Below are positions 1 through 43,301 of a stretch of DNA of 43,301 nt, one piece after another. Below the pieces are notes generated by a model that did not search any database, was not told where the DNA came from, and saw nothing but the letters and a program-made list of their open reading frames with translations. The translations under genes and the position numbers were made by a program. The stretch comes from a virus. Location of the stretch: IMG/VR virus record IMGVR_UViG_3300025834_000002; one strand, 5' to 3'. Positions within the stretch are counted from its first letter, which is position 1; every line of letters starts with the position of its first letter.

Positions 1-127
1 CTATTAACAGCAGCACTAGGGAGCGGAATATCCCCTGGTATATAGGTGGGAGCAATATTAGTTCCTACTAGACCAAATATATTCTTACCACTTACAATAT
101 TACCTGCTTGTAAGTCAGGTTGTGCAC
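1..127. repeat. Exact 127-bp terminal duplication of the contig (1..127 = 43175..43301); assembly overlap of a circular or circularly permuted genome
   Basis: Both ends read base by base and are identical. The repeat lies inside an uninterrupted minus-strand ORF, so it is not a functional boundary. Confidence 0.95.
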
Positions 128-1079
128 TCCTAATCCAGTTAGCTCCTGTTATAAGGGAATTTAAGGGTATCTGTAACAAAGCGTAATTTACTCCATCTGG
201 CCAACCAGCATGTCTTATTGCCGCTATGGCTGGACGAGAATCTTGATAGTCAGCAGTCACTACAGGCATACTACCTTGCATTCCAAACATATTTACATCT
301 GCTCTAAAATTGGGAGGTGCAAAATCTGGGTCATCACAAAATATTCCTTGTAAACCTCCATTACCTGCTCCCAAGTAGGCTCCATTAGGAACTCTTAGAT
401 GTACCCTTCCAGCATTAGAAGCTTGAACAACATCTGCCCTTCTCCACCCTGCATATTCTTCACTCCCCATTATAGGTATTGTCCCTGCCTGCCCTGCAAT
501 AGTTGTATCATTTAATACTTTAGCTACTGGCACAACTACAGCACTTACTGTTTGTACCCCCGCTAAATACTGCCCTGCTGCTATTGTTTGTGCTGCGCCT
601 GAAGGTGTAATAGTTGCTGCTGTTTTACTTGGTATTGTTCCTACCAATCCAGTATCTGATTCATTGCTGAATGGCACTCCCGCTAGTACTTGTGCCGTTG
701 TCGCTGTTCCCTCTGCACTAGCTTTGATAAAAAAACAGCTGCCTGCTGCATTATACCAAACAGTATATGCTTTACCTGCTATCAAATTAGGAGCAACAGC
801 AGTTCCTGCTTTATACAATGGTTTAATCCCTACACCATCTAAATTAAGTGTTGTAGCTGCTGCTCCATTAGCTGCACTTGCAATAAAGGTAGCTTGCATA
901 CCATTTAATAGCTCAAAATATCCAGTAGCAACTGCTATTGCAGTACCTGTCCCTGTCGCTGTAGGGAATGCTCTCAACTTAGCCAGAGCATCTATATTCC
1001 CCTCAATCCTATTAAAACTAACCTCTGTGGGAACATCTACACCCGCTATCCAATTTGTTTTTGGTGCTTGAAAAGGCAT
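1..1079 (-). CDS. Tail fiber protein, N-terminal part (gene wraps the contig junction and continues at 43174)
   Basis: ATG at 1079..1077 overlaps the TAA of the upstream gene (TAATG). The frame stays open to position 1. Translation MPFQAPKTNWIAGVDVPTEVSFNRIEGNIDAL... is Gly/Ala/Thr-rich. The gene sits directly after the Tal-like gene. Confidence 0.75.
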   Translation of the reverse strand, partial: MPFQAPKTNWIAGVDVPTEVSFNRIEGNIDALAKLRAFPTATGTGTAIAVATGYFELLNGMQATFIASAANGAAATTLNLDGVGIKPLYKAGTAVAPNLIAGKAYTVWYNAAGSCFFIKASAEGTATTAQVLAGVPFSNESDTGLVGTIPSKTAATITPSGAAQTIAAGQYLAGVQTVSAVVVPVAKVLNDTTIAGQAGTIPIMGSEEYAGWRRADVVQASNAGRVHLRVPNGAYLGAGNGGLQGIFCDDPDFAPPNFRADVNMFGMQGSMPVVTADYQDSRPAIAAIRHAGWPDGVNYALLQIPLNSLITGANWIRSAQPDLQAGNIVSGKNIFGLVGTNIAPTYIPGDIPLPSAAVN

Positions 1080-4000
1080 TACGTAGCCCTCCTTCCATTT
1101 AATGTTGCTCTCATATAGCCAGCATATGTAATATCCTGCTTAATTACATGAAAGTCACTCTGTCCATTACTATCTACTACCGAAACCCTATCACTTAATA
1201 ATACTGCTGGGTTACCTCTCCACTGAATGCTGGTATCTCTCCTCGAATCTTTTGAGCTTGCCAATAGCTTGTTTGCTATTAGCTGAGCTACTGAAAGGGA
1301 TTGTATTAATGGGTTAGCAGGAAAGGTATATTTCAACTTACCATATTCCGTAATACTAGCTGCATCCTGAGCAATAGCTCGTTCTTTATTCAAAACAGTT
1401 AGTGGTGTAGCTGTTACTACTAACGTAACATTCTGAATAGCTGCATTATTATTCTTAATAGTAATTTCTGCTCCCCATGCATAATATGTTGCTGATAAAA
1501 TTACAACACTTACACCACCAGATATAGCTGCTGCTGCATTTATACAAGGAGCACTATTATAATATATAGTTAAAACTGATGTAGCTCCTGCTGCTATAGC
1601 TATAACACTATTACTTCTATATACTTCACTAGCAACGCTAGGTTTCAAAGGCTGTGTTTCCACCTCAATATAGTTAGCTACTTCAGCAGTGTTTGATGGG
1701 TTATTTTTGGTAAAATACATTTCTCCATCTATAATCAAATCTGAGGTCACTCGGCTTGCTAGGAAAGATGCTCCCTCGATTCTTAGTATATTATCTCTAC
1801 TCATATATACTTGCCCCAAAGCAGCCTCAGCAATCAATCTGAGTGCCTCCCTATGAGGCATAGATGCAAAGTATGAATAGGGAACAATAGAGTTCTGAAG
1901 TTCTGTGTCCACCCAATATTCAGCTGCTATTAACCCTGCATTAGTTAGAACATCAATTGCTAACTGATACAGATTTTTATCAGTCTGAACTTGCGCTGTA
2001 TTATAGTTTGTCTTTCTTAGCAGCTCCAATCTATCAAGTCCTGTAGTTTTAGCATGAACACTATCATCAGGCACTTCCCAATCTCCAGACCAAAATGTAC
2101 CTAAAGGAATCATGCATTTTTCTACAGGAAGTAAACTGTTGTTGAATGGAAGTAAATAAGTTGTAAACTCATCAACCTCTAGTGGTTTATTATTTTGGTA
2201 AGGAGCTAATATTTCAGCGTCTGTTCTTGCTTTATTGGATATACGAAGGTTATCAAAGTACCCAATTCCGCCTCTAAAAGCAATATTGTCAAAGGTCAAA
2301 TCCCCCGCATTATAAGCTCCTGTTAATACAGATACACCATTAACCAATAAAGAATAATTTCCGCCACTTTTCCATGTCCATGTTAACATTGTCCATGTAT
2401 TTGCAGGAATAATAAATGTTGCAATAGAATAGCTACCTCCGTTCCTCATATACATCTGATAGTCCCCAACAGGATTTTTACGAAGTATTAAAAAACGGTT
2501 TGCAGCATTGCCCAAACAAACATCTATAATATCTACATACCCAGAGGAAAAAGTGTAACTTGGCGCTTTGAAATAGATACTAAGTTCACCTTCCACCACA
2601 CTCAGAATCCCTACTGTTGGTATTGTTAGTGCTTCAGGAGAACGTGTGCCATCAGTGAATGAAGTGGCATAGGGTTTTGATTCAAACTGCGCACCCCAAG
2701 CAAGAATAGATTTAGTATTAGGGATATTCCAAATCATACACTCTAACTGATTAACTCCACTTGCTGGCACTGCACAAGTTATAGAAAATCTAGTCCAATT
2801 AGAAAACCCAACGCAGGCTATTCCTGATACATTTTCAGTCACTAACGCATTATTCAACCCTGTAGAAATAGATATACGAACACTATCAGAATCTACATCC
2901 TTTAACCATACGGAGAAAGTATATGTTGCAGAGGGTACACAACTTATTATTTGAGCCACATTACATATCCCGGATACATAATTACCTATTAATTTAGTAG
3001 CAGTATTAGTCCCATCGGGAGCTATTCCAGAATTAGTTATCCTTGTAGCAATAACCCAATTATTAAACAAATTAGCATTCCACACATTATGTGTAAAATC
3101 CTTAGGGTAAGTCAGTAAATTAGTCGTTCCTTCCTCTAACATAACACCTTGCCCAAATTTACCAACCTCATATCTAGGGACATTAGCTAATACTTGTGAA
3201 CCATCTTGCTTGTAAGCTACAGAACCACGGGTAAATGTTGGTACTTTTGTAGCTGCTATATTCTCAGCATATACACCTAACCACGCTTTAATTCGCCTAT
3301 TGGCTTTTATAAGCTGATACAATGGACTTGAAATATTATTAGAATCAAACTTACGAGTTATATTACTAAGTCTAACAGATATTTCATTGGCGCTGATATT
3401 GCCTACAGGTAAACTACCAGAAGATATTTCACGCTCCTCAGTAAGTTTTATTTCCAATAAATCTTCGCCCTCGTACACCTCTTGTATGGAAGTGAAGAAC
3501 TCCATTATCTTTGCTTGCCTACCTACATGACTCCATTTGGTTATTGTTAGTACACTTTTTACTACTGCTGTAACAGCAACTATATCTTTATTCCACGATA
3601 CAAGAGTATTACCAACAACAGTTTCTGTATGCTTCAAAACATCCCCTGCGCCATAAAGCTTCACGGTAAAATCAACAGGATATTCAACTCTTTTTGAATC
3701 TCCTACCACCTTAAACGACCATATTGGTCTACTAAAGAATGCTACTGTTAAAGCAGGGTAAGGAGCTGAGAACGCTCCCCCAACCCCTGCTAGTTTAGAA
3801 CCCCACCAACCCATTTCACAAACACTTTCATACGCTTCACTAGGAGCTAAAGTAAAAGTACCATCTAGCACCCAAGCACCATCTAAAGCTGCATACTTAG
3901 CAAAAGGGATAACAATGGTATCTGAAGTATGTTTCGGATATGAGGCACTTGCTTGTTCCGTAGCTGAGATAACTAAGGACTGGTCAAGGAAAGGGTCTGT

Positions 4001-4090
4001 ATAATCAATTTGAACCTTACCATATACCTTCCTTACAACAGCTTTACACGCTTCATTAAATCCATTTGATACTAAATACAAATCCCTCAC
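1079..4090 (-). CDS. Tail-associated structural/receptor-binding protein (Tal-like, 1003 aa) with LamG/ConA-like lectin domain
   Basis: Large ORF after the tape measure and Dit-like genes. The central segment GELSIYFKAP...FLILRKNP...WTMLTWTWKSGGNYSLLVNGV...FDNLRISNKARTDAEI looks like a laminin-G/ConA jelly roll. A preceding CBM-like segment reads TYTFSVWLKD. Confidence 0.7.
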   Translation of the reverse strand: MRDLYLVSNGFNEACKAVVRKVYGKVQIDYTDPFLDQSLVISATEQASASYPKHTSDTIVIPFAKYAALDGAWVLDGTFTLAPSEAYESVCEMGWWGSKLAGVGGAFSAPYPALTVAFFSRPIWSFKVVGDSKRVEYPVDFTVKLYGAGDVLKHTETVVGNTLVSWNKDIVAVTAVVKSVLTITKWSHVGRQAKIMEFFTSIQEVYEGEDLLEIKLTEEREISSGSLPVGNISANEISVRLSNITRKFDSNNISSPLYQLIKANRRIKAWLGVYAENIAATKVPTFTRGSVAYKQDGSQVLANVPRYEVGKFGQGVMLEEGTTNLLTYPKDFTHNVWNANLFNNWVIATRITNSGIAPDGTNTATKLIGNYVSGICNVAQIISCVPSATYTFSVWLKDVDSDSVRISISTGLNNALVTENVSGIACVGFSNWTRFSITCAVPASGVNQLECMIWNIPNTKSILAWGAQFESKPYATSFTDGTRSPEALTIPTVGILSVVEGELSIYFKAPSYTFSSGYVDIIDVCLGNAANRFLILRKNPVGDYQMYMRNGGSYSIATFIIPANTWTMLTWTWKSGGNYSLLVNGVSVLTGAYNAGDLTFDNIAFRGGIGYFDNLRISNKARTDAEILAPYQNNKPLEVDEFTTYLLPFNNSLLPVEKCMIPLGTFWSGDWEVPDDSVHAKTTGLDRLELLRKTNYNTAQVQTDKNLYQLAIDVLTNAGLIAAEYWVDTELQNSIVPYSYFASMPHREALRLIAEAALGQVYMSRDNILRIEGASFLASRVTSDLIIDGEMYFTKNNPSNTAEVANYIEVETQPLKPSVASEVYRSNSVIAIAAGATSVLTIYYNSAPCINAAAAISGGVSVVILSATYYAWGAEITIKNNNAAIQNVTLVVTATPLTVLNKERAIAQDAASITEYGKLKYTFPANPLIQSLSVAQLIANKLLASSKDSRRDTSIQWRGNPAVLLSDRVSVVDSNGQSDFHVIKQDITYAGYMRATLNGRRAT

Positions 4091-4431
4091 CTCTCAATCA
4101 CATTAAATTTTAAACCTTTCCAAATCATAGCTCCATTTTTATACGTAAGCCCTTCGCAACTTCTATCTCCCTTATAAAAAGTACCTGTTCGTTCTGCTCC
4201 TGTTACTGGGTCAGGATATGAAACTTCAAACAATATTGCTGATACCTTAGCTAATAAGGTAGCTAGCTCAACAGCGGATAAATAAGTCCACCCTAACTCT
4301 AGCTTTCGTTTAGTTGCTACTAAATCAATCACCATAGTACCGCCCGAGTTTCTCTCAGCTTTAACTATATCATTTACACTTGCTTGAAAAACATCAGGAG
4401 ACTTTACAACAACCCCATTTATCTTTATCAT
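4087..4431 (-). CDS. Small tail component in the distal-tail-protein position
   Basis: 114-aa ORF between the tape measure and Tal-like genes with a 4-nt overlap. Called on position only. Confidence 0.35.
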   Translation of the reverse strand: MIKINGVVVKSPDVFQASVNDIVKAERNSGGTMVIDLVATKRKLELGWTYLSAVELATLLAKVSAILFEVSYPDPVTGAERTGTFYKGDRSCEGLTYKNGAMIWKGLKFNVIER

Positions 4432-4432
4432 T

Positions 4433-7066
4433 CTACACCCCCGCTAGAACTGTAACGCCAGTTCTTATGGCTTCTTTACGTAGCGCTGGAAGCATCACAC
4501 GAGCAAAAGGTGCGCCATCCAATTGCAATATAAGCTCTTGTGCTTCTGAGCTAGAATTTCCCTGACCTCCATTAGCAAATTGCATAGCTTGCATAACTGC
4601 GGAAGCTACGGCAGACGCTAAAGAATCAACGAATGAAGTATTCTCTAGAGGCACCACAGCTTCCTTGCCTCTTTCCCCTATCATTGCTAGAGTTGGACTA
4701 TCTACAATACCGCCTTTAGCCAATCTAGGAATGCTAACATCCCCAATAGTTCCTAGATTAAATCCAAAAGTACTCATGCCCGTTAGCTTCTGCAACCAAT
4801 CGGGTACATTTATTTGAATTCTGTTTATAGCTCCTATAATAAAGTTAATACCCCTAATAAAAGCATTTGCAAAACTCTCTATAACACTAATATAGCCATT
4901 TATAAAGCCCTTAATTCCCACCTTAATAAATTCAAAAGCTGTTGTGAACCCACTTTTTATTCCGCCCCAAACTGTAGCGAATGCACTGGATATTGGTGTT
5001 GTAACCTTATCTGTAAACCACTTAGCTACTCCAACAAACACTTCTGATATTTTAGTCCAAGCTCCACTTACACCCTTCTTAATTCCATCCCACAGAGAAG
5101 TGAAGAATTTACCAACTGGTATAATTACCGTATCATGAAACCAAGTACCAGCTGCTTTGAATGCATCAACTATGCTCGTCCATGTCTTGCTAGCGCTCAG
5201 CTTAATACCATCCCATAACCCTTTAAAGAATCCAGCAATAGGAACTATCACAGTATCATTAAACCATTTTCCAGCAGCAAACCAGGCCTCTACTATAGCA
5301 TTCCACACCCCAATTGCAACTCGCTTTACATCATCCCAATGTTTAATCATCAATACTACAATAGCTATAAGAGCGCCTATGGCTACAACTATCAAGAAAA
5401 TAGGTGAAGTTACTAAAGCTAACATAGCTGCAAAAGCTCCTGTAATAATTGTACCTGCAACCATGATTAAATTATATGCAACCAAAGCAATAGAACCTAA
5501 ATTCATGGCTAGAGTAACAGCTCCAAAAGCTAAAGCAAAACTTCCCACCACCAAAACAATATCTTGAATTACAGAAATATTATCCGACATCCAATCTCCT
5601 ATTACTGTTAGTCCATCTGCAATTCCCTCGAGAACAGAAGCTATTACACCACCTGTCCAAGCTGCTAAAGGTTGCAAGAAGTTATCCCACAAATATAAGA
5701 GGTATGGTTTAATAGCTGTCAAAACACTATTCAATATTGTGAATGCTGCTGCTAGCGCATCTAAGAAACTTGGAAGAACCTTTGTAATAACAAAACCAGC
5801 TAAAGGAACAAATATATTTTCATATGCCCACCTTAATCCCTTGAATAAAGTATTAGTGAAAGGAGTTACAGCAACCTTCAACCTATCAAACGCTGCTGCT
5901 AAGGGTTCAAAACTTATAGCTTTTAAGGGAGCTAACAAATCATCTAATAACTTTTTCAAAGGTTTCAAGGCATTAGTAATTGCTGATGTATCAATCTCAG
6001 GAACAGCTATAGGAGGTACCCCAGACATATCCCCCACACCTCCTCCCGCTGCTCCAGCTGCATCATCTAACGCACCCGAAGCTGAATCTGCTAGTGAGGT
6101 AATTTCATCAAAACCTGCTAGGGAACCTTTCATTGCTTTACCAGCTTTCTTGACTGCTGCACCAGTGCCTGTAGCTGAATCTCCCAGAGCTGCTACGGAT
6201 GCTGCGGCTCCTGAGGCTCCACCAGAGCTTGCTTTTACCCCAGTGATTAATTCTACAAAAGCTTTGAAATATTGTGCTGCAATCTGCAACCTGGCGACTA
6301 ATGCGTTCAATCCCTGAAGCACTGGAGTTAGCAATGATATAAAAGCCGAACCCATTGTAGCTTGAAAAGTTTTCCACTGCTCTGAGAGAATCTTCACTTG
6401 GTTTGCCCAGCTCCCAGAAGTTCTTGCAAAATCTCCTTGAGCATCTGCTGTTGTACTAAGTAAATAATTATATCTGAGTAAGGTTTGTTCTGCTTGCGAC
6501 ATTGCTGAATAGTTTTTAGTTATTCCTTTTGCCAATGCATAAGCTTCCATATTTGCTACACTCATATTTATACCTAATTGTCTTAGAGGCTCTGTTTCTC
6601 CTGCAATACCAGCACGTATCTTGTTAAAAGCTTCCTCACCCTTGAGATTATAAAACGAAGCCATATCTCCTGACAATGCAGTAATTCCAGTGGACATATT
6701 ATACATTTCTTTTCCAGTTATACCTGAGCTTTTAAGCATAGCACCCATAGTAGAAGTGAACTTCTTTGCTGATAACTCAGATAAACCATAGCTCTTTAAA
6801 GCTCCTTTAGCAAAATCATCAACATTCTTAGACATAGAACCAAATACAACATCTACAACATTCTGTACTTCTATTAAGTCGGAAGCTATACCTACCGCTC
6901 CTTTGCCAAAATCAAACAGCGACTTTGCTGCAAACGCGGCGGCTACTACTATACCAAACTTTTTGAATGCTCCACCCAGCATTGATTCTACTCCGCCCAG
7001 CTGCTTACCAATACTACCTTTATTTATTTCTAAATCTAAACCAATAGTACCAACATTATCACTCAT
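4433..7066 (-). CDS. Tail tape measure protein
   Basis: 877 aa. N-terminal TP901-type core (LSELSAKKFTSTMGAM...GDMASFYNL...RAGIAGETEPLRQLGINM), central hydrophobic segments and WF-x-D-x-V tandem repeats. Lies downstream of the chaperone pair. Confidence 0.9.
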   Translation of the reverse strand: MSDNVGTIGLDLEINKGSIGKQLGGVESMLGGAFKKFGIVVAAAFAAKSLFDFGKGAVGIASDLIEVQNVVDVVFGSMSKNVDDFAKGALKSYGLSELSAKKFTSTMGAMLKSSGITGKEMYNMSTGITALSGDMASFYNLKGEEAFNKIRAGIAGETEPLRQLGINMSVANMEAYALAKGITKNYSAMSQAEQTLLRYNYLLSTTADAQGDFARTSGSWANQVKILSEQWKTFQATMGSAFISLLTPVLQGLNALVARLQIAAQYFKAFVELITGVKASSGGASGAAASVAALGDSATGTGAAVKKAGKAMKGSLAGFDEITSLADSASGALDDAAGAAGGGVGDMSGVPPIAVPEIDTSAITNALKPLKKLLDDLLAPLKAISFEPLAAAFDRLKVAVTPFTNTLFKGLRWAYENIFVPLAGFVITKVLPSFLDALAAAFTILNSVLTAIKPYLLYLWDNFLQPLAAWTGGVIASVLEGIADGLTVIGDWMSDNISVIQDIVLVVGSFALAFGAVTLAMNLGSIALVAYNLIMVAGTIITGAFAAMLALVTSPIFLIVVAIGALIAIVVLMIKHWDDVKRVAIGVWNAIVEAWFAAGKWFNDTVIVPIAGFFKGLWDGIKLSASKTWTSIVDAFKAAGTWFHDTVIIPVGKFFTSLWDGIKKGVSGAWTKISEVFVGVAKWFTDKVTTPISSAFATVWGGIKSGFTTAFEFIKVGIKGFINGYISVIESFANAFIRGINFIIGAINRIQINVPDWLQKLTGMSTFGFNLGTIGDVSIPRLAKGGIVDSPTLAMIGERGKEAVVPLENTSFVDSLASAVASAVMQAMQFANGGQGNSSSEAQELILQLDGAPFARVMLPALRKEAIRTGVTVLAGV
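4898..5266 (-). repeat. Three tandem ~41-aa repeats inside the tape measure protein
   Basis: WFNDTVIVPIAGFFKGLWDGIK..., WFHDTVIIPVGKFFTSLWDGIK..., WFTDKVTTPISSAFATVWGGIK... (aa ~601-723). Confidence 0.8.
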
Positions 7067-7451
7067 TCTTGTTCACCTCCCTCTTTCCAAAAGCAATTTC
7101 CATACTCTTTTCTAAATTATCCATTTCTAAATTAAACTCTGATTCTTGCAAACTTACCATTCTTCTTTTTTTCCACTCTAAATAAATTTTCTTTTGGTCT
7201 GAATTAAATTGTTTTATAGTTTTAGAATCTTTCTCAGCTCTTACAGAAACAACTTGACCTAAAGGAGTATCTGCCATTAAACCACTAACAAGAACACAAA
7301 ACTCATCCCATGGCATATCTGCTTGACTTCTAATTCTTATACCATATTGCTTAGCTAAACTAGCTTCTATGAGTGCCCAATCTTCTCTTAAATCATAAAA
7401 GCCTTCTTTACTATTTGAGCGCTTTTTGAAATCGAGTCGCTGCTTCATCAT
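7059..7451 (-). CDS. Tail assembly chaperone, downstream frame (gpT-like; possibly made as a frameshift fusion with 7411..7722)
   Basis: Lies between the major tail and tape measure genes. Overlaps the upstream ORF by 41 nt and the TMP start by 8 nt. Confidence 0.6.
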   Translation of the reverse strand: MMKQRLDFKKRSNSKEGFYDLREDWALIEASLAKQYGIRIRSQADMPWDEFCVLVSGLMADTPLGQVVSVRAEKDSKTIKQFNSDQKKIYLEWKKRRMVSLQESEFNLEMDNLEKSMEIAFGKREVNKNE

Positions 7452-7722
7452 ACTCTACATCCATCATACAAGCAAAAATAGCAATTGTTAGAATCTGAAA
7501 GTTAGGCATAGATATTTCACTCAAATTTAATTCCTTAGTAGCTGCTTCACCTAATGCAATTTCTATTGCTGAATTTAGACTATCCCTTTTCGCTTCGACT
7601 GCTAGCTCTTCAAACTTAAGCACTGTGTTCATGCTATTATTTACAGAGTAAAGTGTTTCTCCAATTTGAATCTGCGGTTTGGAAGAATCTAATTTATCGG
7701 TAATATTAATTATTTTAGCCAC
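7411..7722 (-). CDS. Tail assembly chaperone (gpG-like)
   Basis: 103-aa acidic ORF immediately after the major tail protein gene. RBS AAGGAGGTGAAG upstream. Confidence 0.6.
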   Translation of the reverse strand: MAKIINITDKLDSSKPQIQIGETLYSVNNSMNTVLKFEELAVEAKRDSLNSAIEIALGEAATKELNLSEISMPNFQILTIAIFACMMDVEYDEAATRFQKALK

Positions 7723-7761
7723 AAAACTTCACCTCCTTATTTTGTTATATATACGGGGAAA

Positions 7762-7781
7762 CCCGCTGATTAAACAGCGGG
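7762..7781 (-). terminator. Perfect 7-bp stem-loop enclosing the major tail protein stop codon (attenuator or partial terminator)
   Basis: Minus strand CCCGCTG-TTTAAT-CAGCGGG followed by TTTCCCC. The TAA stop sits in the loop. Confidence 0.5.
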
Positions 7782-8246
7782 CACAAATGTAGGTTTTCCA
7801 TCAGATAATATTTCAAATTCTAGTACATCAATAGCTGTGCTATCCCCGCCACCCGGAGAAGTAACATTCACTATACAATTACCAGTTAGCTTAGCCCCAC
7901 TAGGCATTGTCCACTCAAAGGCGCTTTCAACACCTTGCCCAGTTGCTATCAAACAGCTTTGAGCAATGTAATCATTTCCAGCGTCTCCATAAAGTCTCTT
8001 ACCAGAAAAACTAATTGTAAGCGCTTTACCTGTTACCGCCCTGCGCATCCAGCCCTCCTGGTCCATTGGGGTCCATTCTTCTGTGTTAGAATCAATGGAA
8101 GGACTAAAACTTTCTAAATCTTTAATTATTACTAAGTCCGCAGGCAGTGCAGTTCTCCCCATCTTATTTATCTTAAAAAGATTGTTATGCACTGGGAAAA
8201 CTCCCGCACCAGCAACAAACAATTGTAAATTTAACTTATTATGCAT
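7770..8246 (-). CDS. Major tail protein with NLQLF N-terminal leader
   Basis: Position is after the tail completion genes. Preferred start is MHNKLNLQLF (AGGTAGG RBS 7 nt upstream); the track start at 8252 is 2 codons longer. Size ~158 aa. Confidence 0.7.
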   Translation of the reverse strand: MHNKLNLQLFVAGAGVFPVHNNLFKINKMGRTALPADLVIIKDLESFSPSIDSNTEEWTPMDQEGWMRRAVTGKALTISFSGKRLYGDAGNDYIAQSCLIATGQGVESAFEWTMPSGAKLTGNCIVNVTSPGGGDSTAIDVLEFEILSDGKPTFVPAV

Positions 8247-8254
8247 TCTCATAC

Positions 8255-8653
8255 CTACCTTTCATAAATAATATTTAACCTAATACTTGCCTCTACAATA
8301 TTTCTTGAATCTCTTCCCAAATCAAGTGGAGCTGGGTCCAAAAGACTAAACGAGATTATTCTGTGAGTTCCTATTACGACTCCATTAATTCCATTCAGAA
8401 AAGTATATAACCCATTTGCTATGCTTTCACACACATCTGAATCTTCGGTCCAGTGTACAACTATTGATATAGGCAAGTAAGCATACGATGAATTTTGTAC
8501 TCCACCCAATGCAACAATTATAGGCGCGCTTCCTCTTCTATAAACCGATATGCACCTATCATCTTTTGAATTAATAAATCCATTATACATTTTAGAAATA
8601 CTAGGAAACGAAACCTTTAAATACTGCAAAAATTCGCTTGCTCGCAACATCAT
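8255..8653 (-). CDS. Tail completion / tail terminator-like protein
   Basis: Gene order in the head-tail joining block; 4-nt overlap with the upstream gene. Confidence 0.45.
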   Translation of the reverse strand: MMLRASEFLQYLKVSFPSISKMYNGFINSKDDRCISVYRRGSAPIIVALGGVQNSSYAYLPISIVVHWTEDSDVCESIANGLYTFLNGINGVVIGTHRIISFSLLDPAPLDLGRDSRNIVEASIRLNIIYER

Positions 8654-9030
8654 TTTATAACACCTCCCGAAAACTTTCTGAGCATTACTCCAAATATTCT
8701 TTTTGGCCTATCTGATTTATTCCCCGTAATCCAAGGTTCCCACCATTCTCCCTGAGCATTGGTATTAAAAGTTTTATCAAATTTATATTCTGGGTGATAA
8801 TAAAGCCGCTTAGCATAGGGAGCTTCTGTTACTATAGTTACCTTGCCATCAAACATGTCCTTTGTTTCGAGATAGGTAGCTACATTCTGCAAATTACCTG
8901 TATCTAAGGGAATAACTTGCTCTGTAACTGCTTCATGCAAAAGTTGTTCTGCGGTAGCTCTAGTAGCTTTAACTTGTGCTGTGCTTAACCGCTTTATATT
9001 CGCCCAGTTTAAATCTAACTTAGCCTTCAT
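8650..9030 (-). CDS. HK97 gp10-like head-tail joining protein
   Basis: VIPLDTGNLQNV motif resembles the vP.dTG.L signature of the gp10 family; position fits. Confidence 0.5.
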   Translation of the reverse strand: MKAKLDLNWANIKRLSTAQVKATRATAEQLLHEAVTEQVIPLDTGNLQNVATYLETKDMFDGKVTIVTEAPYAKRLYYHPEYKFDKTFNTNAQGEWWEPWITGNKSDRPKRIFGVMLRKFSGGVIK

Positions 9031-9360
9031 TTATACCAACCCCAATTCAATGTGATGAATAGAACCATCTGGGTTTCTTAAATACTTCACCTCAACTATA
9101 TCAAAACTCTTAGGATATTCTAGCAGAGTAAATGTACCTTGCTCTAACTCAGCAATACTTAAAGGTTCCAATATAGCTCTTGCATTGGTAACAATTTCTT
9201 GCCCATCCTTTTTAAAGATACGCTTTCTACTATATGAGAAATTGCATTTACCTACAATCAATTCACCTAAACTTTGTCTTGCTCCATTCTCATTTGGTTC
9301 CGATTGCAATTGCATAGAGAAAGGAGTTACTACGAAACAACTAATACTAGGTAGCTTCAT
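9031..9360 (-). CDS. Head closure / head-tail adaptor protein
   Basis: 109-aa ORF in the connector block. Called on position only. Confidence 0.4.
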   Translation of the reverse strand: MKLPSISCFVVTPFSMQLQSEPNENGARQSLGELIVGKCNFSYSRKRIFKKDGQEIVTNARAILEPLSIAELEQGTFTLLEYPKSFDIVEVKYLRNPDGSIHHIELGLV

Positions 9361-9739
9361 AACTCCTCCCTTTCTTTAAGCCTCTATAGAGCAATCCCAC
9401 CTTATTCAAATAACCCCTTGCTCTCTTGCTTAAATCACTTTCCCTCAATGCTGAATCGGAATAAGTTACTGATACATCTCCTATTGAGTAAGATTTAATA
9501 CCTCCCTCAATAGCTTTATTTTCCGAAGCACTTAACCACAGCTCTACCTGAGCGCATGTAGCAAGCTTTGTAGCTTCGATATGCTCAGCATTGGTATTTA
9601 TATAATTTCCCTCAATTGCTTGCCCTACGAGCTCACTAGCTCTAACTATTAGCCTTTGAGTATCAACGGGAAGAGCGCTATCAAGCACTAAACCTAAATA
9701 CACTCTTAGCTCTTCCCTAGTAGCAAACACAACATACAT
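9347..9739 (-). CDS. gp6-like head-tail connector protein
   Basis: 130 aa, N-terminal ATREELRVYLGL...; first connector gene after the capsid region. Confidence 0.5.
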   Translation of the reverse strand: MYVVFATREELRVYLGLVLDSALPVDTQRLIVRASELVGQAIEGNYINTNAEHIEATKLATCAQVELWLSASENKAIEGGIKSYSIGDVSVTYSDSALRESDLSKRARGYLNKVGLLYRGLKKGRSYEAT

Positions 9740-9747
9740 GATGCCTC

Positions 9748-10032
9748 CTATTCAGCTTCAACTTTCAGCATGGAAAGTAAATAAGCTTTCTTCTCAGCTT
9801 CTGACTTACCATTAACTTCAGTCTTTTCAAGCTCAATTTTTCTAGCCTTACACAAAGCAAACAGTTCTTTTGCTGACATATCTTCAATAGCTACTTCTTC
9901 AGTTTCCTCTACTATCTCAGCTATGCCATTTGTTTCCCATCTAACTGCTACTTCTTCTGATACATCAACTACATCACCGATTTTTAAAGCTTTATCATGG
10001 TAAGTATTAACTTTCATTATAACCTGTTTCAT
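9748..10032 (-). CDS. Small acidic head-module protein with HeH/Rho_N-like motif
   Basis: Preferred start is MKQVIMKVN (GGAGG RBS 8 nt upstream). Motif MSAKELFALCKARKIELEK. Confidence 0.6.
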   Translation of the reverse strand: MKQVIMKVNTYHDKALKIGDVVDVSEEVAVRWETNGIAEIVEETEEVAIEDMSAKELFALCKARKIELEKTEVNGKSEAEKKAYLLSMLKVEAE

Positions 10033-10048
10033 ATGCTTATCCTCCAAA

Positions 10049-10065
10049 GGGAGGGTTTACCTCCC
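10049..10065 (-). promoter_or_regulatory. GC stem-loop after the capsid gene, able to pair alternatively with the next gene's SD
   Basis: Minus strand GGGAGG-TAAAC-CCTCCC-TTT-GGAGG. The CCUCCC arm is complementary to both the upstream GGGAGG and the downstream SD. Confidence 0.4.
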
Positions 10066-10093
10066 GCTTCATTTTATTTGTAAAACGATTATA

Positions 10094-11068
10094 TTAAACC
10101 CCAGGAATTAATGCCGAAATTGGGTACCTAGTAGCTGAAGGGTTTAATTTATTAATTGGGTTTGGTACCTGCCAAGCCAATCTTATTACTGCTCTTAATG
10201 CTACCATATCTTGCTGAGCTAAGTTAAAGATGATGGCATTTGTAGCGTCAGTGATAACAGCCTGGTCAAGAATTTTGTAAGTAATATCTTGACGCATAGC
10301 ATATACAACTTGCTTGAAATCACCGCAGAACTGGAGCGCTGAAGTATCAATCATTCCACCATTTCTAGGGAAGAACATTGGTGCCCCATCAAGCTCATAT
10401 TGAGTGTTATCTTGCATAGAGGTTTTGAATAATGGTTGCCCAGTAGTATCTCTTAATCCTCTATACCTAGCTCTCATTTTCATAGCACCAATATGCCCTG
10501 TACACATAAATCCATCATTCTCTACAAGAGAAATAATTCCATTTGTGCCGAGCACATCATTGTAAAGGTCTGAACCAGTACCATTAGTAACAACATTGCC
10601 TGCTGCTACAGCTGCTGCTAGAATATTTAATGGCCACGAAGCAGGAGCATTAGTTCCAAACAGAACCGCCTGGTCAAAAGCTAAACCAAAAGCTTCCATT
10701 ATACGAGGCTTAATTTCACCCCAAATATCATAGTCTGCATCATCTAATACAGCCTCTGGTATTGGAATTATTACTGCAAGCTCTTCTGCATCAAAGTACT
10801 TGTTTGCCCATGACATATCAGAAGTCTGTTTTAATCCCGTATCACCATTTACAAAATAAGCAGTAGGCAATGTGCTGAGAACTGGTATTCTCTGCTGCTT
10901 TCTGCTCATGTTAGCTGCTTTAGTTGCAAGCTGCATCACTGCTGAGTTAACTGGAATACCTTGAATTATTTCTCTTGAAACATCTTCGGGAATTAATGCC
11001 CCCGCATCGGTTCTGTCAATCTGCCCATTATAAGGGAATAACTGCAAGTTCAATCTGTTTGCTTTCAT
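10094..11068 (-). CDS. Major capsid protein (HK97 fold) with NLQLF N-terminal leader
   Basis: ~324 aa after the scaffold gene. Preferred start is MKANRLNLQLF (GGAGG RBS 8 nt upstream; the track's GTG start at 11083 lies inside the SD). Typical capsid-family length and composition. Confidence 0.85.
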   Translation of the reverse strand: MKANRLNLQLFPYNGQIDRTDAGALIPEDVSREIIQGIPVNSAVMQLATKAANMSRKQQRIPVLSTLPTAYFVNGDTGLKQTSDMSWANKYFDAEELAVIIPIPEAVLDDADYDIWGEIKPRIMEAFGLAFDQAVLFGTNAPASWPLNILAAAVAAGNVVTNGTGSDLYNDVLGTNGIISLVENDGFMCTGHIGAMKMRARYRGLRDTTGQPLFKTSMQDNTQYELDGAPMFFPRNGGMIDTSALQFCGDFKQVVYAMRQDITYKILDQAVITDATNAIIFNLAQQDMVALRAVIRLAWQVPNPINKLNPSATRYPISALIPGV

Positions 11069-11099
11069 TTTTTCTACCTCCACATAATATATTTATTTA

Positions 11100-11762
11100 T
11101 TATACTCTTCCTGCTGCCCTACGAATTGCCGAATTCATATCTATAGCCGCTCCACCAGCTGCTCCTTTAGAGTGGTCAGTGCCACCCTTGCCACCTGTGC
11201 CAGCTGCACCAAATAGATATGGTTTAGCTTGCTTGATTCTTGCTATCTCTGCTGCAACACCAGCCACTTCACCACTCTTATTAATTTTCAAGCTTTCTAT
11301 ATCTATAAAAGCCAAGACATCTTTCACATCAATAGCGTCCTTAGCTTCTGCTATAATTGCGCTCTCAATCTTCAATTTGTCCATATCTTTTAACAGACCA
11401 GAATTTTGGTCAATAAGAGTTTGGTAAGTCTTTTGCAACTCTTCATTACCTTTGGCCCCAATTTGCAATGCCAATAGCTGCTTGTTCAAATCTGTTACCT
11501 GAGTTTTAAAACCATCTCTCTGATTAACTACTTCACCTAATCGAGTACTTGGTACGAATTCTGCTTTCTGCTTGTTATTGAGTAGTACATCATAACCAAG
11601 TTCACCTAGCTTAGCGCTAAGGTCAGTGAAACTCTTCTGTGATGCACCATCCTTAAAAGCTTCAACGTTAGCTGCTGCAACCTCTTCCATACTAGCGAAT
11701 AGCTGCAACATCAGAATCTTACCCATTAATACTTTGCTTACTTTTCCCATTTTAATTACCAT
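11100..11762 (-). CDS. Scaffolding protein (GP20-like) with MLQLF leader
   Basis: Coiled-coil-rich 220-aa ORF immediately upstream of the capsid gene. LMLQLF at 11697..11714. True start uncertain (11762, 11750 or 11726). Confidence 0.75.
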   Translation of the reverse strand: MVIKMGKVSKVLMGKILMLQLFASMEEVAAANVEAFKDGASQKSFTDLSAKLGELGYDVLLNNKQKAEFVPSTRLGEVVNQRDGFKTQVTDLNKQLLALQIGAKGNEELQKTYQTLIDQNSGLLKDMDKLKIESAIIAEAKDAIDVKDVLAFIDIESLKINKSGEVAGVAAEIARIKQAKPYLFGAAGTGGKGGTDHSKGAAGGAAIDMNSAIRRAAGRV

Positions 11763-11777
11763 CCTCTCATATTTTAC

Positions 11778-11789
11778 CGCATATGTGCG
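11778..11789 (-). promoter_or_regulatory. Short GC hairpin 15 nt upstream of the scaffold ORF
   Basis: Minus strand CGCA-CATA-TGCG. Confidence 0.3.
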
Positions 11790-11837
11790 TAAAACAAAGC
11801 TTTTAAGGTCATCATGTTTGGACCGAATCTATACAAT

Positions 11838-11860
11838 AAAAAAGGCACCAAATGGCACCT
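11838..11860 (-). terminator. Rho-independent terminator
   Basis: Minus strand AGGTGCC-ATTT-GGTGCCT (7 bp including two G.U pairs) followed by TTTTT. Lies 19 nt after the stop of the 49-aa ORF. Confidence 0.65.
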
Positions 11861-11878
11861 ATTCTAAGGCTATTTTAA

Positions 11879-12028
11879 TTATTCATACCAATACACTACT
11901 AAATAAGTTCCCTCTTCTGTCATTCCTTCAAAATAGAATCTGAAACTTTCATCTGCTTTCTGTTCTGCTGCTGTCCAATCAATCGCTTCTTGCTTTGAAT
12001 TACAACCTCTATACTTAAAATCATGCAT
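11879..12028 (-). CDS. Small hypothetical protein (49 aa, below the ORF-track cutoff)
   Basis: ATG at 12028, translation MHDFKYRGCNSKQEAIDWTAAEQKADESFRFYFEGMTEEGTYLVVYWYE, TAA at 11879. Has its own promoter, GC hairpin and purine-rich RBS upstream and a terminator downstream. Confidence 0.6.
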   Translation of the reverse strand: MHDFKYRGCNSKQEAIDWTAAEQKADESFRFYFEGMTEEGTYLVVYWYE

Positions 12029-12042
12029 TTCTTTTTTCCCCC

Positions 12043-12053
12043 GCGCTCTGCGC
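12043..12053 (-). promoter_or_regulatory. Leader GC hairpin abutting the RBS
   Basis: Minus strand GCGC-AGA-GCGC, 14 nt before the ATG at 12028. Confidence 0.5.
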
Positions 12054-12085
12054 CTCTAATTTGTAAAGTTTAACCTTACTCTATT

Positions 12086-12114
12086 ATTATATCAAACATA
12101 AACCATATTGTAAA
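12086..12114 (-). promoter_or_regulatory. Sigma-A type promoter
   Basis: Minus strand TTTACA-N17-TATAAT (TTTACAatatggtttatgtttgaTATAAT), then N5-AGTAAG. Confidence 0.75.
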
Positions 12115-12212
12115 GAAATATTTTTCAAAATATAAATGAATAAACCTAAATAAACTCAACCCCTATTCTGCAATGTACTTCCAGGCTCCTAGCTGCCATT
12201 TAAGGCTTCATA

Positions 12213-12428
12213 TTATAGCTGCTTGCTTAATATCTCTCTTATCTGCATTTCTATCTTAGTTGTGAGCACCGCATCCTGAAAATACCCCATCTTTAAAAAT
12301 ATATCCGGAGAATTAAAAGGCGTTGCCACCTTAGCACTCATTTCTTTTATATTTACCAGATAGAAAGTAGAATCACGCTTTACTAAGAATTGGTAGTCAC
12401 CTCTCTGAGCTAATATTTTTATATTCAT
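12213..12428 (-). CDS. Hypothetical protein (71 aa)
   Basis: ORF with AGGAGGTGAAATA RBS; own promoter upstream. Confidence 0.6.
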   Translation of the reverse strand: MNIKILAQRGDYQFLVKRDSTFYLVNIKEMSAKVATPFNSPDIFLKMGYFQDAVLTTKIEMQIREILSKQL

Positions 12429-12453
12429 TATTTCACCTCCTATACATAATTTG

Positions 12454-12478
12454 TTTATATACTATCTTTATATACTAT
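12454..12478 (-). repeat. Direct 12-mer repeat (tttatatactat twice, 13-bp period, plus a third partial copy) in a transcribed leader
   Basis: Plus strand 12454..12465 and 12467..12478 are identical. Located between the -10 at 12494 and the RBS at ~12435. Confidence 0.7.
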
Positions 12479-12493
12479 ATACTACTGTTTGTT

Positions 12494-12522
12494 ATTATAT
12501 ACCAAAAGCTGCAATTTGTAAA
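12494..12522 (-). promoter_or_regulatory. Sigma-A type promoter
   Basis: Minus strand TTTACAaattgcagcttttggtaTATAAT (17-nt spacer). Confidence 0.75.
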
Positions 12523-12531
12523 CCTAAATTA

Positions 12532-15036
12532 TTAACTCAATATCTCTTGCATAGCACCACCTACAATCTCCCTTAGCCTTATACCCATTTTCTTTGCTAT
12601 CTCTTTTATTTTGGTGGTAGGTTTATGTCCGCTGGTAAATGTAATTTCATCTACATCGTCTAGCGTTAATCCCCCATGGTACTGCGCTTCCATATAGCTT
12701 ATACTCGAAGTATTGCAAACCATTCCGGGAGTAACCTCACTAACATTACTTATTTTATGCTGAGACTTTAACTCCTTCATAGTAAGGTCTTCTGCTGCAT
12801 ACCTTCTTACATTAACCACTTCGACCTTCTCTAAAGATGAAGCAACATAGGAACCACTCATACCTGGCCCCAAGCTATCATCCATAGTAAATGTAGTTCT
12901 CCTCCTTACATCACTCTTGAACTTTACAACTATATCTCCATAATGGTTCATACCCCTATTAGCTTTCATGTCTTTAAGAACATCCTTCTCACCTAAATAA
13001 CCATAGAATTCATATTGCGTAATATCTGTTGTTTTTGTATCTGTTCCAAATAAATTCTTGCTAGCTTCCTTCCTAGATGATTGGTTAAGTGAACCTTTAG
13101 AAGTATTGGTTTCAAACTGATTTTTAAACTTATTATCATCAAATATCTTAGTAAGTATCTTAGTATCGGGAACCCTTGAGTAAGTATTGGCATTATTAAC
13201 TACAGTTTGCAGTATCATTTTCAATTCATCTTTATTGCCAATATCCTTATACCTACTATCTTTCATAAATTCTTTTATTGTAAGGTCAAGATGTTTAAGA
13301 GTAGGTATCTGACTAATATCGAATGGCTTAGGCTCCCCCTTCTTTCTAAATTTCCACCCTAAGCTCTGCATTGGCTCTGCTGCTTTCAAAAAGGCTCCTG
13401 TATATTTACCAGTTACTACTATCTCTTCCAATGCACCTTTAGGAATCCAGAGCTTCCCACCAAATGTTCTAAAATCTTCCACCTCAAAAAACTCTTGTAC
13501 TTTAGTAACTAACAAACGATTAGGTGAGGAGAATTCTAAATCCTTACCTGCATCCATTGCCACCTTAGCTGCTTCTCTAAATGCATTAAACTTAGAATCG
13601 GCTAACTCATCATTATCGAGAAAACGAGCTTTCAACATACTCGGACTACTTGTATCAATAGCTGTTATACCAAATAGTTTATTAGTAGTCTTGCCCCTAT
13701 ATTCTATAAAAGAATTAGGAACCGCATCTAACTCCATGTCAATTAACACTTCTCTGATTTTAGCGTCTTTAAAATCATCAAGAACAGAGCCCGCTCGAAT
13801 ATCCTCAAACGTTTTAGCTTCTCCGGGAAATATTTTACCCTCAGGCTTTAAAACAGCGACGGGAGTTGGAGGCTTCTTATCAAACTTCTTCACACTCTTA
13901 ATTTTGTGCTTAGGCGGAGCTTCATATTTAAATGGCTTCACTATGCTATCAATTGCACCCCTTGAACTTATTCCTACTCTTGAACTTATATTTTCCCTTG
14001 CATACTTGCGCTTTAAGTTATATAACTCAACCAATTTCCTTTGTTCAGCTTGCCAATGGCGAATCTTAATGTTTGCTCTAGCTTTTGCAGCTGGGTCCAT
14101 TGCTACCGCTTCTACTCGCTTCCATTGGCGAATATGTCGTTCAATTGAGCGCTGTTTCTGAGTAGCTCTATAGAGAAGAGCATCATTAAAGCGCTCGTGC
14201 CTATGGTCAACTAGCTCGCTCTCAAGCTCTTCCATCTCTGGGAAATATGCTGTTACTGTATGCTTGCAATTTGGGTGAAATAAACCTTCTGCCCTTGCAT
14301 CCTGAAGCGCTGTATATTTACTATCTTTACCACTAATACTTAATACTTTTCCTTGCCACCTAGCACATATAGGACATGTTGTACCAATACTGCTCACCAT
14401 AACTAAATCATTACCCATATCTGCTTGCCTATCAATATGCCCTTGTAAAGCAGCATGTGCAGTGGTTGTTCGCACAGCCATCTCTAAATAGCTAGCCATC
14501 TCCCATTTCCTACCTGCTTTATCTACAAAGCCCGTAATTCCTCTTGCTGCTAACCTATTTAATGCATCTTGCGCTACTGCTTGCCTAGTCTCTACACCTA
14601 CTAAAGCGTTTAAGCTCACATCCGATACAATCTGCCTATACACATCCAAGCTATCTCTTAGTATCTGCACGCTTGTACCATCTATTAGGTTATTAGCTTC
14701 TAGCACTGCCCTCTGAACATGATATGGTATCTTATAAGTGAATACAGTGCTAGGAATACCATGGTCCAATTCAGCTGAGCGCAAACCTTTAGTATATGAG
14801 CTTAATATACCTTTTGACATTTTAGCTTTTGCTACTAGAGCTGCACTCTTCATTGTACTACCTAAATCTTTTCTAGTAGCTGTTAGCTGCTGGGCTCGTT
14901 CTTCATAATAACCTTGCTCAGTAATCCCACGCTTAATTCTGCTTGCTACCTTAGCTAACATCTTTGCTTCTGCATCTGAATAAAGTGCAAACACCTCATT
15001 AATTAACTTTTGGTTAAGGTCTGTACTTATTGCCAT
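12532..15036 (-). CDS. Head morphogenesis protein (SPP1 gp7 / Mu F family) fused to a long C-terminal extension ending in a DUF3626-like domain
   Basis: N-terminal third carries the MuF signature TTCPICARWQGKV...GLFHPNCKHT and follows the portal gene. aa ~600-834 carry QFETNTSKGSL, RRRTTFTMDDS and YMEAQYHGGLTLDDVDEITF. Confidence 0.8.
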   Translation of the reverse strand: MAISTDLNQKLINEVFALYSDAEAKMLAKVASRIKRGITEQGYYEERAQQLTATRKDLGSTMKSAALVAKAKMSKGILSSYTKGLRSAELDHGIPSTVFTYKIPYHVQRAVLEANNLIDGTSVQILRDSLDVYRQIVSDVSLNALVGVETRQAVAQDALNRLAARGITGFVDKAGRKWEMASYLEMAVRTTTAHAALQGHIDRQADMGNDLVMVSSIGTTCPICARWQGKVLSISGKDSKYTALQDARAEGLFHPNCKHTVTAYFPEMEELESELVDHRHERFNDALLYRATQKQRSIERHIRQWKRVEAVAMDPAAKARANIKIRHWQAEQRKLVELYNLKRKYARENISSRVGISSRGAIDSIVKPFKYEAPPKHKIKSVKKFDKKPPTPVAVLKPEGKIFPGEAKTFEDIRAGSVLDDFKDAKIREVLIDMELDAVPNSFIEYRGKTTNKLFGITAIDTSSPSMLKARFLDNDELADSKFNAFREAAKVAMDAGKDLEFSSPNRLLVTKVQEFFEVEDFRTFGGKLWIPKGALEEIVVTGKYTGAFLKAAEPMQSLGWKFRKKGEPKPFDISQIPTLKHLDLTIKEFMKDSRYKDIGNKDELKMILQTVVNNANTYSRVPDTKILTKIFDDNKFKNQFETNTSKGSLNQSSRKEASKNLFGTDTKTTDITQYEFYGYLGEKDVLKDMKANRGMNHYGDIVVKFKSDVRRRTTFTMDDSLGPGMSGSYVASSLEKVEVVNVRRYAAEDLTMKELKSQHKISNVSEVTPGMVCNTSSISYMEAQYHGGLTLDDVDEITFTSGHKPTTKIKEIAKKMGIRLREIVGGAMQEILS

Positions 15037-16622
15037 TATTTTTCACCTACACTCTTTGTTCCTTTGTTTGCTTTTGATTTGGCTTCGGCATCTTTCTTTT
15101 CCTCATCTAACTCAAAAGTATCTAAATTCATACCATCCGGATTGCTCATTTCACCAATACCATTTTCTTTATTAATTGCTTCTGCCTCTTTCTTTATCTG
15201 CTCCTCATCCCATTCAGGGTGTATCAATCTTACCTTTGTTTCTGTGCTTGCTGCAATTGCATCACTAATCATTTTTACAGCAGAGGAAACCTCACTTAAT
15301 GAATTAGTTAAACCATCACTAAAGCTTATATTCACTTCACTATCAAGCTCTACCTTACCTTTAAGATTTGTTTTATATATTACCAGCATTAAATATATTA
15401 TTTGCTTTAAAGCTGAACCCCAATAGTTCTGCTTCTTATTTCTTGTAGCTATTGATTTACGCTCTCTTATGTTTAACGCTGTTCCGCTCTCAGCACTGCC
15501 TTGAATATTTAAACCAAAGCTCTGAGGACTATATCCAGCTGAGGTAACTATACGCTCTAAGAAATTAAGCGCTGACTTCTCATATTGGTCTGCTTTTATT
15601 TCAAATTGCTGCAATGTAACTCTACTACCCGAGCCTTCAGATATAGGGTCTATGTCCATCTGTACATAAATCATTTCATCATAGTTATAATGTTTTTTAC
15701 CATCTTTCTTAGCTAAATATGATTCCGGCACTATTACCCTTGGTTGCGCTAGCACTATGTTTCTCACCCAATTGCTGTATATTTCATCTAAACTATCCAT
15801 CATGCCTTCTATTCCACTATAATCTGAGCGCCCTATATAACTATTACGATTTAACCTATTAGGAAGCATATTGGGCACATACACCGCTAGCAGCTCATTC
15901 AAAGGCGTAACAACCTCTGCAATTAACTCTTTTGTTTCATCTATTGCACCTAAATCTACTACATACCCTAAATTGCTTCCAGTACCAAAGTATAAAGTAT
16001 TAATAATCTTACCAAACTCATACCTTTCTAGCAGCCTATAAACCTTATCTGATTCATTACTACTTGCTTTATATTCTGTCCAGAAAGTAACCGCACATAA
16101 CACCCCAAACTTAAATTCTGGGATTGCCCTATCAGCTTGCATTACTACAGGCAGAGGAAACTCACTAAGTTCATCATCCCAACAAATCTTTATATATACT
16201 CCACCCATTGCACTTGCGCTTTCAGCTGCTTCAATTATCTTTCTAAAGAAGTTTACCGAGCTGTCCATTAGCATCTTATCGAGTACCTCCTGCGTTCCCT
16301 TATATCTCGATATGCCTTCTTTTTGCGCTTGCGCTATTCTAATTATTGGGCTCTCAGAAAAGAGTAAATTAGCGCTGGTTTCGGCAATATCTCCAGCTAC
16401 ATTAACATGTGCAAATATTTCACCTTGATTCTTTAATTGTCTGCCCCAGAAGTTTTCATTGTGAAGCGGATATGATAGTCCTAGGTTATTTACATTTGAA
16501 TACAAACTATAATAATTTGCTAATATTTCTGCATCACCTGTATACCATGCACTATGCTCTGACATCTTCCACTCTAGTATTCCCATTGGGGGCCACTGCA
16601 TCTTTTCTTTTATTGCTGCCAT
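15036..16622 (-). CDS. Portal protein (SPP1 gp6-like)
   Basis: 528 aa, between terminase/Prp and MuF. N-terminus WKMSEHSAWYTGDAEILANYY is typical of SPP1-type portals. Acidic C-terminus. Confidence 0.85.
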   Translation of the reverse strand: MAAIKEKMQWPPMGILEWKMSEHSAWYTGDAEILANYYSLYSNVNNLGLSYPLHNENFWGRQLKNQGEIFAHVNVAGDIAETSANLLFSESPIIRIAQAQKEGISRYKGTQEVLDKMLMDSSVNFFRKIIEAAESASAMGGVYIKICWDDELSEFPLPVVMQADRAIPEFKFGVLCAVTFWTEYKASSNESDKVYRLLERYEFGKIINTLYFGTGSNLGYVVDLGAIDETKELIAEVVTPLNELLAVYVPNMLPNRLNRNSYIGRSDYSGIEGMMDSLDEIYSNWVRNIVLAQPRVIVPESYLAKKDGKKHYNYDEMIYVQMDIDPISEGSGSRVTLQQFEIKADQYEKSALNFLERIVTSAGYSPQSFGLNIQGSAESGTALNIRERKSIATRNKKQNYWGSALKQIIYLMLVIYKTNLKGKVELDSEVNISFSDGLTNSLSEVSSAVKMISDAIAASTETKVRLIHPEWDEEQIKKEAEAINKENGIGEMSNPDGMNLDTFELDEEKKDAEAKSKANKGTKSVGEK

Positions 16623-16960
16623 TATAATTCTACCTCCTCTATCATAATATTATTTGGGTACTCTACTGCTAACATATTTAAACTTATTTCACATGCCTTA
16701 AGTATTGCATATCTTATTACTTGCTCAAATGTTGGTAAGTTTAAGTCCCTCACCTCTACATAAGAATTACCTACTTCCATTATTCCTTTAACATCTCTTG
16801 CTCCTATAAGCTCAATCAAGCTATAATACGCGTTCTGTATAGTAATGCTCACTGCACAGCATACTAAATCTGGACATCCCTTTGCTGCATAATCAGCATG
16901 TCCTATTACATCTACTCTCTGAATAATATCCTTCATCTTTACTATCTTAATTTTAATCAC
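16622..16960 (-). CDS. prp: Prp-family cysteine protease (ribosomal-processing protease homologue)
   Basis: IGHADYAAKGCPDLVCCAVS matches the Prp His/Cys dyad region (GHA...D.VCAAVS). ~112 aa, GTG start after a GAAGGGAG RBS. Confidence 0.75.
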   Translation of the reverse strand: MIKIKIVKMKDIIQRVDVIGHADYAAKGCPDLVCCAVSITIQNAYYSLIELIGARDVKGIMEVGNSYVEVRDLNLPTFEQVIRYAILKACEISLNMLAVEYPNNIMIEEVEL

Positions 16961-16980
16961 TTACTTACTCCCTTCACATA

Positions 16981-17004
16981 AAGAAAAAGGAACCGATTGG
17001 CTCC
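16981..17004 (-). terminator. Rho-independent terminator
   Basis: Minus strand GGAGCC-AATC-GGTTCC (one G.U pair) followed by TTTTTCTTT. Lies 19 nt after the stop at 17023. Confidence 0.7.
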
Positions 17005-17022
17005 TCTAATTTAATCTTTTAT

Positions 17023-17283
17023 TTATTTCTTTAAGAATACTTTTATTTGCTTCTCTTCCGCATCTAATTGTTTTAATTGTTTTAAAGTTAAAGGCTTCAA
17101 AGTTCTCATATCTAATTTGGTCATTATCTGATGTTGTATATCAAATAACTTCGCCCATTTCCTCGCTAGCTTATTTGAATACTTTATACAAAATTTATTC
17201 TGTACTTCAGTAAGCTCAAAACCTACATCATTCAATGCTTGACAGCAACCAAATAAATCTTTTTCAAGTAAATGTTTTTTCAT
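17023..17283 (-). CDS. Hypothetical protein (86 aa)
   Basis: Preferred start MKKHLLEK (GGGAGGTAGAGAA RBS); ATGA overlap with the upstream 56-aa ORF. Confidence 0.6.
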   Translation of the reverse strand: MKKHLLEKDLFGCCQALNDVGFELTEVQNKFCIKYSNKLARKWAKLFDIQHQIMTKLDMRTLKPLTLKQLKQLDAEEKQIKVFLKK

Positions 17284-17450
17284 TTCTCTACCTCCCAATA
17301 CTTCAGTAACTCTTCTTCATGAATATCGAATTCGTCTGTTGCATTTGAAGTAACTACCATACTTCCTGACATTCTCAAGAATACTCTTTCCTCTTTACCA
17401 TTTACTATAACATCTCCAGCTTTTAAGTGAATAAACTCTGCATGTTTCAT
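17280..17450 (-). CDS. Small hypothetical protein (56 aa, below the ORF-track cutoff)
   Basis: ATG 17450, translation MKHAEFIHLKAGDVIVNGKEERVFLRMSGSMVVTSNATDEFDIHEEELLKYWEVEK, TGA 17280. RBS GGAAGAGG. Confidence 0.6.
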   Translation of the reverse strand: MKHAEFIHLKAGDVIVNGKEERVFLRMSGSMVVTSNATDEFDIHEEELLKYWEVEK

Positions 17451-17465
17451 TTTGTACCTCTTCCT

Positions 17466-17476
17466 GCGCTCGGCGC
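17466..17476 (-). promoter_or_regulatory. Leader GC hairpin abutting the RBS
   Basis: Minus strand GCGC-CGA-GCGC, 15 nt before the ATG at 17450. Confidence 0.5.
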
Positions 17477-17496
17477 TGTCTATTAATTACTATTTA

Positions 17497-17525
17497 ATAG
17501 TATCATACCATAATTAATATGTAAA
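17497..17525 (-). promoter_or_regulatory. Sigma-A type promoter (extended -10)
   Basis: Minus strand TTTACAtattaattatggtaTGaTACTAT, then N5-AGTAAT. Confidence 0.7.
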
Positions 17526-17532
17526 GAAGTAT

Positions 17533-18840
17533 TTATGCTGCTTTCTGCTTATGCACTATTATTCTCTGCCACGTTATTCTAGTTCCATTAATTACATACC
17601 TTAATCCATCCAATGCATGGTCAAATTGTTTTATAGGAATATCTTCACCACGCTTCTGAGCTTTTGGGTCCCAGCTATATGCACCAAACTCTTTTATAGT
17701 ATTTTCACAACAACTAAGAATACGCAACATATCATTATCTATTATAGAACTAATTAACTCTATACCTCTAAGAACTTCATTATTCGCCTGCTTTAATCCT
17801 TTAACGCCTTCTTCAAATAGTTGTAGCATAAAGCCTTTAGCAGAGGGGTCAATAAATATATCATCATACCTTACTGGCATTCCTTCTACACCACACTTAA
17901 TTAACCATAACTTAAAGTCTTTTGAATACTTGCTAGGAGACTTCTGTTCTTGAGAGCTTCTACCTTCATGGTAATACTCACTTAATATATAAAGTTTATC
18001 ATCACTACCTAAACCTATTAAAAGAAATACAGTTGCATTACTCTGTCCATAATCTACACCTATCCATTTCTTTCTTATTACTACATTCAATGGCACTATA
18101 CGAACTATCATATGATTTCTAAACATACTATAAATAATACCTTCTGCTACTACCCATAAACCGAGTATAAACCTATCATAAAATACTCCACCGAACATCC
18201 TCTTATATCTTGCTTTTACCTTCTCAGATAGTGATGGATTATCGTCTAATTCAAAATGTATTCTAATAGCATTCTTACTTAATAGTTGGTCAATCCATTC
18301 TAATTTAAACCAATGAAAAGGTCCATCTGGATTGCAATTAAACCACAACTTAGCACCTTCTACTGAACATCTTGCTACTGCTTGATTAACAAAAGACTGA
18401 GGCATCAATACAACCTCATCAAAAAAGAACCCAGCAGAAGTAAAACCTTGCACTAAGTCTTGTGACCTTTCATCCTTACCACCAAATATAAAGAATAAAT
18501 TACTAACACCTTTCCTACTAATCTCTAAGTAATTCTCACTACGATGGTCAAACACTTTATAACCACGTAACCGAAGTAACAACTTTAATACTAATATAAC
18601 ATTTCTTCTAAATGAACCTATTGTCTTTCCAGCCATTCCGAATTGTTGGTTAGAAAAGGTAAACATCGACCATAGAACAAACGAGAGGGACATTATTATG
18701 GTTTTCCCCGCCCTAACGCTCCCATCACAAATAATAGCGTCCTTATTACAATACTTACTTTCTGGTAACCACCAAGTTAATACCTGCTTCTGCTTTAAAC
18801 TAAATGCTTTATATACAAATGATTTAATTTGATTAACCAT
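17533..18840 (-). CDS. terL: Terminase large subunit
   Basis: 435 aa. Walker A CDGSVRAGKT, Walker B-like FFFDEV, C-terminal nuclease-like region. Downstream of TerS. Confidence 0.9.
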   Translation of the reverse strand: MVNQIKSFVYKAFSLKQKQVLTWWLPESKYCNKDAIICDGSVRAGKTIIMSLSFVLWSMFTFSNQQFGMAGKTIGSFRRNVILVLKLLLRLRGYKVFDHRSENYLEISRKGVSNLFFIFGGKDERSQDLVQGFTSAGFFFDEVVLMPQSFVNQAVARCSVEGAKLWFNCNPDGPFHWFKLEWIDQLLSKNAIRIHFELDDNPSLSEKVKARYKRMFGGVFYDRFILGLWVVAEGIIYSMFRNHMIVRIVPLNVVIRKKWIGVDYGQSNATVFLLIGLGSDDKLYILSEYYHEGRSSQEQKSPSKYSKDFKLWLIKCGVEGMPVRYDDIFIDPSAKGFMLQLFEEGVKGLKQANNEVLRGIELISSIIDNDMLRILSCCENTIKEFGAYSWDPKAQKRGEDIPIKQFDHALDGLRYVINGTRITWQRIIVHKQKAA

Positions 18841-18843
18841 ATA

Positions 18844-19110
18844 CTATACACCTCTACGCTTAGGCCACTTGTTTATATAATATACCTTAAATCCTCTATT
18901 CTGATACTTAACTACTGCAGCTCTCAGAACCTCATTACTATCAGATATTTCTCTCTTCATTTCTATTATTCCATCTTTCTCTACTGCATATATTGCATAC
19001 TGTTTTTCTTCTTTATATTTATCCCTTGCAGTCTCTAAGCAAGCTACGGTTAATGGTTCTGCTATCTCATAAACATTACCATTTACTATTAGTTTTTTAG
19101 TCAATAACAT
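18844..19110 (-). CDS. Hypothetical protein between TerS and TerL
   Basis: 88-aa ORF, tightly packed. Confidence 0.5.
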   Translation of the reverse strand: MLLTKKLIVNGNVYEIAEPLTVACLETARDKYKEEKQYAIYAVEKDGIIEMKREISDSNEVLRAAVVKYQNRGFKVYYINKWPKRRGV

Positions 19111-19787
19111 TATTCTTCCTCCCCATCTTCCACCTCAGCTAATTCCCATACTTCCTTTACTGAACCTTTAAGCGCTTCAATGAATCCATCATCTTGTTCC
19201 TCATCCTCAAACTGCCCAGCTTTCTTTTTTTCAATCTCTACTCTTTGTCTCATAAGCTCCAGTTTCTGCTCTTCTATCTTTTGACGCCAATCTCTAGGCA
19301 TTACATCAAAGTACCGCTCTAGTCTATCGAAGGCGACTAACTTATCATACAACTCTATTGTAACACCATCTTTACCTTGTCTTACTGTTTTTATTAGCTG
19401 TCCGTCAATATCTGAACCATTATATAACTTAATTCTGTTATTCTCAATTTTAACAAAATCCGTCATATCACTAAATGCTATACGCATATATTTCTCCACA
19501 ATATCCATTGCGGTAATATTGCAGCGTTTACTAACCTTTAACTTTAACCAGCAAATATATTTATTTACTTTCGGTTTGTTTCTGAGCTTATATCCTACTA
19601 AATTCGCTGTAGTGCCTTTGTACCCAGCCTTTACTGCTGACATCTTAACATTGTAACTTCCCATAAAATACTCACAGAAGAGAATCTCCTTATCACTAAG
19701 CCCTTCCGAAGCCTCATCCCTCCCCATATCCAGCAGCTCTTCCTCTGACTCTTGGGTATATATCTTTCTTTTAACTGTGGGCAACAA
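19110..19787 (-). CDS. terS: Terminase small subunit (Terminase_2-like)
   Basis: LSDKEILFCEYFMGSYNVKMSAVKAGYKGTTANLVGYKLRNKPKV matches the TerS HTH signature. TTG start after AGGAGGTG. Confidence 0.85.
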   Translation of the reverse strand: MLPTVKRKIYTQESEEELLDMGRDEASEGLSDKEILFCEYFMGSYNVKMSAVKAGYKGTTANLVGYKLRNKPKVNKYICWLKLKVSKRCNITAMDIVEKYMRIAFSDMTDFVKIENNRIKLYNGSDIDGQLIKTVRQGKDGVTIELYDKLVAFDRLERYFDVMPRDWRQKIEEQKLELMRQRVEIEKKKAGQFEDEEQDDGFIEALKGSVKEVWELAEVEDGEEE

Positions 19788-19921
19788 TTACACCTCCTTT
19801 AATTTTATTTTATAACGAGCAAAAGCGCCCATTTCTGAGCGCTCGCATTCTAGCCAATAAGTTCTGTATCTTATTGCAGTTTATTACATTCCCTTATTTA
19901 AAGCGCTGCACCGCTGCTAAA

Positions 19922-20299
19922 TCATTCGTTCATTTTCTTTCTAAGTCTTTCCTTTGCAAACTGCTTCTTTATAGCTAACTTTGATTCGGATTGCTTTAAA
20001 TAAGCTGTCATATTACAAGCATCACAATTAAATTGCTGATTCATATAAAACAAACTATGGAACTCTTTACACCTTTCACATGTGCTATGCCTGAAGTTCT
20101 TTTCATCTAGCATAACAAAGAGTTCTAAACGGAAGGATGGCAAATCTGTATTTTTAATTCTAACTACATGCCAATATACATCACTGATTTCATCCCCATT
20201 TATAATGTTCTCCGCAACCCAAATACAAGCTTTTAAGTACGCTTGCTTCTTGGTTTCATCTGAAAACTCTTTTGCAAAAAACTTAGTAATTATTTCCAC
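19922..20299 (-). CDS. Hypothetical Cys-rich protein (125 aa)
   Basis: CERC...CDAC pairs suggest a zinc ribbon. Confidence 0.5.
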   Translation of the reverse strand: MEIITKFFAKEFSDETKKQAYLKACIWVAENIINGDEISDVYWHVVRIKNTDLPSFRLELFVMLDEKNFRHSTCERCKEFHSLFYMNQQFNCDACNMTAYLKQSESKLAIKKQFAKERLRKKMNE

Positions 20300-20559
20300 T
20301 ATTCTTCACCCCCAAAGAGTTGCTTGTTTACTACCTCTTTCTCCATCTTATTAATCAATCTGCTAGCCTTATCCTTGGTATATATAGCTACTTCTTTGGG
20401 AATATCTATTACTAACATTTCGCACAATATATCAATCTTTCTGACTTGCCTATTGGTTATTTGTAACTTAGTTCCCAGTTTGCACTCACGATTCCTGCAG
20501 AAACCGCTACTCAATTTTAAGCTCTGGCATATTGGGCAATATTTGACCTTAGTATCCAT
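20299..20559 (-). CDS. Small zinc-ribbon protein
   Basis: Preferred start MDTKVKYCPICQS (GAAAGGAAAG RBS). CPIC...CRNREC. Confidence 0.55.
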   Translation of the reverse strand: MDTKVKYCPICQSLKLSSGFCRNRECKLGTKLQITNRQVRKIDILCEMLVIDIPKEVAIYTKDKASRLINKMEKEVVNKQLFGGEE

Positions 20560-20617
20560 TCTGAGCTTTCCTTTCATCTTATATATTCTTATGCTATCTT
20601 AGCACTAATTTTCAATC

Positions 20618-21070
20618 CTAAGCCAACAGGCGCTTAATCTTAGCTACTTCTTTCACTGCTTGTTCATCGCACATGTTATTCCATACATTATCTGAATGCC
20701 CTTTGACCTTAATTAACCTTACTTCTGCTTGCTTTAATGAAACCAGCAGTTTCTTCCACAAATCTTGATTCTTTACCTCTTTACCTTGAACAGTCAACCA
20801 ACCATTGTTTTTCCACTTCTTTAACCAGCCCTTGCTTACTGCGTTCACTACATAAGCGCTATCGCTATGTACTTCAATCTTATCATAATCTAAGCTGAGC
20901 GCTAACTTTAAAGCTTCTATAGCTGCCTTAAGCTCCATTCTGTTGCTTGTAGTATCTTTCTCGTTTCCGCTAATCATCTGATTATGCTCTGGCAGCATCA
21001 ATAAGCTTGCCCAACCCCCTGGCCCTGGATTGCCACTGCAAGCGCCATCAGTATATATTCTAAGCTTCAT
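20618..21070 (-). CDS. rnhA: Ribonuclease HI
   Basis: IYTDGACSGNPGPGGW, NRMELKA, HSDSAYV and KGHSD...NNMCDEQA give the DEDD catalytic pattern of type-1 RNase H. Confidence 0.9.
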   Translation of the reverse strand: MKLRIYTDGACSGNPGPGGWASLLMLPEHNQMISGNEKDTTSNRMELKAAIEALKLALSLDYDKIEVHSDSAYVVNAVSKGWLKKWKNNGWLTVQGKEVKNQDLWKKLLVSLKQAEVRLIKVKGHSDNVWNNMCDEQAVKEVAKIKRLLA

Positions 21071-21421
21071 CTATTGACCTCCCTTAAGGTAATTCTTTAT
21101 ATAATCATACTCAAATATCGCTACCTTAGCTAGTCCTTCTTTTAGACACAAAGCATATATTGTTCCCAGCATTGCATTGTTTTCTGAGTGCTTAATCATA
21201 ATACTAAAATGAGGAAACTTGCTGTTCTTTGAACAAAATATGTAGCCAACCATAATAGGATACTTATCTTGCATCTTCTTTATCGCACCCTCTAACATTG
21301 TTGCATCAAGACTTTCTAAGTCACTATTTTTGAAGAATGGTAAACTTAATGCTGCTTTGTAAACCAGCGTTTCATTCTCCTTCTTTGAGCAATCTAGCCC
21401 AATAACCTCAATGATTTTCAA
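21071..21421 (-). CDS. Hypothetical protein (116 aa)
   Basis: TTG start 8 nt after GGGAGG. Confidence 0.5.
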   Translation of the reverse strand: MKIIEVIGLDCSKKENETLVYKAALSLPFFKNSDLESLDATMLEGAIKKMQDKYPIMVGYIFCSKNSKFPHFSIMIKHSENNAMLGTIYALCLKEGLAKVAIFEYDYIKNYLKGGQ

Positions 21422-21461
21422 TCACTTTACCTCCCAATAATTATAAAATAATATAAGAATA

Positions 21462-21484
21462 GGGAAGGGCTATTAACCCCTCCC
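21462..21484 (-). terminator. Probable rho-independent terminator
   Basis: Minus strand GGGAGGGG-TTAATAG-CCCTTCCC (8 bp, one G.U pair) followed by a T-rich tract. Lies 18 nt after the stop at 21502. Confidence 0.5.
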
Positions 21485-21501
21485 ATTATTCTGCACTGAA
21501 C

Positions 21502-22050
21502 CTATACGTCCCAATCCTCATCATCATCTTTTTTCTTTTTCTTCTTTGGCTCTTCTTTTTTACCTTTTTTAGGTTTTTCCTCTTCCTCTTCTTCCTCTTC
21601 TTCGTCCTCTTCCTCTTCTTCTACTTTTTTAGACTTCTTAACGGGTTTCTTTGGCTCTTCTTTCTTACCCTTCTTAGGTTTTTCCTCTTCCTCATCATCT
21701 TCATCGTCGTCCTCTTCATCTTTAGACTTCTTTGAAGGCTTTTTATCTGCTTTCTTTTCTACTGCTTCTTTCTTGCCTTTCTTAGGAGCTTCCTCTTCCT
21801 CATCTTCATCTTCTGAATCTTCTGCTTCCGCTTTTGCTTCACCCTTCAACATGATTTCCAGCTTACGCATGGTCATCCATTCAGGCATATTAGTAAGCAT
21901 AGCTTCCATACCTGATTCAGTAGTTACTGCGAGTGCAGATAAAGGAAACCTTCTTGTTACATCAGCCACATCTGCCATACTTACCTTTTTCCCTTTTACA
22001 TAATCTCTTACTAATTTTACTGCTGCTGCTGCTGTCCAATTCGTAGCCAT
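21502..22050 (-). CDS. Protein with a ~70-aa N-terminal domain and a ~110-aa alternating poly-acidic/poly-basic tail ending DDDEDWDV
   Basis: Translation read directly. The unit EEEE(K/A)PKKGKKE(EPKKP) is repeated three times. Has its own promoter, long leader and terminator. Confidence 0.7.
   Translation of the reverse strand: MATNWTAAAAVKLVRDYVKGKKVSMADVADVTRRFPLSALAVTTESGMEAMLTNMPEWMTMRKLEIMLKGEAKAEAEDSEDEDEEEEAPKKGKKEAVEKKADKKPSKKSKDEEDDDEDDEEEEKPKKGKKEEPKKPVKKSKKVEEEEEDEEEEEEEEEKPKKGKKEEPKKKKKKDDDEDWDV
21505..21843 (-). repeat. Low-complexity GAA/AAG-rich coding repeats (three imperfect ~45-bp units)
   Basis: Plus-strand units near 21541, 21647 and 21770 share ctttggctcttc...ttaggtttttcctcttcctc. 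Confidence 0.7.
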
Positions 22051-22064
22051 AATTTTTCTCCTCT

Positions 22065-22075
22065 GCCCTTTGGGC
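22065..22075 (-). promoter_or_regulatory. Leader GC hairpin abutting the RBS
   Basis: Minus strand GCCC-AAA-GGGC followed by AGAGGAG, 14 nt before the ATG at 22050. Confidence 0.5.
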
Positions 22076-22175
22076 TTTCCAATTTTATTTTGTTGTCAAA
22101 GTTCTCTCAGCTTGGAATACAAATTACTCTGCATCAAGCTACGCTAAATTTATCTTGTAAAGTTCTTACTGTCTT

Positions 22176-22204
22176 ATTATATATCAAGGAAATATAATTG
22201 TAAA
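22176..22204 (-). promoter_or_regulatory. Sigma-A type promoter
   Basis: Minus strand TTTACAattatatttccttgataTATAAT, then N5-AGTAAG. Confidence 0.75.
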
Positions 22205-22226
22205 TAGCTTTTTAAAATCTTTTTTA

Positions 22227-22454
22227 CTATAATTTCCCGATTGCTAAGTTTAATGCGTCCCTAAGCTCATGCAGTCCATCCTCTGTTCCTACATGAATAG
22301 CTCCCTTAACAAATATCTCAATTTGCTTACTGCCATTCATAACCAATAGCTGCTGAGCTATTGTAAATCCACCATCCGATTCGTTAGCTGATATTATAAC
22401 CCGCTTGTTTGGCTCCAGTTTAGCTCTTGATAACTCCCTATATTTCTTTGCCAT
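22227..22454 (-). CDS. Hypothetical protein (75 aa)
   Basis: ORF only. Confidence 0.5.
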   Translation of the reverse strand: MAKKYRELSRAKLEPNKRVIISANESDGGFTIAQQLLVMNGSKQIEIFVKGAIHVGTEDGLHELRDALNLAIGKL

Positions 22455-22457
22455 AAT

Positions 22458-22856
22458 TTACTCATCCTCTCCCTCAACATCGCTTACATCATCTACAGTA
22501 GCCTTAAAGCGCACCTTGAATAATTGACCCACTAAGCAGTTCAAATTATCACTTTCCACATAGTCTAGCATTCCATTAAACTTCATTATACCTTGTCCAT
22601 CATGGTCAATCTTAAACTCATTCAACATAAAGGAACCTAAGCTGAATGATTTTTGTGCCTCAATCTTTACTATAATTTCTATGTTCTCGTTCAATAGCTG
22701 AATAAGCTTTATATAATTAGGAAGCTCACCATATACAAATACTAATCCTAAGTTTACAGACTTATTATTTCTTATGCTATGCCCATTATAAGCAGCTACA
22801 CTTTTTATTGCAATCTCTTTACTCACTTTTTCCACCTCTTCTCTTGTTCCTTCCAA
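22458..22856 (-). CDS. Hypothetical protein with acidic C-terminus (DDVSDVEGEDE)
   Basis: ORF only; start uncertain (34-nt overlap with the upstream gene). Confidence 0.5.
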   Translation of the reverse strand: MEGTREEVEKVSKEIAIKSVAAYNGHSIRNNKSVNLGLVFVYGELPNYIKLIQLLNENIEIIVKIEAQKSFSLGSFMLNEFKIDHDGQGIMKFNGMLDYVESDNLNCLVGQLFKVRFKATVDDVSDVEGEDE

Positions 22857-23278
22857 AACTTATCTCTCGATTTTGGAGAGGACTTAATCGCATCTTGTTT
22901 TGGAGCTTGCTCTGATTCACAAATCACTATACTTTCTACTATTTCACACCTTCCACATTCCATATATTCTGCTACGCTTGGAAGGTCACTAGGTCTTACT
23001 AATACAAAAACCTCATCTGTTTGCAAGAATTGCACCATAAATAATGGTACCTTATGTGCTACAATTGCATTATACTCTAAGGTATGTATGTCCTTTAACT
23101 TCACTGATATGCTGCTAGCGTCTGTACTTTTAAGCTGAGCTATTAAAAAATCATTCTGACCATCTTCCTTTTCAATCCACCCACTACCAGAATTGGCTGT
23201 AGGTCTTAATCCAAATTTGCACATCACTTGCGCTTCATTATCCCTATAGAACTTAAAACTACGCTTTATAGTATCCAC
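22823..23278 (-). CDS. Hypothetical protein, possibly a PD-(D/E)xK-like nuclease
   Basis: GTG start after GGGGG. Weak EDG...DFLIAQLKS pattern only. Confidence 0.3.
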   Translation of the reverse strand: MDTIKRSFKFYRDNEAQVMCKFGLRPTANSGSGWIEKEDGQNDFLIAQLKSTDASSISVKLKDIHTLEYNAIVAHKVPLFMVQFLQTDEVFVLVRPSDLPSVAEYMECGRCEIVESIVICESEQAPKQDAIKSSPKSRDKFWKEQEKRWKK

Positions 23279-23344
23279 TTTTGCCCCCTAAACAAACAAA
23301 TAGGCGGAGAGATATTTCCCACCACCTATAAACTATATTGTACC

Positions 23345-23638
23345 TTACTTGCTATTGGACAAAGCTGCTTTTACACCTTCCCAATCTTCTGCACTAACCT
23401 TATGTATTTCCTCTTCACCCTCAAATTGTATTGAGACTTTAACTCTAGCTATCTGCCTTGGTGTCTCAATTGCTACTGCCCTGTCGCACTCTTTGCAAAA
23501 CCCAGCTTTTAACATATCATAGAAAGTTGGCAACTCTTCTCTTATCACCCCAATGAACTCATTCAATTCCCTTAAGGTAACTGCTAATGGATTAACGTTG
23601 CATAGTTTTGCTTCTTTTAAGCTATCAAACTCTAACAT
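23345..23638 (-). CDS. Hypothetical protein (97 aa)
   Basis: AAAGGAGGAATATTA RBS; first gene after promoter 23751-23779. Confidence 0.55.
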   Translation of the reverse strand: MLEFDSLKEAKLCNVNPLAVTLRELNEFIGVIREELPTFYDMLKAGFCKECDRAVAIETPRQIARVKVSIQFEGEEEIHKVSAEDWEGVKAALSNSK

Positions 23639-23687
23639 TAATATTCCTCCTTTTAATTTTTACTTTTATATTATGAAACAACCCTTA

Positions 23688-23702
23688 GCGGTTAACAACC
23701 GC
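23688..23702 (-). promoter_or_regulatory. 6-bp leader hairpin
   Basis: Minus strand GCGGTT-GTT-AACCGC, with no U-run after it. Confidence 0.35.
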
Positions 23703-23750
23703 ATACTAAATTACTTTTACAGCCTATTTCCTTTCCGCTCCAGCAAGCTT

Positions 23751-23779
23751 ATTGTATCATTTTTTTGCGTATTTGTCAA
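23751..23779 (-). promoter_or_regulatory. Sigma-A type promoter (full TTGACA -35)
   Basis: Minus strand TTGACAaatacgcaaaaaaaTGaTACAAT, 17-nt spacer. Confidence 0.75.
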
Positions 23780-23792
23780 GCCGAGTTTGTAG

Positions 23793-24116
23793 CTACCTCC
23801 AGCCCCTCTTACATTGATTAATCACGCTTCGAGCAACATATAACATATGCTCTTTCTGAGCTTTTGTAAGCTTACTAAATAAATCAAAACCTGTGTTACC
23901 ATCAAAATCTTTAAATACTTCATTCCACCTTGACTTTGTATATGATTTAGGCCATCTAGCTTTGTATTTTATAAGTTGTGCTGAGTTAGCATCAAACATT
24001 TTGTCTGATACAACATTTTCGCTGAGCTCGTAGTATATAATACTATTCACCAAAATCCAGTACTGCAAGGTACTAATTTTTTCAAGCTTTCCCATGTAAG
24101 GGTTTTTGAATCTCAT
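23793..24116 (-). CDS. Hypothetical protein with a LigA domain-Ia-like motif
   Basis: Preferred start MRFKNPY (GGGAGGAA RBS). IIYYELSENVVSDKMFDANSAQLIKYKARWP resembles YYv.d.P.isD.eYD.L...L...P. Confidence 0.5.
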   Translation of the reverse strand: MRFKNPYMGKLEKISTLQYWILVNSIIYYELSENVVSDKMFDANSAQLIKYKARWPKSYTKSRWNEVFKDFDGNTGFDLFSKLTKAQKEHMLYVARSVINQCKRGWR

Positions 24117-24246
24117 TCCATTCCTCCCACTCAAGCGCTTCTAATATACAGCGCATACATGGTGTATCTTTTCCCTGATTCCTTTGCATATCATTTACTA
24201 CTGCACCACATTTGATACACATAAAGTTCTTTTGGGGGTCACTCAT
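24082..24246 (-). CDS. Small zinc-ribbon protein (54 aa)
   Basis: Preferred start MSDPQKNF, in ATGA overlap with the upstream 53-aa ORF. CIKCG...CMRC. Confidence 0.55.
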   Translation of the reverse strand: MSDPQKNFMCIKCGAVVNDMQRNQGKDTPCMRCILEALEWEEWNEIQKPLHGKA

Positions 24247-24404
24247 TTTTTCACCTCTACTAAATTCCAAGGATAAGTAAATATAATTCCAAATTCAGTC
24301 TTAATCTGAATGGCATCGTCCGCATCATTAAACCCTACTATTTCAGCTTCACAATTTAATACGGTGGACCAATATTTATTTCCAATACGCATTATTTCCT
24401 TCAT
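24243..24404 (-). CDS. Small hypothetical protein (53 aa, below the ORF-track cutoff)
   Basis: GAGAAGGTGAAGTG RBS, translation MKEIMRIGNKYWSTVLNCEAEIVGFNDADDAIQIKTEFGIIFTYPWNLVEVKK, TGA at 24243. Confidence 0.55.
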   Translation of the reverse strand: MKEIMRIGNKYWSTVLNCEAEIVGFNDADDAIQIKTEFGIIFTYPWNLVEVKK

Positions 24405-24451
24405 CACTTCACCTTCTCTCTGTAAGAGTTTTTGAATCTTCCTCTGCTACT

Positions 24452-24649
24452 TCACTTCTTATTCAACCAACTTAATAATCTGTTTAACCTTTTATCAATA
24501 ACTTTAGCAATCTTATCAGCTAGCAACTCTCGTTTTAATTTCGGCTTATTTGCTTCAAAACAATCAACAACTTTCTTACTCTTCCACGCAACTAAGCACA
24601 TTTTATCCCACTTGCAATCTTTACATTTGCGAACTTCTACCATCTTCAT
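24452..24649 (-). CDS. Small Cys-containing basic protein (65 aa)
   Basis: Preferred start MKMVEVRKCKDCKWDK after AAAGGAGGGAGGG. Confidence 0.55.
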   Translation of the reverse strand: MKMVEVRKCKDCKWDKMCLVAWKSKKVVDCFEANKPKLKRELLADKIAKVIDKRLNRLLSWLNKK

Positions 24650-24741
24650 CCCTCCCTCCTTTAAGCTCCCATTCGGCTTCTTTTTGCTCACCGATTCCCT
24701 TTGAATATCTTATTATATTTTATGGGAGCTTAAAGCAAGGA

Positions 24742-24760
24742 AGGAGCTTTTTAGGCTCCT
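24742..24760 (-). terminator. Possible terminator after the AAA+ gene
   Basis: Minus strand AGGAGC-CTAAAAA-GCTCCT followed by TCCTTGCTTT (weak U tract). Confidence 0.4.
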
Positions 24761-24769
24761 GGGCGCTAC

Positions 24770-25825
24770 CTACATTGCTAGCACCTTCATTGCTAAGTGA
24801 TATTTGCTGCTCTTGAAGCTTTTGAAAGTTCTTAGAGTATCAATGTCCATTCCCTTGAATACCACCATCTGGAGAACTTCATCAAGCTTAATCTTGCCTT
24901 CAAGTTTAGTTATCATTGTGATGCACCTATATGAGAAAGTGGCTCTAATTCCTTGAGCTGTTGCTTGGGACCTTAATTCTCTTATGAAGTCTACCAACTC
25001 TACATTTCCTTTTGCGAGGAAAAGTTCAATGTTCCTATCATAATCAAATTTAACAACCGCGAATCTATCAAGAGTTGCTTGGTCAAGAACCATTCTACCT
25101 GTATAATTTTCGTCTGCACCATTTCCGAATGTATTGCCAGCGCTTACTACTCTAAATTCTTCATTGCAATATACTTTACCATTTGGAAATTCAAAGTACC
25201 CATTGGCTATTGCTGCATTTAGAAGAACAAGAACCTCAGGTATACTTGCGTCCATTTCATCTAAGAAGAATAATCCACCATTATTGAATGCTTTGTAAAA
25301 TTCTGTTTCATGGTATGTTCCGCCTGCATCTATAAAACCTGTAAGCTTGAACTCTTGCTGAATGCTGTTTGTGAAGTAGAAGTCCATGTCTAAATCTTTA
25401 GCTATCATTTCAAGTACATGGTTCTTACCGCTGCCAGCAGGCCCTACAAGGTATACCGGAATATTCTCTTGTATCATCTGCAATAGTAGGTCATATTTCT
25501 CATGCTTCACCATTGTAGGAACCTTTACTGCTACCGGAGCTTTAGGAGCTACAGGTAAAGGCATCTTCTTAGCTTCCATTTCATCTTTAATACTATCAGC
25601 TATTCCCTTACGGCTATCATGCATTTTAACTTCTTCTATATTATAAGTATTGTGGTTATCTTCACACCATTCAAAAGTATAATCCACATTATCTATTCTA
25701 AAAGCAGGTTTACCACTTGCAGCTGTAAAAATCTTTCTTATGGTCCATTTTAATGCTCCTTCTTTTCTTACCGCTACTGAACCTGCTGCTTTTACGCTTT
25801 TTACCACTTCATAAGTATTTCTCAT
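24770..25825 (-). CDS. AAA+ ATPase, CobS/MoxR-like (AAA_5)
   Basis: VYLVGPAGSGKN (Walker A with Asn after Lys), LFFLDEMD (Walker B), FRVVSAGN and YTGRMVLDQATLDRFAVVKFDY, which resembles the CobS C-terminal signature. Confidence 0.8.
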   Translation of the reverse strand: MRNTYEVVKSVKAAGSVAVRKEGALKWTIRKIFTAASGKPAFRIDNVDYTFEWCEDNHNTYNIEEVKMHDSRKGIADSIKDEMEAKKMPLPVAPKAPVAVKVPTMVKHEKYDLLLQMIQENIPVYLVGPAGSGKNHVLEMIAKDLDMDFYFTNSIQQEFKLTGFIDAGGTYHETEFYKAFNNGGLFFLDEMDASIPEVLVLLNAAIANGYFEFPNGKVYCNEEFRVVSAGNTFGNGADENYTGRMVLDQATLDRFAVVKFDYDRNIELFLAKGNVELVDFIRELRSQATAQGIRATFSYRCITMITKLEGKIKLDEVLQMVVFKGMDIDTLRTFKSFKSSKYHLAMKVLAM

Positions 25826-25838
25826 TTTTTTGCTCCTC

Positions 25839-25850
25839 TCGCATCGGCGA
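25839..25850 (-). promoter_or_regulatory. Leader GC hairpin abutting the RBS
   Basis: Minus strand TCGC-CGAT-GCGA followed by GAGGAGC, 13 nt before the ATG at 25825. Confidence 0.45.
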
Positions 25851-25882
25851 ACTAAATTTATTTAACTAAATCTTACTATACT

Positions 25883-25911
25883 ATTATATACTAAGTAAAC
25901 TAGTTTGTAAA
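25883..25911 (-). promoter_or_regulatory. Sigma-A type promoter (the -35 overlaps the end of the upstream gene)
   Basis: Minus strand TTTACAaactagtttacttagtaTATAAT, then N5-AGTAAG. Confidence 0.7.
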
Positions 25912-27045
25912 CATATTTTTTACGTTTTTACTAAAGTTCTTACAGAACCGTTCGTAGCGCTCTCTATCTTCCAAACGCTTCACAGAATCAAGTTCTGATA
26001 TGCTCTGAATCAAACTACTATAATCAAGTTTAGATATACGCTTATTTATTGTAGTTTTACTTAAATCAACTATTAGTTTGTTCTGCTTCCAGAACTCTAA
26101 AATATCCCTTTGTTCACTGAATGCATTATCTAATACGCACCTACTATCTATTAAAGGAATACAACGCCTAGAGATACATTCATAAAATCTTTGTATACTA
26201 AACTCTTTCTTATTGTTTGCTGGTACCACATAGCTGAACTTAGCTCTGTTTACTTCTTTAAAGTATTCATTCTGTGGTATAACATCATTCCTTCCACCAT
26301 TCCAAAATCTATCGTTGGCATAAATCTTAAATTTGGAGTTCTCAGCTATTCCATTATACAAACTATCGTGCAGGTATTTCCTTCCGATATAAGTAATTGT
26401 ATATCCAAAAACAAAGTCCATATCCTTTTCTACCGCAGCAATCTCTTTTCTATAGATATACATATCATAAATAGGTAAGAACTTTACTCCCAATTCTTTC
26501 TGCTTATATACTCCAAATCTACCAACCTTACAATTTCCTGCATAAATCTCTTCCAAATTAGGCTCTAGCCAATCAACTATAAATTGGATTGTAGGAATTG
26601 CATACTTTCTGCTTATATAATAGAACGGATATGTTTGCCTATATTTTGTAAGCATACTATTAAAAGTAACTTTGAGTTCTTCACCACTATAAAATGTTTC
26701 AAACGATTCACGCATTTGTTTTGTAGGTGAAATGGAGTAAGCATAAAATAAAACTAAATCATAATCTGAACCTAGAACTCTTTTAATCTTAACATTATCT
26801 ACCTTCCACATTTGCTTGTTAGCTGCTTTACTTATAATCTTATCTAGCAATAATACCTTAACCCCTGCAGCTACTAGGCGGCTTATGAATCCATGTTCTT
26901 CATATTGCTTATATTTCTTAGCTTGACATATTACAAACGTAATTTCATTATATTTTGCTAGCCTGAGGATAAAGTATATATAAGCTCTCACAATCTCAAT
27001 TTGCACATCCATAAGATGCAGTGGTATTGTAGCCAAAATCTTCAT
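25900..27045 (-). CDS. GT-B-like glycosyltransferase resembling phage DNA beta-glucosyltransferase
   Basis: 381 aa. C-terminal block KKEFSIQRFYECISRRCIPLIDS (26143..26211) resembles, from memory, T4 beta-GT NDNFITLRVWETMASDAVMLIDE. DFVFGYTITYIGRKY resembles DVIYGGSFRSGQRE. Confidence 0.5.
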   Translation of the reverse strand: MKILATIPLHLMDVQIEIVRAYIYFILRLAKYNEITFVICQAKKYKQYEEHGFISRLVAAGVKVLLLDKIISKAANKQMWKVDNVKIKRVLGSDYDLVLFYAYSISPTKQMRESFETFYSGEELKVTFNSMLTKYRQTYPFYYISRKYAIPTIQFIVDWLEPNLEEIYAGNCKVGRFGVYKQKELGVKFLPIYDMYIYRKEIAAVEKDMDFVFGYTITYIGRKYLHDSLYNGIAENSKFKIYANDRFWNGGRNDVIPQNEYFKEVNRAKFSYVVPANNKKEFSIQRFYECISRRCIPLIDSRCVLDNAFSEQRDILEFWKQNKLIVDLSKTTINKRISKLDYSSLIQSISELDSVKRLEDRERYERFCKNFSKNVKNMFTN

Positions 27046-27112
27046 CTTCTATTCACTCCTTTTACTTTATATTCAAAAAGGAGCCTTTCGGCTCCCTTCG
27101 TTTCAATTGCTA

Positions 27113-27934
27113 CTACTTTAAACCTTTTTGAATTCTCTCCACCTCGAGTTTTACATCTGGTATAAAGCTGTTTAGGAAATACTCATCTTTCTTTAGGTAA
27201 GGTTTCATTTGGTCGTAAGTTTTCATTGGGGAACCATATCCATATTTCCAATCACTTTGTTTAATATAATCATTTACCTCAATTGCCCTAAACATTAACC
27301 TTCTCAGCATATCAGGGTGTACCATTGCGAATGCTAACTTGCTAATGTTTGTGCGCTCACTTGCTTGCTTAATTTTTATTTTGTGAATCATTCCCTCATT
27401 TTGAACGAATCCACCAAACATTATTTCCAAATTCACTCTAATACCTTTTTCCTCTATTGCTTTTACTATTTGTAATGCTTTAATGCTATTATCAATTATT
27501 TCTTGTTCGCTTGTACCTGAATTGTAGCTGATGTTCTTTATTATTGTAATTACTTTTGCTCTCTGAATTACCTTCTTGCTATTAACCATATTGGTTGGAA
27601 TGTTTTGTAGGTACCTTGGTACATTTGCTTGAAATCCACCTACATCATAGTAATTCCTGCTTACTGCTTTTGCTCCAAATTGATTCTCAGACACCTTTAA
27701 AATTTGAGTTAGCTTCTTGGCCATATCTTCCCAGCCGTTCTTAGCTAAGTCCTGCGCTTCATCATAAGTTTTTGTTTTATTAAATCCATAGTAGTAATCT
27801 GTGCTGCTTAATTTCCCCCACCTAAATATTTCATTCAGTGCTGTTTCTGCTAAGTACTTCTGAAATTCTCCCATACTATCAAAGTGCTTTGTTGCTGTTA
27901 TTCTGCTACCATCTCTTATTCTACTCTCCACCAT
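27113..27934 (-). CDS. CobT-like vWA-domain protein with degenerate MIDAS
   Basis: KVITIIKNISYNSGTSEQEIIDNSIKALQIVKAIEEKGIRVNLEIMFGGF follows the vWA pattern beta-strand, DxSxS, helix, strand, but reads YNSGTS instead of DNSGS. Confidence 0.45.
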   Translation of the reverse strand: MVESRIRDGSRITATKHFDSMGEFQKYLAETALNEIFRWGKLSSTDYYYGFNKTKTYDEAQDLAKNGWEDMAKKLTQILKVSENQFGAKAVSRNYYDVGGFQANVPRYLQNIPTNMVNSKKVIQRAKVITIIKNISYNSGTSEQEIIDNSIKALQIVKAIEEKGIRVNLEIMFGGFVQNEGMIHKIKIKQASERTNISKLAFAMVHPDMLRRLMFRAIEVNDYIKQSDWKYGYGSPMKTYDQMKPYLKKDEYFLNSFIPDVKLEVERIQKGLK

Positions 27935-27996
27935 AACTAATACCTCTGCTTCCTAGCAAACTATATTTTATATTACCAATTGCTTAACCTAGTATA

Positions 27997-28025
27997 ATTA
28001 TATCATGCTATGGTGTAATAGTAAA
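27997..28025 (-). promoter_or_regulatory. Sigma-A type promoter (extended -10)
   Basis: Minus strand TTTACTattacaccatagcaTGaTATAAT; AT-rich tract upstream. Confidence 0.7.
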
Positions 28026-28072
28026 CATATATTTATAATAGTTATATTATTACTATATATAGTAGTAGTATA

Positions 28073-28354
28073 TTATATATATAAGGGTGGTGTGGCTTGC
28101 TTTTGCTTGCTTCCAGCTTTTATATTTGCACGGTTCTTTTGCGCTTTATTCCAGTTTTTATTTGTATGTAGCACATTCGGAATATGGGATAGTATTTGCC
28201 GTTCTAAAACCCTATTACACAAACCAATCTCTTCACGCATCTTTACCTTTACAATTCCCAAATCTGCTTTCCACCTAACATATTTATCGCATCCATTGTG
28301 GCAGCCTAGGGTTCTTTCTGAGCAATTATAACATGGGCATTTATCATTAAGCAT
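28073..28354 (-). CDS. Cys-rich small protein (93 aa)
   Basis: N-terminal CPCYNCSERTLGCHNGCDKY metal-binding-like cluster. RBS AAAGGAGGTATGT. Confidence 0.55.
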   Translation of the reverse strand: MLNDKCPCYNCSERTLGCHNGCDKYVRWKADLGIVKVKMREEIGLCNRVLERQILSHIPNVLHTNKNWNKAQKNRANIKAGSKQKQATPPLYI

Positions 28355-28373
28355 ACATACCTCCTTTGCGCAT

Positions 28374-28395
28374 AAAAAAGGCGCTTTTCAGCGCC
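28374..28395 (-). terminator. Rho-independent terminator
   Basis: Minus strand GGCGCT-GAAA-AGCGCC followed by TTTTTT. Confidence 0.8.
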
Positions 28396-28413
28396 CCAGG
28401 ATATGCTTGCAAA

Positions 28414-28776
28414 TCAAAAGCTTTCGACCTTCTTATATATGCGCTTTAAATTGCTATTTTGCTTCTTAAACTCGCGCATTATGTGGGCCTTGAGCTTCTG
28501 AATTACAGCATTTAAGTCGGGCTTGTTCTCTCTTATAAAAGGAATATACATAAGCGCTTCAAATTGCCAAAATGGATTAACAACATTACCGCCTTGCATA
28601 TACCATTGCGTGAATAGCGGTTTGCGTATATCTGATTTAAGTACCTTCCTTGCAATATTGTTCTCAGCTAAATAATATATTTGCTTAGTTTGTTTCTCCA
28701 CCATTACTACGAAATGTTTCTCTATTATACCATCCTCTTCACCATTAAATATCTTTACCACTAACATACCTTGCAT
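28414..28776 (-). CDS. Hypothetical protein (120 aa)
   Basis: ORF with GGAGGTG RBS. Confidence 0.5.
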   Translation of the reverse strand: MQGMLVVKIFNGEEDGIIEKHFVVMVEKQTKQIYYLAENNIARKVLKSDIRKPLFTQWYMQGGNVVNPFWQFEALMYIPFIRENKPDLNAVIQKLKAHIMREFKKQNSNLKRIYKKVESF

Positions 28777-28838
28777 ACCAGCACCTCCAAGAAATATTTT
28801 ATTAGTTCTATATTATAATATTTCCCAAAGCTTGTATA

Positions 28839-29408
28839 TTATTCCTCTAAATTTAGGTGCCTTAATTTTCTAGGTACAAAGGCATATAAAGCAATACATC
28901 CACTATCTGCTGCATCATCATCCCACTTTACTTCACCTTTCTTATTAAGTGATTTAATAGAAGAGGTAAACCCAAGCTTACATATATGCTTAATTGTGGG
29001 CATTTTATTATCCCCATCAATACCCTTAGTTGTTCCTACTACTTTGCTCTTCCAAGCTCTAGTATCTGCACTAAATACCTTTATGCCCTGCTTCCTAGCA
29101 GTATCTACTATTGTACCAACCAAAGCTCCAGTACACTTCATATAGGTTATGCTGAGAACTCCACCTCTGTGCATTCTAATACGCTCTGTAATTATTATTA
29201 GCTTCTCAGCTTTTGGAATCAAATTTGTAAGTAGCTGCTCAATGATTCCACCTAACATAATTCTTTTATCTGACTTGCATATGCAACCTTTAAAGTTTGT
29301 TGACCTAACCTTAAGTAACTTACCATCTGCTGCAATACTTATCCCTGTTTTTGTGTAGCTTTGGTCAATTCCTATAGAAATTACTTTGTACATATAAATA
29401 CCATACAC
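28839..29408 (-). CDS. ruvC: RuvC-like Holliday junction resolvase
   Basis: ISIGIDQSYTKTG (first catalytic Asp), ERIRM, and DDDAADSGCIALYA (C-terminal acidic pair). Start is either GTG 29408 or ATG 29393. Confidence 0.75.
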   Translation of the reverse strand: MYGIYMYKVISIGIDQSYTKTGISIAADGKLLKVRSTNFKGCICKSDKRIMLGGIIEQLLTNLIPKAEKLIIITERIRMHRGGVLSITYMKCTGALVGTIVDTARKQGIKVFSADTRAWKSKVVGTTKGIDGDNKMPTIKHICKLGFTSSIKSLNKKGEVKWDDDAADSGCIALYAFVPRKLRHLNLEE

Positions 29409-30181
29409 CTACAACACTCTTCAAACGCCATTCCAAATAAGTTATTTACCATTGCTCCGAGCTTAGTATTCTTTATGAGTTTCCTGTATACATAATTTAC
29501 CTCACCTTTTCCACTCAGAATAGATTTTAGTTTCTTAGCATCTGGGAAACAGCCAACCTCATTCTCAATAGTAAAGTCACCTAGCACCTTGCGCATTTCT
29601 GCTAGCGTGTACTCATAAGTATGGTCATTAGGATAGTACATATCTTCCTTCTTAAAATGAATTGGAGTACTCAATATCAGCTTACCATTAGGTTTCAATA
29701 GCTTACCTATATTTACCATAAAGCTCCCTACTTTACCTTCTGGTATATGTTCAATAACCTCCATTGCGGATATTATATCAAATTTACCATGTTTCTTAAA
29801 TAGCTGCTTACAAAAGGTGCCCTCACAAATATCCCCATTTTCAGAATATACCAATTTCTGCTGAGCTTGCGTAAGGTAATCTAGCCCATCCAAAATACCT
29901 GCTCTAATATCCACCCCTACATATCTCAACCGCTTTGTATTAAAATCCCTAGCCATGGATTGCTGCATCTTAAGTAGGTTACCATTGCTACACCCAATAT
30001 CTAAAACATTCAGCTCATTATCCTCTGCTTCTTGTGCATTTATATACTTTGTAGCAATCAACATACGAATTACAAAAGCTAAACTAGCACTACTACTCCA
30101 TAAATTCTTGCCATCCAAAGTTCCCTCTGCTCCATCTTTTGCATAGCTTCCATTAATTATTTCTGCTTTTTTATCATTCAT
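29381..30181 (-). CDS. Class I SAM-dependent methyltransferase (not a canonical DNA MTase)
   Basis: Motif I VLDIGCSNG, then DIISAMEVIEHI and LLKPNGKLILSTP. Start MNDKKAEI in ATGA overlap with the upstream stop. No DPPY/NPPY or PCQ motif seen. Confidence 0.8.
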   Translation of the reverse strand: MNDKKAEIINGSYAKDGAEGTLDGKNLWSSSASLAFVIRMLIATKYINAQEAEDNELNVLDIGCSNGNLLKMQQSMARDFNTKRLRYVGVDIRAGILDGLDYLTQAQQKLVYSENGDICEGTFCKQLFKKHGKFDIISAMEVIEHIPEGKVGSFMVNIGKLLKPNGKLILSTPIHFKKEDMYYPNDHTYEYTLAEMRKVLGDFTIENEVGCFPDAKKLKSILSGKGEVNYVYRKLIKNTKLGAMVNNLFGMAFEECCRCMVFICTK

Positions 30182-30981
30182 AACTTTATCCTCCCTACAC
30201 CACAATTAAAGCAGGCATCACGCATATCACATTTTTGCGCTCTTTTGCAATCTCTACTGCTGCATATACCTTTTACCATCTTACCTTCTTCCAATACCCT
30301 ACGCTTATAAAACCTAATAGCTTCTAAGCGCTCAACATAATCCTCAACCTCAGTAGCATCATACTTTTGCATAAATATTTTAAAATCTTGCGTATTCTTG
30401 TCCTCCACCAATACAAAGCCCTTATGTATACCAGTCAAGTGCATATACATCATGAGCTGCTTCTTGCCGCTAGGGTGGCTAGTACAATGCTTAAATTGGA
30501 AGGTGTTCATGGACTTTATCTCTACTACCTGCTGTTCACCCATAAAATCAATTATTGCATCGGGTGTATAGCTTAACTCATAGCGCTTATTAAATCGGCT
30601 TCGGTCCATATCCCTAGCGGCTCCCAGTTCGCCCCTAATGAATAACCTTTGCCACTTCTCATGAATATAATTGCCCTCTTCAAATATACGTTTAAGGCCA
30701 CTTGGTATATTACTGGATTGAATTCGCTTATATAGCAAGCTAAGTACTTGTTCCCTATAGCAGAAATCCCCTTCACCTACAATAATTGCGCTTGCATGTA
30801 GTCCAGCTCTTTCTGCATTAAACCCATTCTTAGTAAGTAAATTATAAATTAGTTTTGATTCTTCCTCAGAGTTTGGCTTTAAGAAGAATAGCTTATTAAA
30901 CTTTTGTTCTAGCATTAAATTAACCGTGCTTAAACCTTTACCGTGCGCTTCTGCTTTAATGCTATCTCTCAGACTACTCAT
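30178..30981 (-). CDS. Cas4/RecB-family PD-(D/E)xK exonuclease with Cys cluster
   Basis: PDAIIDF...VVEIKS core, N-terminal GDFCYRE Cys, and C-terminal C-x6-C-x5-C-x5-C-x2-C. Confidence 0.7.
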   Translation of the reverse strand: MSSLRDSIKAEAHGKGLSTVNLMLEQKFNKLFFLKPNSEEESKLIYNLLTKNGFNAERAGLHASAIIVGEGDFCYREQVLSLLYKRIQSSNIPSGLKRIFEEGNYIHEKWQRLFIRGELGAARDMDRSRFNKRYELSYTPDAIIDFMGEQQVVEIKSMNTFQFKHCTSHPSGKKQLMMYMHLTGIHKGFVLVEDKNTQDFKIFMQKYDATEVEDYVERLEAIRFYKRRVLEEGKMVKGICSSRDCKRAQKCDMRDACFNCGVGRIKL

Positions 30982-31918
30982 CGTCTTCCTCCTCTTCTAT
31001 AGCTTTTTTGCTAATTCCTCTGGACTTCATAATTTCCTTTCGTATGCTAGCCATTTGGTCAAAGGATACAAAACCCCTATCAAAAAATAATGGTATTTCT
31101 GCTTCCATCATTGGATTGCAAACCTTTGATTTAATTACTTTAAGCTTCATAATCATACCAATCTTTTCACTCTCCGCAGAACTATTTATATTCTTATTTG
31201 GAATATCAATCCAAGCCCTGCGTGCAGTTCTAATTCTTACGCTTGAATAGAATCTAGGTGCCCTACCCCCAGGAGTATCATCCTTTTCCCCAAAGGCCAT
31301 AGCTCCTATCTTATCTACCACTTGGTTCATCATAACAAATGTGGTGCCTGAATACTCAATAACCTCTTCTAAAATTGGTAAGTGCTTGTGAAATAACCTA
31401 GCCCTTCCACCCATTCTAGCTTCCATAGTTTCATCATTACCAGACTTAATAGCTTTCTTTAGCTTCTCAATATCTTCCTTTGGCTTGCAAGCTGAAACCG
31501 TATCCAAAATTATTAAAGGTATTCCAGCTTCTGCAAAGTTCTGTATTTTGTTCATTGCTGCATCCCCATGTTTGGGTCTATATACCAGCATCTGCTTAGC
31601 CCTATTACCAAATTGTGCTGCTCTCTGAGCATCAAAAGTTCCTTCGGCTGGAACATATAAGCACAAATCATGCTGCCCACAGAGCTGATACCCTAGGGAT
31701 GTTTTACCAGAACTCTCAGGTCCAAATATCTCAAACATCCTTCCCTCAGGCATTCCACCTCCTAAAATATTATCTAAGTCCTCAATACCTGAGCCCCACC
31801 TTGGAATCTTCAAAATAGATTTTTTGGAACCTAGCGAATAAATAGAACCTGTTCCTTCTTTCTTCTCAATGCTAGCACATAGCCGCATTATTGCTTCTTT
31901 ATTTGTTTTTGCTGCCAT
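30974..31918 (-). CDS. recA: RecA-family recombinase
   Basis: GIEDLDNILGGGMPEGRMFEIFGPESSGKTSL (Walker A), LIILDTVSA (Walker B), acidic C-terminus EEEEDDE. Confidence 0.85.
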   Translation of the reverse strand: MAAKTNKEAIMRLCASIEKKEGTGSIYSLGSKKSILKIPRWGSGIEDLDNILGGGMPEGRMFEIFGPESSGKTSLGYQLCGQHDLCLYVPAEGTFDAQRAAQFGNRAKQMLVYRPKHGDAAMNKIQNFAEAGIPLIILDTVSACKPKEDIEKLKKAIKSGNDETMEARMGGRARLFHKHLPILEEVIEYSGTTFVMMNQVVDKIGAMAFGEKDDTPGGRAPRFYSSVRIRTARRAWIDIPNKNINSSAESEKIGMIMKLKVIKSKVCNPMMEAEIPLFFDRGFVSFDQMASIRKEIMKSRGISKKAIEEEEDDE

Positions 31919-34608
31919 TATCTGTTCAACCCCTTCATATATAGCGTACTATTGTACTTCTTTATTCTCTCCACATATACACTCTTTTTGAATTCCAATG
32001 CGCCACTCTCTTGTAATGCTCTAATTACCTTAGCATTAATTTGTCTCTTCGGAACTCTCTCTAGGAAATCCTCTAAGCTCTTAAATCTGCCTTTCTTACG
32101 CTCTGCTTCTATTGCTGCTGCTGCTTTCTCTCCTACATTCTTTATATTTGAAATACCAGCAGATAAAACATCTTCACCTTCAAATTTTACCATCTTATAC
32201 ATTGAACCAAAATTAACATGCGGCAATAAAACAATACCACCATCTCTTACATAAATTGTCTCAAATCTGAATCTGTCCTCTTTCTTAGCATATTTTAGAG
32301 TAACATACCAGAACTTCTCTGGGTGATATACCTTATAATACATCTGTTCAATGCTTATTACCCCATAGCCTGCAGCATGTCCTTTGTTAAAGGAATATAT
32401 AAGCAATACATTAAATATATGCTCAGCTTCTTTCTTTGAGTAACCTCCTGCCTTAGCGCCTTTATAGAATATTACCTTAAGTTCTGCTATCTCTCGGTCT
32501 CTAAATTTAATAGCACGACCTCTACCTTTCAGAACCTTCAATATCCTATCTACTTCACCCCATTCATACTTACCAATCTCCCTACAAATCTTAACTATCT
32601 GCTCTTGGTATATTATTGTGCCATATGTTTCCTTTGAATATCTGAACCAAGGACTGCTCTTAACATCCTCTAGGTTGCGCTTGTTATTTGCATAAGCTTC
32701 TGGCATTTTTAAACTCATAGGTCCAGGTCTATTTAAAGCAGAACCAGCAAGTATATCTTCTACACAATCTGCTTCAATCTGCTGCAATATGTTCTTTGCA
32801 CCATTTGACTCAAATTGAAATATACCATCTGTATTTCCCTTTCCAAATTCCTTCATAATCTTTTCATCTTCGCACCATGAGTATTCAAAATATTCTCCAG
32901 TAAGTTCTTGCATTTCTTTGAGGACAGACATTGTTCTAAGGCCTAATATATCAAATTTAACAACCCTTATTAATTCCAAATTACCCAAATCATAAGCTGT
33001 AACTATTTTACCTCCATGCTTCTCTAGCGCGACGTAATCAATCAAATCCGCACCTGTAATTGCTACACCTGCAGCATGTGTTCCATAATACTTAATTTTC
33101 TTATACATCTTTGAAAAGTGCTTCACTATATTATCAAACTGCTTGTTTAACATCTTGCATTCAATTTTCTTTTGGACCTCTTCATAGTCAAATATTTCCT
33201 CTTTTACATTGTCCTTAAGAAACTTCTTAATCATTAATTTATCTTGCACTTCCTCTACTCCGCATACCTTAAATAAATCATTTAGTAAATTATCTACTTT
33301 ATACAATCCATAAGATACAACCTGAGCTGAGAACCCCTCATACTTTTTAACCAAATACTCTATTACCTCATGGCGCCTATCTGTTTCAAAATCAAGGTCT
33401 ACATCGGGAACCTTCTTCTTATCCATTCGCATGAATCGGTCAAAATCAAGGTTAAAATATAGGCTATCAATGTTTGTAATATCTAGTGCATAAGCTGTCA
33501 AGCTATTACAAACTGAACCTCTTCCAGGTCCAACCATTATGCCTTGCTCTTTAGTCCACTTAACATAATCTTGAACTATCAGAAAGTAATCTACAAAGCC
33601 AAGATGTGAAATAACATCTATCTCATGCTTACACCTTGCTATGGCTTCTTTAGTATACTTTCCCTTCTTCTTTAAACCACGCTTAACTTCTTTAATTAAT
33701 GTACCTAGAGAATCTTCACCTTGCACTGTTGGGAGCTTTAAGGGTAGTTGGTCTAAAATATCAGCCTCACATTTATCTACTATTTCATCTAGGTTAGCTA
33801 CCATCTTCTTAGCTATTCTATACGGGTCCTCAAACTCTTTACCGTGCATCTTCACAAATCGCTCTATTATTTCCTCTTCGGTTGGCATATATCGTTCCGA
33901 ATAAGTATCTCCCATTTCATGCCCTGACATTTTATGCATTTTACAATAGCTATCATAATCTGCCTTAGCTCCATAGTGCGAATCTGAGGTTAGTATGCAC
34001 TTTACCTTATTAGCTCTAGCCAGCTGCATAATCTTAGTATTCACTCTCTCCTGCAAACCGGTAGCGGTATCTACTTCTGCTCCCGGCTTATTGTGCAATT
34101 TATAAGGTTGTATCTCTATATAGAAGTTAGCTCCAAAAATAGCCTTATATTTCTTTAATGCTTTCTCAGCTAATTTCATATCACCTACAGCAATCATCTG
34201 ATTAATAAAGCCTCCTACGCACGCTGATGTGCATATCAAGCCTTCCGAATATTTCTCTAATAGTGCAAAATCTACTATTGGTTTATAATACATCTGCTCG
34301 AGGTTAGCTATTGTAAGAATTCTATTAAGGTTCTTATACCCAGCTAAGTTCATCGCAAATAAGCATAAGTGGTACCGCTTAACGCTAGCGCCATCAAACT
34401 TAGGTTGGAAGTAAGCCTCTACACCCAAGATTGATTTTATACCCACCTCTTTACAAGCGAAATATGTTTCTGCTAGCCCTGAGCTTGAACCGTGGTTGCT
34501 TGTGCTGAGCGCTTTGTGCCCCATATCTAGCGCTAGTTTAGCAAGCTGTATTGGCTTTCCAAATCCATCAAACAAACTAAATTCATCATGCCTATGCAAA
34601 TCAATCAT
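31918..34608 (-). CDS. dnaE: DNA polymerase III alpha subunit (DnaE-type, compact 896 aa)
   Basis: N-terminal PHP motif DLHRHDEFSLFDG, VPDVDLDFE, GTHAAGVAI, KFDILGL, IYQEQ, and a C-terminal HhH (NIKNVGEKAAAAI). Confidence 0.9.
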   Translation of the reverse strand: MIDLHRHDEFSLFDGFGKPIQLAKLALDMGHKALSTSNHGSSSGLAETYFACKEVGIKSILGVEAYFQPKFDGASVKRYHLCLFAMNLAGYKNLNRILTIANLEQMYYKPIVDFALLEKYSEGLICTSACVGGFINQMIAVGDMKLAEKALKKYKAIFGANFYIEIQPYKLHNKPGAEVDTATGLQERVNTKIMQLARANKVKCILTSDSHYGAKADYDSYCKMHKMSGHEMGDTYSERYMPTEEEIIERFVKMHGKEFEDPYRIAKKMVANLDEIVDKCEADILDQLPLKLPTVQGEDSLGTLIKEVKRGLKKKGKYTKEAIARCKHEIDVISHLGFVDYFLIVQDYVKWTKEQGIMVGPGRGSVCNSLTAYALDITNIDSLYFNLDFDRFMRMDKKKVPDVDLDFETDRRHEVIEYLVKKYEGFSAQVVSYGLYKVDNLLNDLFKVCGVEEVQDKLMIKKFLKDNVKEEIFDYEEVQKKIECKMLNKQFDNIVKHFSKMYKKIKYYGTHAAGVAITGADLIDYVALEKHGGKIVTAYDLGNLELIRVVKFDILGLRTMSVLKEMQELTGEYFEYSWCEDEKIMKEFGKGNTDGIFQFESNGAKNILQQIEADCVEDILAGSALNRPGPMSLKMPEAYANNKRNLEDVKSSPWFRYSKETYGTIIYQEQIVKICREIGKYEWGEVDRILKVLKGRGRAIKFRDREIAELKVIFYKGAKAGGYSKKEAEHIFNVLLIYSFNKGHAAGYGVISIEQMYYKVYHPEKFWYVTLKYAKKEDRFRFETIYVRDGGIVLLPHVNFGSMYKMVKFEGEDVLSAGISNIKNVGEKAAAAIEAERKKGRFKSLEDFLERVPKRQINAKVIRALQESGALEFKKSVYVERIKKYNSTLYMKGLNR

Positions 34609-35630
34609 ATTATGAAGAACTCCTCACCATAAATTCTTAGGTTTCTGTGCTTCGTTAGCGCTACTTGGTCGTCTATGTCCGCTAGCACTAAATCAAAAGG
34701 ACTTCTAAGAGTTGAAAGGACAGGGTCTGTACCATTCACTTCCCTACGCTCTCTACCATATACATAATCTTTCTCATTATATTCGTATATGTCTGAATCT
34801 TTGTCAGGTTTGAAAAGGTTTGTACATCTCCCAGTTCTAGCTGTATTCACATAAAATGCAGCTGGTGCGTGAATATCTATTAAATCAACAAGCAGGGGAT
34901 AATAGTCAAGTAGCGCACTCCACATCTTATATGCCATTACGTTATCTGTTTCTGGCTGTATCTGCTTATCAATTCTATGTCTAACAAAATTTATTGCGCT
35001 TCCCAAATCCATCGACATCCAATAGTAAGTTTCCATAGCTCTTGGCAATATAAACCTTGCATCTAATAAACTAATTTCTTTACTATCTAACATTTCACAA
35101 TACAGCTTTTTTGATTCCCTAATAAGCCATTCATACCTACCACCAAAATCATCCTTAGCAATTCCCTCAAACCATTCCTCATAATTCCCTAAATAATTGC
35201 CAGGACTATTCTCAATACTTGTTGGAACTACCGCTGCTTTATTTGTCCACCACTTATCTGCTGAGCATTCCGCAGAGAATGTTGCTGTTCTATATCTTAA
35301 AATGTGAGTAACATCTTGTCCGCTAATTCCCTCAAAAAGGAAGTTTATCTTTATTGTCTCGAGTGCTGAAGGAAGCATCTTGCCCTTAAATATCATATAA
35401 ATTATTTTATCCTTTTCATATTCTGATAAATCATTATTGTGAATTGGATTATCTTCCCACGTTGCAGTCGCAAAATTTACTAAATAATCTCTCAAATCCT
35501 GCATTGTAGGAGCTTTCTCAATTGTTACATTAATAGCTTCTACATTATTCTTAAACTCTGTTGTTGGCTTTTCACCAAATCTAATTGGCATTGGGAAATT
35601 CACTGGTTTCAAATTATTATTTACTGGCAT
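34605..35630 (-). CDS. Divergent ThyX-fold (flavin-dependent thymidylate synthase-like) protein
   Basis: ETIKINFLFEG...LRYRTATFSAECS (RYR at 35289..35297 replaces RHR) and ARFILPRAMETYYWMSMDLGSAINFVRHRID align by eye to the two ThyX signature blocks. Has N- and C-terminal extensions. Confidence 0.6.
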   Translation of the reverse strand: MPVNNNLKPVNFPMPIRFGEKPTTEFKNNVEAINVTIEKAPTMQDLRDYLVNFATATWEDNPIHNNDLSEYEKDKIIYMIFKGKMLPSALETIKINFLFEGISGQDVTHILRYRTATFSAECSADKWWTNKAAVVPTSIENSPGNYLGNYEEWFEGIAKDDFGGRYEWLIRESKKLYCEMLDSKEISLLDARFILPRAMETYYWMSMDLGSAINFVRHRIDKQIQPETDNVMAYKMWSALLDYYPLLVDLIDIHAPAAFYVNTARTGRCTNLFKPDKDSDIYEYNEKDYVYGRERREVNGTDPVLSTLRSPFDLVLADIDDQVALTKHRNLRIYGEEFFII

Positions 35631-36184
35631 ATTTGTATCCCCCTTAATTTTTTTAAAGTCTTTAAATTTTTAATTCTGAAAACCAAATCACCAGTTTCCC
35701 CTTGATTATATTTACTATCTATTAGGAAAACCTTATACCCAAATCTTGATATACAATTTGCATTCGCTCGATTATCTTCCACCACAAATTCTACTTCTGG
35801 AAATTTGGTAACTATTTCTATGTGCTTGTTCTCGCTATGAAACAAAACATCATATGGTAAATTATTAAACTCTAACCACAGCTTAGTCTGAATCCAAAGG
35901 TCTGGATATTTGTGCATAGGCCTTGCGGTGATTAATATTATCTTATAGTCAACATCCCTCAGAGCGCACAACAGCTCTGCTGCTCCTTCTAATACGGGTA
36001 ACTTAATCTTATATCCGCTAGTTCTATATTCGTCCTTGAGCTTCTTATACTTAGCATATGTTAAAAAGGCTTTCATTTCGTTTAGGTCTGAAAAACTACT
36101 ACCTATTTTAAGATTAACAAAATCTATCCAACAATCGGGGTAATTATTTAATACACCGTCTATATCAAAGGCACAACATTTCAT
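35621..36184 (-). CDS. HAD-superfamily phosphatase, 5'(3')-deoxyribonucleotidase-like
   Basis: Motif I FDIDGVL near the N-terminus, ILITAR, VEDN. ATGA overlap with the upstream stop. Confidence 0.65.
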   Translation of the reverse strand: MKCCAFDIDGVLNNYPDCWIDFVNLKIGSSFSDLNEMKAFLTYAKYKKLKDEYRTSGYKIKLPVLEGAAELLCALRDVDYKIILITARPMHKYPDLWIQTKLWLEFNNLPYDVLFHSENKHIEIVTKFPEVEFVVEDNRANANCISRFGYKVFLIDSKYNQGETGDLVFRIKNLKTLKKLRGIQICQ

Positions 36185-37074
36185 ATGTTTAAACACCTCT
36201 CTACAATATTATTTGTTTTAACAGAATGGTCTAGCTGAGCATATCTTCCAAGCAACCTTATACCACAAAAGCCTGTCATTTTCAATTCGTTAACAATCTG
36301 AGTTTTTGTACACCACCTATCAGCTTTGCCATTCCACAAAACCTTTATAGGCTGTGAGCTTTCTAATATTCTACCTTGCTTGCCAACCTTTGTCATTCTA
36401 TATACTGCCGAATCTGAACTTAAATCGTAAATATAATCTAAATCCAAATTAGCAGTAAAAACATCATTACCACGTTCTAAATATTTATAAAAATGAACAT
36501 CCCTTAACATATTATCTAAGAAGAAACCGCATCCGCATAATGCTGCTAGCTCTTGCAAATTTATGGTAGAAATTAAATCCTCATATTCGTCAAAAACCAT
36601 TTGACCATTTCTAAGAATATACCCTAGCGAATGCTGATTAATATTAATACTTTCTACATCTGCAAATATAATATGTTTACTATTATTTTTAATCAATTTC
36701 TGCACCAAGTTAGCTTTTAGCATATCCACACCAAAAATTTCATTGCTGCCAGCGCTCATGCTTTCACTAACCGAAACTCCACCTCTAGCCTTTGCGTTAT
36801 ACATCTCGTTTGCAAACTCTGGTACGCTGCGGCTTAAACCTCCATCTGTTAAATATCCAACTCTGAAGTATCTCATTTCTGATTCATTTATTCCCAACCT
36901 ACCTATCAAGGTAGCACTATACCTATCTATTTTTAATATTCTTGGCCCCATCTGAGAACCTGATAACTGACCACCAATATTTCCTCTTCCTGCAATCAAA
37001 GTATAACCTTTATGTTTGAGCATTTCAATGGCTATCAAGCCAGTTATTCCTCCACCAATTATATACTTACCCAT
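36181..37074 (-). CDS. FAD/NAD(P)-binding Rossmann flavoprotein, UDP-galactopyranose mutase-like
   Basis: KYIIGGGITGLIAIEMLKHKGYTLIAGRGNIGGQL (GxGxxG...IGG) and C-terminal LLGRYAQLDHSV resemble Glf-type proteins. Confidence 0.5.
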   Translation of the reverse strand: MGKYIIGGGITGLIAIEMLKHKGYTLIAGRGNIGGQLSGSQMGPRILKIDRYSATLIGRLGINESEMRYFRVGYLTDGGLSRSVPEFANEMYNAKARGGVSVSESMSAGSNEIFGVDMLKANLVQKLIKNNSKHIIFADVESININQHSLGYILRNGQMVFDEYEDLISTINLQELAALCGCGFFLDNMLRDVHFYKYLERGNDVFTANLDLDYIYDLSSDSAVYRMTKVGKQGRILESSQPIKVLWNGKADRWCTKTQIVNELKMTGFCGIRLLGRYAQLDHSVKTNNIVERCLNI

Positions 37075-37570
37075 ATATATGTCTCACCAACCTATCAAAA
37101 TCTGCATACTTAACCTTTACCTTACGGTTAATTGTGCTTGCATAAAATAGACTTTTAAGAATTGCCTCATGTACTTCTAAAGAAGAACCATGCTGCTCTG
37201 AGGACTCTTTTATATCTTCACTTTCCACCAAAATAAGTAAAGGGTCCAAACCACTCAGCCTTTTATCTATTGAATCATAACTGCTAAAGTCTAAACCTCT
37301 CAGAGCGCCATATGTTTGCTCTGTCAAGTGAAGTCTATCAAAAATTATATTATTACTACTAGCTGCAATCTGCAATAAAACCTCCAACCTCACATTGCTA
37401 ATTTCTTGCGCTAGCTTTAGTTCCCTTGGAGTAGCAATCTTCATATTTGGAAGAACCTTTACCCAATCCGAATACTCATCATGAAATATTACATACTTAA
37501 GTCTATCTGCTAACTTCTTAGCCAAAATACTCTTTCCAACTCTATCTACACCTTCAATTATTATATTCAT
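37067..37570 (-). CDS. Thymidylate kinase-like dNMP kinase
   Basis: IIIEGVDRVGKS P-loop and FDRLHLTEQTYG (the DRY/DRH region of Tmk). Confidence 0.65.
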   Translation of the reverse strand: MNIIIEGVDRVGKSILAKKLADRLKYVIFHDEYSDWVKVLPNMKIATPRELKLAQEISNVRLEVLLQIAASSNNIIFDRLHLTEQTYGALRGLDFSSYDSIDKRLSGLDPLLILVESEDIKESSEQHGSSLEVHEAILKSLFYASTINRKVKVKYADFDRLVRHIYG

Positions 37571-37929
37571 TTCTCTACCTCCAATTTCTCCACATTCATC
37601 TGAATTTTAGTAATTACTGAAGCAAATAACTCTTCGGCATCTATGCCACTAAATATTGCTAAATTAAGAACTGTTATAAATACATCCGCTAACTCTTCCA
37701 TTTTCTCGGCTAAATCATATGTTGAATTCCTATGAGTTTTCCACCGCTTATCTGCTTTTAATAGCTCTCCTAGCTCCTCTACTATTGCACACATATGATA
37801 CTTGAATAATTCTGGATTATCTTTTGTTGCTAGCTTTCCAACCACTATTTGCTGATATGCTCTCTGAGCTTCATATAAGGACTTTAAGGACTCCCTTTCA
37901 GGAGCCCCCATATCTTTATTACCATTCAT
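37567..37929 (-). CDS. All-alpha NTP pyrophosphohydrolase (MazG / dimeric dUTPase-like)
   Basis: AIVEELGELLKADKRWK and MEELADVF acidic metal-binding pairs. Preferred start MNGNKDM (GAGGA RBS), overlapping the SSB stop. Confidence 0.65.
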   Translation of the reverse strand: MNGNKDMGAPERESLKSLYEAQRAYQQIVVGKLATKDNPELFKYHMCAIVEELGELLKADKRWKTHRNSTYDLAEKMEELADVFITVLNLAIFSGIDAEELFASVITKIQMNVEKLEVEK

Positions 37930-38803
37930 TTTCGTCGTCCTCTTCATCATCCTCGTCTGACTCGTCTGCTGCTTCTAGCTTCTTAATGTAATACTTCTCC
38001 GGCTTCTTAGGCTCCACCTTAATCTTGCGCTTTTTACATAATGCATAGAGTTCTTTTGGAGTGAGGTCCTCATACTCATTTTCTTCTTCCTCATCCTCCT
38101 CATCCTCTTCCTCTTCTTCCTCTACACGCTTCTTAGGTTTAGATTTGGACTTAGACTTTTTAGGAGCTTCCTCCTCTTCTTCTTCATCATCTTCGTCCTC
38201 ATCTTCATCATACTTAGCCTTAGACTTAGCTTTTACTTTCTTGCTTTTTTTATTTCTTCTAGGAGTTTCGTCCTCATCCTCATCTTCATCCGAATCCTCA
38301 GGATATGCTTTATCTAATATAGAAAGTACCTTGCTTTCACTAAGTGCCTTTGCTGCTTTATTCTTAAATTTAACCTTATCCATCGGAACAACCGAGTAGG
38401 TGGTATTAGTCTGAGAACCATTCTTTGTGATTATATAATCTCTATCAGTCATGGACTCATAAGTCTCACACATTCCAATAAGAGATGGTATAGGTGAACA
38501 ATTGTTTACCGCTCCCATTAGAAGTTTAGTCTCCTTAGCTTCATAATCCCATACAGACCAACAATATAAATCTCTATGTCTCAAGCTTTCATCATCGTGG
38601 TGCTTGCAATCTCTATCAAATATCTCTTGGCAAGGAACATTAATTCCTGCTTCAAAACTATCGTGAAACTGTATTTTTAAACCATCATCAATTTCCTGCA
38701 AGAATCTTACTCTAACCTTTACACCTGACTTGAAGTACATTATCTTACCTTTGTTTGCGCCACTGCGCTTAACATCATTTTTAATATCACTCATTAATCC
38801 CAT
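37919..38803 (-). CDS. ssDNA-binding protein (T4 gp32-like core) with charged linker, HeH motif and acidic tail ending in Trp
   Basis: VRVRFLQE..FHDSF..C..C.HH..YCWSVW resembles the gp32 AVIRFLPS..H..C..C..C..YWANI layout. Lies between primase and the nucleotide genes. C-terminus DEDDEEDDENEW. Confidence 0.55.
   Translation of the reverse strand: MGLMSDIKNDVKRSGANKGKIMYFKSGVKVRVRFLQEIDDGLKIQFHDSFEAGINVPCQEIFDRDCKHHDDESLRHRDLYCWSVWDYEAKETKLLMGAVNNCSPIPSLIGMCETYESMTDRDYIITKNGSQTNTTYSVVPMDKVKFKNKAAKALSESKVLSILDKAYPEDSDEDEDEDETPRRNKKSKKVKAKSKAKYDEDEDEDDEEEEEEAPKKSKSKSKPKKRVEEEEEEDEEDEEEENEYEDLTPKELYALCKKRKIKVEPKKPEKYYIKKLEAADESDEDDEEDDENEW
38069..38302 (-). repeat. Low-complexity GAA/GAT/AAG coding tract (poly-D/E and poly-K blocks)
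   Basis: Read directly; the plus strand is a long pyrimidine-rich tcttcctc tract. Confidence 0.7.
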
Positions 38804-39732
38804 TAACTATTCTTACCCCCTAAAGTTTTTGTTTTTGCTCTTCTGAATTGCTCTCTATTCATATCGCCGGGGTCTTTTACTCCCTCCGGGAATTGAAATC
38901 TAGTAACTTTAAAAAATCCCTCTAAGTACTTGGTACCTTTAATTCCGCAAACATCATTATCCAGAGCTGATATTATAGTAGTAGTTCCATTTGCTTTCAA
39001 TTTCTTAATCTGTTGGTCGGTCATTTTCCACCCCAGAATTGCTACAACATTCTTGCATCCATTCTGTAGCATCTTTAACCTATCCATATAACCTTCAACT
39101 ATAACTACTACTTTCTTCCCTGCATATTTTCCAACCAAAGTGTTTGCTCTGCTGAATCCCTTATTATAGAGATACTTACGTTTCTTTTCTATCTGCTTGT
39201 CCATTGTTCTGCAAACCCAACCTTTAAACTCATCATTATCAAACATTGGGAATATTAAAGGATAGTTTTTGCTGCAATCATTTACCTTGGCTTTACACTT
39301 CTTCAAGCTTGCTGAAGTAAAACCTCTGCCCTGCATATATTTTAAAGCTGTAGTTTGCTCTTTCCAATCAATAGTTTTTAATCCAAAATAATAATCGTGC
39401 GCCTCATCTAAGGCTTGTGCATTCTCAATCTTATTTTTCACCCTATGTTTTATTTTAATTGCCCGCACTTTCTTACTTCTCAGAATCTTATAATATTTCT
39501 TGCACGCTTCTAGCTCTCCTAAGCTCTTATTCATTAATAGAACAAATTTTAAAGCATCCCCAGAAACATTACATCCAAAGCAGAAAAAACTATTATCAAC
39601 TACATTTATTTTCATGCTAGCATTTACATCCTGATGAAATGGACAAACAATCTTAAATTCACTTTCACCTTCTAACATACCATAGTAATGCATTACCTTA
39701 GCTAATTCTCCGCCGCTAGCAATCTCTACCAC
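38803..39732 (-). CDS. dnaG: DNA primase (CHC2 zinc finger + TOPRIM)
   Basis: CPFHQDVNASMKINVVDNSFFCFGCNVSGDALKF zinc finger. VVIVEGYMD and ISALDNDVCG TOPRIM motifs. GTG start. Confidence 0.85.
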   Translation of the reverse strand: MVEIASGGELAKVMHYYGMLEGESEFKIVCPFHQDVNASMKINVVDNSFFCFGCNVSGDALKFVLLMNKSLGELEACKKYYKILRSKKVRAIKIKHRVKNKIENAQALDEAHDYYFGLKTIDWKEQTTALKYMQGRGFTSASLKKCKAKVNDCSKNYPLIFPMFDNDEFKGWVCRTMDKQIEKKRKYLYNKGFSRANTLVGKYAGKKVVVIVEGYMDRLKMLQNGCKNVVAILGWKMTDQQIKKLKANGTTTIISALDNDVCGIKGTKYLEGFFKVTRFQFPEGVKDPGDMNREQFRRAKTKTLGGKNS

Positions 39733-40197
39733 CTACTTTACTTGAATACTCTTAGTCATTTTTGCAGTATAACAACCTTTCAATTGCTTCAACGAAATTT
39801 CACCCATACTAAAAAGCTCACTAATCTTCTTTCTATTTGGTTCATCTTTCACCACTAAGAATGGCTTGAACTCGCTTGGCTTTACACCACTAGCTTGCAA
39901 TACCTTTTTTAAACCTTCTATATCATTAATTGCGTAACTCTTATCCACCATTTCTAAATATAACTCTTTGTCAAGCTTTTCCTTGAGCTTCTCAGCATCA
40001 TAGCTTATATACATACGCTCTGTTACTAATATCTTTAATGGCGCATAATATTCTGTACCATTCACATCAAACTGCTTAATTTTCTTATCATCCATAAAAT
40101 CTTGCAGTTTTAACTTATTTGCGTTAATCTTATTAGTTGCTTCTATAATCTGCTTTTCTAAGCTCAGGACTTCCCTTGCAATTTGTTTTATGTTCAC
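39733..40197 (-). CDS. Hypothetical early protein (154 aa)
   Basis: GTG start 9 nt after GAAGGGAG; coiled-coil-like N-terminus. Confidence 0.5.
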   Translation of the reverse strand: MNIKQIAREVLSLEKQIIEATNKINANKLKLQDFMDDKKIKQFDVNGTEYYAPLKILVTERMYISYDAEKLKEKLDKELYLEMVDKSYAINDIEGLKKVLQASGVKPSEFKPFLVVKDEPNRKKISELFSMGEISLKQLKGCYTAKMTKSIQVK

Positions 40198-40690
40198 CTT
40201 CTACTACTCCCTTCAAATCTAAGTATACTCCTCTTGGCCACCTATCCCCTGTCTTAACCCAAACAATATTTGAATTCAAAACAATGTACCGCATGCCATT
40301 CTTACATTCTGCTACTATCTCATTTTTGTGTATCTCTTCTACCATACCACTAATAGTTTTGCATCCCACCTTAAAGGCAATTATAACCCCTCGCTTAATA
40401 TTAGCTATATAATAGCTCTTACTTACGGCTGGAGTTTTTAGTGCCCCTTCTAATACTGAAGAGTTGACCTTCACCATACTTGAATTTATTTCCCAATGTT
40501 CTTCCTTCTCCATTGCATCTTCAATATTTATTGCTTCATTTACTTTCTCAGCTATCACATTTATATCCTGCGCCAATTCTATAGCCTCTAATAGCTGTCC
40601 CTTCTTCATTTCATACCTTCCAACAATTTGCAAATCTTTTGCAATTACTAGCAATTCCTTCAAATTCTTCTCATTTAACATACTAAACAC
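40133..40690 (-). CDS. First early protein, with N-terminal HeH/Rho_N-like motif
   Basis: LNEKNLKELLVIAKDLQIVGRYEMKKGQLLEAI. RBS GAGAAGGAG. First ORF after the early promoter. Confidence 0.55.
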   Translation of the reverse strand: MFSMLNEKNLKELLVIAKDLQIVGRYEMKKGQLLEAIELAQDINVIAEKVNEAINIEDAMEKEEHWEINSSMVKVNSSVLEGALKTPAVSKSYYIANIKRGVIIAFKVGCKTISGMVEEIHKNEIVAECKNGMRYIVLNSNIVWVKTGDRWPRGVYLDLKGVVEGEHKTNCKGSPELRKADYRSN

Positions 40691-40715
40691 TCCTTCTCAA
40701 CTATCAACTAATAAT

Positions 40716-40735
40716 TATTTCCCAATTTGGAAATA
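40716..40735 (-). promoter_or_regulatory. 7-bp inverted repeat (candidate operator) just downstream of the early promoter
   Basis: Plus strand TATTTCC-caattt-GGAAATA, 9 nt below the -10 hexamer. Confidence 0.4.
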
Positions 40736-40743
40736 TCTATTTA

Positions 40744-40772
40744 ATTATAATACACTTTTACGGATTTGTAAA
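40744..40772 (-). promoter_or_regulatory. Sigma-A type early promoter
   Basis: Minus strand TTTACAaatccgtaaaagtgtatTATAAT, directly after the late-operon terminator. Confidence 0.75.
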
Positions 40773-40788
40773 TAGAATTATAAACATT

Positions 40789-40812
40789 AAAAAAGGAGGC
40801 ACAAAGGCCTCC
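40789..40812 (-). terminator. Rho-independent terminator closing the late/lysis operon
   Basis: Minus strand GGAGGC-CTTTGT-GCCTCC followed by TTTTTT, 8 nt after the endolysin stop. Confidence 0.85.
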
Positions 40813-40819
40813 CTAATTG

Positions 40820-41464
40820 TTAGACACGATTATTTATATTCTCTAGTAGCAAAGGCAAGAACTTAAGAATTCCAGGCACCTTCTTTTCGTCTGCTAGCTT
40901 CACCACTTCTACTATTGCTTTCTGCCAATCTGCTGAGTTCTCTTCACTTGCACTATGCTCCTGAATTATTTCACGCCAACTTAATTTTTCCTCTAGGTCA
41001 AACTTAAGCCTACCATATAAATTAAACCTAGCTGAATCACCAAATACAACCCCTTTATCAGTACCAATAGCTTCTACAGTTTTCATAGCTCCAGCATATA
41101 TTCCCATATGGTCGATGTGCCCGCTTGCATTCTCGATAAACAGCAAGTCTCCTAGTTGCAATTCTGAGAGCTTTATTGGCTTGCATAATGAATTATATAA
41201 GCTAGCTGCGGTATAATCTTGATTAGGCTTGAGGAGCCCTAGCTGTTGCAATGCCCAAACGATTAAACCAGAACAATCAAATACTTGCTTACCAAGCCAT
41301 TTCTCAGCTTTTACCAACTTACCTTTACTCATAAATTCGTAGTACTTAATGCCGAAGCGCTTTTTAAGAATAACTAATAAAGCTGAGCTAGCTATCTCTC
41401 CTTGCGCTCCAAAAACATAACCGCATCCTATTTTAGTCTTCGCTAACTTTAACAACTTGTTCAA
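40820..41464 (-). CDS. Endolysin, NlpC/P60-family endopeptidase
   Basis: VFDCSGLIVWAL (catalytic Cys) and HIDHMGIYAG (His). Last gene after the holin. C-terminal ~60 aa lack any wall-binding motif I recognise. Confidence 0.8.
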   Translation of the reverse strand: MNKLLKLAKTKIGCGYVFGAQGEIASSALLVILKKRFGIKYYEFMSKGKLVKAEKWLGKQVFDCSGLIVWALQQLGLLKPNQDYTAASLYNSLCKPIKLSELQLGDLLFIENASGHIDHMGIYAGAMKTVEAIGTDKGVVFGDSARFNLYGRLKFDLEEKLSWREIIQEHSASEENSADWQKAIVEVVKLADEKKVPGILKFLPLLLENINNRV

Positions 41465-41783
41465 CTGACTTCACCTTAACCTCTCTGTTTATCTCTTCCA
41501 CTATAGCATCAATTATTAGGCTTACCTCCTTCCTATTGGCCCATTTTAATTTATTAACTATAAGTAGTTCGACTGCTTTCTTTTTATCTGCTCCTCCGCC
41601 TGCTCCCATTCTGGCTTCCATAGCATTAATACCCACCCTAATATTGTTCATCAAGGTAGCATACTTCTCATTCCCTAGCTTTATCTTTAACCACCTGAAA
41701 AAAGTGGATAGTACAAGAGGTGCTGCTAAAGCAAGTAGCACCAAAATCAAAGTTACTAAACATTGCATTAAAAAATTAACCAT
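41433..41783 (-). CDS. Holin (LL-H / holin superfamily 6-like)
   Basis: Single N-terminal TM segment LVTLILVLLALAAPLVLSTFF followed by a charged soluble tail. Position immediately upstream of the endolysin. Confidence 0.65.
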   Translation of the reverse strand: MVNFLMQCLVTLILVLLALAAPLVLSTFFRWLKIKLGNEKYATLMNNIRVGINAMEARMGAGGGADKKKAVELLIVNKLKWANRKEVSLIIDAIVEEINREVKVKSVEQVVKVSED

Positions 41784-41794
41784 TTCAATACCTC

Positions 41795-42157
41795 CTATTT
41801 ATTTATATTTTTTATAATTGTAACAGCTGTTCCCCAAATATAAGAACCTAACAAAGAAACTACAGTACCAATTATTGCTATCTTCCACGCAATACTTAGC
41901 TTTTCCCACATTGTACCTCTAGCATCTTTCAACAATTGTAGTGCTGCCATAGTATCTTCTTGATATTTTTTTGTGTCCTTAGCCATTGTGCTTTGACTCT
42001 CTTGTATAGTTTTAATATAAAACTTTGTTTCCATATGGCTATCCCGTAAATTAAGAACAGTTATCCCCTGCTCCTTCACGGTACACTTTAAGTCAGATAC
42101 ATCGTTTTTAATATGTTCAATGTCTGACTTTAGCACCTCTATATTTATTTCAGCCAC
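41795..42157 (-). CDS. XhlA-like lysis-associated membrane protein
   Basis: N-terminal coiled coil plus C-terminal TM segment IAWKIAIIGTVVSLLGSYIWGTAV. GTG start after GAGGTG. PBSX-like order of tail fiber, small genes, XhlA, holin, lysin. Confidence 0.6.
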   Translation of the reverse strand: MAEINIEVLKSDIEHIKNDVSDLKCTVKEQGITVLNLRDSHMETKFYIKTIQESQSTMAKDTKKYQEDTMAALQLLKDARGTMWEKLSIAWKIAIIGTVVSLLGSYIWGTAVTIIKNINK

Positions 42158-42309
42158 TTCATCACCTCAAATCTTGAAACTATTTTGTTAACATCAACCA
42201 AAACCACCAAAACATACATCTCACCTCTTTTAGATATTGGGAGCTACCTTAGCAACTCCCTTCTCCAATCACACTTACACTGCTGCCAAACCTAATCCTG
42301 TTTGTGGAG

Positions 42310-42450
42310 TTACGGAGCAACAATCATATTTCCACTTTCATCCAATCCTAAAGCTAACAAATCAGCTCTTACTGCTTCTCTGTATTTAATAGGGACTTGC
42401 ACTAAAGTTCTTCTGCCAGCAATAATTAAAGCTACATACATATCAACCAC
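42310..42450 (-). CDS. Small tail-region protein, paralogue 2 (46 aa from the GTG start)
   Basis: (V)VDMYVALIIAGRRTLVQVPIKYREAVRADLLALGL... GGGGAGGTG RBS 5 nt before GTG 42450. The track start at 42492 would add 14 hydrophobic codons. Confidence 0.55.
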   Translation of the reverse strand: MVDMYVALIIAGRRTLVQVPIKYREAVRADLLALGLDESGNMIVAP

Positions 42451-42484
42451 AATAACACCTCCCCTCAAAATTAGTAAAAACATC

Positions 42485-42586
42485 TTAAACAATGAGTAGA
42501 GCTTGAACTTCTGCCCTATACTTCAGTGGTACTTGTTCAATTGTTCTTCTGCCCTCTTGAACTAATTTTACATACATATCAACCAT
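42485..42586 (-). CDS. Small tail-region protein, paralogue 1 (33 aa, below the ORF-track cutoff)
   Basis: ATG 42586, translation MVDMYVKLVQEGRRTIEQVPLKYRAEVQALLIV, TAA 42485. Same N-terminal MVDMYV and RRT..QVP.KYR core as the next gene. Confidence 0.55.
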   Translation of the reverse strand: MVDMYVKLVQEGRRTIEQVPLKYRAEVQALLIV

Positions 42587-42590
42587 ATCA

Positions 42591-42836
42591 TTACACCGTT
42601 CCTTTCAATAGCATTTCCTCATACATTGTAGCAAGAACTTCCATGAGTATTAGCTGATTATCTTTCATTTCTTTCATTTCATTGGGAACTGGTACCACTG
42701 GCTCATTTGGCTCCAAGAAACCCAGAAAATTACCTTCTGTGATGTTTGCCACCTCTATTAAAGTAAAGCCTAATGCTGTTTTATCAGCAATTATCTGCTG
42801 TGATTCATCTTCTGTCTGATATTTAACTATTTGCAT
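42591..42836 (-). CDS. Hypothetical acidic protein after the tail fiber (81 aa)
   Basis: AAGGAGGATGAC RBS. Confidence 0.55.
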   Translation of the reverse strand: MQIVKYQTEDESQQIIADKTALGFTLIEVANITEGNFLGFLEPNEPVVPVPNEMKEMKDNQLILMEVLATMYEEMLLKGTV

Positions 42837-42849
42837 GTCATCCTCCTTG

Positions 42850-43301
42850 TTAATTAACTATAAGCGGTATTGATTGTACTACACAAAATTGTAAGTCCTG
42901 TGCAGAAACAGGGTATCCACCTACGTTGGTTTTTACGTGAGGCACAATCTTGTGTCCTGCTGCAACATATATATCCTCAGCGTAAGTTATATATGACGCA
43001 CTAAGAGCTCTTTCCGTTCCTATATATTGTCCTGTAGTTTCATTGTATAAACAAGCATAGCCACTACTATTTGCGTAGCCTTTGAATTTTATCCTATATG
43101 TTCCAGAGTAATTAGGAATTATTCCTTGAGCTGAGGTTGCTTTTACATAGATAGTAGAATTAACACTAGAACCACTATTAACAGCAGCACTAGGGAGCGG
43201 AATATCCCCTGGTATATAGGTGGGAGCAATATTAGTTCCTACTAGACCAAATATATTCTTACCACTTACAATATTACCTGCTTGTAAGTCAGGTTGTGCA
43301 C
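42850..43301 (-). CDS. Tail fiber protein, C-terminal part (same gene as 1..1079; non-redundant part is 42850..43174)
   Basis: The frame continues across the 127-bp overlap and ends ...DLQFCVVQSIPLIVN with TAA at 42850..42852. The joined unique ORF is 1404 nt (467 aa). Confidence 0.75.
   Translation of the reverse strand, partial: AQPDLQAGNIVSGKNIFGLVGTNIAPTYIPGDIPLPSAAVNSGSSVNSTIYVKATSAQGIIPNYSGTYRIKFKGYANSSGYACLYNETTGQYIGTERALSASYITYAEDIYVAAGHKIVPHVKTNVGGYPVSAQDLQFCVVQSIPLIVN
43175..43301. repeat. Second copy of the 127-bp terminal duplication
   Basis: Identical to 1..127. Confidence 0.95.

Follow-up and report, generated by a model that had tools for sequence, protein, structure and literature searches.

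A predicted SopF-type ADP-ribosyltransferase domain on a MuF-type minor capsid protein, with a small putative downstream partner, in a circular phage genome

Results

The window analysed here, the whole viral DNA stretch of 43,301 nucleotides (IMG/VR record IMGVR_UViG_3300025834_000002), encodes a protein in which a MuF-type minor capsid domain is followed by a C-terminal domain predicted to be a SopF-type ADP-ribosyltransferase (ART) (Table 1). On balance, we favour the reading that this is a portal-associated MuF protein carrying a SopF-type mono-ADP-ribosyltransferase, which would be packaged, ejected and controlled by the partner encoded next to it.

Table 1. Position of the fusion gene, its parts and neighbouring features in the window.
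Feature	Position	Strand	Basis
MuF-type minor capsid protein + SopF-like ART fusion	12532..15036	-	ORF listing; PF06152 + PF12294; 834 aa
N-terminal MuF / Phage_min_cap2 domain, aa 1-340	14017..15036	-	PF06152, phrog_581; presumed portal-binding packaging module
SPP1-type portal protein gene, expected MuF docking partner	15036..16622	-	PF05133, E=5e-19
Predicted disordered Lys/Pro-rich spacer, aa 344-469	13630..14007	-	pLDDT <50 at aa 344-417 and 428-469
Orphan alpha/beta module, aa 470-565	13342..13629	-	pLDDT about 50-77; predicted helices + strands
SopF-like (DUF3626) ADP-ribosyltransferase domain, aa 571-834 (264 residues)	12535..13326	-	PF12294, SopF profile match, AF2, Foldseek
Y678 codon, SopF Y224 equivalent (nicotinamide contact)	13003..13005	-	HMM alignment; codon checked
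Y699 codon, SopF Y240 equivalent (nicotinamide contact)	12940..12942	-	HMM alignment; codon checked
E783 codon, SopF E325 equivalent (N-ribose contact, ART-fold catalytic Glu)	12688..12690	-	HMM alignment
Promoter-like site TTTACA-17-TATAAT (11/12) between fusion stop codon and partner ORF	12494..12522	-	Consensus scan; motif match only
71-aa partner ORF ("family A"), putative immunity protein or regulator	12213..12428	-	Linkage to DUF3626 genes; SD

The identical 834-aa fusion protein is present on four contigs of ~43.3 kb. At its N-terminal, the MuF-superfamily model PF06152 (Phage_min_cap2) spans aa 9-337 (Pfam, E=1.1e-57) and the minor head protein family phrog_581 matches with E=7.5e-79 (PHROGs), while tblastn gives 30-36% identity between the MuF part and annotated MuF-like minor capsid proteins of actinophages. 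With the full fusion protein as tblastn query, the MuF part alone was matched and the ART domain had no match. The AF2 model of the MuF domain is mostly helical.

The fusion gene abuts the portal gene, which lies immediately upstream, with scaffold and capsid genes downstream. The head module is ordered TerS-TerL-Prp-portal-MuF-scaffold-capsid. From SPP1 gp7 and TP901-1 MCP1 we infer that a few copies of the fusion protein would sit in the capsid at the portal, and that it would be ejected with the DNA. Such low-copy, portal-bound packaging is known for SPP1 gp7 and deduced for TP901-1 MCP1. Release of the cargo by the Prp-like protease of the phage was also considered. LxLQLF motifs occur in the scaffold and capsid proteins and are absent from the fusion protein, so this idea is unsupported.

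As for the region between the two domains, aa 344-565, it is in the model an orphan, partly disordered spacer. No homologue of aa 341-561 was found among 5.8 billion proteins, in the PDB or among 150 family representatives, and the module at aa 470-565 has no match in Pfam or PHROGs. The disordered spacer is not conserved in the nearest relatives, with ~60 aa in one (L005) and ~135 aa in another (L006).

These results bear on an earlier note, made from the DNA letters of the window, which proposed a MuF head protein with a DUF3626 cargo. This proposal holds, with Pfam scores above threshold, a gene placed directly after the portal and a MuF-DUF3626 architecture that recurs elsewhere. The MuF signature is present, but it extends beyond the ~270 aa given in the note. 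The ~330-aa linker described there is not a single unit: a stretch of ~125 residues is predicted to be disordered, and the next ~95 residues make up an orphan module modelled with low confidence.

In terms of the C-terminal domain, PF12294 (DUF3626) is found at aa 629-822, where the full protein scores 30.3 bits, above the gathering score of 27. The span given in the earlier note, 12535-13240, corresponds to aa 600-834, and these C-terminal 235 aa alone reach 35.2 bits (E=8.9e-9), which confirms the DUF3626 assignment. The motifs quoted with it were all recovered, namely QFETNTSKGSL at aa 640-650, RRRTTFTMDDS at aa 711-721 and YMEAQYHGGLTLDDVDEITF at aa 781-800. The family phrog_8314, whose function is unassigned in PHROGs, matches aa 602-819. 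Neither the ART domain nor the partner family is present in NCBIfam or PADLOC.

DUF3626 is a domain of Salmonella SopF (PMC6682159), an ADP-ribosyltransferase whose structures have been solved (7DN8, 7DN9; PMC10333799). In the earlier note its biochemical activity was given as unknown, which no longer holds, DUF3626 being the SopF catalytic domain, an NAD+-dependent ADP-ribosyltransferase (PMC6682159, PMC10333799). The profile of the phage domain matches both structures in a profile search of the PDB. Single-sequence phmmer with the C-terminus against the PDB gave no relevant match, so a profile is needed to detect SopF.

The AF2 model of the ART domain is confident (pLDDT 88.5, pTM 0.87). Its best Foldseek match is SopF (7DN8_A, E=3.4e-7, probability 1.0, TM 0.53-0.56), and the matches that follow are all ARTs, namely CteC, DarT and OspC3/CopC. 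The literature search returned no "SopF-like", "SopF homolog(s)" or "SopF family", and SopF was never combined with bacteriophage, ADP-ribosyltransferase and capsid.

The HMM alignment pairs RPIY(224)AAL of SopF with EFY(678)GYL, and YIE(325)AHIHG with YME(783)AQYHGG. The identity of SopF residue Y224 is confirmed by a published Y224A primer. The residue before it is Ile in SopF and F677 here, and the I-Y-E triad given in a review has no number for the I. Y240A is the standard catalytically dead mutant of SopF, and E325A abolishes its activity. Structure 7DN9 has Asp where E325 sits. The Glu of the E-x-x-x-H-G motif named in the earlier note is the equivalent of E325.

Across 147 domain copies, conservation is 99% for Y678, 99% for Y699 and 100% for E783, and at least 15 further near-invariant positions are intact in this domain. 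Departures from the family consensus at S659, Y675 and E676 are common to a coherent subclade, and being subclade-wide they give no sign of decay. Homology, fold and active-site conservation all point to an enzyme of the SopF-type ADP-ribosyltransferase class.

A search with the ART-domain profile in 1.84 billion proteins found 5,713 cluster representatives (E<=1e-3), which places the DUF3626 match far beyond chance. A MuF-family domain is present in 34 of 68 mid-sized family representatives. Relatives are encoded by 325 viral contigs, mostly at the extreme C-terminus of ORFs of 450-1000 aa. DUF3626 occurs in 1-5 copies per protein, and the proteins reach 5,800 aa. The domain and its partner are also found without capsid context, as a standalone chromosomal pair (L088) and on a giant polyvalent protein (L086). 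The ART and its partner behave as a mobile two-gene cassette, found on MuF proteins, on giant polyvalent proteins or standalone in chromosomes. We also looked for a second ART behind the "ADP-ribosyltransferase" annotation in Tierra. Pfam gives only VG15 and DUF3626 there, and the annotation probably refers to the DUF3626 domain.

The 71-aa partner ORF lies 103 nt downstream of the fusion gene and was called on two independent contigs. A strong SD (GGAGGTG) is found 6 nt 5' of its ATG. A promoter-like site precedes the ORF (Table 1), with the total of such motifs in the same AT-rich region not above shuffles. This conserved downstream gene had been missed in the earlier note.

The partner is homologous to ORFs directly 3' of the ART in unrelated viral contigs, with 0 matches in shuffled controls. 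Family A has 327 database homologues, none of them annotated. Seven of eight independently sampled members stand directly after a DUF3626 gene, whatever the carrier of the domain, and this linkage suggests that the family supplies a cognate immunity protein or regulator. An overlap of 4-38 nt between the partner and the stop codon of the ART gene is seen in many relatives. ART and partner divergence are correlated (Pearson 0.68, Mantel p~5e-4), a correlation that could merely mirror overall phage relatedness. Judging from these sequence data, the family A protein is probably an inhibitor of the adjacent ART domain. Counting against this role, many loci have no partner of family A or B, which is present at 23 of the 49 viral loci (non-redundant) and at 7 of the 57 genomic ones, and in a lytic phage the need for an immunity protein is less obvious. 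Treating families A and B as one superfamily was not supported, with an hhalign probability of 33% for small profiles and 4.5% for larger ones. The partner in L005 matches the HMMs of both families.

Lastly, the genome is a complete circular assembly of 43,174 bp whose replication module is self-sufficient. PHROGs on the large ORFs and seed searches detected neither an integrase nor a recombinase, and the genome has no tRNA genes that might hint at the host. No related prophage or close relative was found among 185,579 reference genomes, and by megablast neither the fusion gene nor 25 kb of the window had a match in 50,697 phage genomes.

Discussion

We propose that the MuF domain would dock the protein on the portal inside the procapsid, by analogy with known MuF proteins, so that a few copies are packaged. 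The long, flexible and hypervariable spacer would tether the ART enzyme. At infection, DNA and protein would exit the capsid together, and the ART could then use host NAD+ on a host macromolecule. Such ADP-ribosylation, on a presumed target, may bias the cell toward phage development or disable a defence. From its gene linkage, the adjacent 71-aa protein would bind the ART as its cognate partner, most likely inhibiting it or conferring immunity, and the enzyme would stay silent in the producing cell until packaged.

Four other readings were weighed against this mechanism. The first is a classical MuF polymorphic toxin, in which the ART would kill or inhibit competitor bacteria that have no immunity gene, to the advantage of lysogens, and the 71-aa ORF would protect the lysogen. 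The architecture fits the definition of Jamet et al. (PMC5576092), with a MuF N-terminus, by sequence a toxin-type enzymatic domain at the C-terminal, and an ORF below 150 aa directly downstream, here the 71-aa ORF, which also has its own promoter-like site. However, Jamet et al. 2017 report MuF toxins, 14% of them ARTs, only in temperate phages and prophages (PMC5576092). The present genome is a complete circle with self-sufficient replication, no integrase detected and no related prophage among the 185,579 reference genomes, and we regard this reading as unlikely.

The second is an ART-fold enzyme with a non-protein substrate, which could be DNA or RNA, as for DarT, or a plain NADase. NADase toxins typically have small immunity proteins, of about 70-90 aa, which counts for the latter. 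DarT is among the second-tier Foldseek matches, and MuF proteins of the SPP1 gp7 type contact packaged DNA, according to work cited in PMC4493119. However, SopF, a protein-Gln ART, is by a wide margin the nearest match, both by sequence and by structure (E=3e-7; DarT, about 1e-3 to 1e-2), and NAD+ depletion early in infection would also be harmful to the phage. A non-protein substrate therefore seems improbable.

In the third reading, the C-terminal domain would act in the producing cell or the capsid with no delivery, and the 71-aa protein would be an assembly chaperone or an activator. A stop mutant of TP901-1 MCP2 yields particles that are scarce but viable (PMC4493119), which fits an assembly helper. 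In addition, SopF needs an activating protein cofactor, and the partner is missing in many family members. Against this, the standalone pair L088 and the polyvalent protein L086 have no capsid context, and a role in capsid assembly fails to explain them. The extension is also dispensable for head assembly, since MCP1 of Tuc2009 functions without it (PMC4493119). We give this reading little credence.

A fourth reading, in which the domain has lost catalysis and persists as a relic serving as spacer or binding module, is very improbable, since the Pfam score just above threshold and the several conserved sites that deviate from consensus are set against intact NAD-contact and near-invariant residues, deviations that are conserved in a subclade and a highly confident model.

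Returning to the packaged and ejected enzyme, a broader reading can be offered tentatively, at a little under even confidence. The SopF-type ART and family A may form a widespread two-gene cassette of toxin and immunity, or of enzyme and regulator, carried into phage capsids by MuF, placed on polyvalent proteins by phages and conjugative elements, or kept by bacteria on its own as a TA-like or defence-island pair. SopF would then be a eukaryote-adapted offshoot of an effector family that mainly targets bacteria and travels with phages and mobile elements, acting on a bacterial target and perhaps with glutamine-directed chemistry. In an apparently virulent phage, the protein would be a host-takeover or anti-defence weapon resembling T4 Alt, not a toxin for competition between bacteria.

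To our knowledge, no class of polymorphic toxins has been tested less than the effectors borne by MuF proteins, and we know of nobody who has shown their action after ejection. The results presented here give testable chemistry to annotations such as "DUF" or "minor capsid protein", covering the 5,713 representatives, the 325 viral contigs and the MCP1 extension of TP901-1, for which genetic tools already exist. The 327 unannotated small proteins become a candidate inhibitor family and a handle for toxicity and rescue work. By numbers, the SopF family appears to belong mostly to phages and mobile elements, a distribution relevant to the origin of SopF. Finally, the genome that holds the cassette lacks lysogeny genes, which challenges the temperate-only view of MuF toxins.

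Comparison with known systems

SopF belongs to the same Pfam family, is the best structural match and shares the conserved Tyr-Tyr-Glu NAD contacts. It is an enzyme injected by a dedicated delivery machine, and by analogy the phage protein would be as well. SopF, of 374 aa, stands alone as an effector and has a helical region at its N-terminus, whereas here the domain is the C-terminal part of a capsid protein. SopF enters eukaryotic cells by type III secretion (T3SS1), and its identity to the phage domain is only about 15%. Its activators are ARF GTPases, and the residue it modifies is Gln124 of the V-ATPase subunit ATP6V0C (PMC10333799). Bacteria lack ARF and the other eukaryotic factors involved. 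Because of this ARF dependence, an enzyme acting in bacteria may rely on a different cofactor or work without one, and ARF activation is probably not a family-wide feature. SopF has no known partner gene, in contrast to the phage ART domain with its 71-aa neighbour.

Alt of phage T4 is an ART of the R-S-E type. According to PMC5576092 and Iyer et al. 2017, it is carried in the head, delivered at infection and reprograms the host. The concept is the same, but Alt belongs to an unrelated ART clade, has a different packaging signal and is not a MuF protein, and no homology was detected between Alt and this domain.

The polyvalent-protein ARTs (Tox-ART-HYD2, Iyer et al. 2017) are found once or several times within giant proteins of phages and conjugative elements, and fused to MuF, and DUF3626 is similar in this respect. 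Their active site is H-Y-D, whereas the configuration in the SopF-like family is Tyr-Tyr-Glu, its Glu being invariant and standing in place of Asp. None of the 68 family representatives had a Pfam ART-PolyVal match.

MuF polymorphic toxins likewise have an N-terminal MuF domain, a C-terminal enzyme, a small ORF downstream, a location after the portal and a proposed delivery with the DNA. Their known ARTs are of the C3/VIP2 type (the EFV toxin of E. faecalis V583 and VIP2-like fusions of Microbacterium phages), while here the type is SopF. DUF3626 (PF12294) is not mentioned in Jamet et al. 2017 or its supplements, and the family A partner is undescribed.

A parallel in layout is found in phage TP901-1, where MCP1 and MCP2 have both been the subject of experiments. 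Positions aa 343-562 of its MCP1 (ORF33) match the same SopF-like domain (E=2.7e-42), and by sequence the 28-kDa extension of MCP1 is this domain. Full-size MCP1 was detected in TP901-1 preparations and is needed for infectious particles, and the authors assigned no function to the extension (PMC4493119). Tuc2009 has no ART extension yet has MCP2 (PMC4493119). We also considered the TP901-1 MCP2 (ORF34) as a member of family A or B, with no detectable relation. TP901-1 differs in its temperate lifestyle and short spacer, whereas here the spacer is long and no integrase was detected in the genome. [quoted passage not shown]

Domain composition of the fusion protein

Pfam assigns PF06152 (Phage_min_cap2) to residues 9-337 of the 834-aminoacid fusion protein (E=1.1e-57) and PF12294 (DUF3626) to residues 629-822, the latter scoring 30.3 bits when the whole protein is searched and 35.2 bits (E=8.9e-9) when only the C-terminus is; its gathering score is 27. 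In the same two regions, PHROGs reports the minor head protein family phrog_581 and phrog_8314, a family of unknown function. An earlier note, made from sequence alone, had read 12535-13240, which corresponds to residues 600-834, as the DUF3626 end of a MuF-type head protein. This was essentially right: the profiles recover both domains, and the three motifs it quoted are all located, QFETNTSKGSL at residues 640-650, RRRTTFTMDDS at 711-721 and YMEAQYHGGLTLDDVDEITF at 781-800. Its description of the activity as unknown is outdated, because DUF3626 is defined as residues 178-338 of SopF, a Salmonella T3SS1 effector (PMC6682159), and SopF is an established ADP-ribosyltransferase (ART). SopF has an "I-Y-E" triad like diphtheria-toxin-type enzymes, is activated by ARF GTPases, targets Gln124 of ATP6V0C and has known structures, 7DN8 and 7DN9 (PMC10333799).

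Between the two domains, the full-length model is disordered at residues 344-469 (pLDDT <50), followed by a low-confidence alpha/beta module at residues ~470-565 (pLDDT about 50-77), with the confident ART domain starting near residue 570. This middle region has no homologues in a collection of 5.8 billion proteins, the PDB or the family representatives. It is not common to the two nearest relatives (L005 and L006), which are 49% identical in the MuF domain and 35-42% in the ART domain, and have spacers of about 60 and 135 aminoacids. We interpret it as a hypervariable tether that carries an orphan insert. A motif scan found no Prp-type cleavage motif in the fusion protein, so there is no sign of the cargo being cut off.

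Active site and fold

A five-sequence profile of the window domain matches 7DN8 and 7DN9 (E=0.002), aligning RPIY-AAL, AYGK and YIEAHIHGD of SopF with rpvY-GYl, qYGa and YvEAQyHGG; 7DN9 carries Asp in place of the Glu of YIEAHIHGD. In SopF, ADP-ribosylation activity is largely blocked by Y224A or Y240A (nicotinamide contacts) and by E325A (N-ribose contact), and the published mutagenesis primers confirm the identity of these three residues (PMC11937434). Their equivalents Y678, Y699 and E783 are conserved in 99%, 99% and 100% of 147 domain copies, and E642, S646, G648, R655, R713, T715, D720, S721, Q785, H787 and G788 are likewise conserved. Relative to the family consensus, the window protein deviates at S659, Y675 and E676. 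Its nearest relatives belong to a coherent subclade with the same residues, so the deviation is lineage-specific and not a sign of decay.

The AlphaFold2 model of residues 562-834, built on a 36-sequence alignment, is confident (pLDDT 88.5, pTM 0.87). In a Foldseek search of the PDB, SopF is the top match (E=3.4e-7, probability 1.0, TM 0.53-0.56), followed by CteC, DarT and OspC3/CopC, all non-canonical ADP-ribosyltransferases. From profiles and model, assignment to this enzyme class is well supported; the domain is very probably of the SopF type, and it is probably catalytically competent.

Genome context and host

The head module around the fusion gene has the standard siphovirus layout, wholly on the minus strand.

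Coordinates of the head-module genes and of the predicted NAD-contact codons
Feature	Coordinates	Strand	Remarks
TerS	19110-19787	minus	siphovirus head module
TerL	17533-18840	minus	head module
Prp-like cysteine protease	16622-16960	minus	PF04327; between TerL and portal gene
SPP1-type portal	15036-16622	minus	directly upstream of fusion gene
Fusion gene, 834 aa	12532..15036	minus	ORF listing
Y678 codon (equivalent of SopF Y224)	13003-13005	minus	profile alignment, codon check
Y699 codon (equivalent of SopF Y240)	12940-12942	minus	profile alignment, codon check
E783 codon (equivalent of SopF E325)	12688-12690	minus	profile alignment, codon check
71-aa partner ORF	12213-12428	minus	between fusion gene and scaffold
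Scaffold	11100-11762	minus	head module
Major capsid protein	10094-11083	minus	head module

The identical fusion protein is found on four contigs of about 43.3 kb each, with different start points. The first and last 127 nt of the window are identical (1-127 and 43175-43301), so the assembly is circular and complete, at 43,174 bp. Across this junction runs a minus-strand open frame of ~487 aminoacids that the ORF lister missed.

Elsewhere, the genome encodes a DnaE-type polymerase, a primase, a RecA-like protein, ThyX, RNase H, resolvases and a Cas4-like exonuclease. No integrase was found with PHROGs on the large unassigned ORFs or with seed searches. Megablast of the gene and of 25 kb of the window found no close sequenced phage at the DNA level among 50,697 phage genomes, and no related prophage was present in 185,579 reference genomes. 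The phage, which is uncultured, is probably virulent.

L27/Prp-type cleavage motifs are present at the N-termini of the scaffold (residues 17-22, LMLQLF/ASMEE, the slash marking the predicted cut) and of the major capsid protein (residues 11-16, LNLQLF/PYNG). With the Prp-like protease, they suggest that the heads mature through Prp cleavage, as those of staphylococcal phage 80alpha do, and that the host belongs to the Bacillota. The motifs and the nearest relatives, namely Streptococcus phage MissE2 and Peptococcia, Peptoniphilus and Clostridiales genomes, point to the same host.

Two proteins have extreme Glu/Asp/Lys low-complexity tails (coordinates for these and for the motif below: 21502-22050, 37919-38803 and 9748-10047, all minus). 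The sequence KEL(F/Y)ALCK(A/K)RKI is repeated in a 99-aminoacid head-module ORF and a 294-aminoacid replication-module ORF, and may be a HeH/SAP-like DNA-binding motif.

Spread of the domain

An exhaustive profile search with the domain gave 5,713 cluster representatives at E<=1e-3, of which 999 reach E<=1e-30. Among the 150 best, 70 have 2-5 copies, some as giant arrays of DUF3626 domains, one of which opens with a MuF domain. These giants (P0005-P0036) have 1,000-5,800 aminoacids and 2-5 tandem SopF-like domains, and the N-terminus of P0006 is Phage_Mu_F. For the 68 representatives of 400-1,100 aminoacids, Pfam reports PF12294 in 65, PF04233 (Phage_Mu_F) in 23 and PF06152 in 11.

In all, 325 viral contigs encode a relative, and most of 79 viral loci retrieved have the domain at the very C-terminal end of an ORF of 450-1,000 aminoacids. 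Among sequenced phages, the domain occurs for example in Streptococcus phage MissE2 (at 40.7% identity), in Nodularia phages, where the annotation is "DUF3626 domain-containing protein", in gp2 of mycobacteriophage L5 and in phages related to it, in Bacillus phage SP-15, and in Mycobacterium phage Tierra, whose gp9 is annotated "capsid maturation protease and ADP-ribosyltransferase"; Pfam detects only VG15 and DUF3626 in gp9.

The viral structure library (Foldseek BFVD) yields further matches in Bacillus phage CP-51 and in several proteins of giant viruses. The same fold is seen there in uncharacterised proteins of Bodo saltans virus, Yasminevirus, Tupanvirus and mimivirus Kroon, and also in uncharacterised iridovirus and baculovirus proteins. 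From these fold matches, the ART family may extend to viruses of eukaryotes.

The downstream partner gene

The partner ORF, overlooked in the earlier note, is preceded by a strong Shine-Dalgarno sequence (GGAGGTG), and gene calls on independent contigs include it. Within the 103-nt gap that separates it from the fusion gene (12440-12530, minus) lies a near-consensus promoter-like site, TTTACA-17-TATAAT; after it come three TAGTATATA direct repeats, just ahead of the ribosome-binding site of the partner. Another promoter-like site of this kind is at 12114-12086. Such elements could be regulatory and allow the partner to be expressed separately.

Across the 79 viral loci, the ART gene is usually followed by a small ORF of 60-145 aminoacids, often with an overlap of 4-38 nt at the stop codon. 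In BLAST and iterative HMM searches, the window ORF groups with 27-29 of 80 downstream ORFs (family A, E down to 1e-28), characterised by an N-terminal RG and a C-terminal (A/K)xGYW; shuffled queries gave no matches. An unrelated family B, of MissE2 type, covers 16-17 more. In non-redundant viral loci, A partners are found in 16 of 49 and B partners in 7 of 49.

The family A profile retrieves 327 proteins of 66-152 aminoacids from the 5.8-billion-protein collection, none with a Pfam domain or a name. Eight members were sampled from long contigs, blind to the ART, and seven have a DUF3626 gene directly upstream. Its carriers differ among the seven: they are an 855-aminoacid head-module protein, a ~2,000-aminoacid polyvalent protein with RNase_T, two Phage_Mu_F fusions, proteins of 375 and 566 aminoacids, and a standalone 265-aminoacid DUF3626 protein on a Solirubrobacterales chromosome (MAG, CAVTRE010000004.1; locus L088, 2034-4243). 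There, the genes of the DUF3626 protein and of its 80-aminoacid family A partner overlap by 4 nt. Three integrase genes and a divergent SIR2 gene flank the pair, which resembles a TA-like or defence-island module. NCBIfam and PADLOC contain neither the DUF3626 domain nor the partner.

Two further arrangements were seen. On viral contigs L035-L039, a standalone 345-aminoacid ART overlaps by 4 nt a 266-aminoacid protein, a longer partner form in which the family A domain is fused to extra sequence. In Tierra, the partner position is held by the 61-aminoacid gp10 (L002 5227-5412), whose ORF overlaps the 3' end of the gene for the VG15-DUF3626 protein. A match to PF04957 (E=2.5e-11) places gp10 in the ribosome modulation factor family, a domain unexpected there.

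One enzyme domain with several alternative small downstream partners, in a cassette that moves between carriers, looks like a toxin-immunity pattern. Divergence of ART and partner is correlated (Pearson 0.68, Mantel p~5e-4), to which shared phage ancestry could contribute, and the linkage is asymmetric, an A or B partner following only 7 of 57 ART ORFs in reference genomes. We tentatively consider the partner a candidate immunity protein; a role as activator or chaperone is a less probable alternative.

Proposed role and comparison with known systems

Computation establishes the domain identities, fold, intact NAD-contact residues, head-module context, fusion recurrence and partner linkage. 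For the function, we propose the following sequence of events. A few copies of the fusion protein would be packaged through the portal, as MuF biology suggests (SPP1 gp7, TP901-1 MCP1). Like T4 Alt, and as the MuF-toxin hypothesis holds, it would be ejected with the DNA, and the ART would modify a host target using NAD+. The partner, given its gene linkage, would act as an inhibitor shielding the producing cell until packaging. Taken as a whole this explanation is reasonably probable, with delivery of the ART into the host only slightly favoured. Interbacterial competition by lysogens is less favoured than host takeover or anti-defence at the start of infection, because the genome has no lysogeny genes.

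The model phage TP901-1 offers the best available experimental support for packaging. Its ORF33 (MCP1) contains a complete copy of the domain (residues 343-562, E=2.7e-42) with intact catalytic residues. This protein has a ~28-kDa C-terminal extension, absent from the 94%-similar Tuc2009 counterpart, to which Stockdale et al. 2015 could assign no function; full-size MCP1 was detected in phage preparations, and infectious particles require it (PMC4493119).

The domain is not listed in published surveys of MuF toxins and polyvalent proteins, and DUF3626/PF12294 is absent from the MuF-toxin survey of Jamet et al. 2017, supplements included. The Tox-ART-HYE1 of Zhang et al. 2012 is an RHS toxin of gammaproteobacteria, and for the polyvalent-protein ART, Iyer et al. 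2017 describe an H-Y-D active site. MuF-ART fusions are already a known kind; the window fusion differs from them in its ART clade, which is SopF-type, in its apparently virulent carrier phage and in the undescribed partner family alongside.

What the first reader, a model, noticed from the sequence alone, without database searches (positions are those of the whole stretch)
25900..27045. Candidate DNA glycosyltransferase (T4 beta-GT-like) in a Firmicute siphophage
This 381-aa protein has no membrane segment. Its C-terminal block EFSIQRFYECISRRCIPLIDS (26143..26211) resembles, from my memory of the sequence, the T4 beta-glucosyltransferase block NFITLRVWETMASDAVMLIDE. The preceding DFVFGYTITYIGRKY resembles DVIYGGSFRSGQRE. 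The gene sits in a middle transcription unit, not near the tail or lysis genes. Together with the ThyX-fold cluster, it would fit sugar decoration of a hydroxymethylated base. That is an anti-restriction strategy best known from T-even phages, not from small Firmicute siphophages.
Basis: partly seen in the sequence, partly recalled or inferred. Interest (0 to 1): 0.7.

Follow-up and report, generated by a model that had tools for sequence, protein, structure and literature searches.

The report
Likely phage DNA sugar-adding enzyme
This phage gene encodes a soluble sugar-transferring enzyme from a previously uncharacterised family that, judging from its fold and from the genes it travels with in many unrelated phages, most likely coats the phage's own DNA bases with sugar to escape bacterial defences.

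Summary
The ORF (25900-27045, minus strand, 381 aa) is real. With a 115-sequence alignment AlphaFold gives a confident model (pLDDT 96.7), and every top PDB match is a GT-B glycosyltransferase.

They are truly homologous at profile level: HHalign 96.7%, E=4e-10, C-terminal donor-binding domain only. R222, R286 and E289 align with T4 R195, R269 and E272.

The protein is not a member of the T4 beta-GT family. It has no PF09198 hit, no detectable N-domain similarity, and T4 beta-GT is absent from the top 50 Foldseek PDB hits. Its family (about 350 representative clusters) is nearest to GT47/exostosin and CgeB-like Glyco_trans_1_2.

Function is inferred from gene neighbourhood. In 8 of 10 contexts of 10 kb or more, a thymidylate-synthase-type gene lies within 10 kb. 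These are gp42-like ThyA homologs with the cytosine-specific Asp, or a divergent ThyX-like protein, usually with dNMP kinase, MazG, nucleotidases or NDP-sugar synthesis genes. Geobacillus phage GR1 pairs the same ThyX-like module with a T4-beta-GT-like enzyme.

Most likely it glycosylates a 5-hydroxymethylpyrimidine in phage DNA (confidence about 0.65). This would be a new variant of a known strategy.

The parts
25900..27045 (-). Gene for a 381-aa soluble GT-B fold glycosyltransferase, the candidate DNA glycosyltransferase. pI 9.3, net charge +17.
   Evidence: ORF. AF2 pLDDT 96.7, pTM 0.93. All top Foldseek PDB hits are GT-B enzymes. Family of 353 representatives. Charge.
26374..26418 (-). Donor-binding block 1, DFVFGYTITYIGRKY (residues 210-224). 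F213 and R222 are near-invariant in the family. It aligns with T4 beta-GT D183-R195 (DVIYGGSFRSGQR): G214=G187, T216=S189, R222=R195.
   Evidence: Conservation. HHalign alignment. T4 family invariants.
26143..26205 (-). Donor-binding block 2, EFSIQRFYECISRRCIPLIDS (residues 281-301). S283, R286, E289, C295 and P297 are near-invariant. R286 and E289 align with T4 beta-GT R269 and E272.
26560..26574 (-). N-domain motif D158-W-L-E161-P162, directly after a beta-strand. D158 and E161 are near-invariant. Candidate catalytic base and acceptor-site residues (inferred).
   Evidence: Conservation. Secondary structure of the model. No sequence alignment to T4 D100 was obtained.
27075..27095 (-). Hairpin GGAGCC-GAAA-GGCTCC followed by TTTTT on the coding strand, between the DUF7192 gene and the GT gene. 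Terminator-like.
27056..27062 (-). Ribosome-binding site AAAGGAG, 10 nt upstream of the GT start codon.
   Evidence: Sequence read.
25883..25911 (-). Near-consensus sigma-70-like promoter (TTTACA-17-TATAAT, 11 of 12 matches) overlapping the GT stop codon. It would drive the downstream AAA_5 gene.
   Evidence: This is a consensus match only.
34605..35630 (-). Divergent ThyX-fold protein (341 aa). It is the only candidate pyrimidine C5-modifying enzyme in the genome and the proposed maker of the glycosyl acceptor base.
   Evidence: Pfam Thy1 1.5e-17. TIGR02170 34.5 bits against a cut-off of 87.9. RYR replaces RHR and SADKW replaces SGRY. No PDB hit by sequence. Occupies the slot of the ThyA homolog in AB434P2.
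35621..36196 (-). HAD-superfamily phosphatase (191 aa). Either a nucleotidase or a sugar-phosphate phosphatase of the module.
   Evidence: Weak NT5C hit. phrog_420, 415 and 1238. 28% identity to the HAD part of the AB434P2 HAD/APH protein.
36181..37074 (-). 297-aa ORF of unknown function inside the module. Only weak N-terminal hits to dinucleotide-binding flavoenzymes.
37067..37570 (-). P-loop dNMP (thymidylate-type) kinase, 167 aa.
37567..37950 (-). MazG / dimeric-dUTPase-type NTP pyrophosphohydrolase (127 aa). Candidate enzyme for excluding the canonical dNTP.
   Evidence: 38% identity to the AB434P2 homolog.
31918..34608 (-). PolIII-alpha-type replicative polymerase. It is the syntenic anchor next to which the GT sits in relatives.
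27113..27934 (-). DUF7192 protein, the conserved upstream neighbour of the GT (also in L005 and L016).
24770..25825 (-). CobS-like AAA_5 ATPase, the conserved downstream neighbour (also in L005). Probably not part of the modification pathway.

Best explanation
The gene encodes a soluble two-Rossmann-domain (GT-B) glycosyltransferase that uses a nucleotide sugar as donor.

Shown: the fold, and the homology of its C-terminal domain to the UDP-binding domain of T4 beta-glucosyltransferase, including the Arg/Glu pair that in T4 holds the pyrophosphate and ribose.

Inferred: after replication the enzyme transfers a sugar onto the hydroxyl of a 5-hydroxymethylpyrimidine in the phage's own DNA. That base would be 5hmC, as in relatives with gp42-like hydroxymethylases, or 5hmU.

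Inferred pathway for making the modified base before replication, using the module just upstream of the PolIII-alpha gene:
- The divergent ThyX-fold enzyme installs the C5 substituent on a dNMP.
- The P-loop kinase phosphorylates the modified dNMP.
- The MazG-type pyrophosphatase and the HAD phosphatase deplete the competing canonical nucleotide.
- The phage polymerase incorporates the modified dNTP.

Sugar-coated DNA would resist restriction enzymes and other nucleic-acid-targeting defences.
For: Fold:
- AF2 pLDDT 96.7.
- Foldseek PDB hits are all GT-B enzymes: YjiC 6e-7, OleD, MshA, WaaA, OGT, EXT1/2, BshA.
- BFVD hits include a protein annotated 'DNA beta-glucosyltransferase' (8.5e-7) and the GT of Bacillus phage SP-15, whose DNA is glycosylated (PMC5977210).

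Donor-domain homology to T4 beta-GT:
- HHalign 96.7%, E=4.4e-10.
- The aligned residues are invariant in both families.
- Both families also touch PF13524.

Context, 8 of 10 loci of 10 kb or more with a TS-type gene within 10 kb:
- AB434P2: MazG, kinase, HAD/APH kinase, cytidylyltransferase, unknown, ThyA homolog, GT (overlapping the ThyA homolog), PolIII-alpha.
- L011 and L015: YfbR-like, ThyX-like, kinase, GT, PolIII-alpha.
- L016: the same module, with the GT next to DUF7192 as in the window.
- Pseudoalteromonas phage XG4: ThyA homolog, NTP-transferase/APH, second GT-B, family GT, C5 DNA methylase.
- L001: two ThyA paralogs plus three GT-A genes within 10 kb.
- L007: ThyA homolog two genes away.
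- L013: YfbR-like, deoxyribosyltransferase-like, kinase, GT.

Other support:
- The ThyA homologs of AB434P2, XG4 and L001 carry Asp at the E. coli N177 and L143 positions, like T4 gp42 (references verified; role of these positions from PMC13326640).
- Geobacillus phage GR1 pairs the same divergent ThyX-like subfamily (44% identity) with a full-length T4-beta-GT-like GT: HHalign 81.6%, 310 columns.
- All 11 contexts examined are phage.
- The protein has no membrane segment.
Against: - No direct evidence that DNA is the acceptor.
- The nearest sequence families (GT47, CgeB-like, RXYLT1) act on polysaccharides or glycoproteins.
- The N-terminal acceptor domain has no detectable similarity to T4 beta-GT, and T4 beta-GT is not in the top 50 Foldseek PDB hits.
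- In the window the GT is about 7.6 kb from the ThyX-like gene. It sits in its own cassette, with a terminator upstream and lower GC.
- No ThyX-fold hydroxymethylase is known in the literature I could search. The ThyX-like protein could be an ordinary, if divergent, thymidylate synthase.
- The window lacks recognisable NDP-sugar synthesis genes.
- Thymidylate synthases are common in phages, so co-occurrence alone is weaker than adjacency.
- Vibrio phage pv27 shows no annotated TS gene within 9 kb of its family member.
Confidence: 0.65

Rival explanations
1. It is a glycosyltransferase for a non-DNA acceptor, such as host wall polysaccharide or teichoic acid, a virion or host protein, or a small molecule. 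Its proximity to nucleotide-metabolism genes would then be incidental clustering of early/middle genes.
For: - Pfam relatives are GT47/exostosin, CgeB-like and RXYLT1_C, all polysaccharide or glycoprotein enzymes.
- Foldseek hits include EarP, OGT, WaaA and macrolide GTs.
- In the window the gene is an insulated, lower-GC cassette between DUF7192 and a CobS-like ATPase, not inside the nucleotide module.
- Pyle et al. note that about 65% of phage GT contigs have no neighbouring base-modification gene.
Against: - No signal peptide or membrane segment.
- The gene is never seen next to structural or lysis genes in this clade.
- It is directly embedded between kinase/TS-type genes and the replicase in L011, L015 and AB434P2.
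- It lies in a complete ThyA / NDP-sugar / GT / C5-methylase cluster in phage XG4.
- The ThyX-like module recruits a different, T4-beta-GT-like GT in GR1.
Confidence: 0.22
2. It is a true member (ortholog) of the T4 beta-glucosyltransferase family (GT63, PF09198) that transfers glucose from UDP-glucose to 5hmC in beta linkage.
For: - C-terminal domain homology at HHalign 96.7%.
- Similar length (381 aa against 351 aa).
- Same GT-B fold.
Against: - No PF09198 hit for the target or for any of 115 relatives, whereas all 42 T4 beta-GT homologs retrieved have one.
- The family profile finds no T4 beta-GT chain in PDB at E up to 10.
- The N-domain is not alignable.
- T4 beta-GT is not among the top 50 structural hits, whereas it is a top hit for the validated GT-B DNA GTs of Pyle et al..
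- T4 R191 is not conserved; the target has T218 there.
Confidence: 0.03
3. It glycosylates a nucleotide or other soluble precursor (for example a modified dNMP or dNTP, or a cofactor) before DNA synthesis, rather than polymerised DNA.
For: Tight linkage to dNMP kinase, nucleotidases and TS-type enzymes that all act on mononucleotides.
Against: - All characterised phage DNA glycosylations occur on DNA after replication (PMC13326640, section 26 title and abstract; bioRxiv 10.1101/2023.12.21.572611).
- A polymerase would have to accept a bulky glycosylated dNTP.
- The target is strongly basic (net +17), which suits polyanion binding. Charge is not diagnostic, though, because the T4 family is not basic.
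Confidence: 0.07

Closest known systems
T4 DNA beta-glucosyltransferase (GT63, Pfam PF09198; PDB 1BGT, 1J39, 1SXP)
   Same: - GT-B fold, similar size, soluble, phage-encoded.
- C-terminal NDP-sugar-binding domain is homologous (HHalign 96.7%).
- Matched motifs: G214/T216/R222 with G187/S189/R195, and R286/E289 with R269/E272.
- Likely the same job, putting sugar on a hydroxymethylpyrimidine in DNA.
   Different: - No PF09198 match.
- N-terminal acceptor domain is unrelated at sequence level.
- The R191 equivalent is missing.
- Not among the top 50 structural neighbours.
- Partnered here with a ThyX-fold enzyme rather than the ThyA-fold gp42.
GT-B DNA glycosyltransferases GT53, GT66 and GT94 of metavirome clusters (Pyle et al., bioRxiv 10.1101/2023.12.21.572611; Cell Rep 2024)
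   Same: - Phage GT-B enzymes in hypermodification clusters.
- Contig 53 combines a HAD/APH kinase, a cytidylyltransferase and a GT-B. AB434P2 has the same accessory set next to a member of the target's family.
   Different: - Those enzymes are 419-429 aa long, and T4 beta-GT is among their top Foldseek hits.
- They act downstream of C5-methyltransferase plus TET-like 5mYOX, a post-replicative route to 5hmC.
- The target's family sits with thymidylate-synthase-type enzymes, a pre-replicative route.
GT47 / exostosin, CgeB-like Glyco_trans_1_2 (PF13524) and RXYLT1_C glycosyltransferases
   Same: - Closest sequence families: 58, 17 and 9 of 115 relatives give hits.
- The consensus block SKFTLIIPSYD..FS..RF.E.....C.PLI resembles the GT47 signature (the GT47 signature is from my own knowledge).
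- EXT1/2 appears among Foldseek hits at 3.9e-4.
   Different: - The target itself scores below every curated cut-off: PF13524 gives 16.3 bits against 25, and PF03016 gives no hit.
- Those families act on polysaccharides or glycoproteins, mostly in secretory or membrane settings. This protein is cytoplasmic, phage-encoded and linked to nucleotide-modification genes.
RB69 / DLP3 / RL38J1 5-hydroxycytosine glycosylation systems (PMC13326640)
   Same: Same logic: a TS-homolog makes a modified dCMP, a dedicated nucleotide kinase and dCTPase support it, GT-B transferases act on DNA, and NTP-transferase/kinase fusions make the NDP-sugar. Phage XG4 carries such a fusion next to the target's family member.
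   Different: - Those GTs are GT4-like (BshA, MshA, PimA neighbours).
- Their TS homologs carry D169N. The ThyA homologs next to the target's family keep D169, which argues for hydroxymethyl rather than hydroxy chemistry.
Base J glucosyltransferase JGT of kinetoplastids
   Same: If the acceptor here is 5hmU, the product would be a base-J-like glycosyl-hydroxymethyluracil.
   Different: - JGT is a GT-A fold enzyme.
- Its 5hmU is made on DNA by JBP dioxygenases, not from a nucleotide pool.

Membership tests
T4 beta-glucosyltransferase family (GT63, PF09198) | Significant full-length match to the family HMM | tested here: not met
   No PF09198 hit for the target at E up to 10, nor for any of 115 relatives at E up to 0.01. 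All 42 T4 beta-GT homologs retrieved carry PF09198.
T4 beta-glucosyltransferase family (GT63, PF09198) | GT-B fold with two Rossmann-like domains | tested here: met
   AF2 pLDDT 96.7. All top Foldseek PDB hits are GT-B enzymes.
T4 beta-glucosyltransferase family (GT63, PF09198) | UDP-binding residues of the C-domain (S189, R191, R195, R269, E272) | tested here: inconclusive
   HHalign 96.7% aligns T216, R222, R286 and E289 with S189, R195, R269 and E272. R191 aligns with T218 and is not conserved.
T4 beta-glucosyltransferase family (GT63, PF09198) | N-terminal acceptor domain with catalytic Asp100 and the DNA-binding, base-flipping surface | tested here: not met
   The profile-profile alignment covers only target residues 183-341 and no N-domain columns align. 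The near-invariant D158 after a beta-strand could be an analogous base, but this could not be checked in 3D.
T4 beta-glucosyltransferase family (GT63, PF09198) | Transfers glucose from UDP-glucose to 5hmC in duplex DNA | not testable with these tools
   Needs an enzyme assay or nucleoside mass spectrometry.
GT47 / Exostosin (PF03016) | Match to the family HMM at the curated threshold | tested here: not met
   The target has no PF03016 hit. 58 of 115 relatives give weak hits, the best 1.1e-6, so the family is GT47-like rather than a member.
Glyco_trans_1_2 (PF13524, CgeB-like) | Match to the family HMM at the curated threshold (25 bits) | tested here: not met
   The target scores 16.3 bits, E=0.0096, over residues 237-321. 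17 of 115 relatives hit, the best 1.1e-7. About 17 of 42 T4 beta-GT homologs also carry this hit.
Phage DNA-hypermodification glycosyltransferases (functional class) | Encoded next to an enzyme that creates a hydroxylated pyrimidine (ThyA-type hydroxymethylase/hydroxylase or 5mYOX) | tested here: met
   Family members are adjacent or near: gp42-like ThyA homologs in AB434P2, XG4 and L001, and the ThyX-like protein in L011, L015 and L016. In the window the ThyX-like gene is 7.6 kb upstream on the same strand.
Phage DNA-hypermodification glycosyltransferases (functional class) | Co-occurrence with a dedicated dNMP kinase, enzymes that exclude the canonical nucleotide, or NDP-sugar synthesis genes | tested here: met
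   - Window: kinase, MazG and HAD.
- Relatives: YfbR-like, deoxyribosyltransferase-like, cytidylyltransferase and NTP-transferase/APH.
Phage DNA-hypermodification glycosyltransferases (functional class) | Glycosylated nucleoside present in virion DNA and dependent on the enzyme | not testable with these tools
   No isolate of this phage exists. The isolated relatives AB434P2/P3 and GR1 have no published DNA analysis in the searched library.

The most novel reading that the evidence does not exclude
The divergent ThyX-fold protein (34605-35630) may be a flavin-dependent pyrimidine-nucleotide hydroxymethylase, or another C5-hydroxyl-generating enzyme. That would be a non-homologous replacement for the ThyA-fold gp42-type enzyme found at the same genomic slot in the related phage AB434P2. 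The 381-aa protein would then be the founding member of a new, GT47-like family of DNA glycosyltransferases. Together they would form a previously undescribed route to glycosylated DNA, used by a clade of PolIII-alpha-encoding siphophages of Clostridia and Bacilli.
Probability: 0.4. Interest if true: 0.8.

Novelty: new variant of a known kind. Interest (0 to 1): 0.62.

Why it matters
- Sugar-coated DNA is a major phage counter-defence. It blocks restriction enzymes and CRISPR nucleases, and it complicates sequencing and phage engineering.
- Known DNA glycosyltransferases come mainly from T-even-like phages of Proteobacteria and from metavirome clusters built around ThyA-type or TET-type enzymes.
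- If correct, this finding adds a new GT-B lineage of about 350 representative clusters, found so far only in phages among the contexts sampled.
- It would extend DNA glycosylation to small siphophages of gut Firmicutes.
- It points to a ThyX-fold enzyme as the possible source of the acceptor base, which would be new enzymology for the flavin-dependent thymidylate synthase family.
- It gives testable material, because isolated phages carry the same modules: Agathobaculum phages AB434P2/P3 and Geobacillus phage GR1.

Tried and rejected
- Megablast of 20 kb of the window against INPHARED phages found no match.
- Word-indexed homolog searches found only 3-5 proteins. The exhaustive HMMER search was needed to reveal the family.
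- phmmer and profile searches of PDB with the target or the family found nothing meaningful.
- AF2 with a 3-sequence alignment gave a poor model (pLDDT 46) and I discarded it.
- HHalign of the 3-sequence profile, or of the 115-sequence profile, against the single T4 sequence was weak (0.1% and 22.6%). Only profile against profile was decisive.
- The search for related loci failed with alignments A2 and A3 because no conserved 7-10 column stretch exists, and found no IMG/VR relative with A4.
- Look-ups of P0004, P0006 and P0009 returned contigs too short to be informative.
- PHROGs gave no useful hit for the GT, and NCBIfam gave none.
- Supplementary tables of the Pyle et al. preprint hold no sequences, so direct comparison with GT53, GT66 and GT94 was impossible. 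I compared only lengths and Foldseek neighbours.
- A literature search for T4 beta-GT residue roles found nothing in the held library. I took the roles from family invariance and from my own knowledge of Morera et al. 1999 and Lariviere et al. 2003.
- Net charge was considered as a discriminator for DNA binding and rejected, because the T4 beta-GT family is itself not basic.
- I considered that the GT might belong with the flanking DUF7192 / CobS-like pair. That pair occurs widely without GTs (phrog_249 is annotated 'porphyrin biosynthesis'), and the GT moves relative to it among relatives, so I treat them as neighbours only.
Full report
OBSERVATION

The ORF at 25900-27045 on the minus strand (ATG start, 381 aa) is present as described. 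The block EFSIQRFYECISRRCIPLIDS is residues 281-301, window 26143-26205. DFVFGYTITYIGRKY is residues 210-224, window 26374-26418.

The T4 sequence I used, which contains them, matches PDB 1BGT over all 351 residues.

There is no credible membrane segment. The highest 19-residue hydropathy mean is 1.62, on a charged stretch that is part of a Rossmann helix and strand in the model.

The window is a complete phage genome of about 43.2 kb, assembled circularly with a 127-nt terminal overlap. It was recovered from independent samples. All genes are on one strand. It has an SPP1-type portal, an HK97-type capsid, TerS and TerL, and no sheath, so it is a siphophage. The holin and NlpC/P60 endolysin are at 40.8-41.8 kb. 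The GT gene therefore lies in the replication and early/middle part of the genome, far from tail and lysis genes.

IS THE RESEMBLANCE TO T4 BETA-GT MORE THAN CHANCE?

Pairwise it is not. BLASTP gives E=0.55, although the best HSP does pair the two C-terminal blocks. Pfam gives only a sub-threshold Glyco_trans_1_2 hit: 16.3 bits against a cut-off of 25, over residues 237-321. PDB sequence searches find nothing.

The word-indexed search of 5.8 billion proteins found only two relatives. The exhaustive HMMER search found 353 representative clusters, mostly 350-380 aa long.

A 115-sequence alignment shows near-invariant D158, E161, F213, R222, Y261, S283, R286, E289, C295 and P297. I also built a 25-sequence alignment of bona fide T4 beta-GT homologs, all carrying PF09198. 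Its invariant residues are D100, G188, R191, Y261, R269 and E272, with near-invariant E22, S189 and R195.

Profile-profile comparison of the two alignments gives 96.7% probability, E=4.4e-10, over 146 columns. It covers target residues 183-341 and T4 residues 153-314. DFVFGYT...R222 pairs with DVIYGGS...R195, and FS..R286F.E289 pairs with ITLR269VWE272.

From my knowledge of the T4 structures, R195 and R269 contact the pyrophosphate and E272 the ribose. R191 has no equivalent in the target, which has T218 there.

WHAT IT IS

With the deep alignment AlphaFold2 gives pLDDT 96.7 and pTM 0.93. A first attempt with three sequences gave pLDDT 46 and was discarded.

Foldseek against PDB returns only GT-B glycosyltransferases at the top: YjiC 6e-7, UGT109A1, OleD/OleI, MshA, WaaA, OGT, EXT1/2 3.9e-4, EarP and BshA. 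T4 beta-GT is not in the top 50.

Foldseek against viral models returns:
- uncharacterised phage proteins at the top (best 7e-9, TM 0.60);
- a protein annotated 'DNA beta-glucosyltransferase' at 8.5e-7;
- the GT of Bacillus phage SP-15;
- a cyanophage 'Exostosin GT47' protein.

Scanning all 115 relatives against Pfam gives Exostosin_GT47 for 58, Glyco_trans_1_2 for 17, RXYLT1_C for 9 and PF09198 for none. About 17 of the 42 T4 beta-GT homologs also carry a PF13524 hit, so PF13524 is the shared bridge between the two families.

Conclusion on identity: this is a GT-B, NDP-sugar-dependent transferase from an uncharacterised family. Its donor domain is GT47/CgeB-like and remotely homologous to that of T4 beta-GT. 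Its acceptor domain is unrelated at sequence level. It is not a member of GT63.

WHAT IT ACTS ON: EVIDENCE FROM CONTEXT

The window module, read along the coding strand, is:
- primase (38803-39732);
- SSB-like protein;
- MazG/dUTPase_2-type pyrophosphatase (37567-37950);
- P-loop dNMP kinase (37067-37570);
- 297-aa unknown;
- HAD phosphatase (35621-36196);
- ThyX-like protein (34605-35630);
- PolIII-alpha, RecA, PD-(D/E)XK nuclease, SAM methyltransferase and RuvC-like nuclease;
- small ORFs;
- DUF7192, GT and CobS-like AAA_5.

The nearest isolated relative is Agathobaculum phage AB434P2: PolIII-alpha 50% identical, RecA 58%, TerL 45%. Its order is MazG, thymidylate-kinase-like, HAD/APH-like kinase, cytidylyltransferase, unknown, ThyA homolog, a member of the target's GT family (overlapping the ThyA gene), then PolIII-alpha and RecA.

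Other contexts:
- L011 and L015: primase ... MazG, deoxyribosyltransferase-like, YfbR-like nucleotidase, ThyX-like, kinase, GT, PolIII-alpha.
- L016: the same module, with the GT a few kb downstream beside DUF7192, as in the window.
- L005: DUF7192, GT, AAA_5.
- Pseudoalteromonas phage vB_Psh_XG4 (outside this clade): ThyA homolog, NTP-transferase/APH fusion (the architecture of the RB69 and DLP3 UDP-arabinose synthases, PMC13326640), a second GT-B, the family GT, then a C5 DNA methylase.
- L001, a 251-kb phage with a T4-type portal: two ThyA paralogs and three GT-A genes within 10 kb.
- L007: a ThyA homolog two genes away.
- L013, another phage with a T4-type portal: YfbR-like, deoxyribosyltransferase-like, kinase, GT.
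- Vibrio phages of about 191 kb: a member preceded by a protein with a cytidylyltransferase-like domain.

In total, eight of ten contexts of 10 kb or more have a TS-type gene within 10 kb, and all contexts examined are phage.

WHICH BASE?

The ThyA homologs beside family GTs in AB434P2, XG4 and L001 have Asp at the E. coli N177 position, Asp at the L143 position and Thr or Cys at the H147 position. This matches T4 gp42 dCMP hydroxymethylase. They retain D169. The reference sequences were verified against PDB 1B49 and 1AOB.

N177 sets uracil versus cytosine specificity. L143 correlates with hydroxymethyl versus methyl products. D169N marks 5-hydroxy-dCMP synthases (PMC13326640).

These homologs are therefore predicted to be dCMP hydroxymethylases, despite AB434P2's 'deoxyuridylate hydroxymethyltransferase' annotation. 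That implies 5hmC as the acceptor for the family in those phages.

In the window, the only candidate C5-modifying enzyme is the ThyX-like protein. It is strongly divergent:
- TIGR02170 scores 34.5 bits against a cut-off of 87.9.
- No solved ThyX is found by phmmer.
- RYR replaces RHR, and SA(D/E)KW replaces the SGRY phosphate-binding motif.
- The AR..LP and NF...R.D...Q.E blocks are kept, and there are N- and C-terminal extensions (T. maritima reference verified).

The same subfamily occurs in Geobacillus phage GR1 at 44% identity. There it lies beside a nitroreductase-type flavin reductase, a kinase, a YfbR-like protein, a deoxyribosyltransferase-like protein and an annotated glycosyltransferase. 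That GT does not belong to the target's family. It matches the T4 beta-GT family profile over both domains: 81.6% probability, 310 columns.

Two different GT-B lineages recruited to the same ThyX-like module argue that the ThyX-like enzyme supplies what the GT modifies.

MECHANISM

Shown: the fold, the donor-domain homology and the conserved neighbourhood.

Inferred:
1. The ThyX-like enzyme makes a 5-hydroxymethyl (or similar) dNMP.
2. The kinase phosphorylates it.
3. MazG and the HAD phosphatase deplete the canonical competitor.
4. PolIII-alpha incorporates the modified nucleotide.
5. The GT then transfers a sugar from an NDP-sugar to the base hydroxyl on DNA, giving resistance to nucleases.

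The window lacks obvious NDP-sugar synthesis genes, so a host NDP-sugar such as UDP-glucose is the likely donor.

The GT gene is an insulated cassette. A terminator-like hairpin with a T-run sits upstream (27075-27095). The gene has its own RBS (27056-27062). A near-consensus promoter overlaps its stop codon (25883-25911). Its GC content is 0.32 against 0.367 for the genome. This is consistent with its variable position among relatives.

RIVALS

- A non-DNA acceptor remains possible, at about 0.22. The nearest sequence families act on polysaccharides, and in the window the gene is 7.6 kb from the ThyX-like gene.
- True GT63 membership is effectively excluded.
- Action on free nucleotides is unlikely given precedent.

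COMPARISON WITH WHAT IS KNOWN, AND NOVELTY

Phage DNA glycosylation is well known. Examples are the T-even phages, RB69/DLP3/RL38J1 (PMC13326640) and the metavirome GT-A and GT-B enzymes (bioRxiv 10.1101/2023.12.21.572611).

The validated GT-B enzymes GT53, GT66 and GT94 are 419-429 aa long and have T4 beta-GT among their top structural hits. The target differs on both counts.

I found no description of this GT family, or of a ThyX-type partner, in the searched literature. The search was limited to the held library.

I therefore rate the finding as a new variant of a known kind. The most novel reading not excluded by the evidence is that the ThyX-fold enzyme is a hydroxymethylase (probability about 0.4).

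Noticed in passing
window 34605-35630 (-); also L011 8595-9506, L015 8423-9478, L016 3508-4563, L017 12001-12969: A distinct subfamily of ThyX-fold proteins (303-351 aa). The dUMP-phosphate motif SGRY is replaced by SA(D/E)KW, RHR is sometimes RYR, and there are N- and C-terminal extensions. It scores far below the ThyX equivalog cut-off and is always found in a module with a dNMP kinase, nucleotidases and a glycosyltransferase. It may not be an ordinary thymidylate synthase.
   Followed up: partly
L008 3838-4500 (Agathobaculum phage AB434P2, WAX05085.1): This gene is annotated 'deoxyuridylate hydroxymethyltransferase'. It carries Asp at the E. coli ThyA N177 and L143 positions, like T4 gp42, so it is more likely a dCMP hydroxymethylase and the annotation is probably wrong.
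   Followed up: partly
L017 7158-13424 (Geobacillus phage GR1, OK896991.1): This phage carries a module of deoxyribosyltransferase-like, thioredoxin, YfbR-like, a 459-aa GT resembling T4 beta-GT over its full length (HHalign 81.6%), a kinase, RNase HI, a nitroreductase-type flavin reductase and the divergent ThyX-like protein, next to a PHP-domain polymerase. It is an isolated phage in which the ThyX-plus-GT hypothesis could be tested.
   Followed up: partly
L001 (251-kb contig) and L014: Genes in these phage contigs contain many in-frame TAG codons: 59 in ten L001 genes, with no in-frame TAA or TGA. The database proteins read them as Gln. These phages therefore use a TAG-to-Gln recoded genetic code.
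   Followed up: partly
window 1-127 and 43175-43301: An exact 127-nt direct repeat at the two ends of the window. It is an assembly overlap, indicating a complete genome that is circular or terminally redundant, about 43.17 kb long.
   Followed up: yes
window 21502-22050 (-): A 182-aa protein whose C-terminal two-thirds is an extremely charged low-complexity repeat (EEEEKPKKGKKEEPKK-like units, long poly-E and poly-D runs). It has no Pfam hit. A 50%-identical counterpart occurs in L005. It could be a DNA mimic or a nucleic-acid-binding or packaging protein.
   Followed up: no
window 24770-25825 (-) and 27113-27934 (-): A CobS-like AAA_5 ATPase (phrog_249, annotated 'porphyrin biosynthesis') and a DUF7192 protein flank the GT. 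The trio, or pairs from it, recur in L005 and L016. Their function is unknown. They may form a CobS/CobT-like pair unrelated to glycosylation.
   Followed up: partly
window 36181-37074 (-): A 297-aa ORF between the kinase and the HAD phosphatase has no Pfam or PHROG hit. It gives only weak N-terminal matches to dinucleotide-binding flavoenzymes. It may be an additional, unrecognised enzyme of the modification module.
   Followed up: partly
window 12532-15036 (-): An 834-aa fusion of an SPP1 gp7-like minor capsid protein 2 domain with a C-terminal DUF3626 domain.
   Followed up: no
window 29381-30205 (-): A class I SAM-dependent methyltransferase (Methyltransf_23/12/25; PHROG 'tRNA methyltransferase') lies between the PD-(D/E)XK nuclease and the RuvC-like gene. 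It is not a recognisable DNA C5- or N6-methylase family, and its substrate is unknown.
   Followed up: no

Follow-up and report, generated by a model that had tools for sequence, protein, structure and literature searches.

The phage DNA analyzed here encodes a ThyX-like protein that is a member of a large, nearly all-uncultured phage clade, which we named type C after its C-[ST]-[GA]-D motif. The protein is best explained as a flavin- and folate-dependent enzyme that transfers one-carbon units to C5 of pyrimidine nucleotides and represents a distinct phage clade. Geobacillus phage GR1 is the only cultured type C member that we found. The window, i.e., the whole stretch of 43,301 nucleotides, is essentially a complete phage genome with a G+C content of 36% and belongs to a siphovirus of about 43 kb with a probable host from the class Clostridia.

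The ThyX-like gene is the last of five overlapping genes on the minus strand (34605-37950) that encode, in this order, a MazG-like protein, a kinase, a Rossmann protein, a HAD protein and the ThyX-like protein. Composition and coordinates of this cluster had been predicted correctly. Position 37929, at which the original prediction ended the cluster, is an alternative start of the MazG-like gene. The five genes had also been described as translationally coupled. Indeed, all junctions from the SSB-like gene to RecA overlap by 1-32 nt, and purine-rich sequences resembling Shine-Dalgarno sites lie upstream of the genes. However, the five genes do not form a separate operon, but are a section of a longer replication array that extends from primase to RecA. 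The start of the polymerase gene overlaps the stop codon of the ThyX-like gene via ATGA, and the position of the SSB-like gene (family F4) is kept in relatives. A small-molecule methyltransferase gene is a possible accessory of the nucleotide module. Its weak homologue lies directly 3' of the ThyX-like gene in locus L018, and its placement in family F70 is a weak match (E about 9e-4). No ThyA gene, second ThyX gene or gp42-like gene is present in the window, and the ThyX-like gene is thus its sole thymidylate synthase (TS)-family gene. Likewise, dCMP deaminase and ribonucleotide reductase (RNR) genes were not found in the window, and an Ndt-like (nucleoside 2-deoxyribosyltransferase-like) domain is absent from it.

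Table 1. Genes of the nucleotide cluster and of its surroundings.
Coordinates	Strand	Length	Assignment	Basis
37919..38803	-		SSB-like protein with long acidic low-complexity tail; upstream neighbor overlapping the cluster	PHROG 1607 SSB 2e-7
37567..37950	-	127 aa	MazG/dimeric-dUTPase-like all-alpha NTP pyrophosphohydrolase	Pfam, PHROG
37067..37570	-	167 aa	P-loop (d)NMP/deoxynucleoside-kinase-like protein	Sub-threshold Pfam, PHROG 761
36181..37074	-	297 aa	Rossmann (GxGxxG...IGG) flavoprotein-like, UGM/amine-oxidase superfamily	Weak NAD_binding_8, homologues
35621..36196	-	191 aa from GTG	HAD-superfamily phosphatase, motif I DIDG (DxDG)	NT5C, PHROG 420/415
34605..35630	-	341 aa	Thy1/ThyX-fold protein, type C	Pfam Thy1 E=1.5e-17, 64.5 bits, above cut-off
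31918..34608	-		PHP/DNA polymerase III alpha-type replicative polymerase; downstream neighbor	Pfam DNA_pol3_alpha 6.6e-60, PHP 2.4e-38
29381..30205	-		Class I SAM-dependent methyltransferase, small-molecule type	Pfam Methyltransf_23 1e-14

The ThyX fold of the 341-aa protein and its homology to canonical ThyX are secure. Canonical ThyX includes the enzymes of T. maritima (TM0449), M. tuberculosis and PBCV-1 (A674R) and is described by the models PF02511 and TIGR02170. An AF2 model (pLDDT 87.6) retrieved ThyX-fold structures alone in Foldseek, as the original assignment had implied. The best match was PolB (4p5b, E=9e-9), followed by PBCV-1 and the M. tuberculosis and T. maritima (Tm) enzymes, with target-normalized TM values of 0.6-0.7 for the best matches. 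Alignment of the type C family with canonical ThyX by hhalign gave a probability of 99.7%, and a phmmer search of the PDB with the single protein retrieved no ThyX. Against the NCBIfam thyX equivalog TIGR02170 the protein reaches 34.5 bits, far under the cut-off of 87.9. Extensions of roughly 70 and 90 residues had been proposed for the N- and C-terminus, but both are shorter. Residue 1 of the Tm enzyme falls at residue 14-24 in hhalign, leaving about 13-23 N-terminal residues, and the C-terminal extension measures about 66-70 residues and is conserved at residues 260-301. A variable insertion of about 25 residues occupies positions 141-165.

The signature loop reads R112-Y-R114-T-A-T-F-S-A-E-C122-S-A-D125-K-W-W. 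The altered motif and the loss of the trailing arginine had been read correctly, and the spacing is that of Tm ThyX. R112-Y113-R114 correspond to Tm R78-H79-R80, T117 to S83, C122 to S88, S123 to G89, A124 to R90 and D125 to Y91, so that C-S-A-D replaces S-G-R-Y in the substrate-recognition loop; the alignment is non-unique here, and alternatives move the loop by 1-2 residues. Further downstream, R192 and R219 match Tm R147 and R174. Thr108 and Ala124 stand in place of Tm R74 and R90, and His109 aligns with the phosphate-contacting His83 of PolB. The histidine to tyrosine exchange in RYR is not diagnostic, since several close relatives have RHR; this position varies within the type C clade. 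Across the clade the equivalents of Tm R78, R80, R147 and R174 are kept in 81-86 of 86 representatives and that of E58 in 78, while the triple change S88C/R90G(A)/Y91D is kept in 60-64. In PolB, the counterparts of the retained arginines bind the 3'-OH, the phosphate and pyrimidine O2, that of Arg90 binds pyrimidine O4 and phosphate, that of Tyr91 stacks on the base as a lid, and those of Tm R74 and R90 contact the phosphate (PMC5003785). Ser88, Arg90 and Tyr91 have been described as strictly conserved or critical (PMC11940539), and the roles of the loop residues are documented in several studies (PMC5003785, PMC6514825, PMC11940539). Tyr91 is also missing from other phage ThyX types, namely those with G-G-R-D and the PB1-like ones with E-T-S-R-A.

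The MazG-like protein exceeds the Pfam cut-offs for dUTPase_2 (29.4 bits), PRA-PH (25.2) and MazG (24.6) and matches PHROG 173 (NTP-PPase, 5e-8). Homologous domains are fused C-terminally to the Rossmann protein family in six distant loci (alignment A7). The kinase yields sub-threshold Pfam matches to Thymidylate_kin, dNK and AAA_28, a match to the thymidylate kinases of PHROG 761 (3e-8) and 24 bits against TIGR00041 (cut-off 83). The sole match of the 297-aa protein is to the N-terminal GxGxxG (NAD_binding_8, E=0.16; E=0.0075 for the L018 orthologue), and its AF2 model has a pLDDT of 35. A word index recovered three homologues and a profile 14 beside type C genes; distant homologues attain the NAD_binding_8 and Amino_oxidase cut-offs, and the family profile finds UDP-galactopyranose mutase as its best PDB match (E=0.03), in which the STIP and GRFxxW motifs are collinear. 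Sequence comparison, mainly via these homologues, supports an FAD-Rossmann protein. The HAD protein, which has an alternative ATG start at 36184, matches NT5C below the cut-off (E=6e-4), PHROG 420 (5e-13) and PHROG 415 (PNK phosphatase, 3e-12) and is a candidate 5'(3')-deoxynucleotidase.

Gene linkage separates type C genes from other phage ThyX genes. The kinase family adjoins the former in 31 of 35 loci, as compared to 1 of 55 for the latter, and most relatives encode it as a fusion with an Ndt-like domain. Relatives invariably have a neighboring 5'-nucleotidase gene. Most of them carry a YfbR-like HD enzyme at the position of the window HAD gene, and the nucleotidase function is kept through non-orthologous displacement. 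Other partners are shared more widely: the Rossmann flavoprotein family also occurs directly upstream of near-canonical phage thyX (RHR...S-Q-R), overlapping the thyX start, and HAD phosphatases also adjoin other phage ThyX types. Directly after the type C gene, 16 of the 35 loci contain a small ThyA-superfamily homologue of the T4 gp42 dCMP hydroxymethylase that retains the catalytic Cys and an equivalent of Asp179. Distant phages whose polymerases differ also share this adjacency. Several relatives lack this gene like the window does and have an intact ThyX-like gene. GR1 contains a nitroreductase-type flavin reductase at the flavoprotein position, a glycosyltransferase inside the corresponding cluster and a thymidine kinase gene. 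A dCMP deaminase is found in several relatives. Distant type C loci are surrounded by genes for SAM-methyltransferases, an SDR epimerase, a radical SAM enzyme and Ndt-like and UDG-like proteins (including a UDG-like fusion), which is typical content of base-modification islands. Loci L031, L035 and L036 have unrelated SAM-methyltransferases (TylF, FkbM, Methyltransf_23) on the flanks of their type C genes.

We see an even chance that the ThyX-like protein is a divergent dTMP synthase that converts dUMP to dTMP. For the cluster we infer the following division of labor: the MazG-like enzyme would turn dNTP into dNMP (dUMP), the kinase would convert dTMP to dTDP, the flavoprotein may support the ThyX-like reaction on its flavin or reductant side, and the phosphatase may trim dNMP pools. 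Fold, homology and the conserved nucleotide-holding arginines argue for this function, as do the status of sole TS-family gene and the high thymidylate demand of an AT-rich genome. The flavoprotein family beside near-canonical thyX and the flavin reductase of GR1 fit a reaction that consumes reducing equivalents. By analogy to td and gene 42 of T4, the separate gp42-like gene in relatives would leave the td role of thymidylate synthase to the ThyX-like protein. The deaminase of relatives and the thymidine kinase of GR1 point in the same direction, and so does the complete avoidance of GATC in the window (0 sites versus 54 expected), whose DNA is evidently not generically restriction-immune. 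Against dTMP synthesis stand the three replaced loop residues, the low equivalog score and the near-universal kinase, since such dedicated linkage is seen where the host kinase is unable to handle the product. A retained nucleotidase would work against a simple supply of dTMP, the window lacks a deaminase to feed dUMP, and distant loci resemble base-modification islands.

A rival that we consider plausible but somewhat less probable is that the enzyme makes a non-canonical C5-pyrimidine nucleotide (5-hydroxymethyl-dUMP, 5-methyl- or 5-hydroxymethyl-dCMP), which the cluster installs in phage DNA. Cys122, near C6, might then act as a Michael nucleophile, a mechanism known from ThyA, gp42 and TrmFO. 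The missing O4-binding Arg90, together with Asp125 for the Tyr91 lid, might re-specify the base toward cytosine N4 or, alternatively, admit and activate water that hydrates the exocyclic methylene. In this scheme, the MazG-like enzyme and the phosphatase would eliminate the competing dNTP and dNMP, respectively, and the new dNMP would be the substrate of the kinase. Conservation of the triple change at residues of documented function, the equivalog score below the cut-off, the type C-specific kinase linkage, the nucleotidase retained as HAD or HD enzyme, the kinase-Ndt fusions, the several methyltransferase families and the epimerase, radical SAM and UDG-like genes near distant type C genes, and the GR1 glycosyltransferase favor this reading, and because the window lacks a gp42-like gene, any modification by this phage must come from the ThyX-like enzyme. 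However, serine to cysteine is a conservative change, and Ser88 variants of TmThyX are still active. Tyr91 is lost in phage ThyX types with no known modification, about half of the relatives own a gp42-like enzyme as the obvious modifying candidate, and neither the flavoprotein nor the HAD partner is specific to type C. GATC avoidance, the conserved arginines for O2, 3'-OH and phosphate and the ambiguous loop alignment also weigh against it. The original prediction had seen in the cluster the classical recipe for replacing a pyrimidine; its resemblance to such sets, the retained nucleotidase and the almost type C-specific kinase stand, but the shared partners and the separate gp42-like gene weaken it.

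We regard it as improbable that the cluster serves mainly to salvage deoxynucleotides and rebalance their pools for an AT-rich phage. Here the nucleotidase would turn host-derived dNMPs into deoxynucleosides, the Ndt-like domain of relatives would swap bases, and the kinase would re-phosphorylate as a deoxynucleoside kinase. Because the phosphate-binding set is partly missing (Thr108, Ala124), the ThyX-like substrate, possibly a nucleoside or another nucleotide, may be bound unlike dUMP in canonical ThyX. The weak dNK match, the Ndt fusions and ever-adjacent nucleotidase of relatives and the lack of RNR and deaminase are consistent with salvage, but the window lacks the Ndt-like domain, the R147 phosphate ligand is conserved, His109 matches PolB His83, and the conserved Cys and Asp are left unexplained. 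Moreover, no ThyX-family enzyme is known to use nucleosides. It is very improbable that the protein is inactive or a partner-dependent nucleotide-binding or flavin-carrying subunit (e.g., with the gp42-like protein), as the replaced critical residues and the conserved gp42-like adjacency might suggest, because loop and nucleotide-holding arginines are conserved over hundreds of clusters, which argues for a selected active site, and the gene is intact where the gp42-like gene is absent.

Among known systems, canonical ThyX shares the fold and the R78, R80, R147, R174 and E58 equivalents, and many viral ThyX genes are likewise phage-borne beside replication genes. The difference lies in the type C loop (Cys-Ser-Ala/Gly-Asp for Ser88-Gly89-Arg90-Tyr91), the variable insertion and the conserved extensions of about 20 and 70 residues. 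PolB (4p5a/4p5b), the best structural match, is a UMP/dUMP C5-methylase of polyoxin biosynthesis and thus a ThyX paralogue recruited beyond plain dTMP supply, in which extra loops gate the substrate (PMC5003785). However, it keeps the loop Ser96-Ala97-Arg98-Tyr99, is still a reductive uracil methylase, stems from a Streptomyces antibiotic cluster and is only about 17-20% identical to the window protein. T4- and SPO1-type sets comprise gp42 or a dUMP hydroxymethylase, the gp56 dCTPase/dUTPase, the gp1 dNMP kinase, the cd deaminase and a dTMP nucleotidase. A candidate for each function exists in the window or its relatives (the deaminase in some), with a gp42-like gene in about half of the type C relatives. 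In contrast, the known hydroxymethylases have the ThyA fold, whereas the universal TS-family member of type C loci has the ThyX fold; the window lacks both gp42-like gene and deaminase. A ThyX-based route had been thought undescribed, but for gp130 of Bacillus phage SP-15, a Thy1-family protein, a hydroxymethyluridylate synthase was already hypothesized without experiments (Kropinski et al., 2018; PMC5977210). This divergent gene also lies beside Ndt-like and SDR genes, and the YfbR-like HD nucleotidase of SP-15 is a homologue of the one in type C relatives (hd profile E=1.6e-26). However, gp130 lacks the RxR...C-[ST]-G-D loop, is missed by the type C clade profile and weakly detected by the canonical one, and belongs to a separate Thy1 lineage. 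For the phage itself, the five genes are best explained as the nucleotide-supply section of its replication module.

By fold and profile, the 341-aa ThyX-like protein belongs to the Thy1/ThyX superfamily. It matches Pfam Thy1 (PF02511) over residues 52-245 with 64.5 bits (cut-off 24.8, E=1.5e-17), and hhalign comparison of an 86-member alignment of its clade with canonical ThyX gave a probability of 99.7% (E=1.9e-24). An AF2 model was built from 32 relatives (pLDDT 87.6). When it was searched with Foldseek, the best 50 PDB matches (156 had E<=0.001) were all ThyX or PolB chains, with the UMP/dUMP methylase PolB, PBCV-1 ThyX and Mtb and T. maritima (Tm) ThyX as leading neighbors. Plain phmmer of the protein against PDB sequences returned noise only and found no ThyX. 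Against the NCBIfam thyX equivalog TIGR02170 the protein scored 34.5 bits, below the cut-off of 87.9, and in place of the ThyX signature RHRxxSxxxxSxR(Y) its loop reads RYR-TA-T-FSAE-C-S-A-D. Since signature loop and equivalog score were both tested and both deviate, the protein should not be classified under ThyX sensu stricto (EC 2.1.1.148).

Residues were mapped onto T. maritima ThyX (TM0449), whose sequence and numbering were checked against PDB entries, among them those of the S88A, Y91F and R174K mutants. R112-Y113-R114 correspond to Tm R78-H79-R80, R192 to R147 and R219 to R174. At the same spacing from RxR as in TmThyX, T117 takes the place of S83, C122 of S88, S123 of G89, A124 of R90 and D125 of Y91. 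This gapless loop mapping is supported by the hhalign comparison of the clade with canonical ThyX and by a gradation of the loop in phage ThyX proteins, which runs from S-Q-R-Y over [SA]-[QM]-R-x and G-G-R-D to C-[ST]-G-D. Two other alignments displace the loop by 1-2 residues, and the Arg-Tyr pair is restored in no register. We refer to the phage clade with the loop C-[ST]-[GA]-D as type C. Among its 86 full-length representatives the nucleotide-holding arginines are kept (R112 in 86/86, R114 in 81/86, R192 in 83/86, R219 in 84/86). C122 is present in 62/86, with Ser, Gly or Thr otherwise, and 74 have [ST]123, 74 G/A124 and 72 D/E125; in distant members the motif continues D-x-R-H.

The altered signature loop of the original prediction, including the lost trailing Arg, was borne out, Arg90 being replaced by Ala (by Gly in most of the clade). 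RYR instead of RHR had also been taken as a distinguishing mark, but close relatives carry RHR and the middle residue is free in the clade (His in 31/86). A change of the uracil-binding Tm R174 to Asp229, which would imply cytosine specificity, was ruled out, as R174 maps to the conserved R219. The N-terminal extension measures about 13-23 aa instead of the supposed 70 or so; the C-terminal one does exist, but with about 66-70 aa instead of about 90. The N-terminal segment (residues 1-25, MPxNNxLxPxxxPMxxRFGExPxTxF) and an invariant-rich C-terminal block (residues 260-301, FY..TARTG..TNL..PD.D.D...N..D..Y...R...NGT) belong to the best-conserved regions of the protein and have no counterpart in solved ThyX structures.

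In complexes of PolB, the Arg that corresponds to Tm R90 is hydrogen-bonded to both pyrimidine O4 and the phosphate, the preceding Ser-Ala binds the phosphate as well, and the R174-equivalent Arg binds O2. Catalysis requires the counterpart of Y91, a Tyr that stacks on the base or covers it as a lid (PMC5003785). The Y91-equivalent Tyr of Mtb and H. pylori ThyX is described as a lid that shields uracil C5 and flavin N5 from solvent (PMC6514825), and in TmThyX Ser88 and Tyr91 are reported as strictly conserved and critical, with Arg90 tuning Tyr91 (PMC11940539). Judged by these roles, the type C clade retains the holders of O2, sugar and part of the phosphate. What it has exchanged, on the gapless mapping, are exactly the O4 contacts and the cover over the reaction center, and at the Ser88 position, near C6, it carries a cysteine.

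Word-index search returned 355 relatives, most of which lie on contigs around 45 kb long, and exhaustive profile search 770 50%-identity clusters at E<=1e-3 (65 at E<=1e-30). The sole cultured member in the phage database is Geobacillus phage GR1 (44% identity), whose protein (UDY80709) is annotated as FAD-dependent thymidylate synthase. Relatives occur in 3 of about 186,000 species-representative genomes. The few genome-collection matches lie in MAG bins labeled Clostridia, Ruminococcus and Bacteroidales, one of them on a phage-sized 44-kb contig.

The window is an essentially complete phage genome of about 43.3 kb and about 36% G+C, with its predicted protein-coding genes on the minus strand throughout; a 43,315-bp contig encodes an identical ThyX-like protein. 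We recognized genes for structure and packaging (SPP1-type portal, HK97-type capsid protein, small and large terminase subunits), lysis (NlpC/P60 lysin, LLH holin), replication (DnaG-type primase, SSB-like protein, PHP/Pol III alpha polymerase) and recombination or nuclease functions (RecA, Cas4-like exonuclease, RuvC-like resolvases, RNase H). All five nucleotide genes described originally were found. Their coupling is supported, since from the SSB-like gene through RecA each gene overlaps the next, by 1-32 nt, and is preceded by a purine run resembling an SD sequence, but they form part of a longer replication array and not an operon of their own.

Features of the window and of fetched comparison loci carrying ThyX genes (L numbers; L001 is Geobacillus phage GR1)
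Feature	Location	Strand	Basis or remark
MazG/dUTPase-like NTP pyrophosphatase	window 37567-37950	-	three Pfam cut-offs passed
P-loop Tmk/dNK-like kinase (putative)	window 37067-37570	-	sub-threshold matches, P-loop region
Rossmann protein, 297 aa	window 36181-37074	-	alone: N-terminal dinucleotide-binding motif only
HAD phosphatase (putative)	window 35621-36196	-	motif I and sub-threshold NT5C match
ThyX-like protein, 341 aa	window 34605-35630	-	Pfam Thy1 and AF2 fold
SSB-like protein	window 37919-38803	-	low-complexity tail
Spurious Ser-rich ORF	window 38061-38399	+	produced by SSB-like tail
Nlig-Ia ORF, 113 aa	window 23793-24134	-	Pfam Nlig-Ia
ORF, 381 aa	window 25900-27045	-	between DUF7192 and AAA_5 genes
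Match similarly weak to that of the 381-aa ORF	L037:2255-3199		next to the module of L037
Small-molecule-type SAM methyltransferase near type C gene	window 29381-30205	-	Methyltransf_23
Small-molecule-type SAM methyltransferases near type C genes	L018:11032-11802; L031:10558-11130; L035:9151-9933; L036:3798-4298		
gp42-like genes	L002:9023-9589; L008:11002-11598; L014:10552-11154; L034:11037-11555; L038:11318-11863; L001 (GR1):9969-10424; others		family profile
P-loop kinase fused to UDG-superfamily-like domain	L031:11130-12017; L037:6403-7347; L042:10843-11718		few genes from type C gene
297-aa-family homologue with C-terminal MazG-like domain	L036:2603-3817; L037:3165-4394; L038:8627-9910; L040:8507-9730; L043:8638-9987; L053:8442-9791		fusion
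Rossmann flavoproteins, about 320 aa	L049:8887-9852; L054:1922-2935; L059:4823-5806; L100:8862-9833		overlap near-canonical (RHR...S-Q-R) thyX starts

The NTP pyrophosphatase passed the cut-offs of dUTPase_2 (29.4 bits, cut-off 22.9), PRA-PH (25.2, cut-off 21.3) and MazG (24.6, cut-off 22). The kinase stayed below both dTMP kinase cut-offs (PF02223, 21.7 versus 27 bits, residues 5-25; TIGR00041, 24.4 versus 83) and matches Tmk profiles over the P-loop region only; it is a P-loop kinase-like protein, annotated no further than Tmk/dNK-like. The HAD protein has the motif I FDIDGVL, reaches 20.1 bits versus a cut-off of 24.8 with NT5C (PF06941) over 136/180 profile positions, and has PHROG matches that include PNK-type phosphatases.

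Elsewhere in the window, the SSB-like protein has a very long acidic and lysine-rich low-complexity tail (D/E and K runs), which produces a spurious ORF on the opposite strand. An isolated ORF of 113 aa has a single kind of match, to the N-terminal Ia domain of NAD-dependent DNA ligases (E=2.4e-18), and no ligase catalytic domain was found near it. The DUF7192 and AAA_5 (CobS-like) genes, adjacent in the fetched relatives, are separated in the window by a 381-aa ORF that has no homologue there. A reading of its product as a DNA glycosyltransferase was set aside: there was one sub-threshold Glyco_trans_1_2 match (E=0.0096) and no PHROG, PDB or locus homologue. A comparably weak match adjoins the module of L037.

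We compared the window with 3 loci for named homologues (GR1, P0011, P0006), 21 close relatives from IMG/VR and 80 loci retrieved by a distant-member profile. Each ThyX was assigned to a loop type and neighbors were counted within 5 kb (type C, n=35; other types, n=55). Family counts for MazG, HAD and Rossmann proteins were taken from single-pass profiles; iterated HMMs drifted and merged. A P-loop kinase of the window's family accompanies 31/35 type C genes and 1/55 of the others, a YfbR-like HD 5'-nucleotidase 19/35 and 0/55, and a compact ThyA-superfamily protein, usually encoded immediately downstream, 16/35 and 0/55, all counts being confounded by common ancestry among 23 close loci. Both the kinase (9/12) and the gene for the compact protein (4/12 by profile) nevertheless recur among the 12 type C loci that are distant and differ in their polymerases. 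In three loci P-loop kinase domains are fused to a UDG-superfamily-like domain, which in L031 matches Pfam UDG (E=3e-4).

The compact protein (about 170-200 aa) is a small homologue of T4 gp42: the best PDB match of its profile is T4 dCMP hydroxymethylase (1b49, E=3.9e-7), and the family shows counterparts of four of its features, namely catalytic Cys148, R-S-x-D, the Asp179 that specifies cytosine, and GSLHVY. These gp42-like proteins are unannotated, have no Pfam match on record and in L009 are fused to a P-loop kinase; they are an uncharacterized family widespread in type C phages. A search of the six-frame translation of the window with the family profile found no gp42-like gene (best E=0.053), nor was a second ThyX, a ThyA or a dCMP deaminase found in the window. 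Together with L003 and L018, the window forms a sub-variant with a short kinase, the 297-aa Rossmann protein and a HAD protein, which lacks the kinase-Ndt fusion, HD nucleotidase and gp42-like gene. Nucleotidase function thus appears to be kept beside the ThyX-like gene by two unrelated folds. This retention is the strongest support for a "destroy-old" logic of the cluster; against that logic counts that HAD phosphatases adjoin ThyX of the G-G-R-D type too (15/21).

The 297-aa protein contains GxGxxG...IGG and passes no Pfam cut-off by itself, and its AF2 model, from a 3-sequence alignment, reached a pLDDT of 35. With 3 word-index relatives it looked like an orphan, which profile searches of the fetched loci ruled out: in 12/35 type C loci, 9 of the 12 distant ones among them, a family member is encoded no more than 1.4 kb upstream of the type C gene. 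In six loci a homologue is fused to a C-terminal MazG-like domain, which points to a functional (Rosetta-stone) link between the 297-aa protein and the NTP pyrophosphatase. In PDB the family profile came closest to UDP-galactopyranose mutases (E=0.03), and the motifs "LISTIP" and "GRFxxW" are collinear between the two. Homologues that match over the full length but more weakly (E=1e-7 to 1e-11) have genes running into the start codon of near-canonical phage thyX genes of the RHR type, and some of these homologues pass NAD_binding_8 or Amino_oxidase cut-offs. These flavoproteins of about 320 aa suggest a general, undescribed partner protein of ThyX. Since such homologues lie at thyX starts, and since GR1 has a nitroreductase-type flavin reductase at the same position, the 297-aa protein may be a ThyX-associated flavoprotein, possibly a reductase or a C1-supplying partner, and thereby part of an uncharacterized family turned up by this analysis. 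The ThyX variant sits in a conserved, largely uncharacterized phage nucleotide module.

Further neighbors were found around type C genes. SAM-dependent methyltransferases of three Pfam families (TylF, FkbM, Methyltransf_23) directly flank distant members, near which kinase-UDG-like fusions, Ndt-like proteins and a radical SAM enzyme are also encoded. The Methyltransf_23 gene of the window is inserted between the Cas4-like exonuclease and a RuvC-like gene; in L018 a weak homologue of it immediately follows the ThyX-like gene. An NAD-dependent sugar epimerase/dehydratase lies near the distant type C gene of L034, and a similar SDR-like ORF was seen by eye in L039. In GR1 (OK896991; L001/L028/L029) the type C gene is surrounded by genes for a 464-aa glycosyltransferase, an HD protein, an Ndt-like protein, the flavin reductase, a dUTPase, a NUDIX protein and a guanylate-kinase-like protein; amidoligase, gamma-glutamylcyclotransferase, thymidine kinase and class Ia RNR are encoded elsewhere in the genome. 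A literature search for Geobacillus phage GR1 found no paper. Neighbors of the kinds listed for type C genes are typical of base-modification islands, a circumstantial point. GATC is absent from the window (1-43301; 0 versus about 54 expected, maximal-order Markov model, z=-7.4), as is GATATC (0 versus 9.8 expected). The same holds for L002, L008, L018, L041 and L043; other relatives show no avoidance. We rejected GATC avoidance, the one indirect hint bearing on base modification that the sequence gives, as a discriminator of modification and treat it as weak evidence, because among the relatives it does not track whether a gp42-like gene is there.

A phage Thy1 protein is, by default, expected to be a thymidylate synthase. 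A divergent dTMP synthase is the reading to which we give about even weight. Several observations that favor it weigh against a different product: a separate gp42-like gene in half of the relatives leaves a role like that of td, the T4 thymidylate synthase, to the ThyX-like protein; the flavoprotein partner is common to near-canonical thyX genes; the O2, sugar and phosphate arginines are retained; and, as a weak point, the window avoids GATC totally. That the protein makes a non-canonical C5-pyrimidine nucleotide is a serious, though less probable, alternative, for which speak the triple loop substitution together with the equivalog failure, the kinase specific to type C, and neighbors resembling a modification island. 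More tentative still, and on balance unlikely, is its full form, in which type C Thy1 proteins would be a new class of flavin-dependent pyrimidine-nucleotide modifying enzymes. Here the loop Cys and Asp on a ThyX scaffold would yield 5-hydroxymethyl-dUMP or 5-(hydroxy)methyl-dCMP and, with the linked NTP pyrophosphatase, nucleotidase and kinase, would place a non-canonical pyrimidine in a widespread group of uncultured Clostridia phages and GR1, independently of ThyA-family hydroxymethylases. The remaining readings, including a salvage-centered view of the cluster, are improbable. The original interpretation is hence a reasonable hypothesis but unproven, and the observation behind it is real and sharper than stated.

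Among known systems, PolB resembles the ThyX-like protein as a ThyX paralogue with extra elements, but differs in the catalytic loop. The replacement sets of T4 and SPO1 resemble the cluster in function list but differ from it in the fold of the universal TS-family enzyme; T4 gp42 and SPO1 gp29 are of ThyA fold, with a catalytic Cys and a base-specifying Asn/Asp, and this type was not found in the window. To our knowledge, every phage route to 5-substituted pyrimidine nucleotides demonstrated so far relies on an enzyme of ThyA fold. In the searchable literature we found no characterized ThyX-family hydroxymethylase or cytosine methylase. The supposition that a ThyX-based route would be undescribed needs qualifying, since the Thy1-family protein gp130 of Bacillus phage SP-15 has been proposed in print, as a hypothesis, to be a hydroxymethyluridylate synthase (PMC5977210). 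We rejected gp130 as a relative of the type C clade; it belongs to a different lineage.

ThyX carries a methylene on flavin N5 and then forms an exocyclic methylene on the base, an intermediate that could in principle be hydrated instead of reduced. With its change from Ser-x-Arg-Tyr to Cys-x-Gly-Asp and its own kinase and nucleotidase, the type C clade is the obvious test case for this option, and GR1 is a cultured phage open to direct test. A plain thymidylate synthase would mean that ThyX catalysis can do without residues considered essential to it; any other outcome would bring a new enzyme activity and with it a new pathway of DNA modification.
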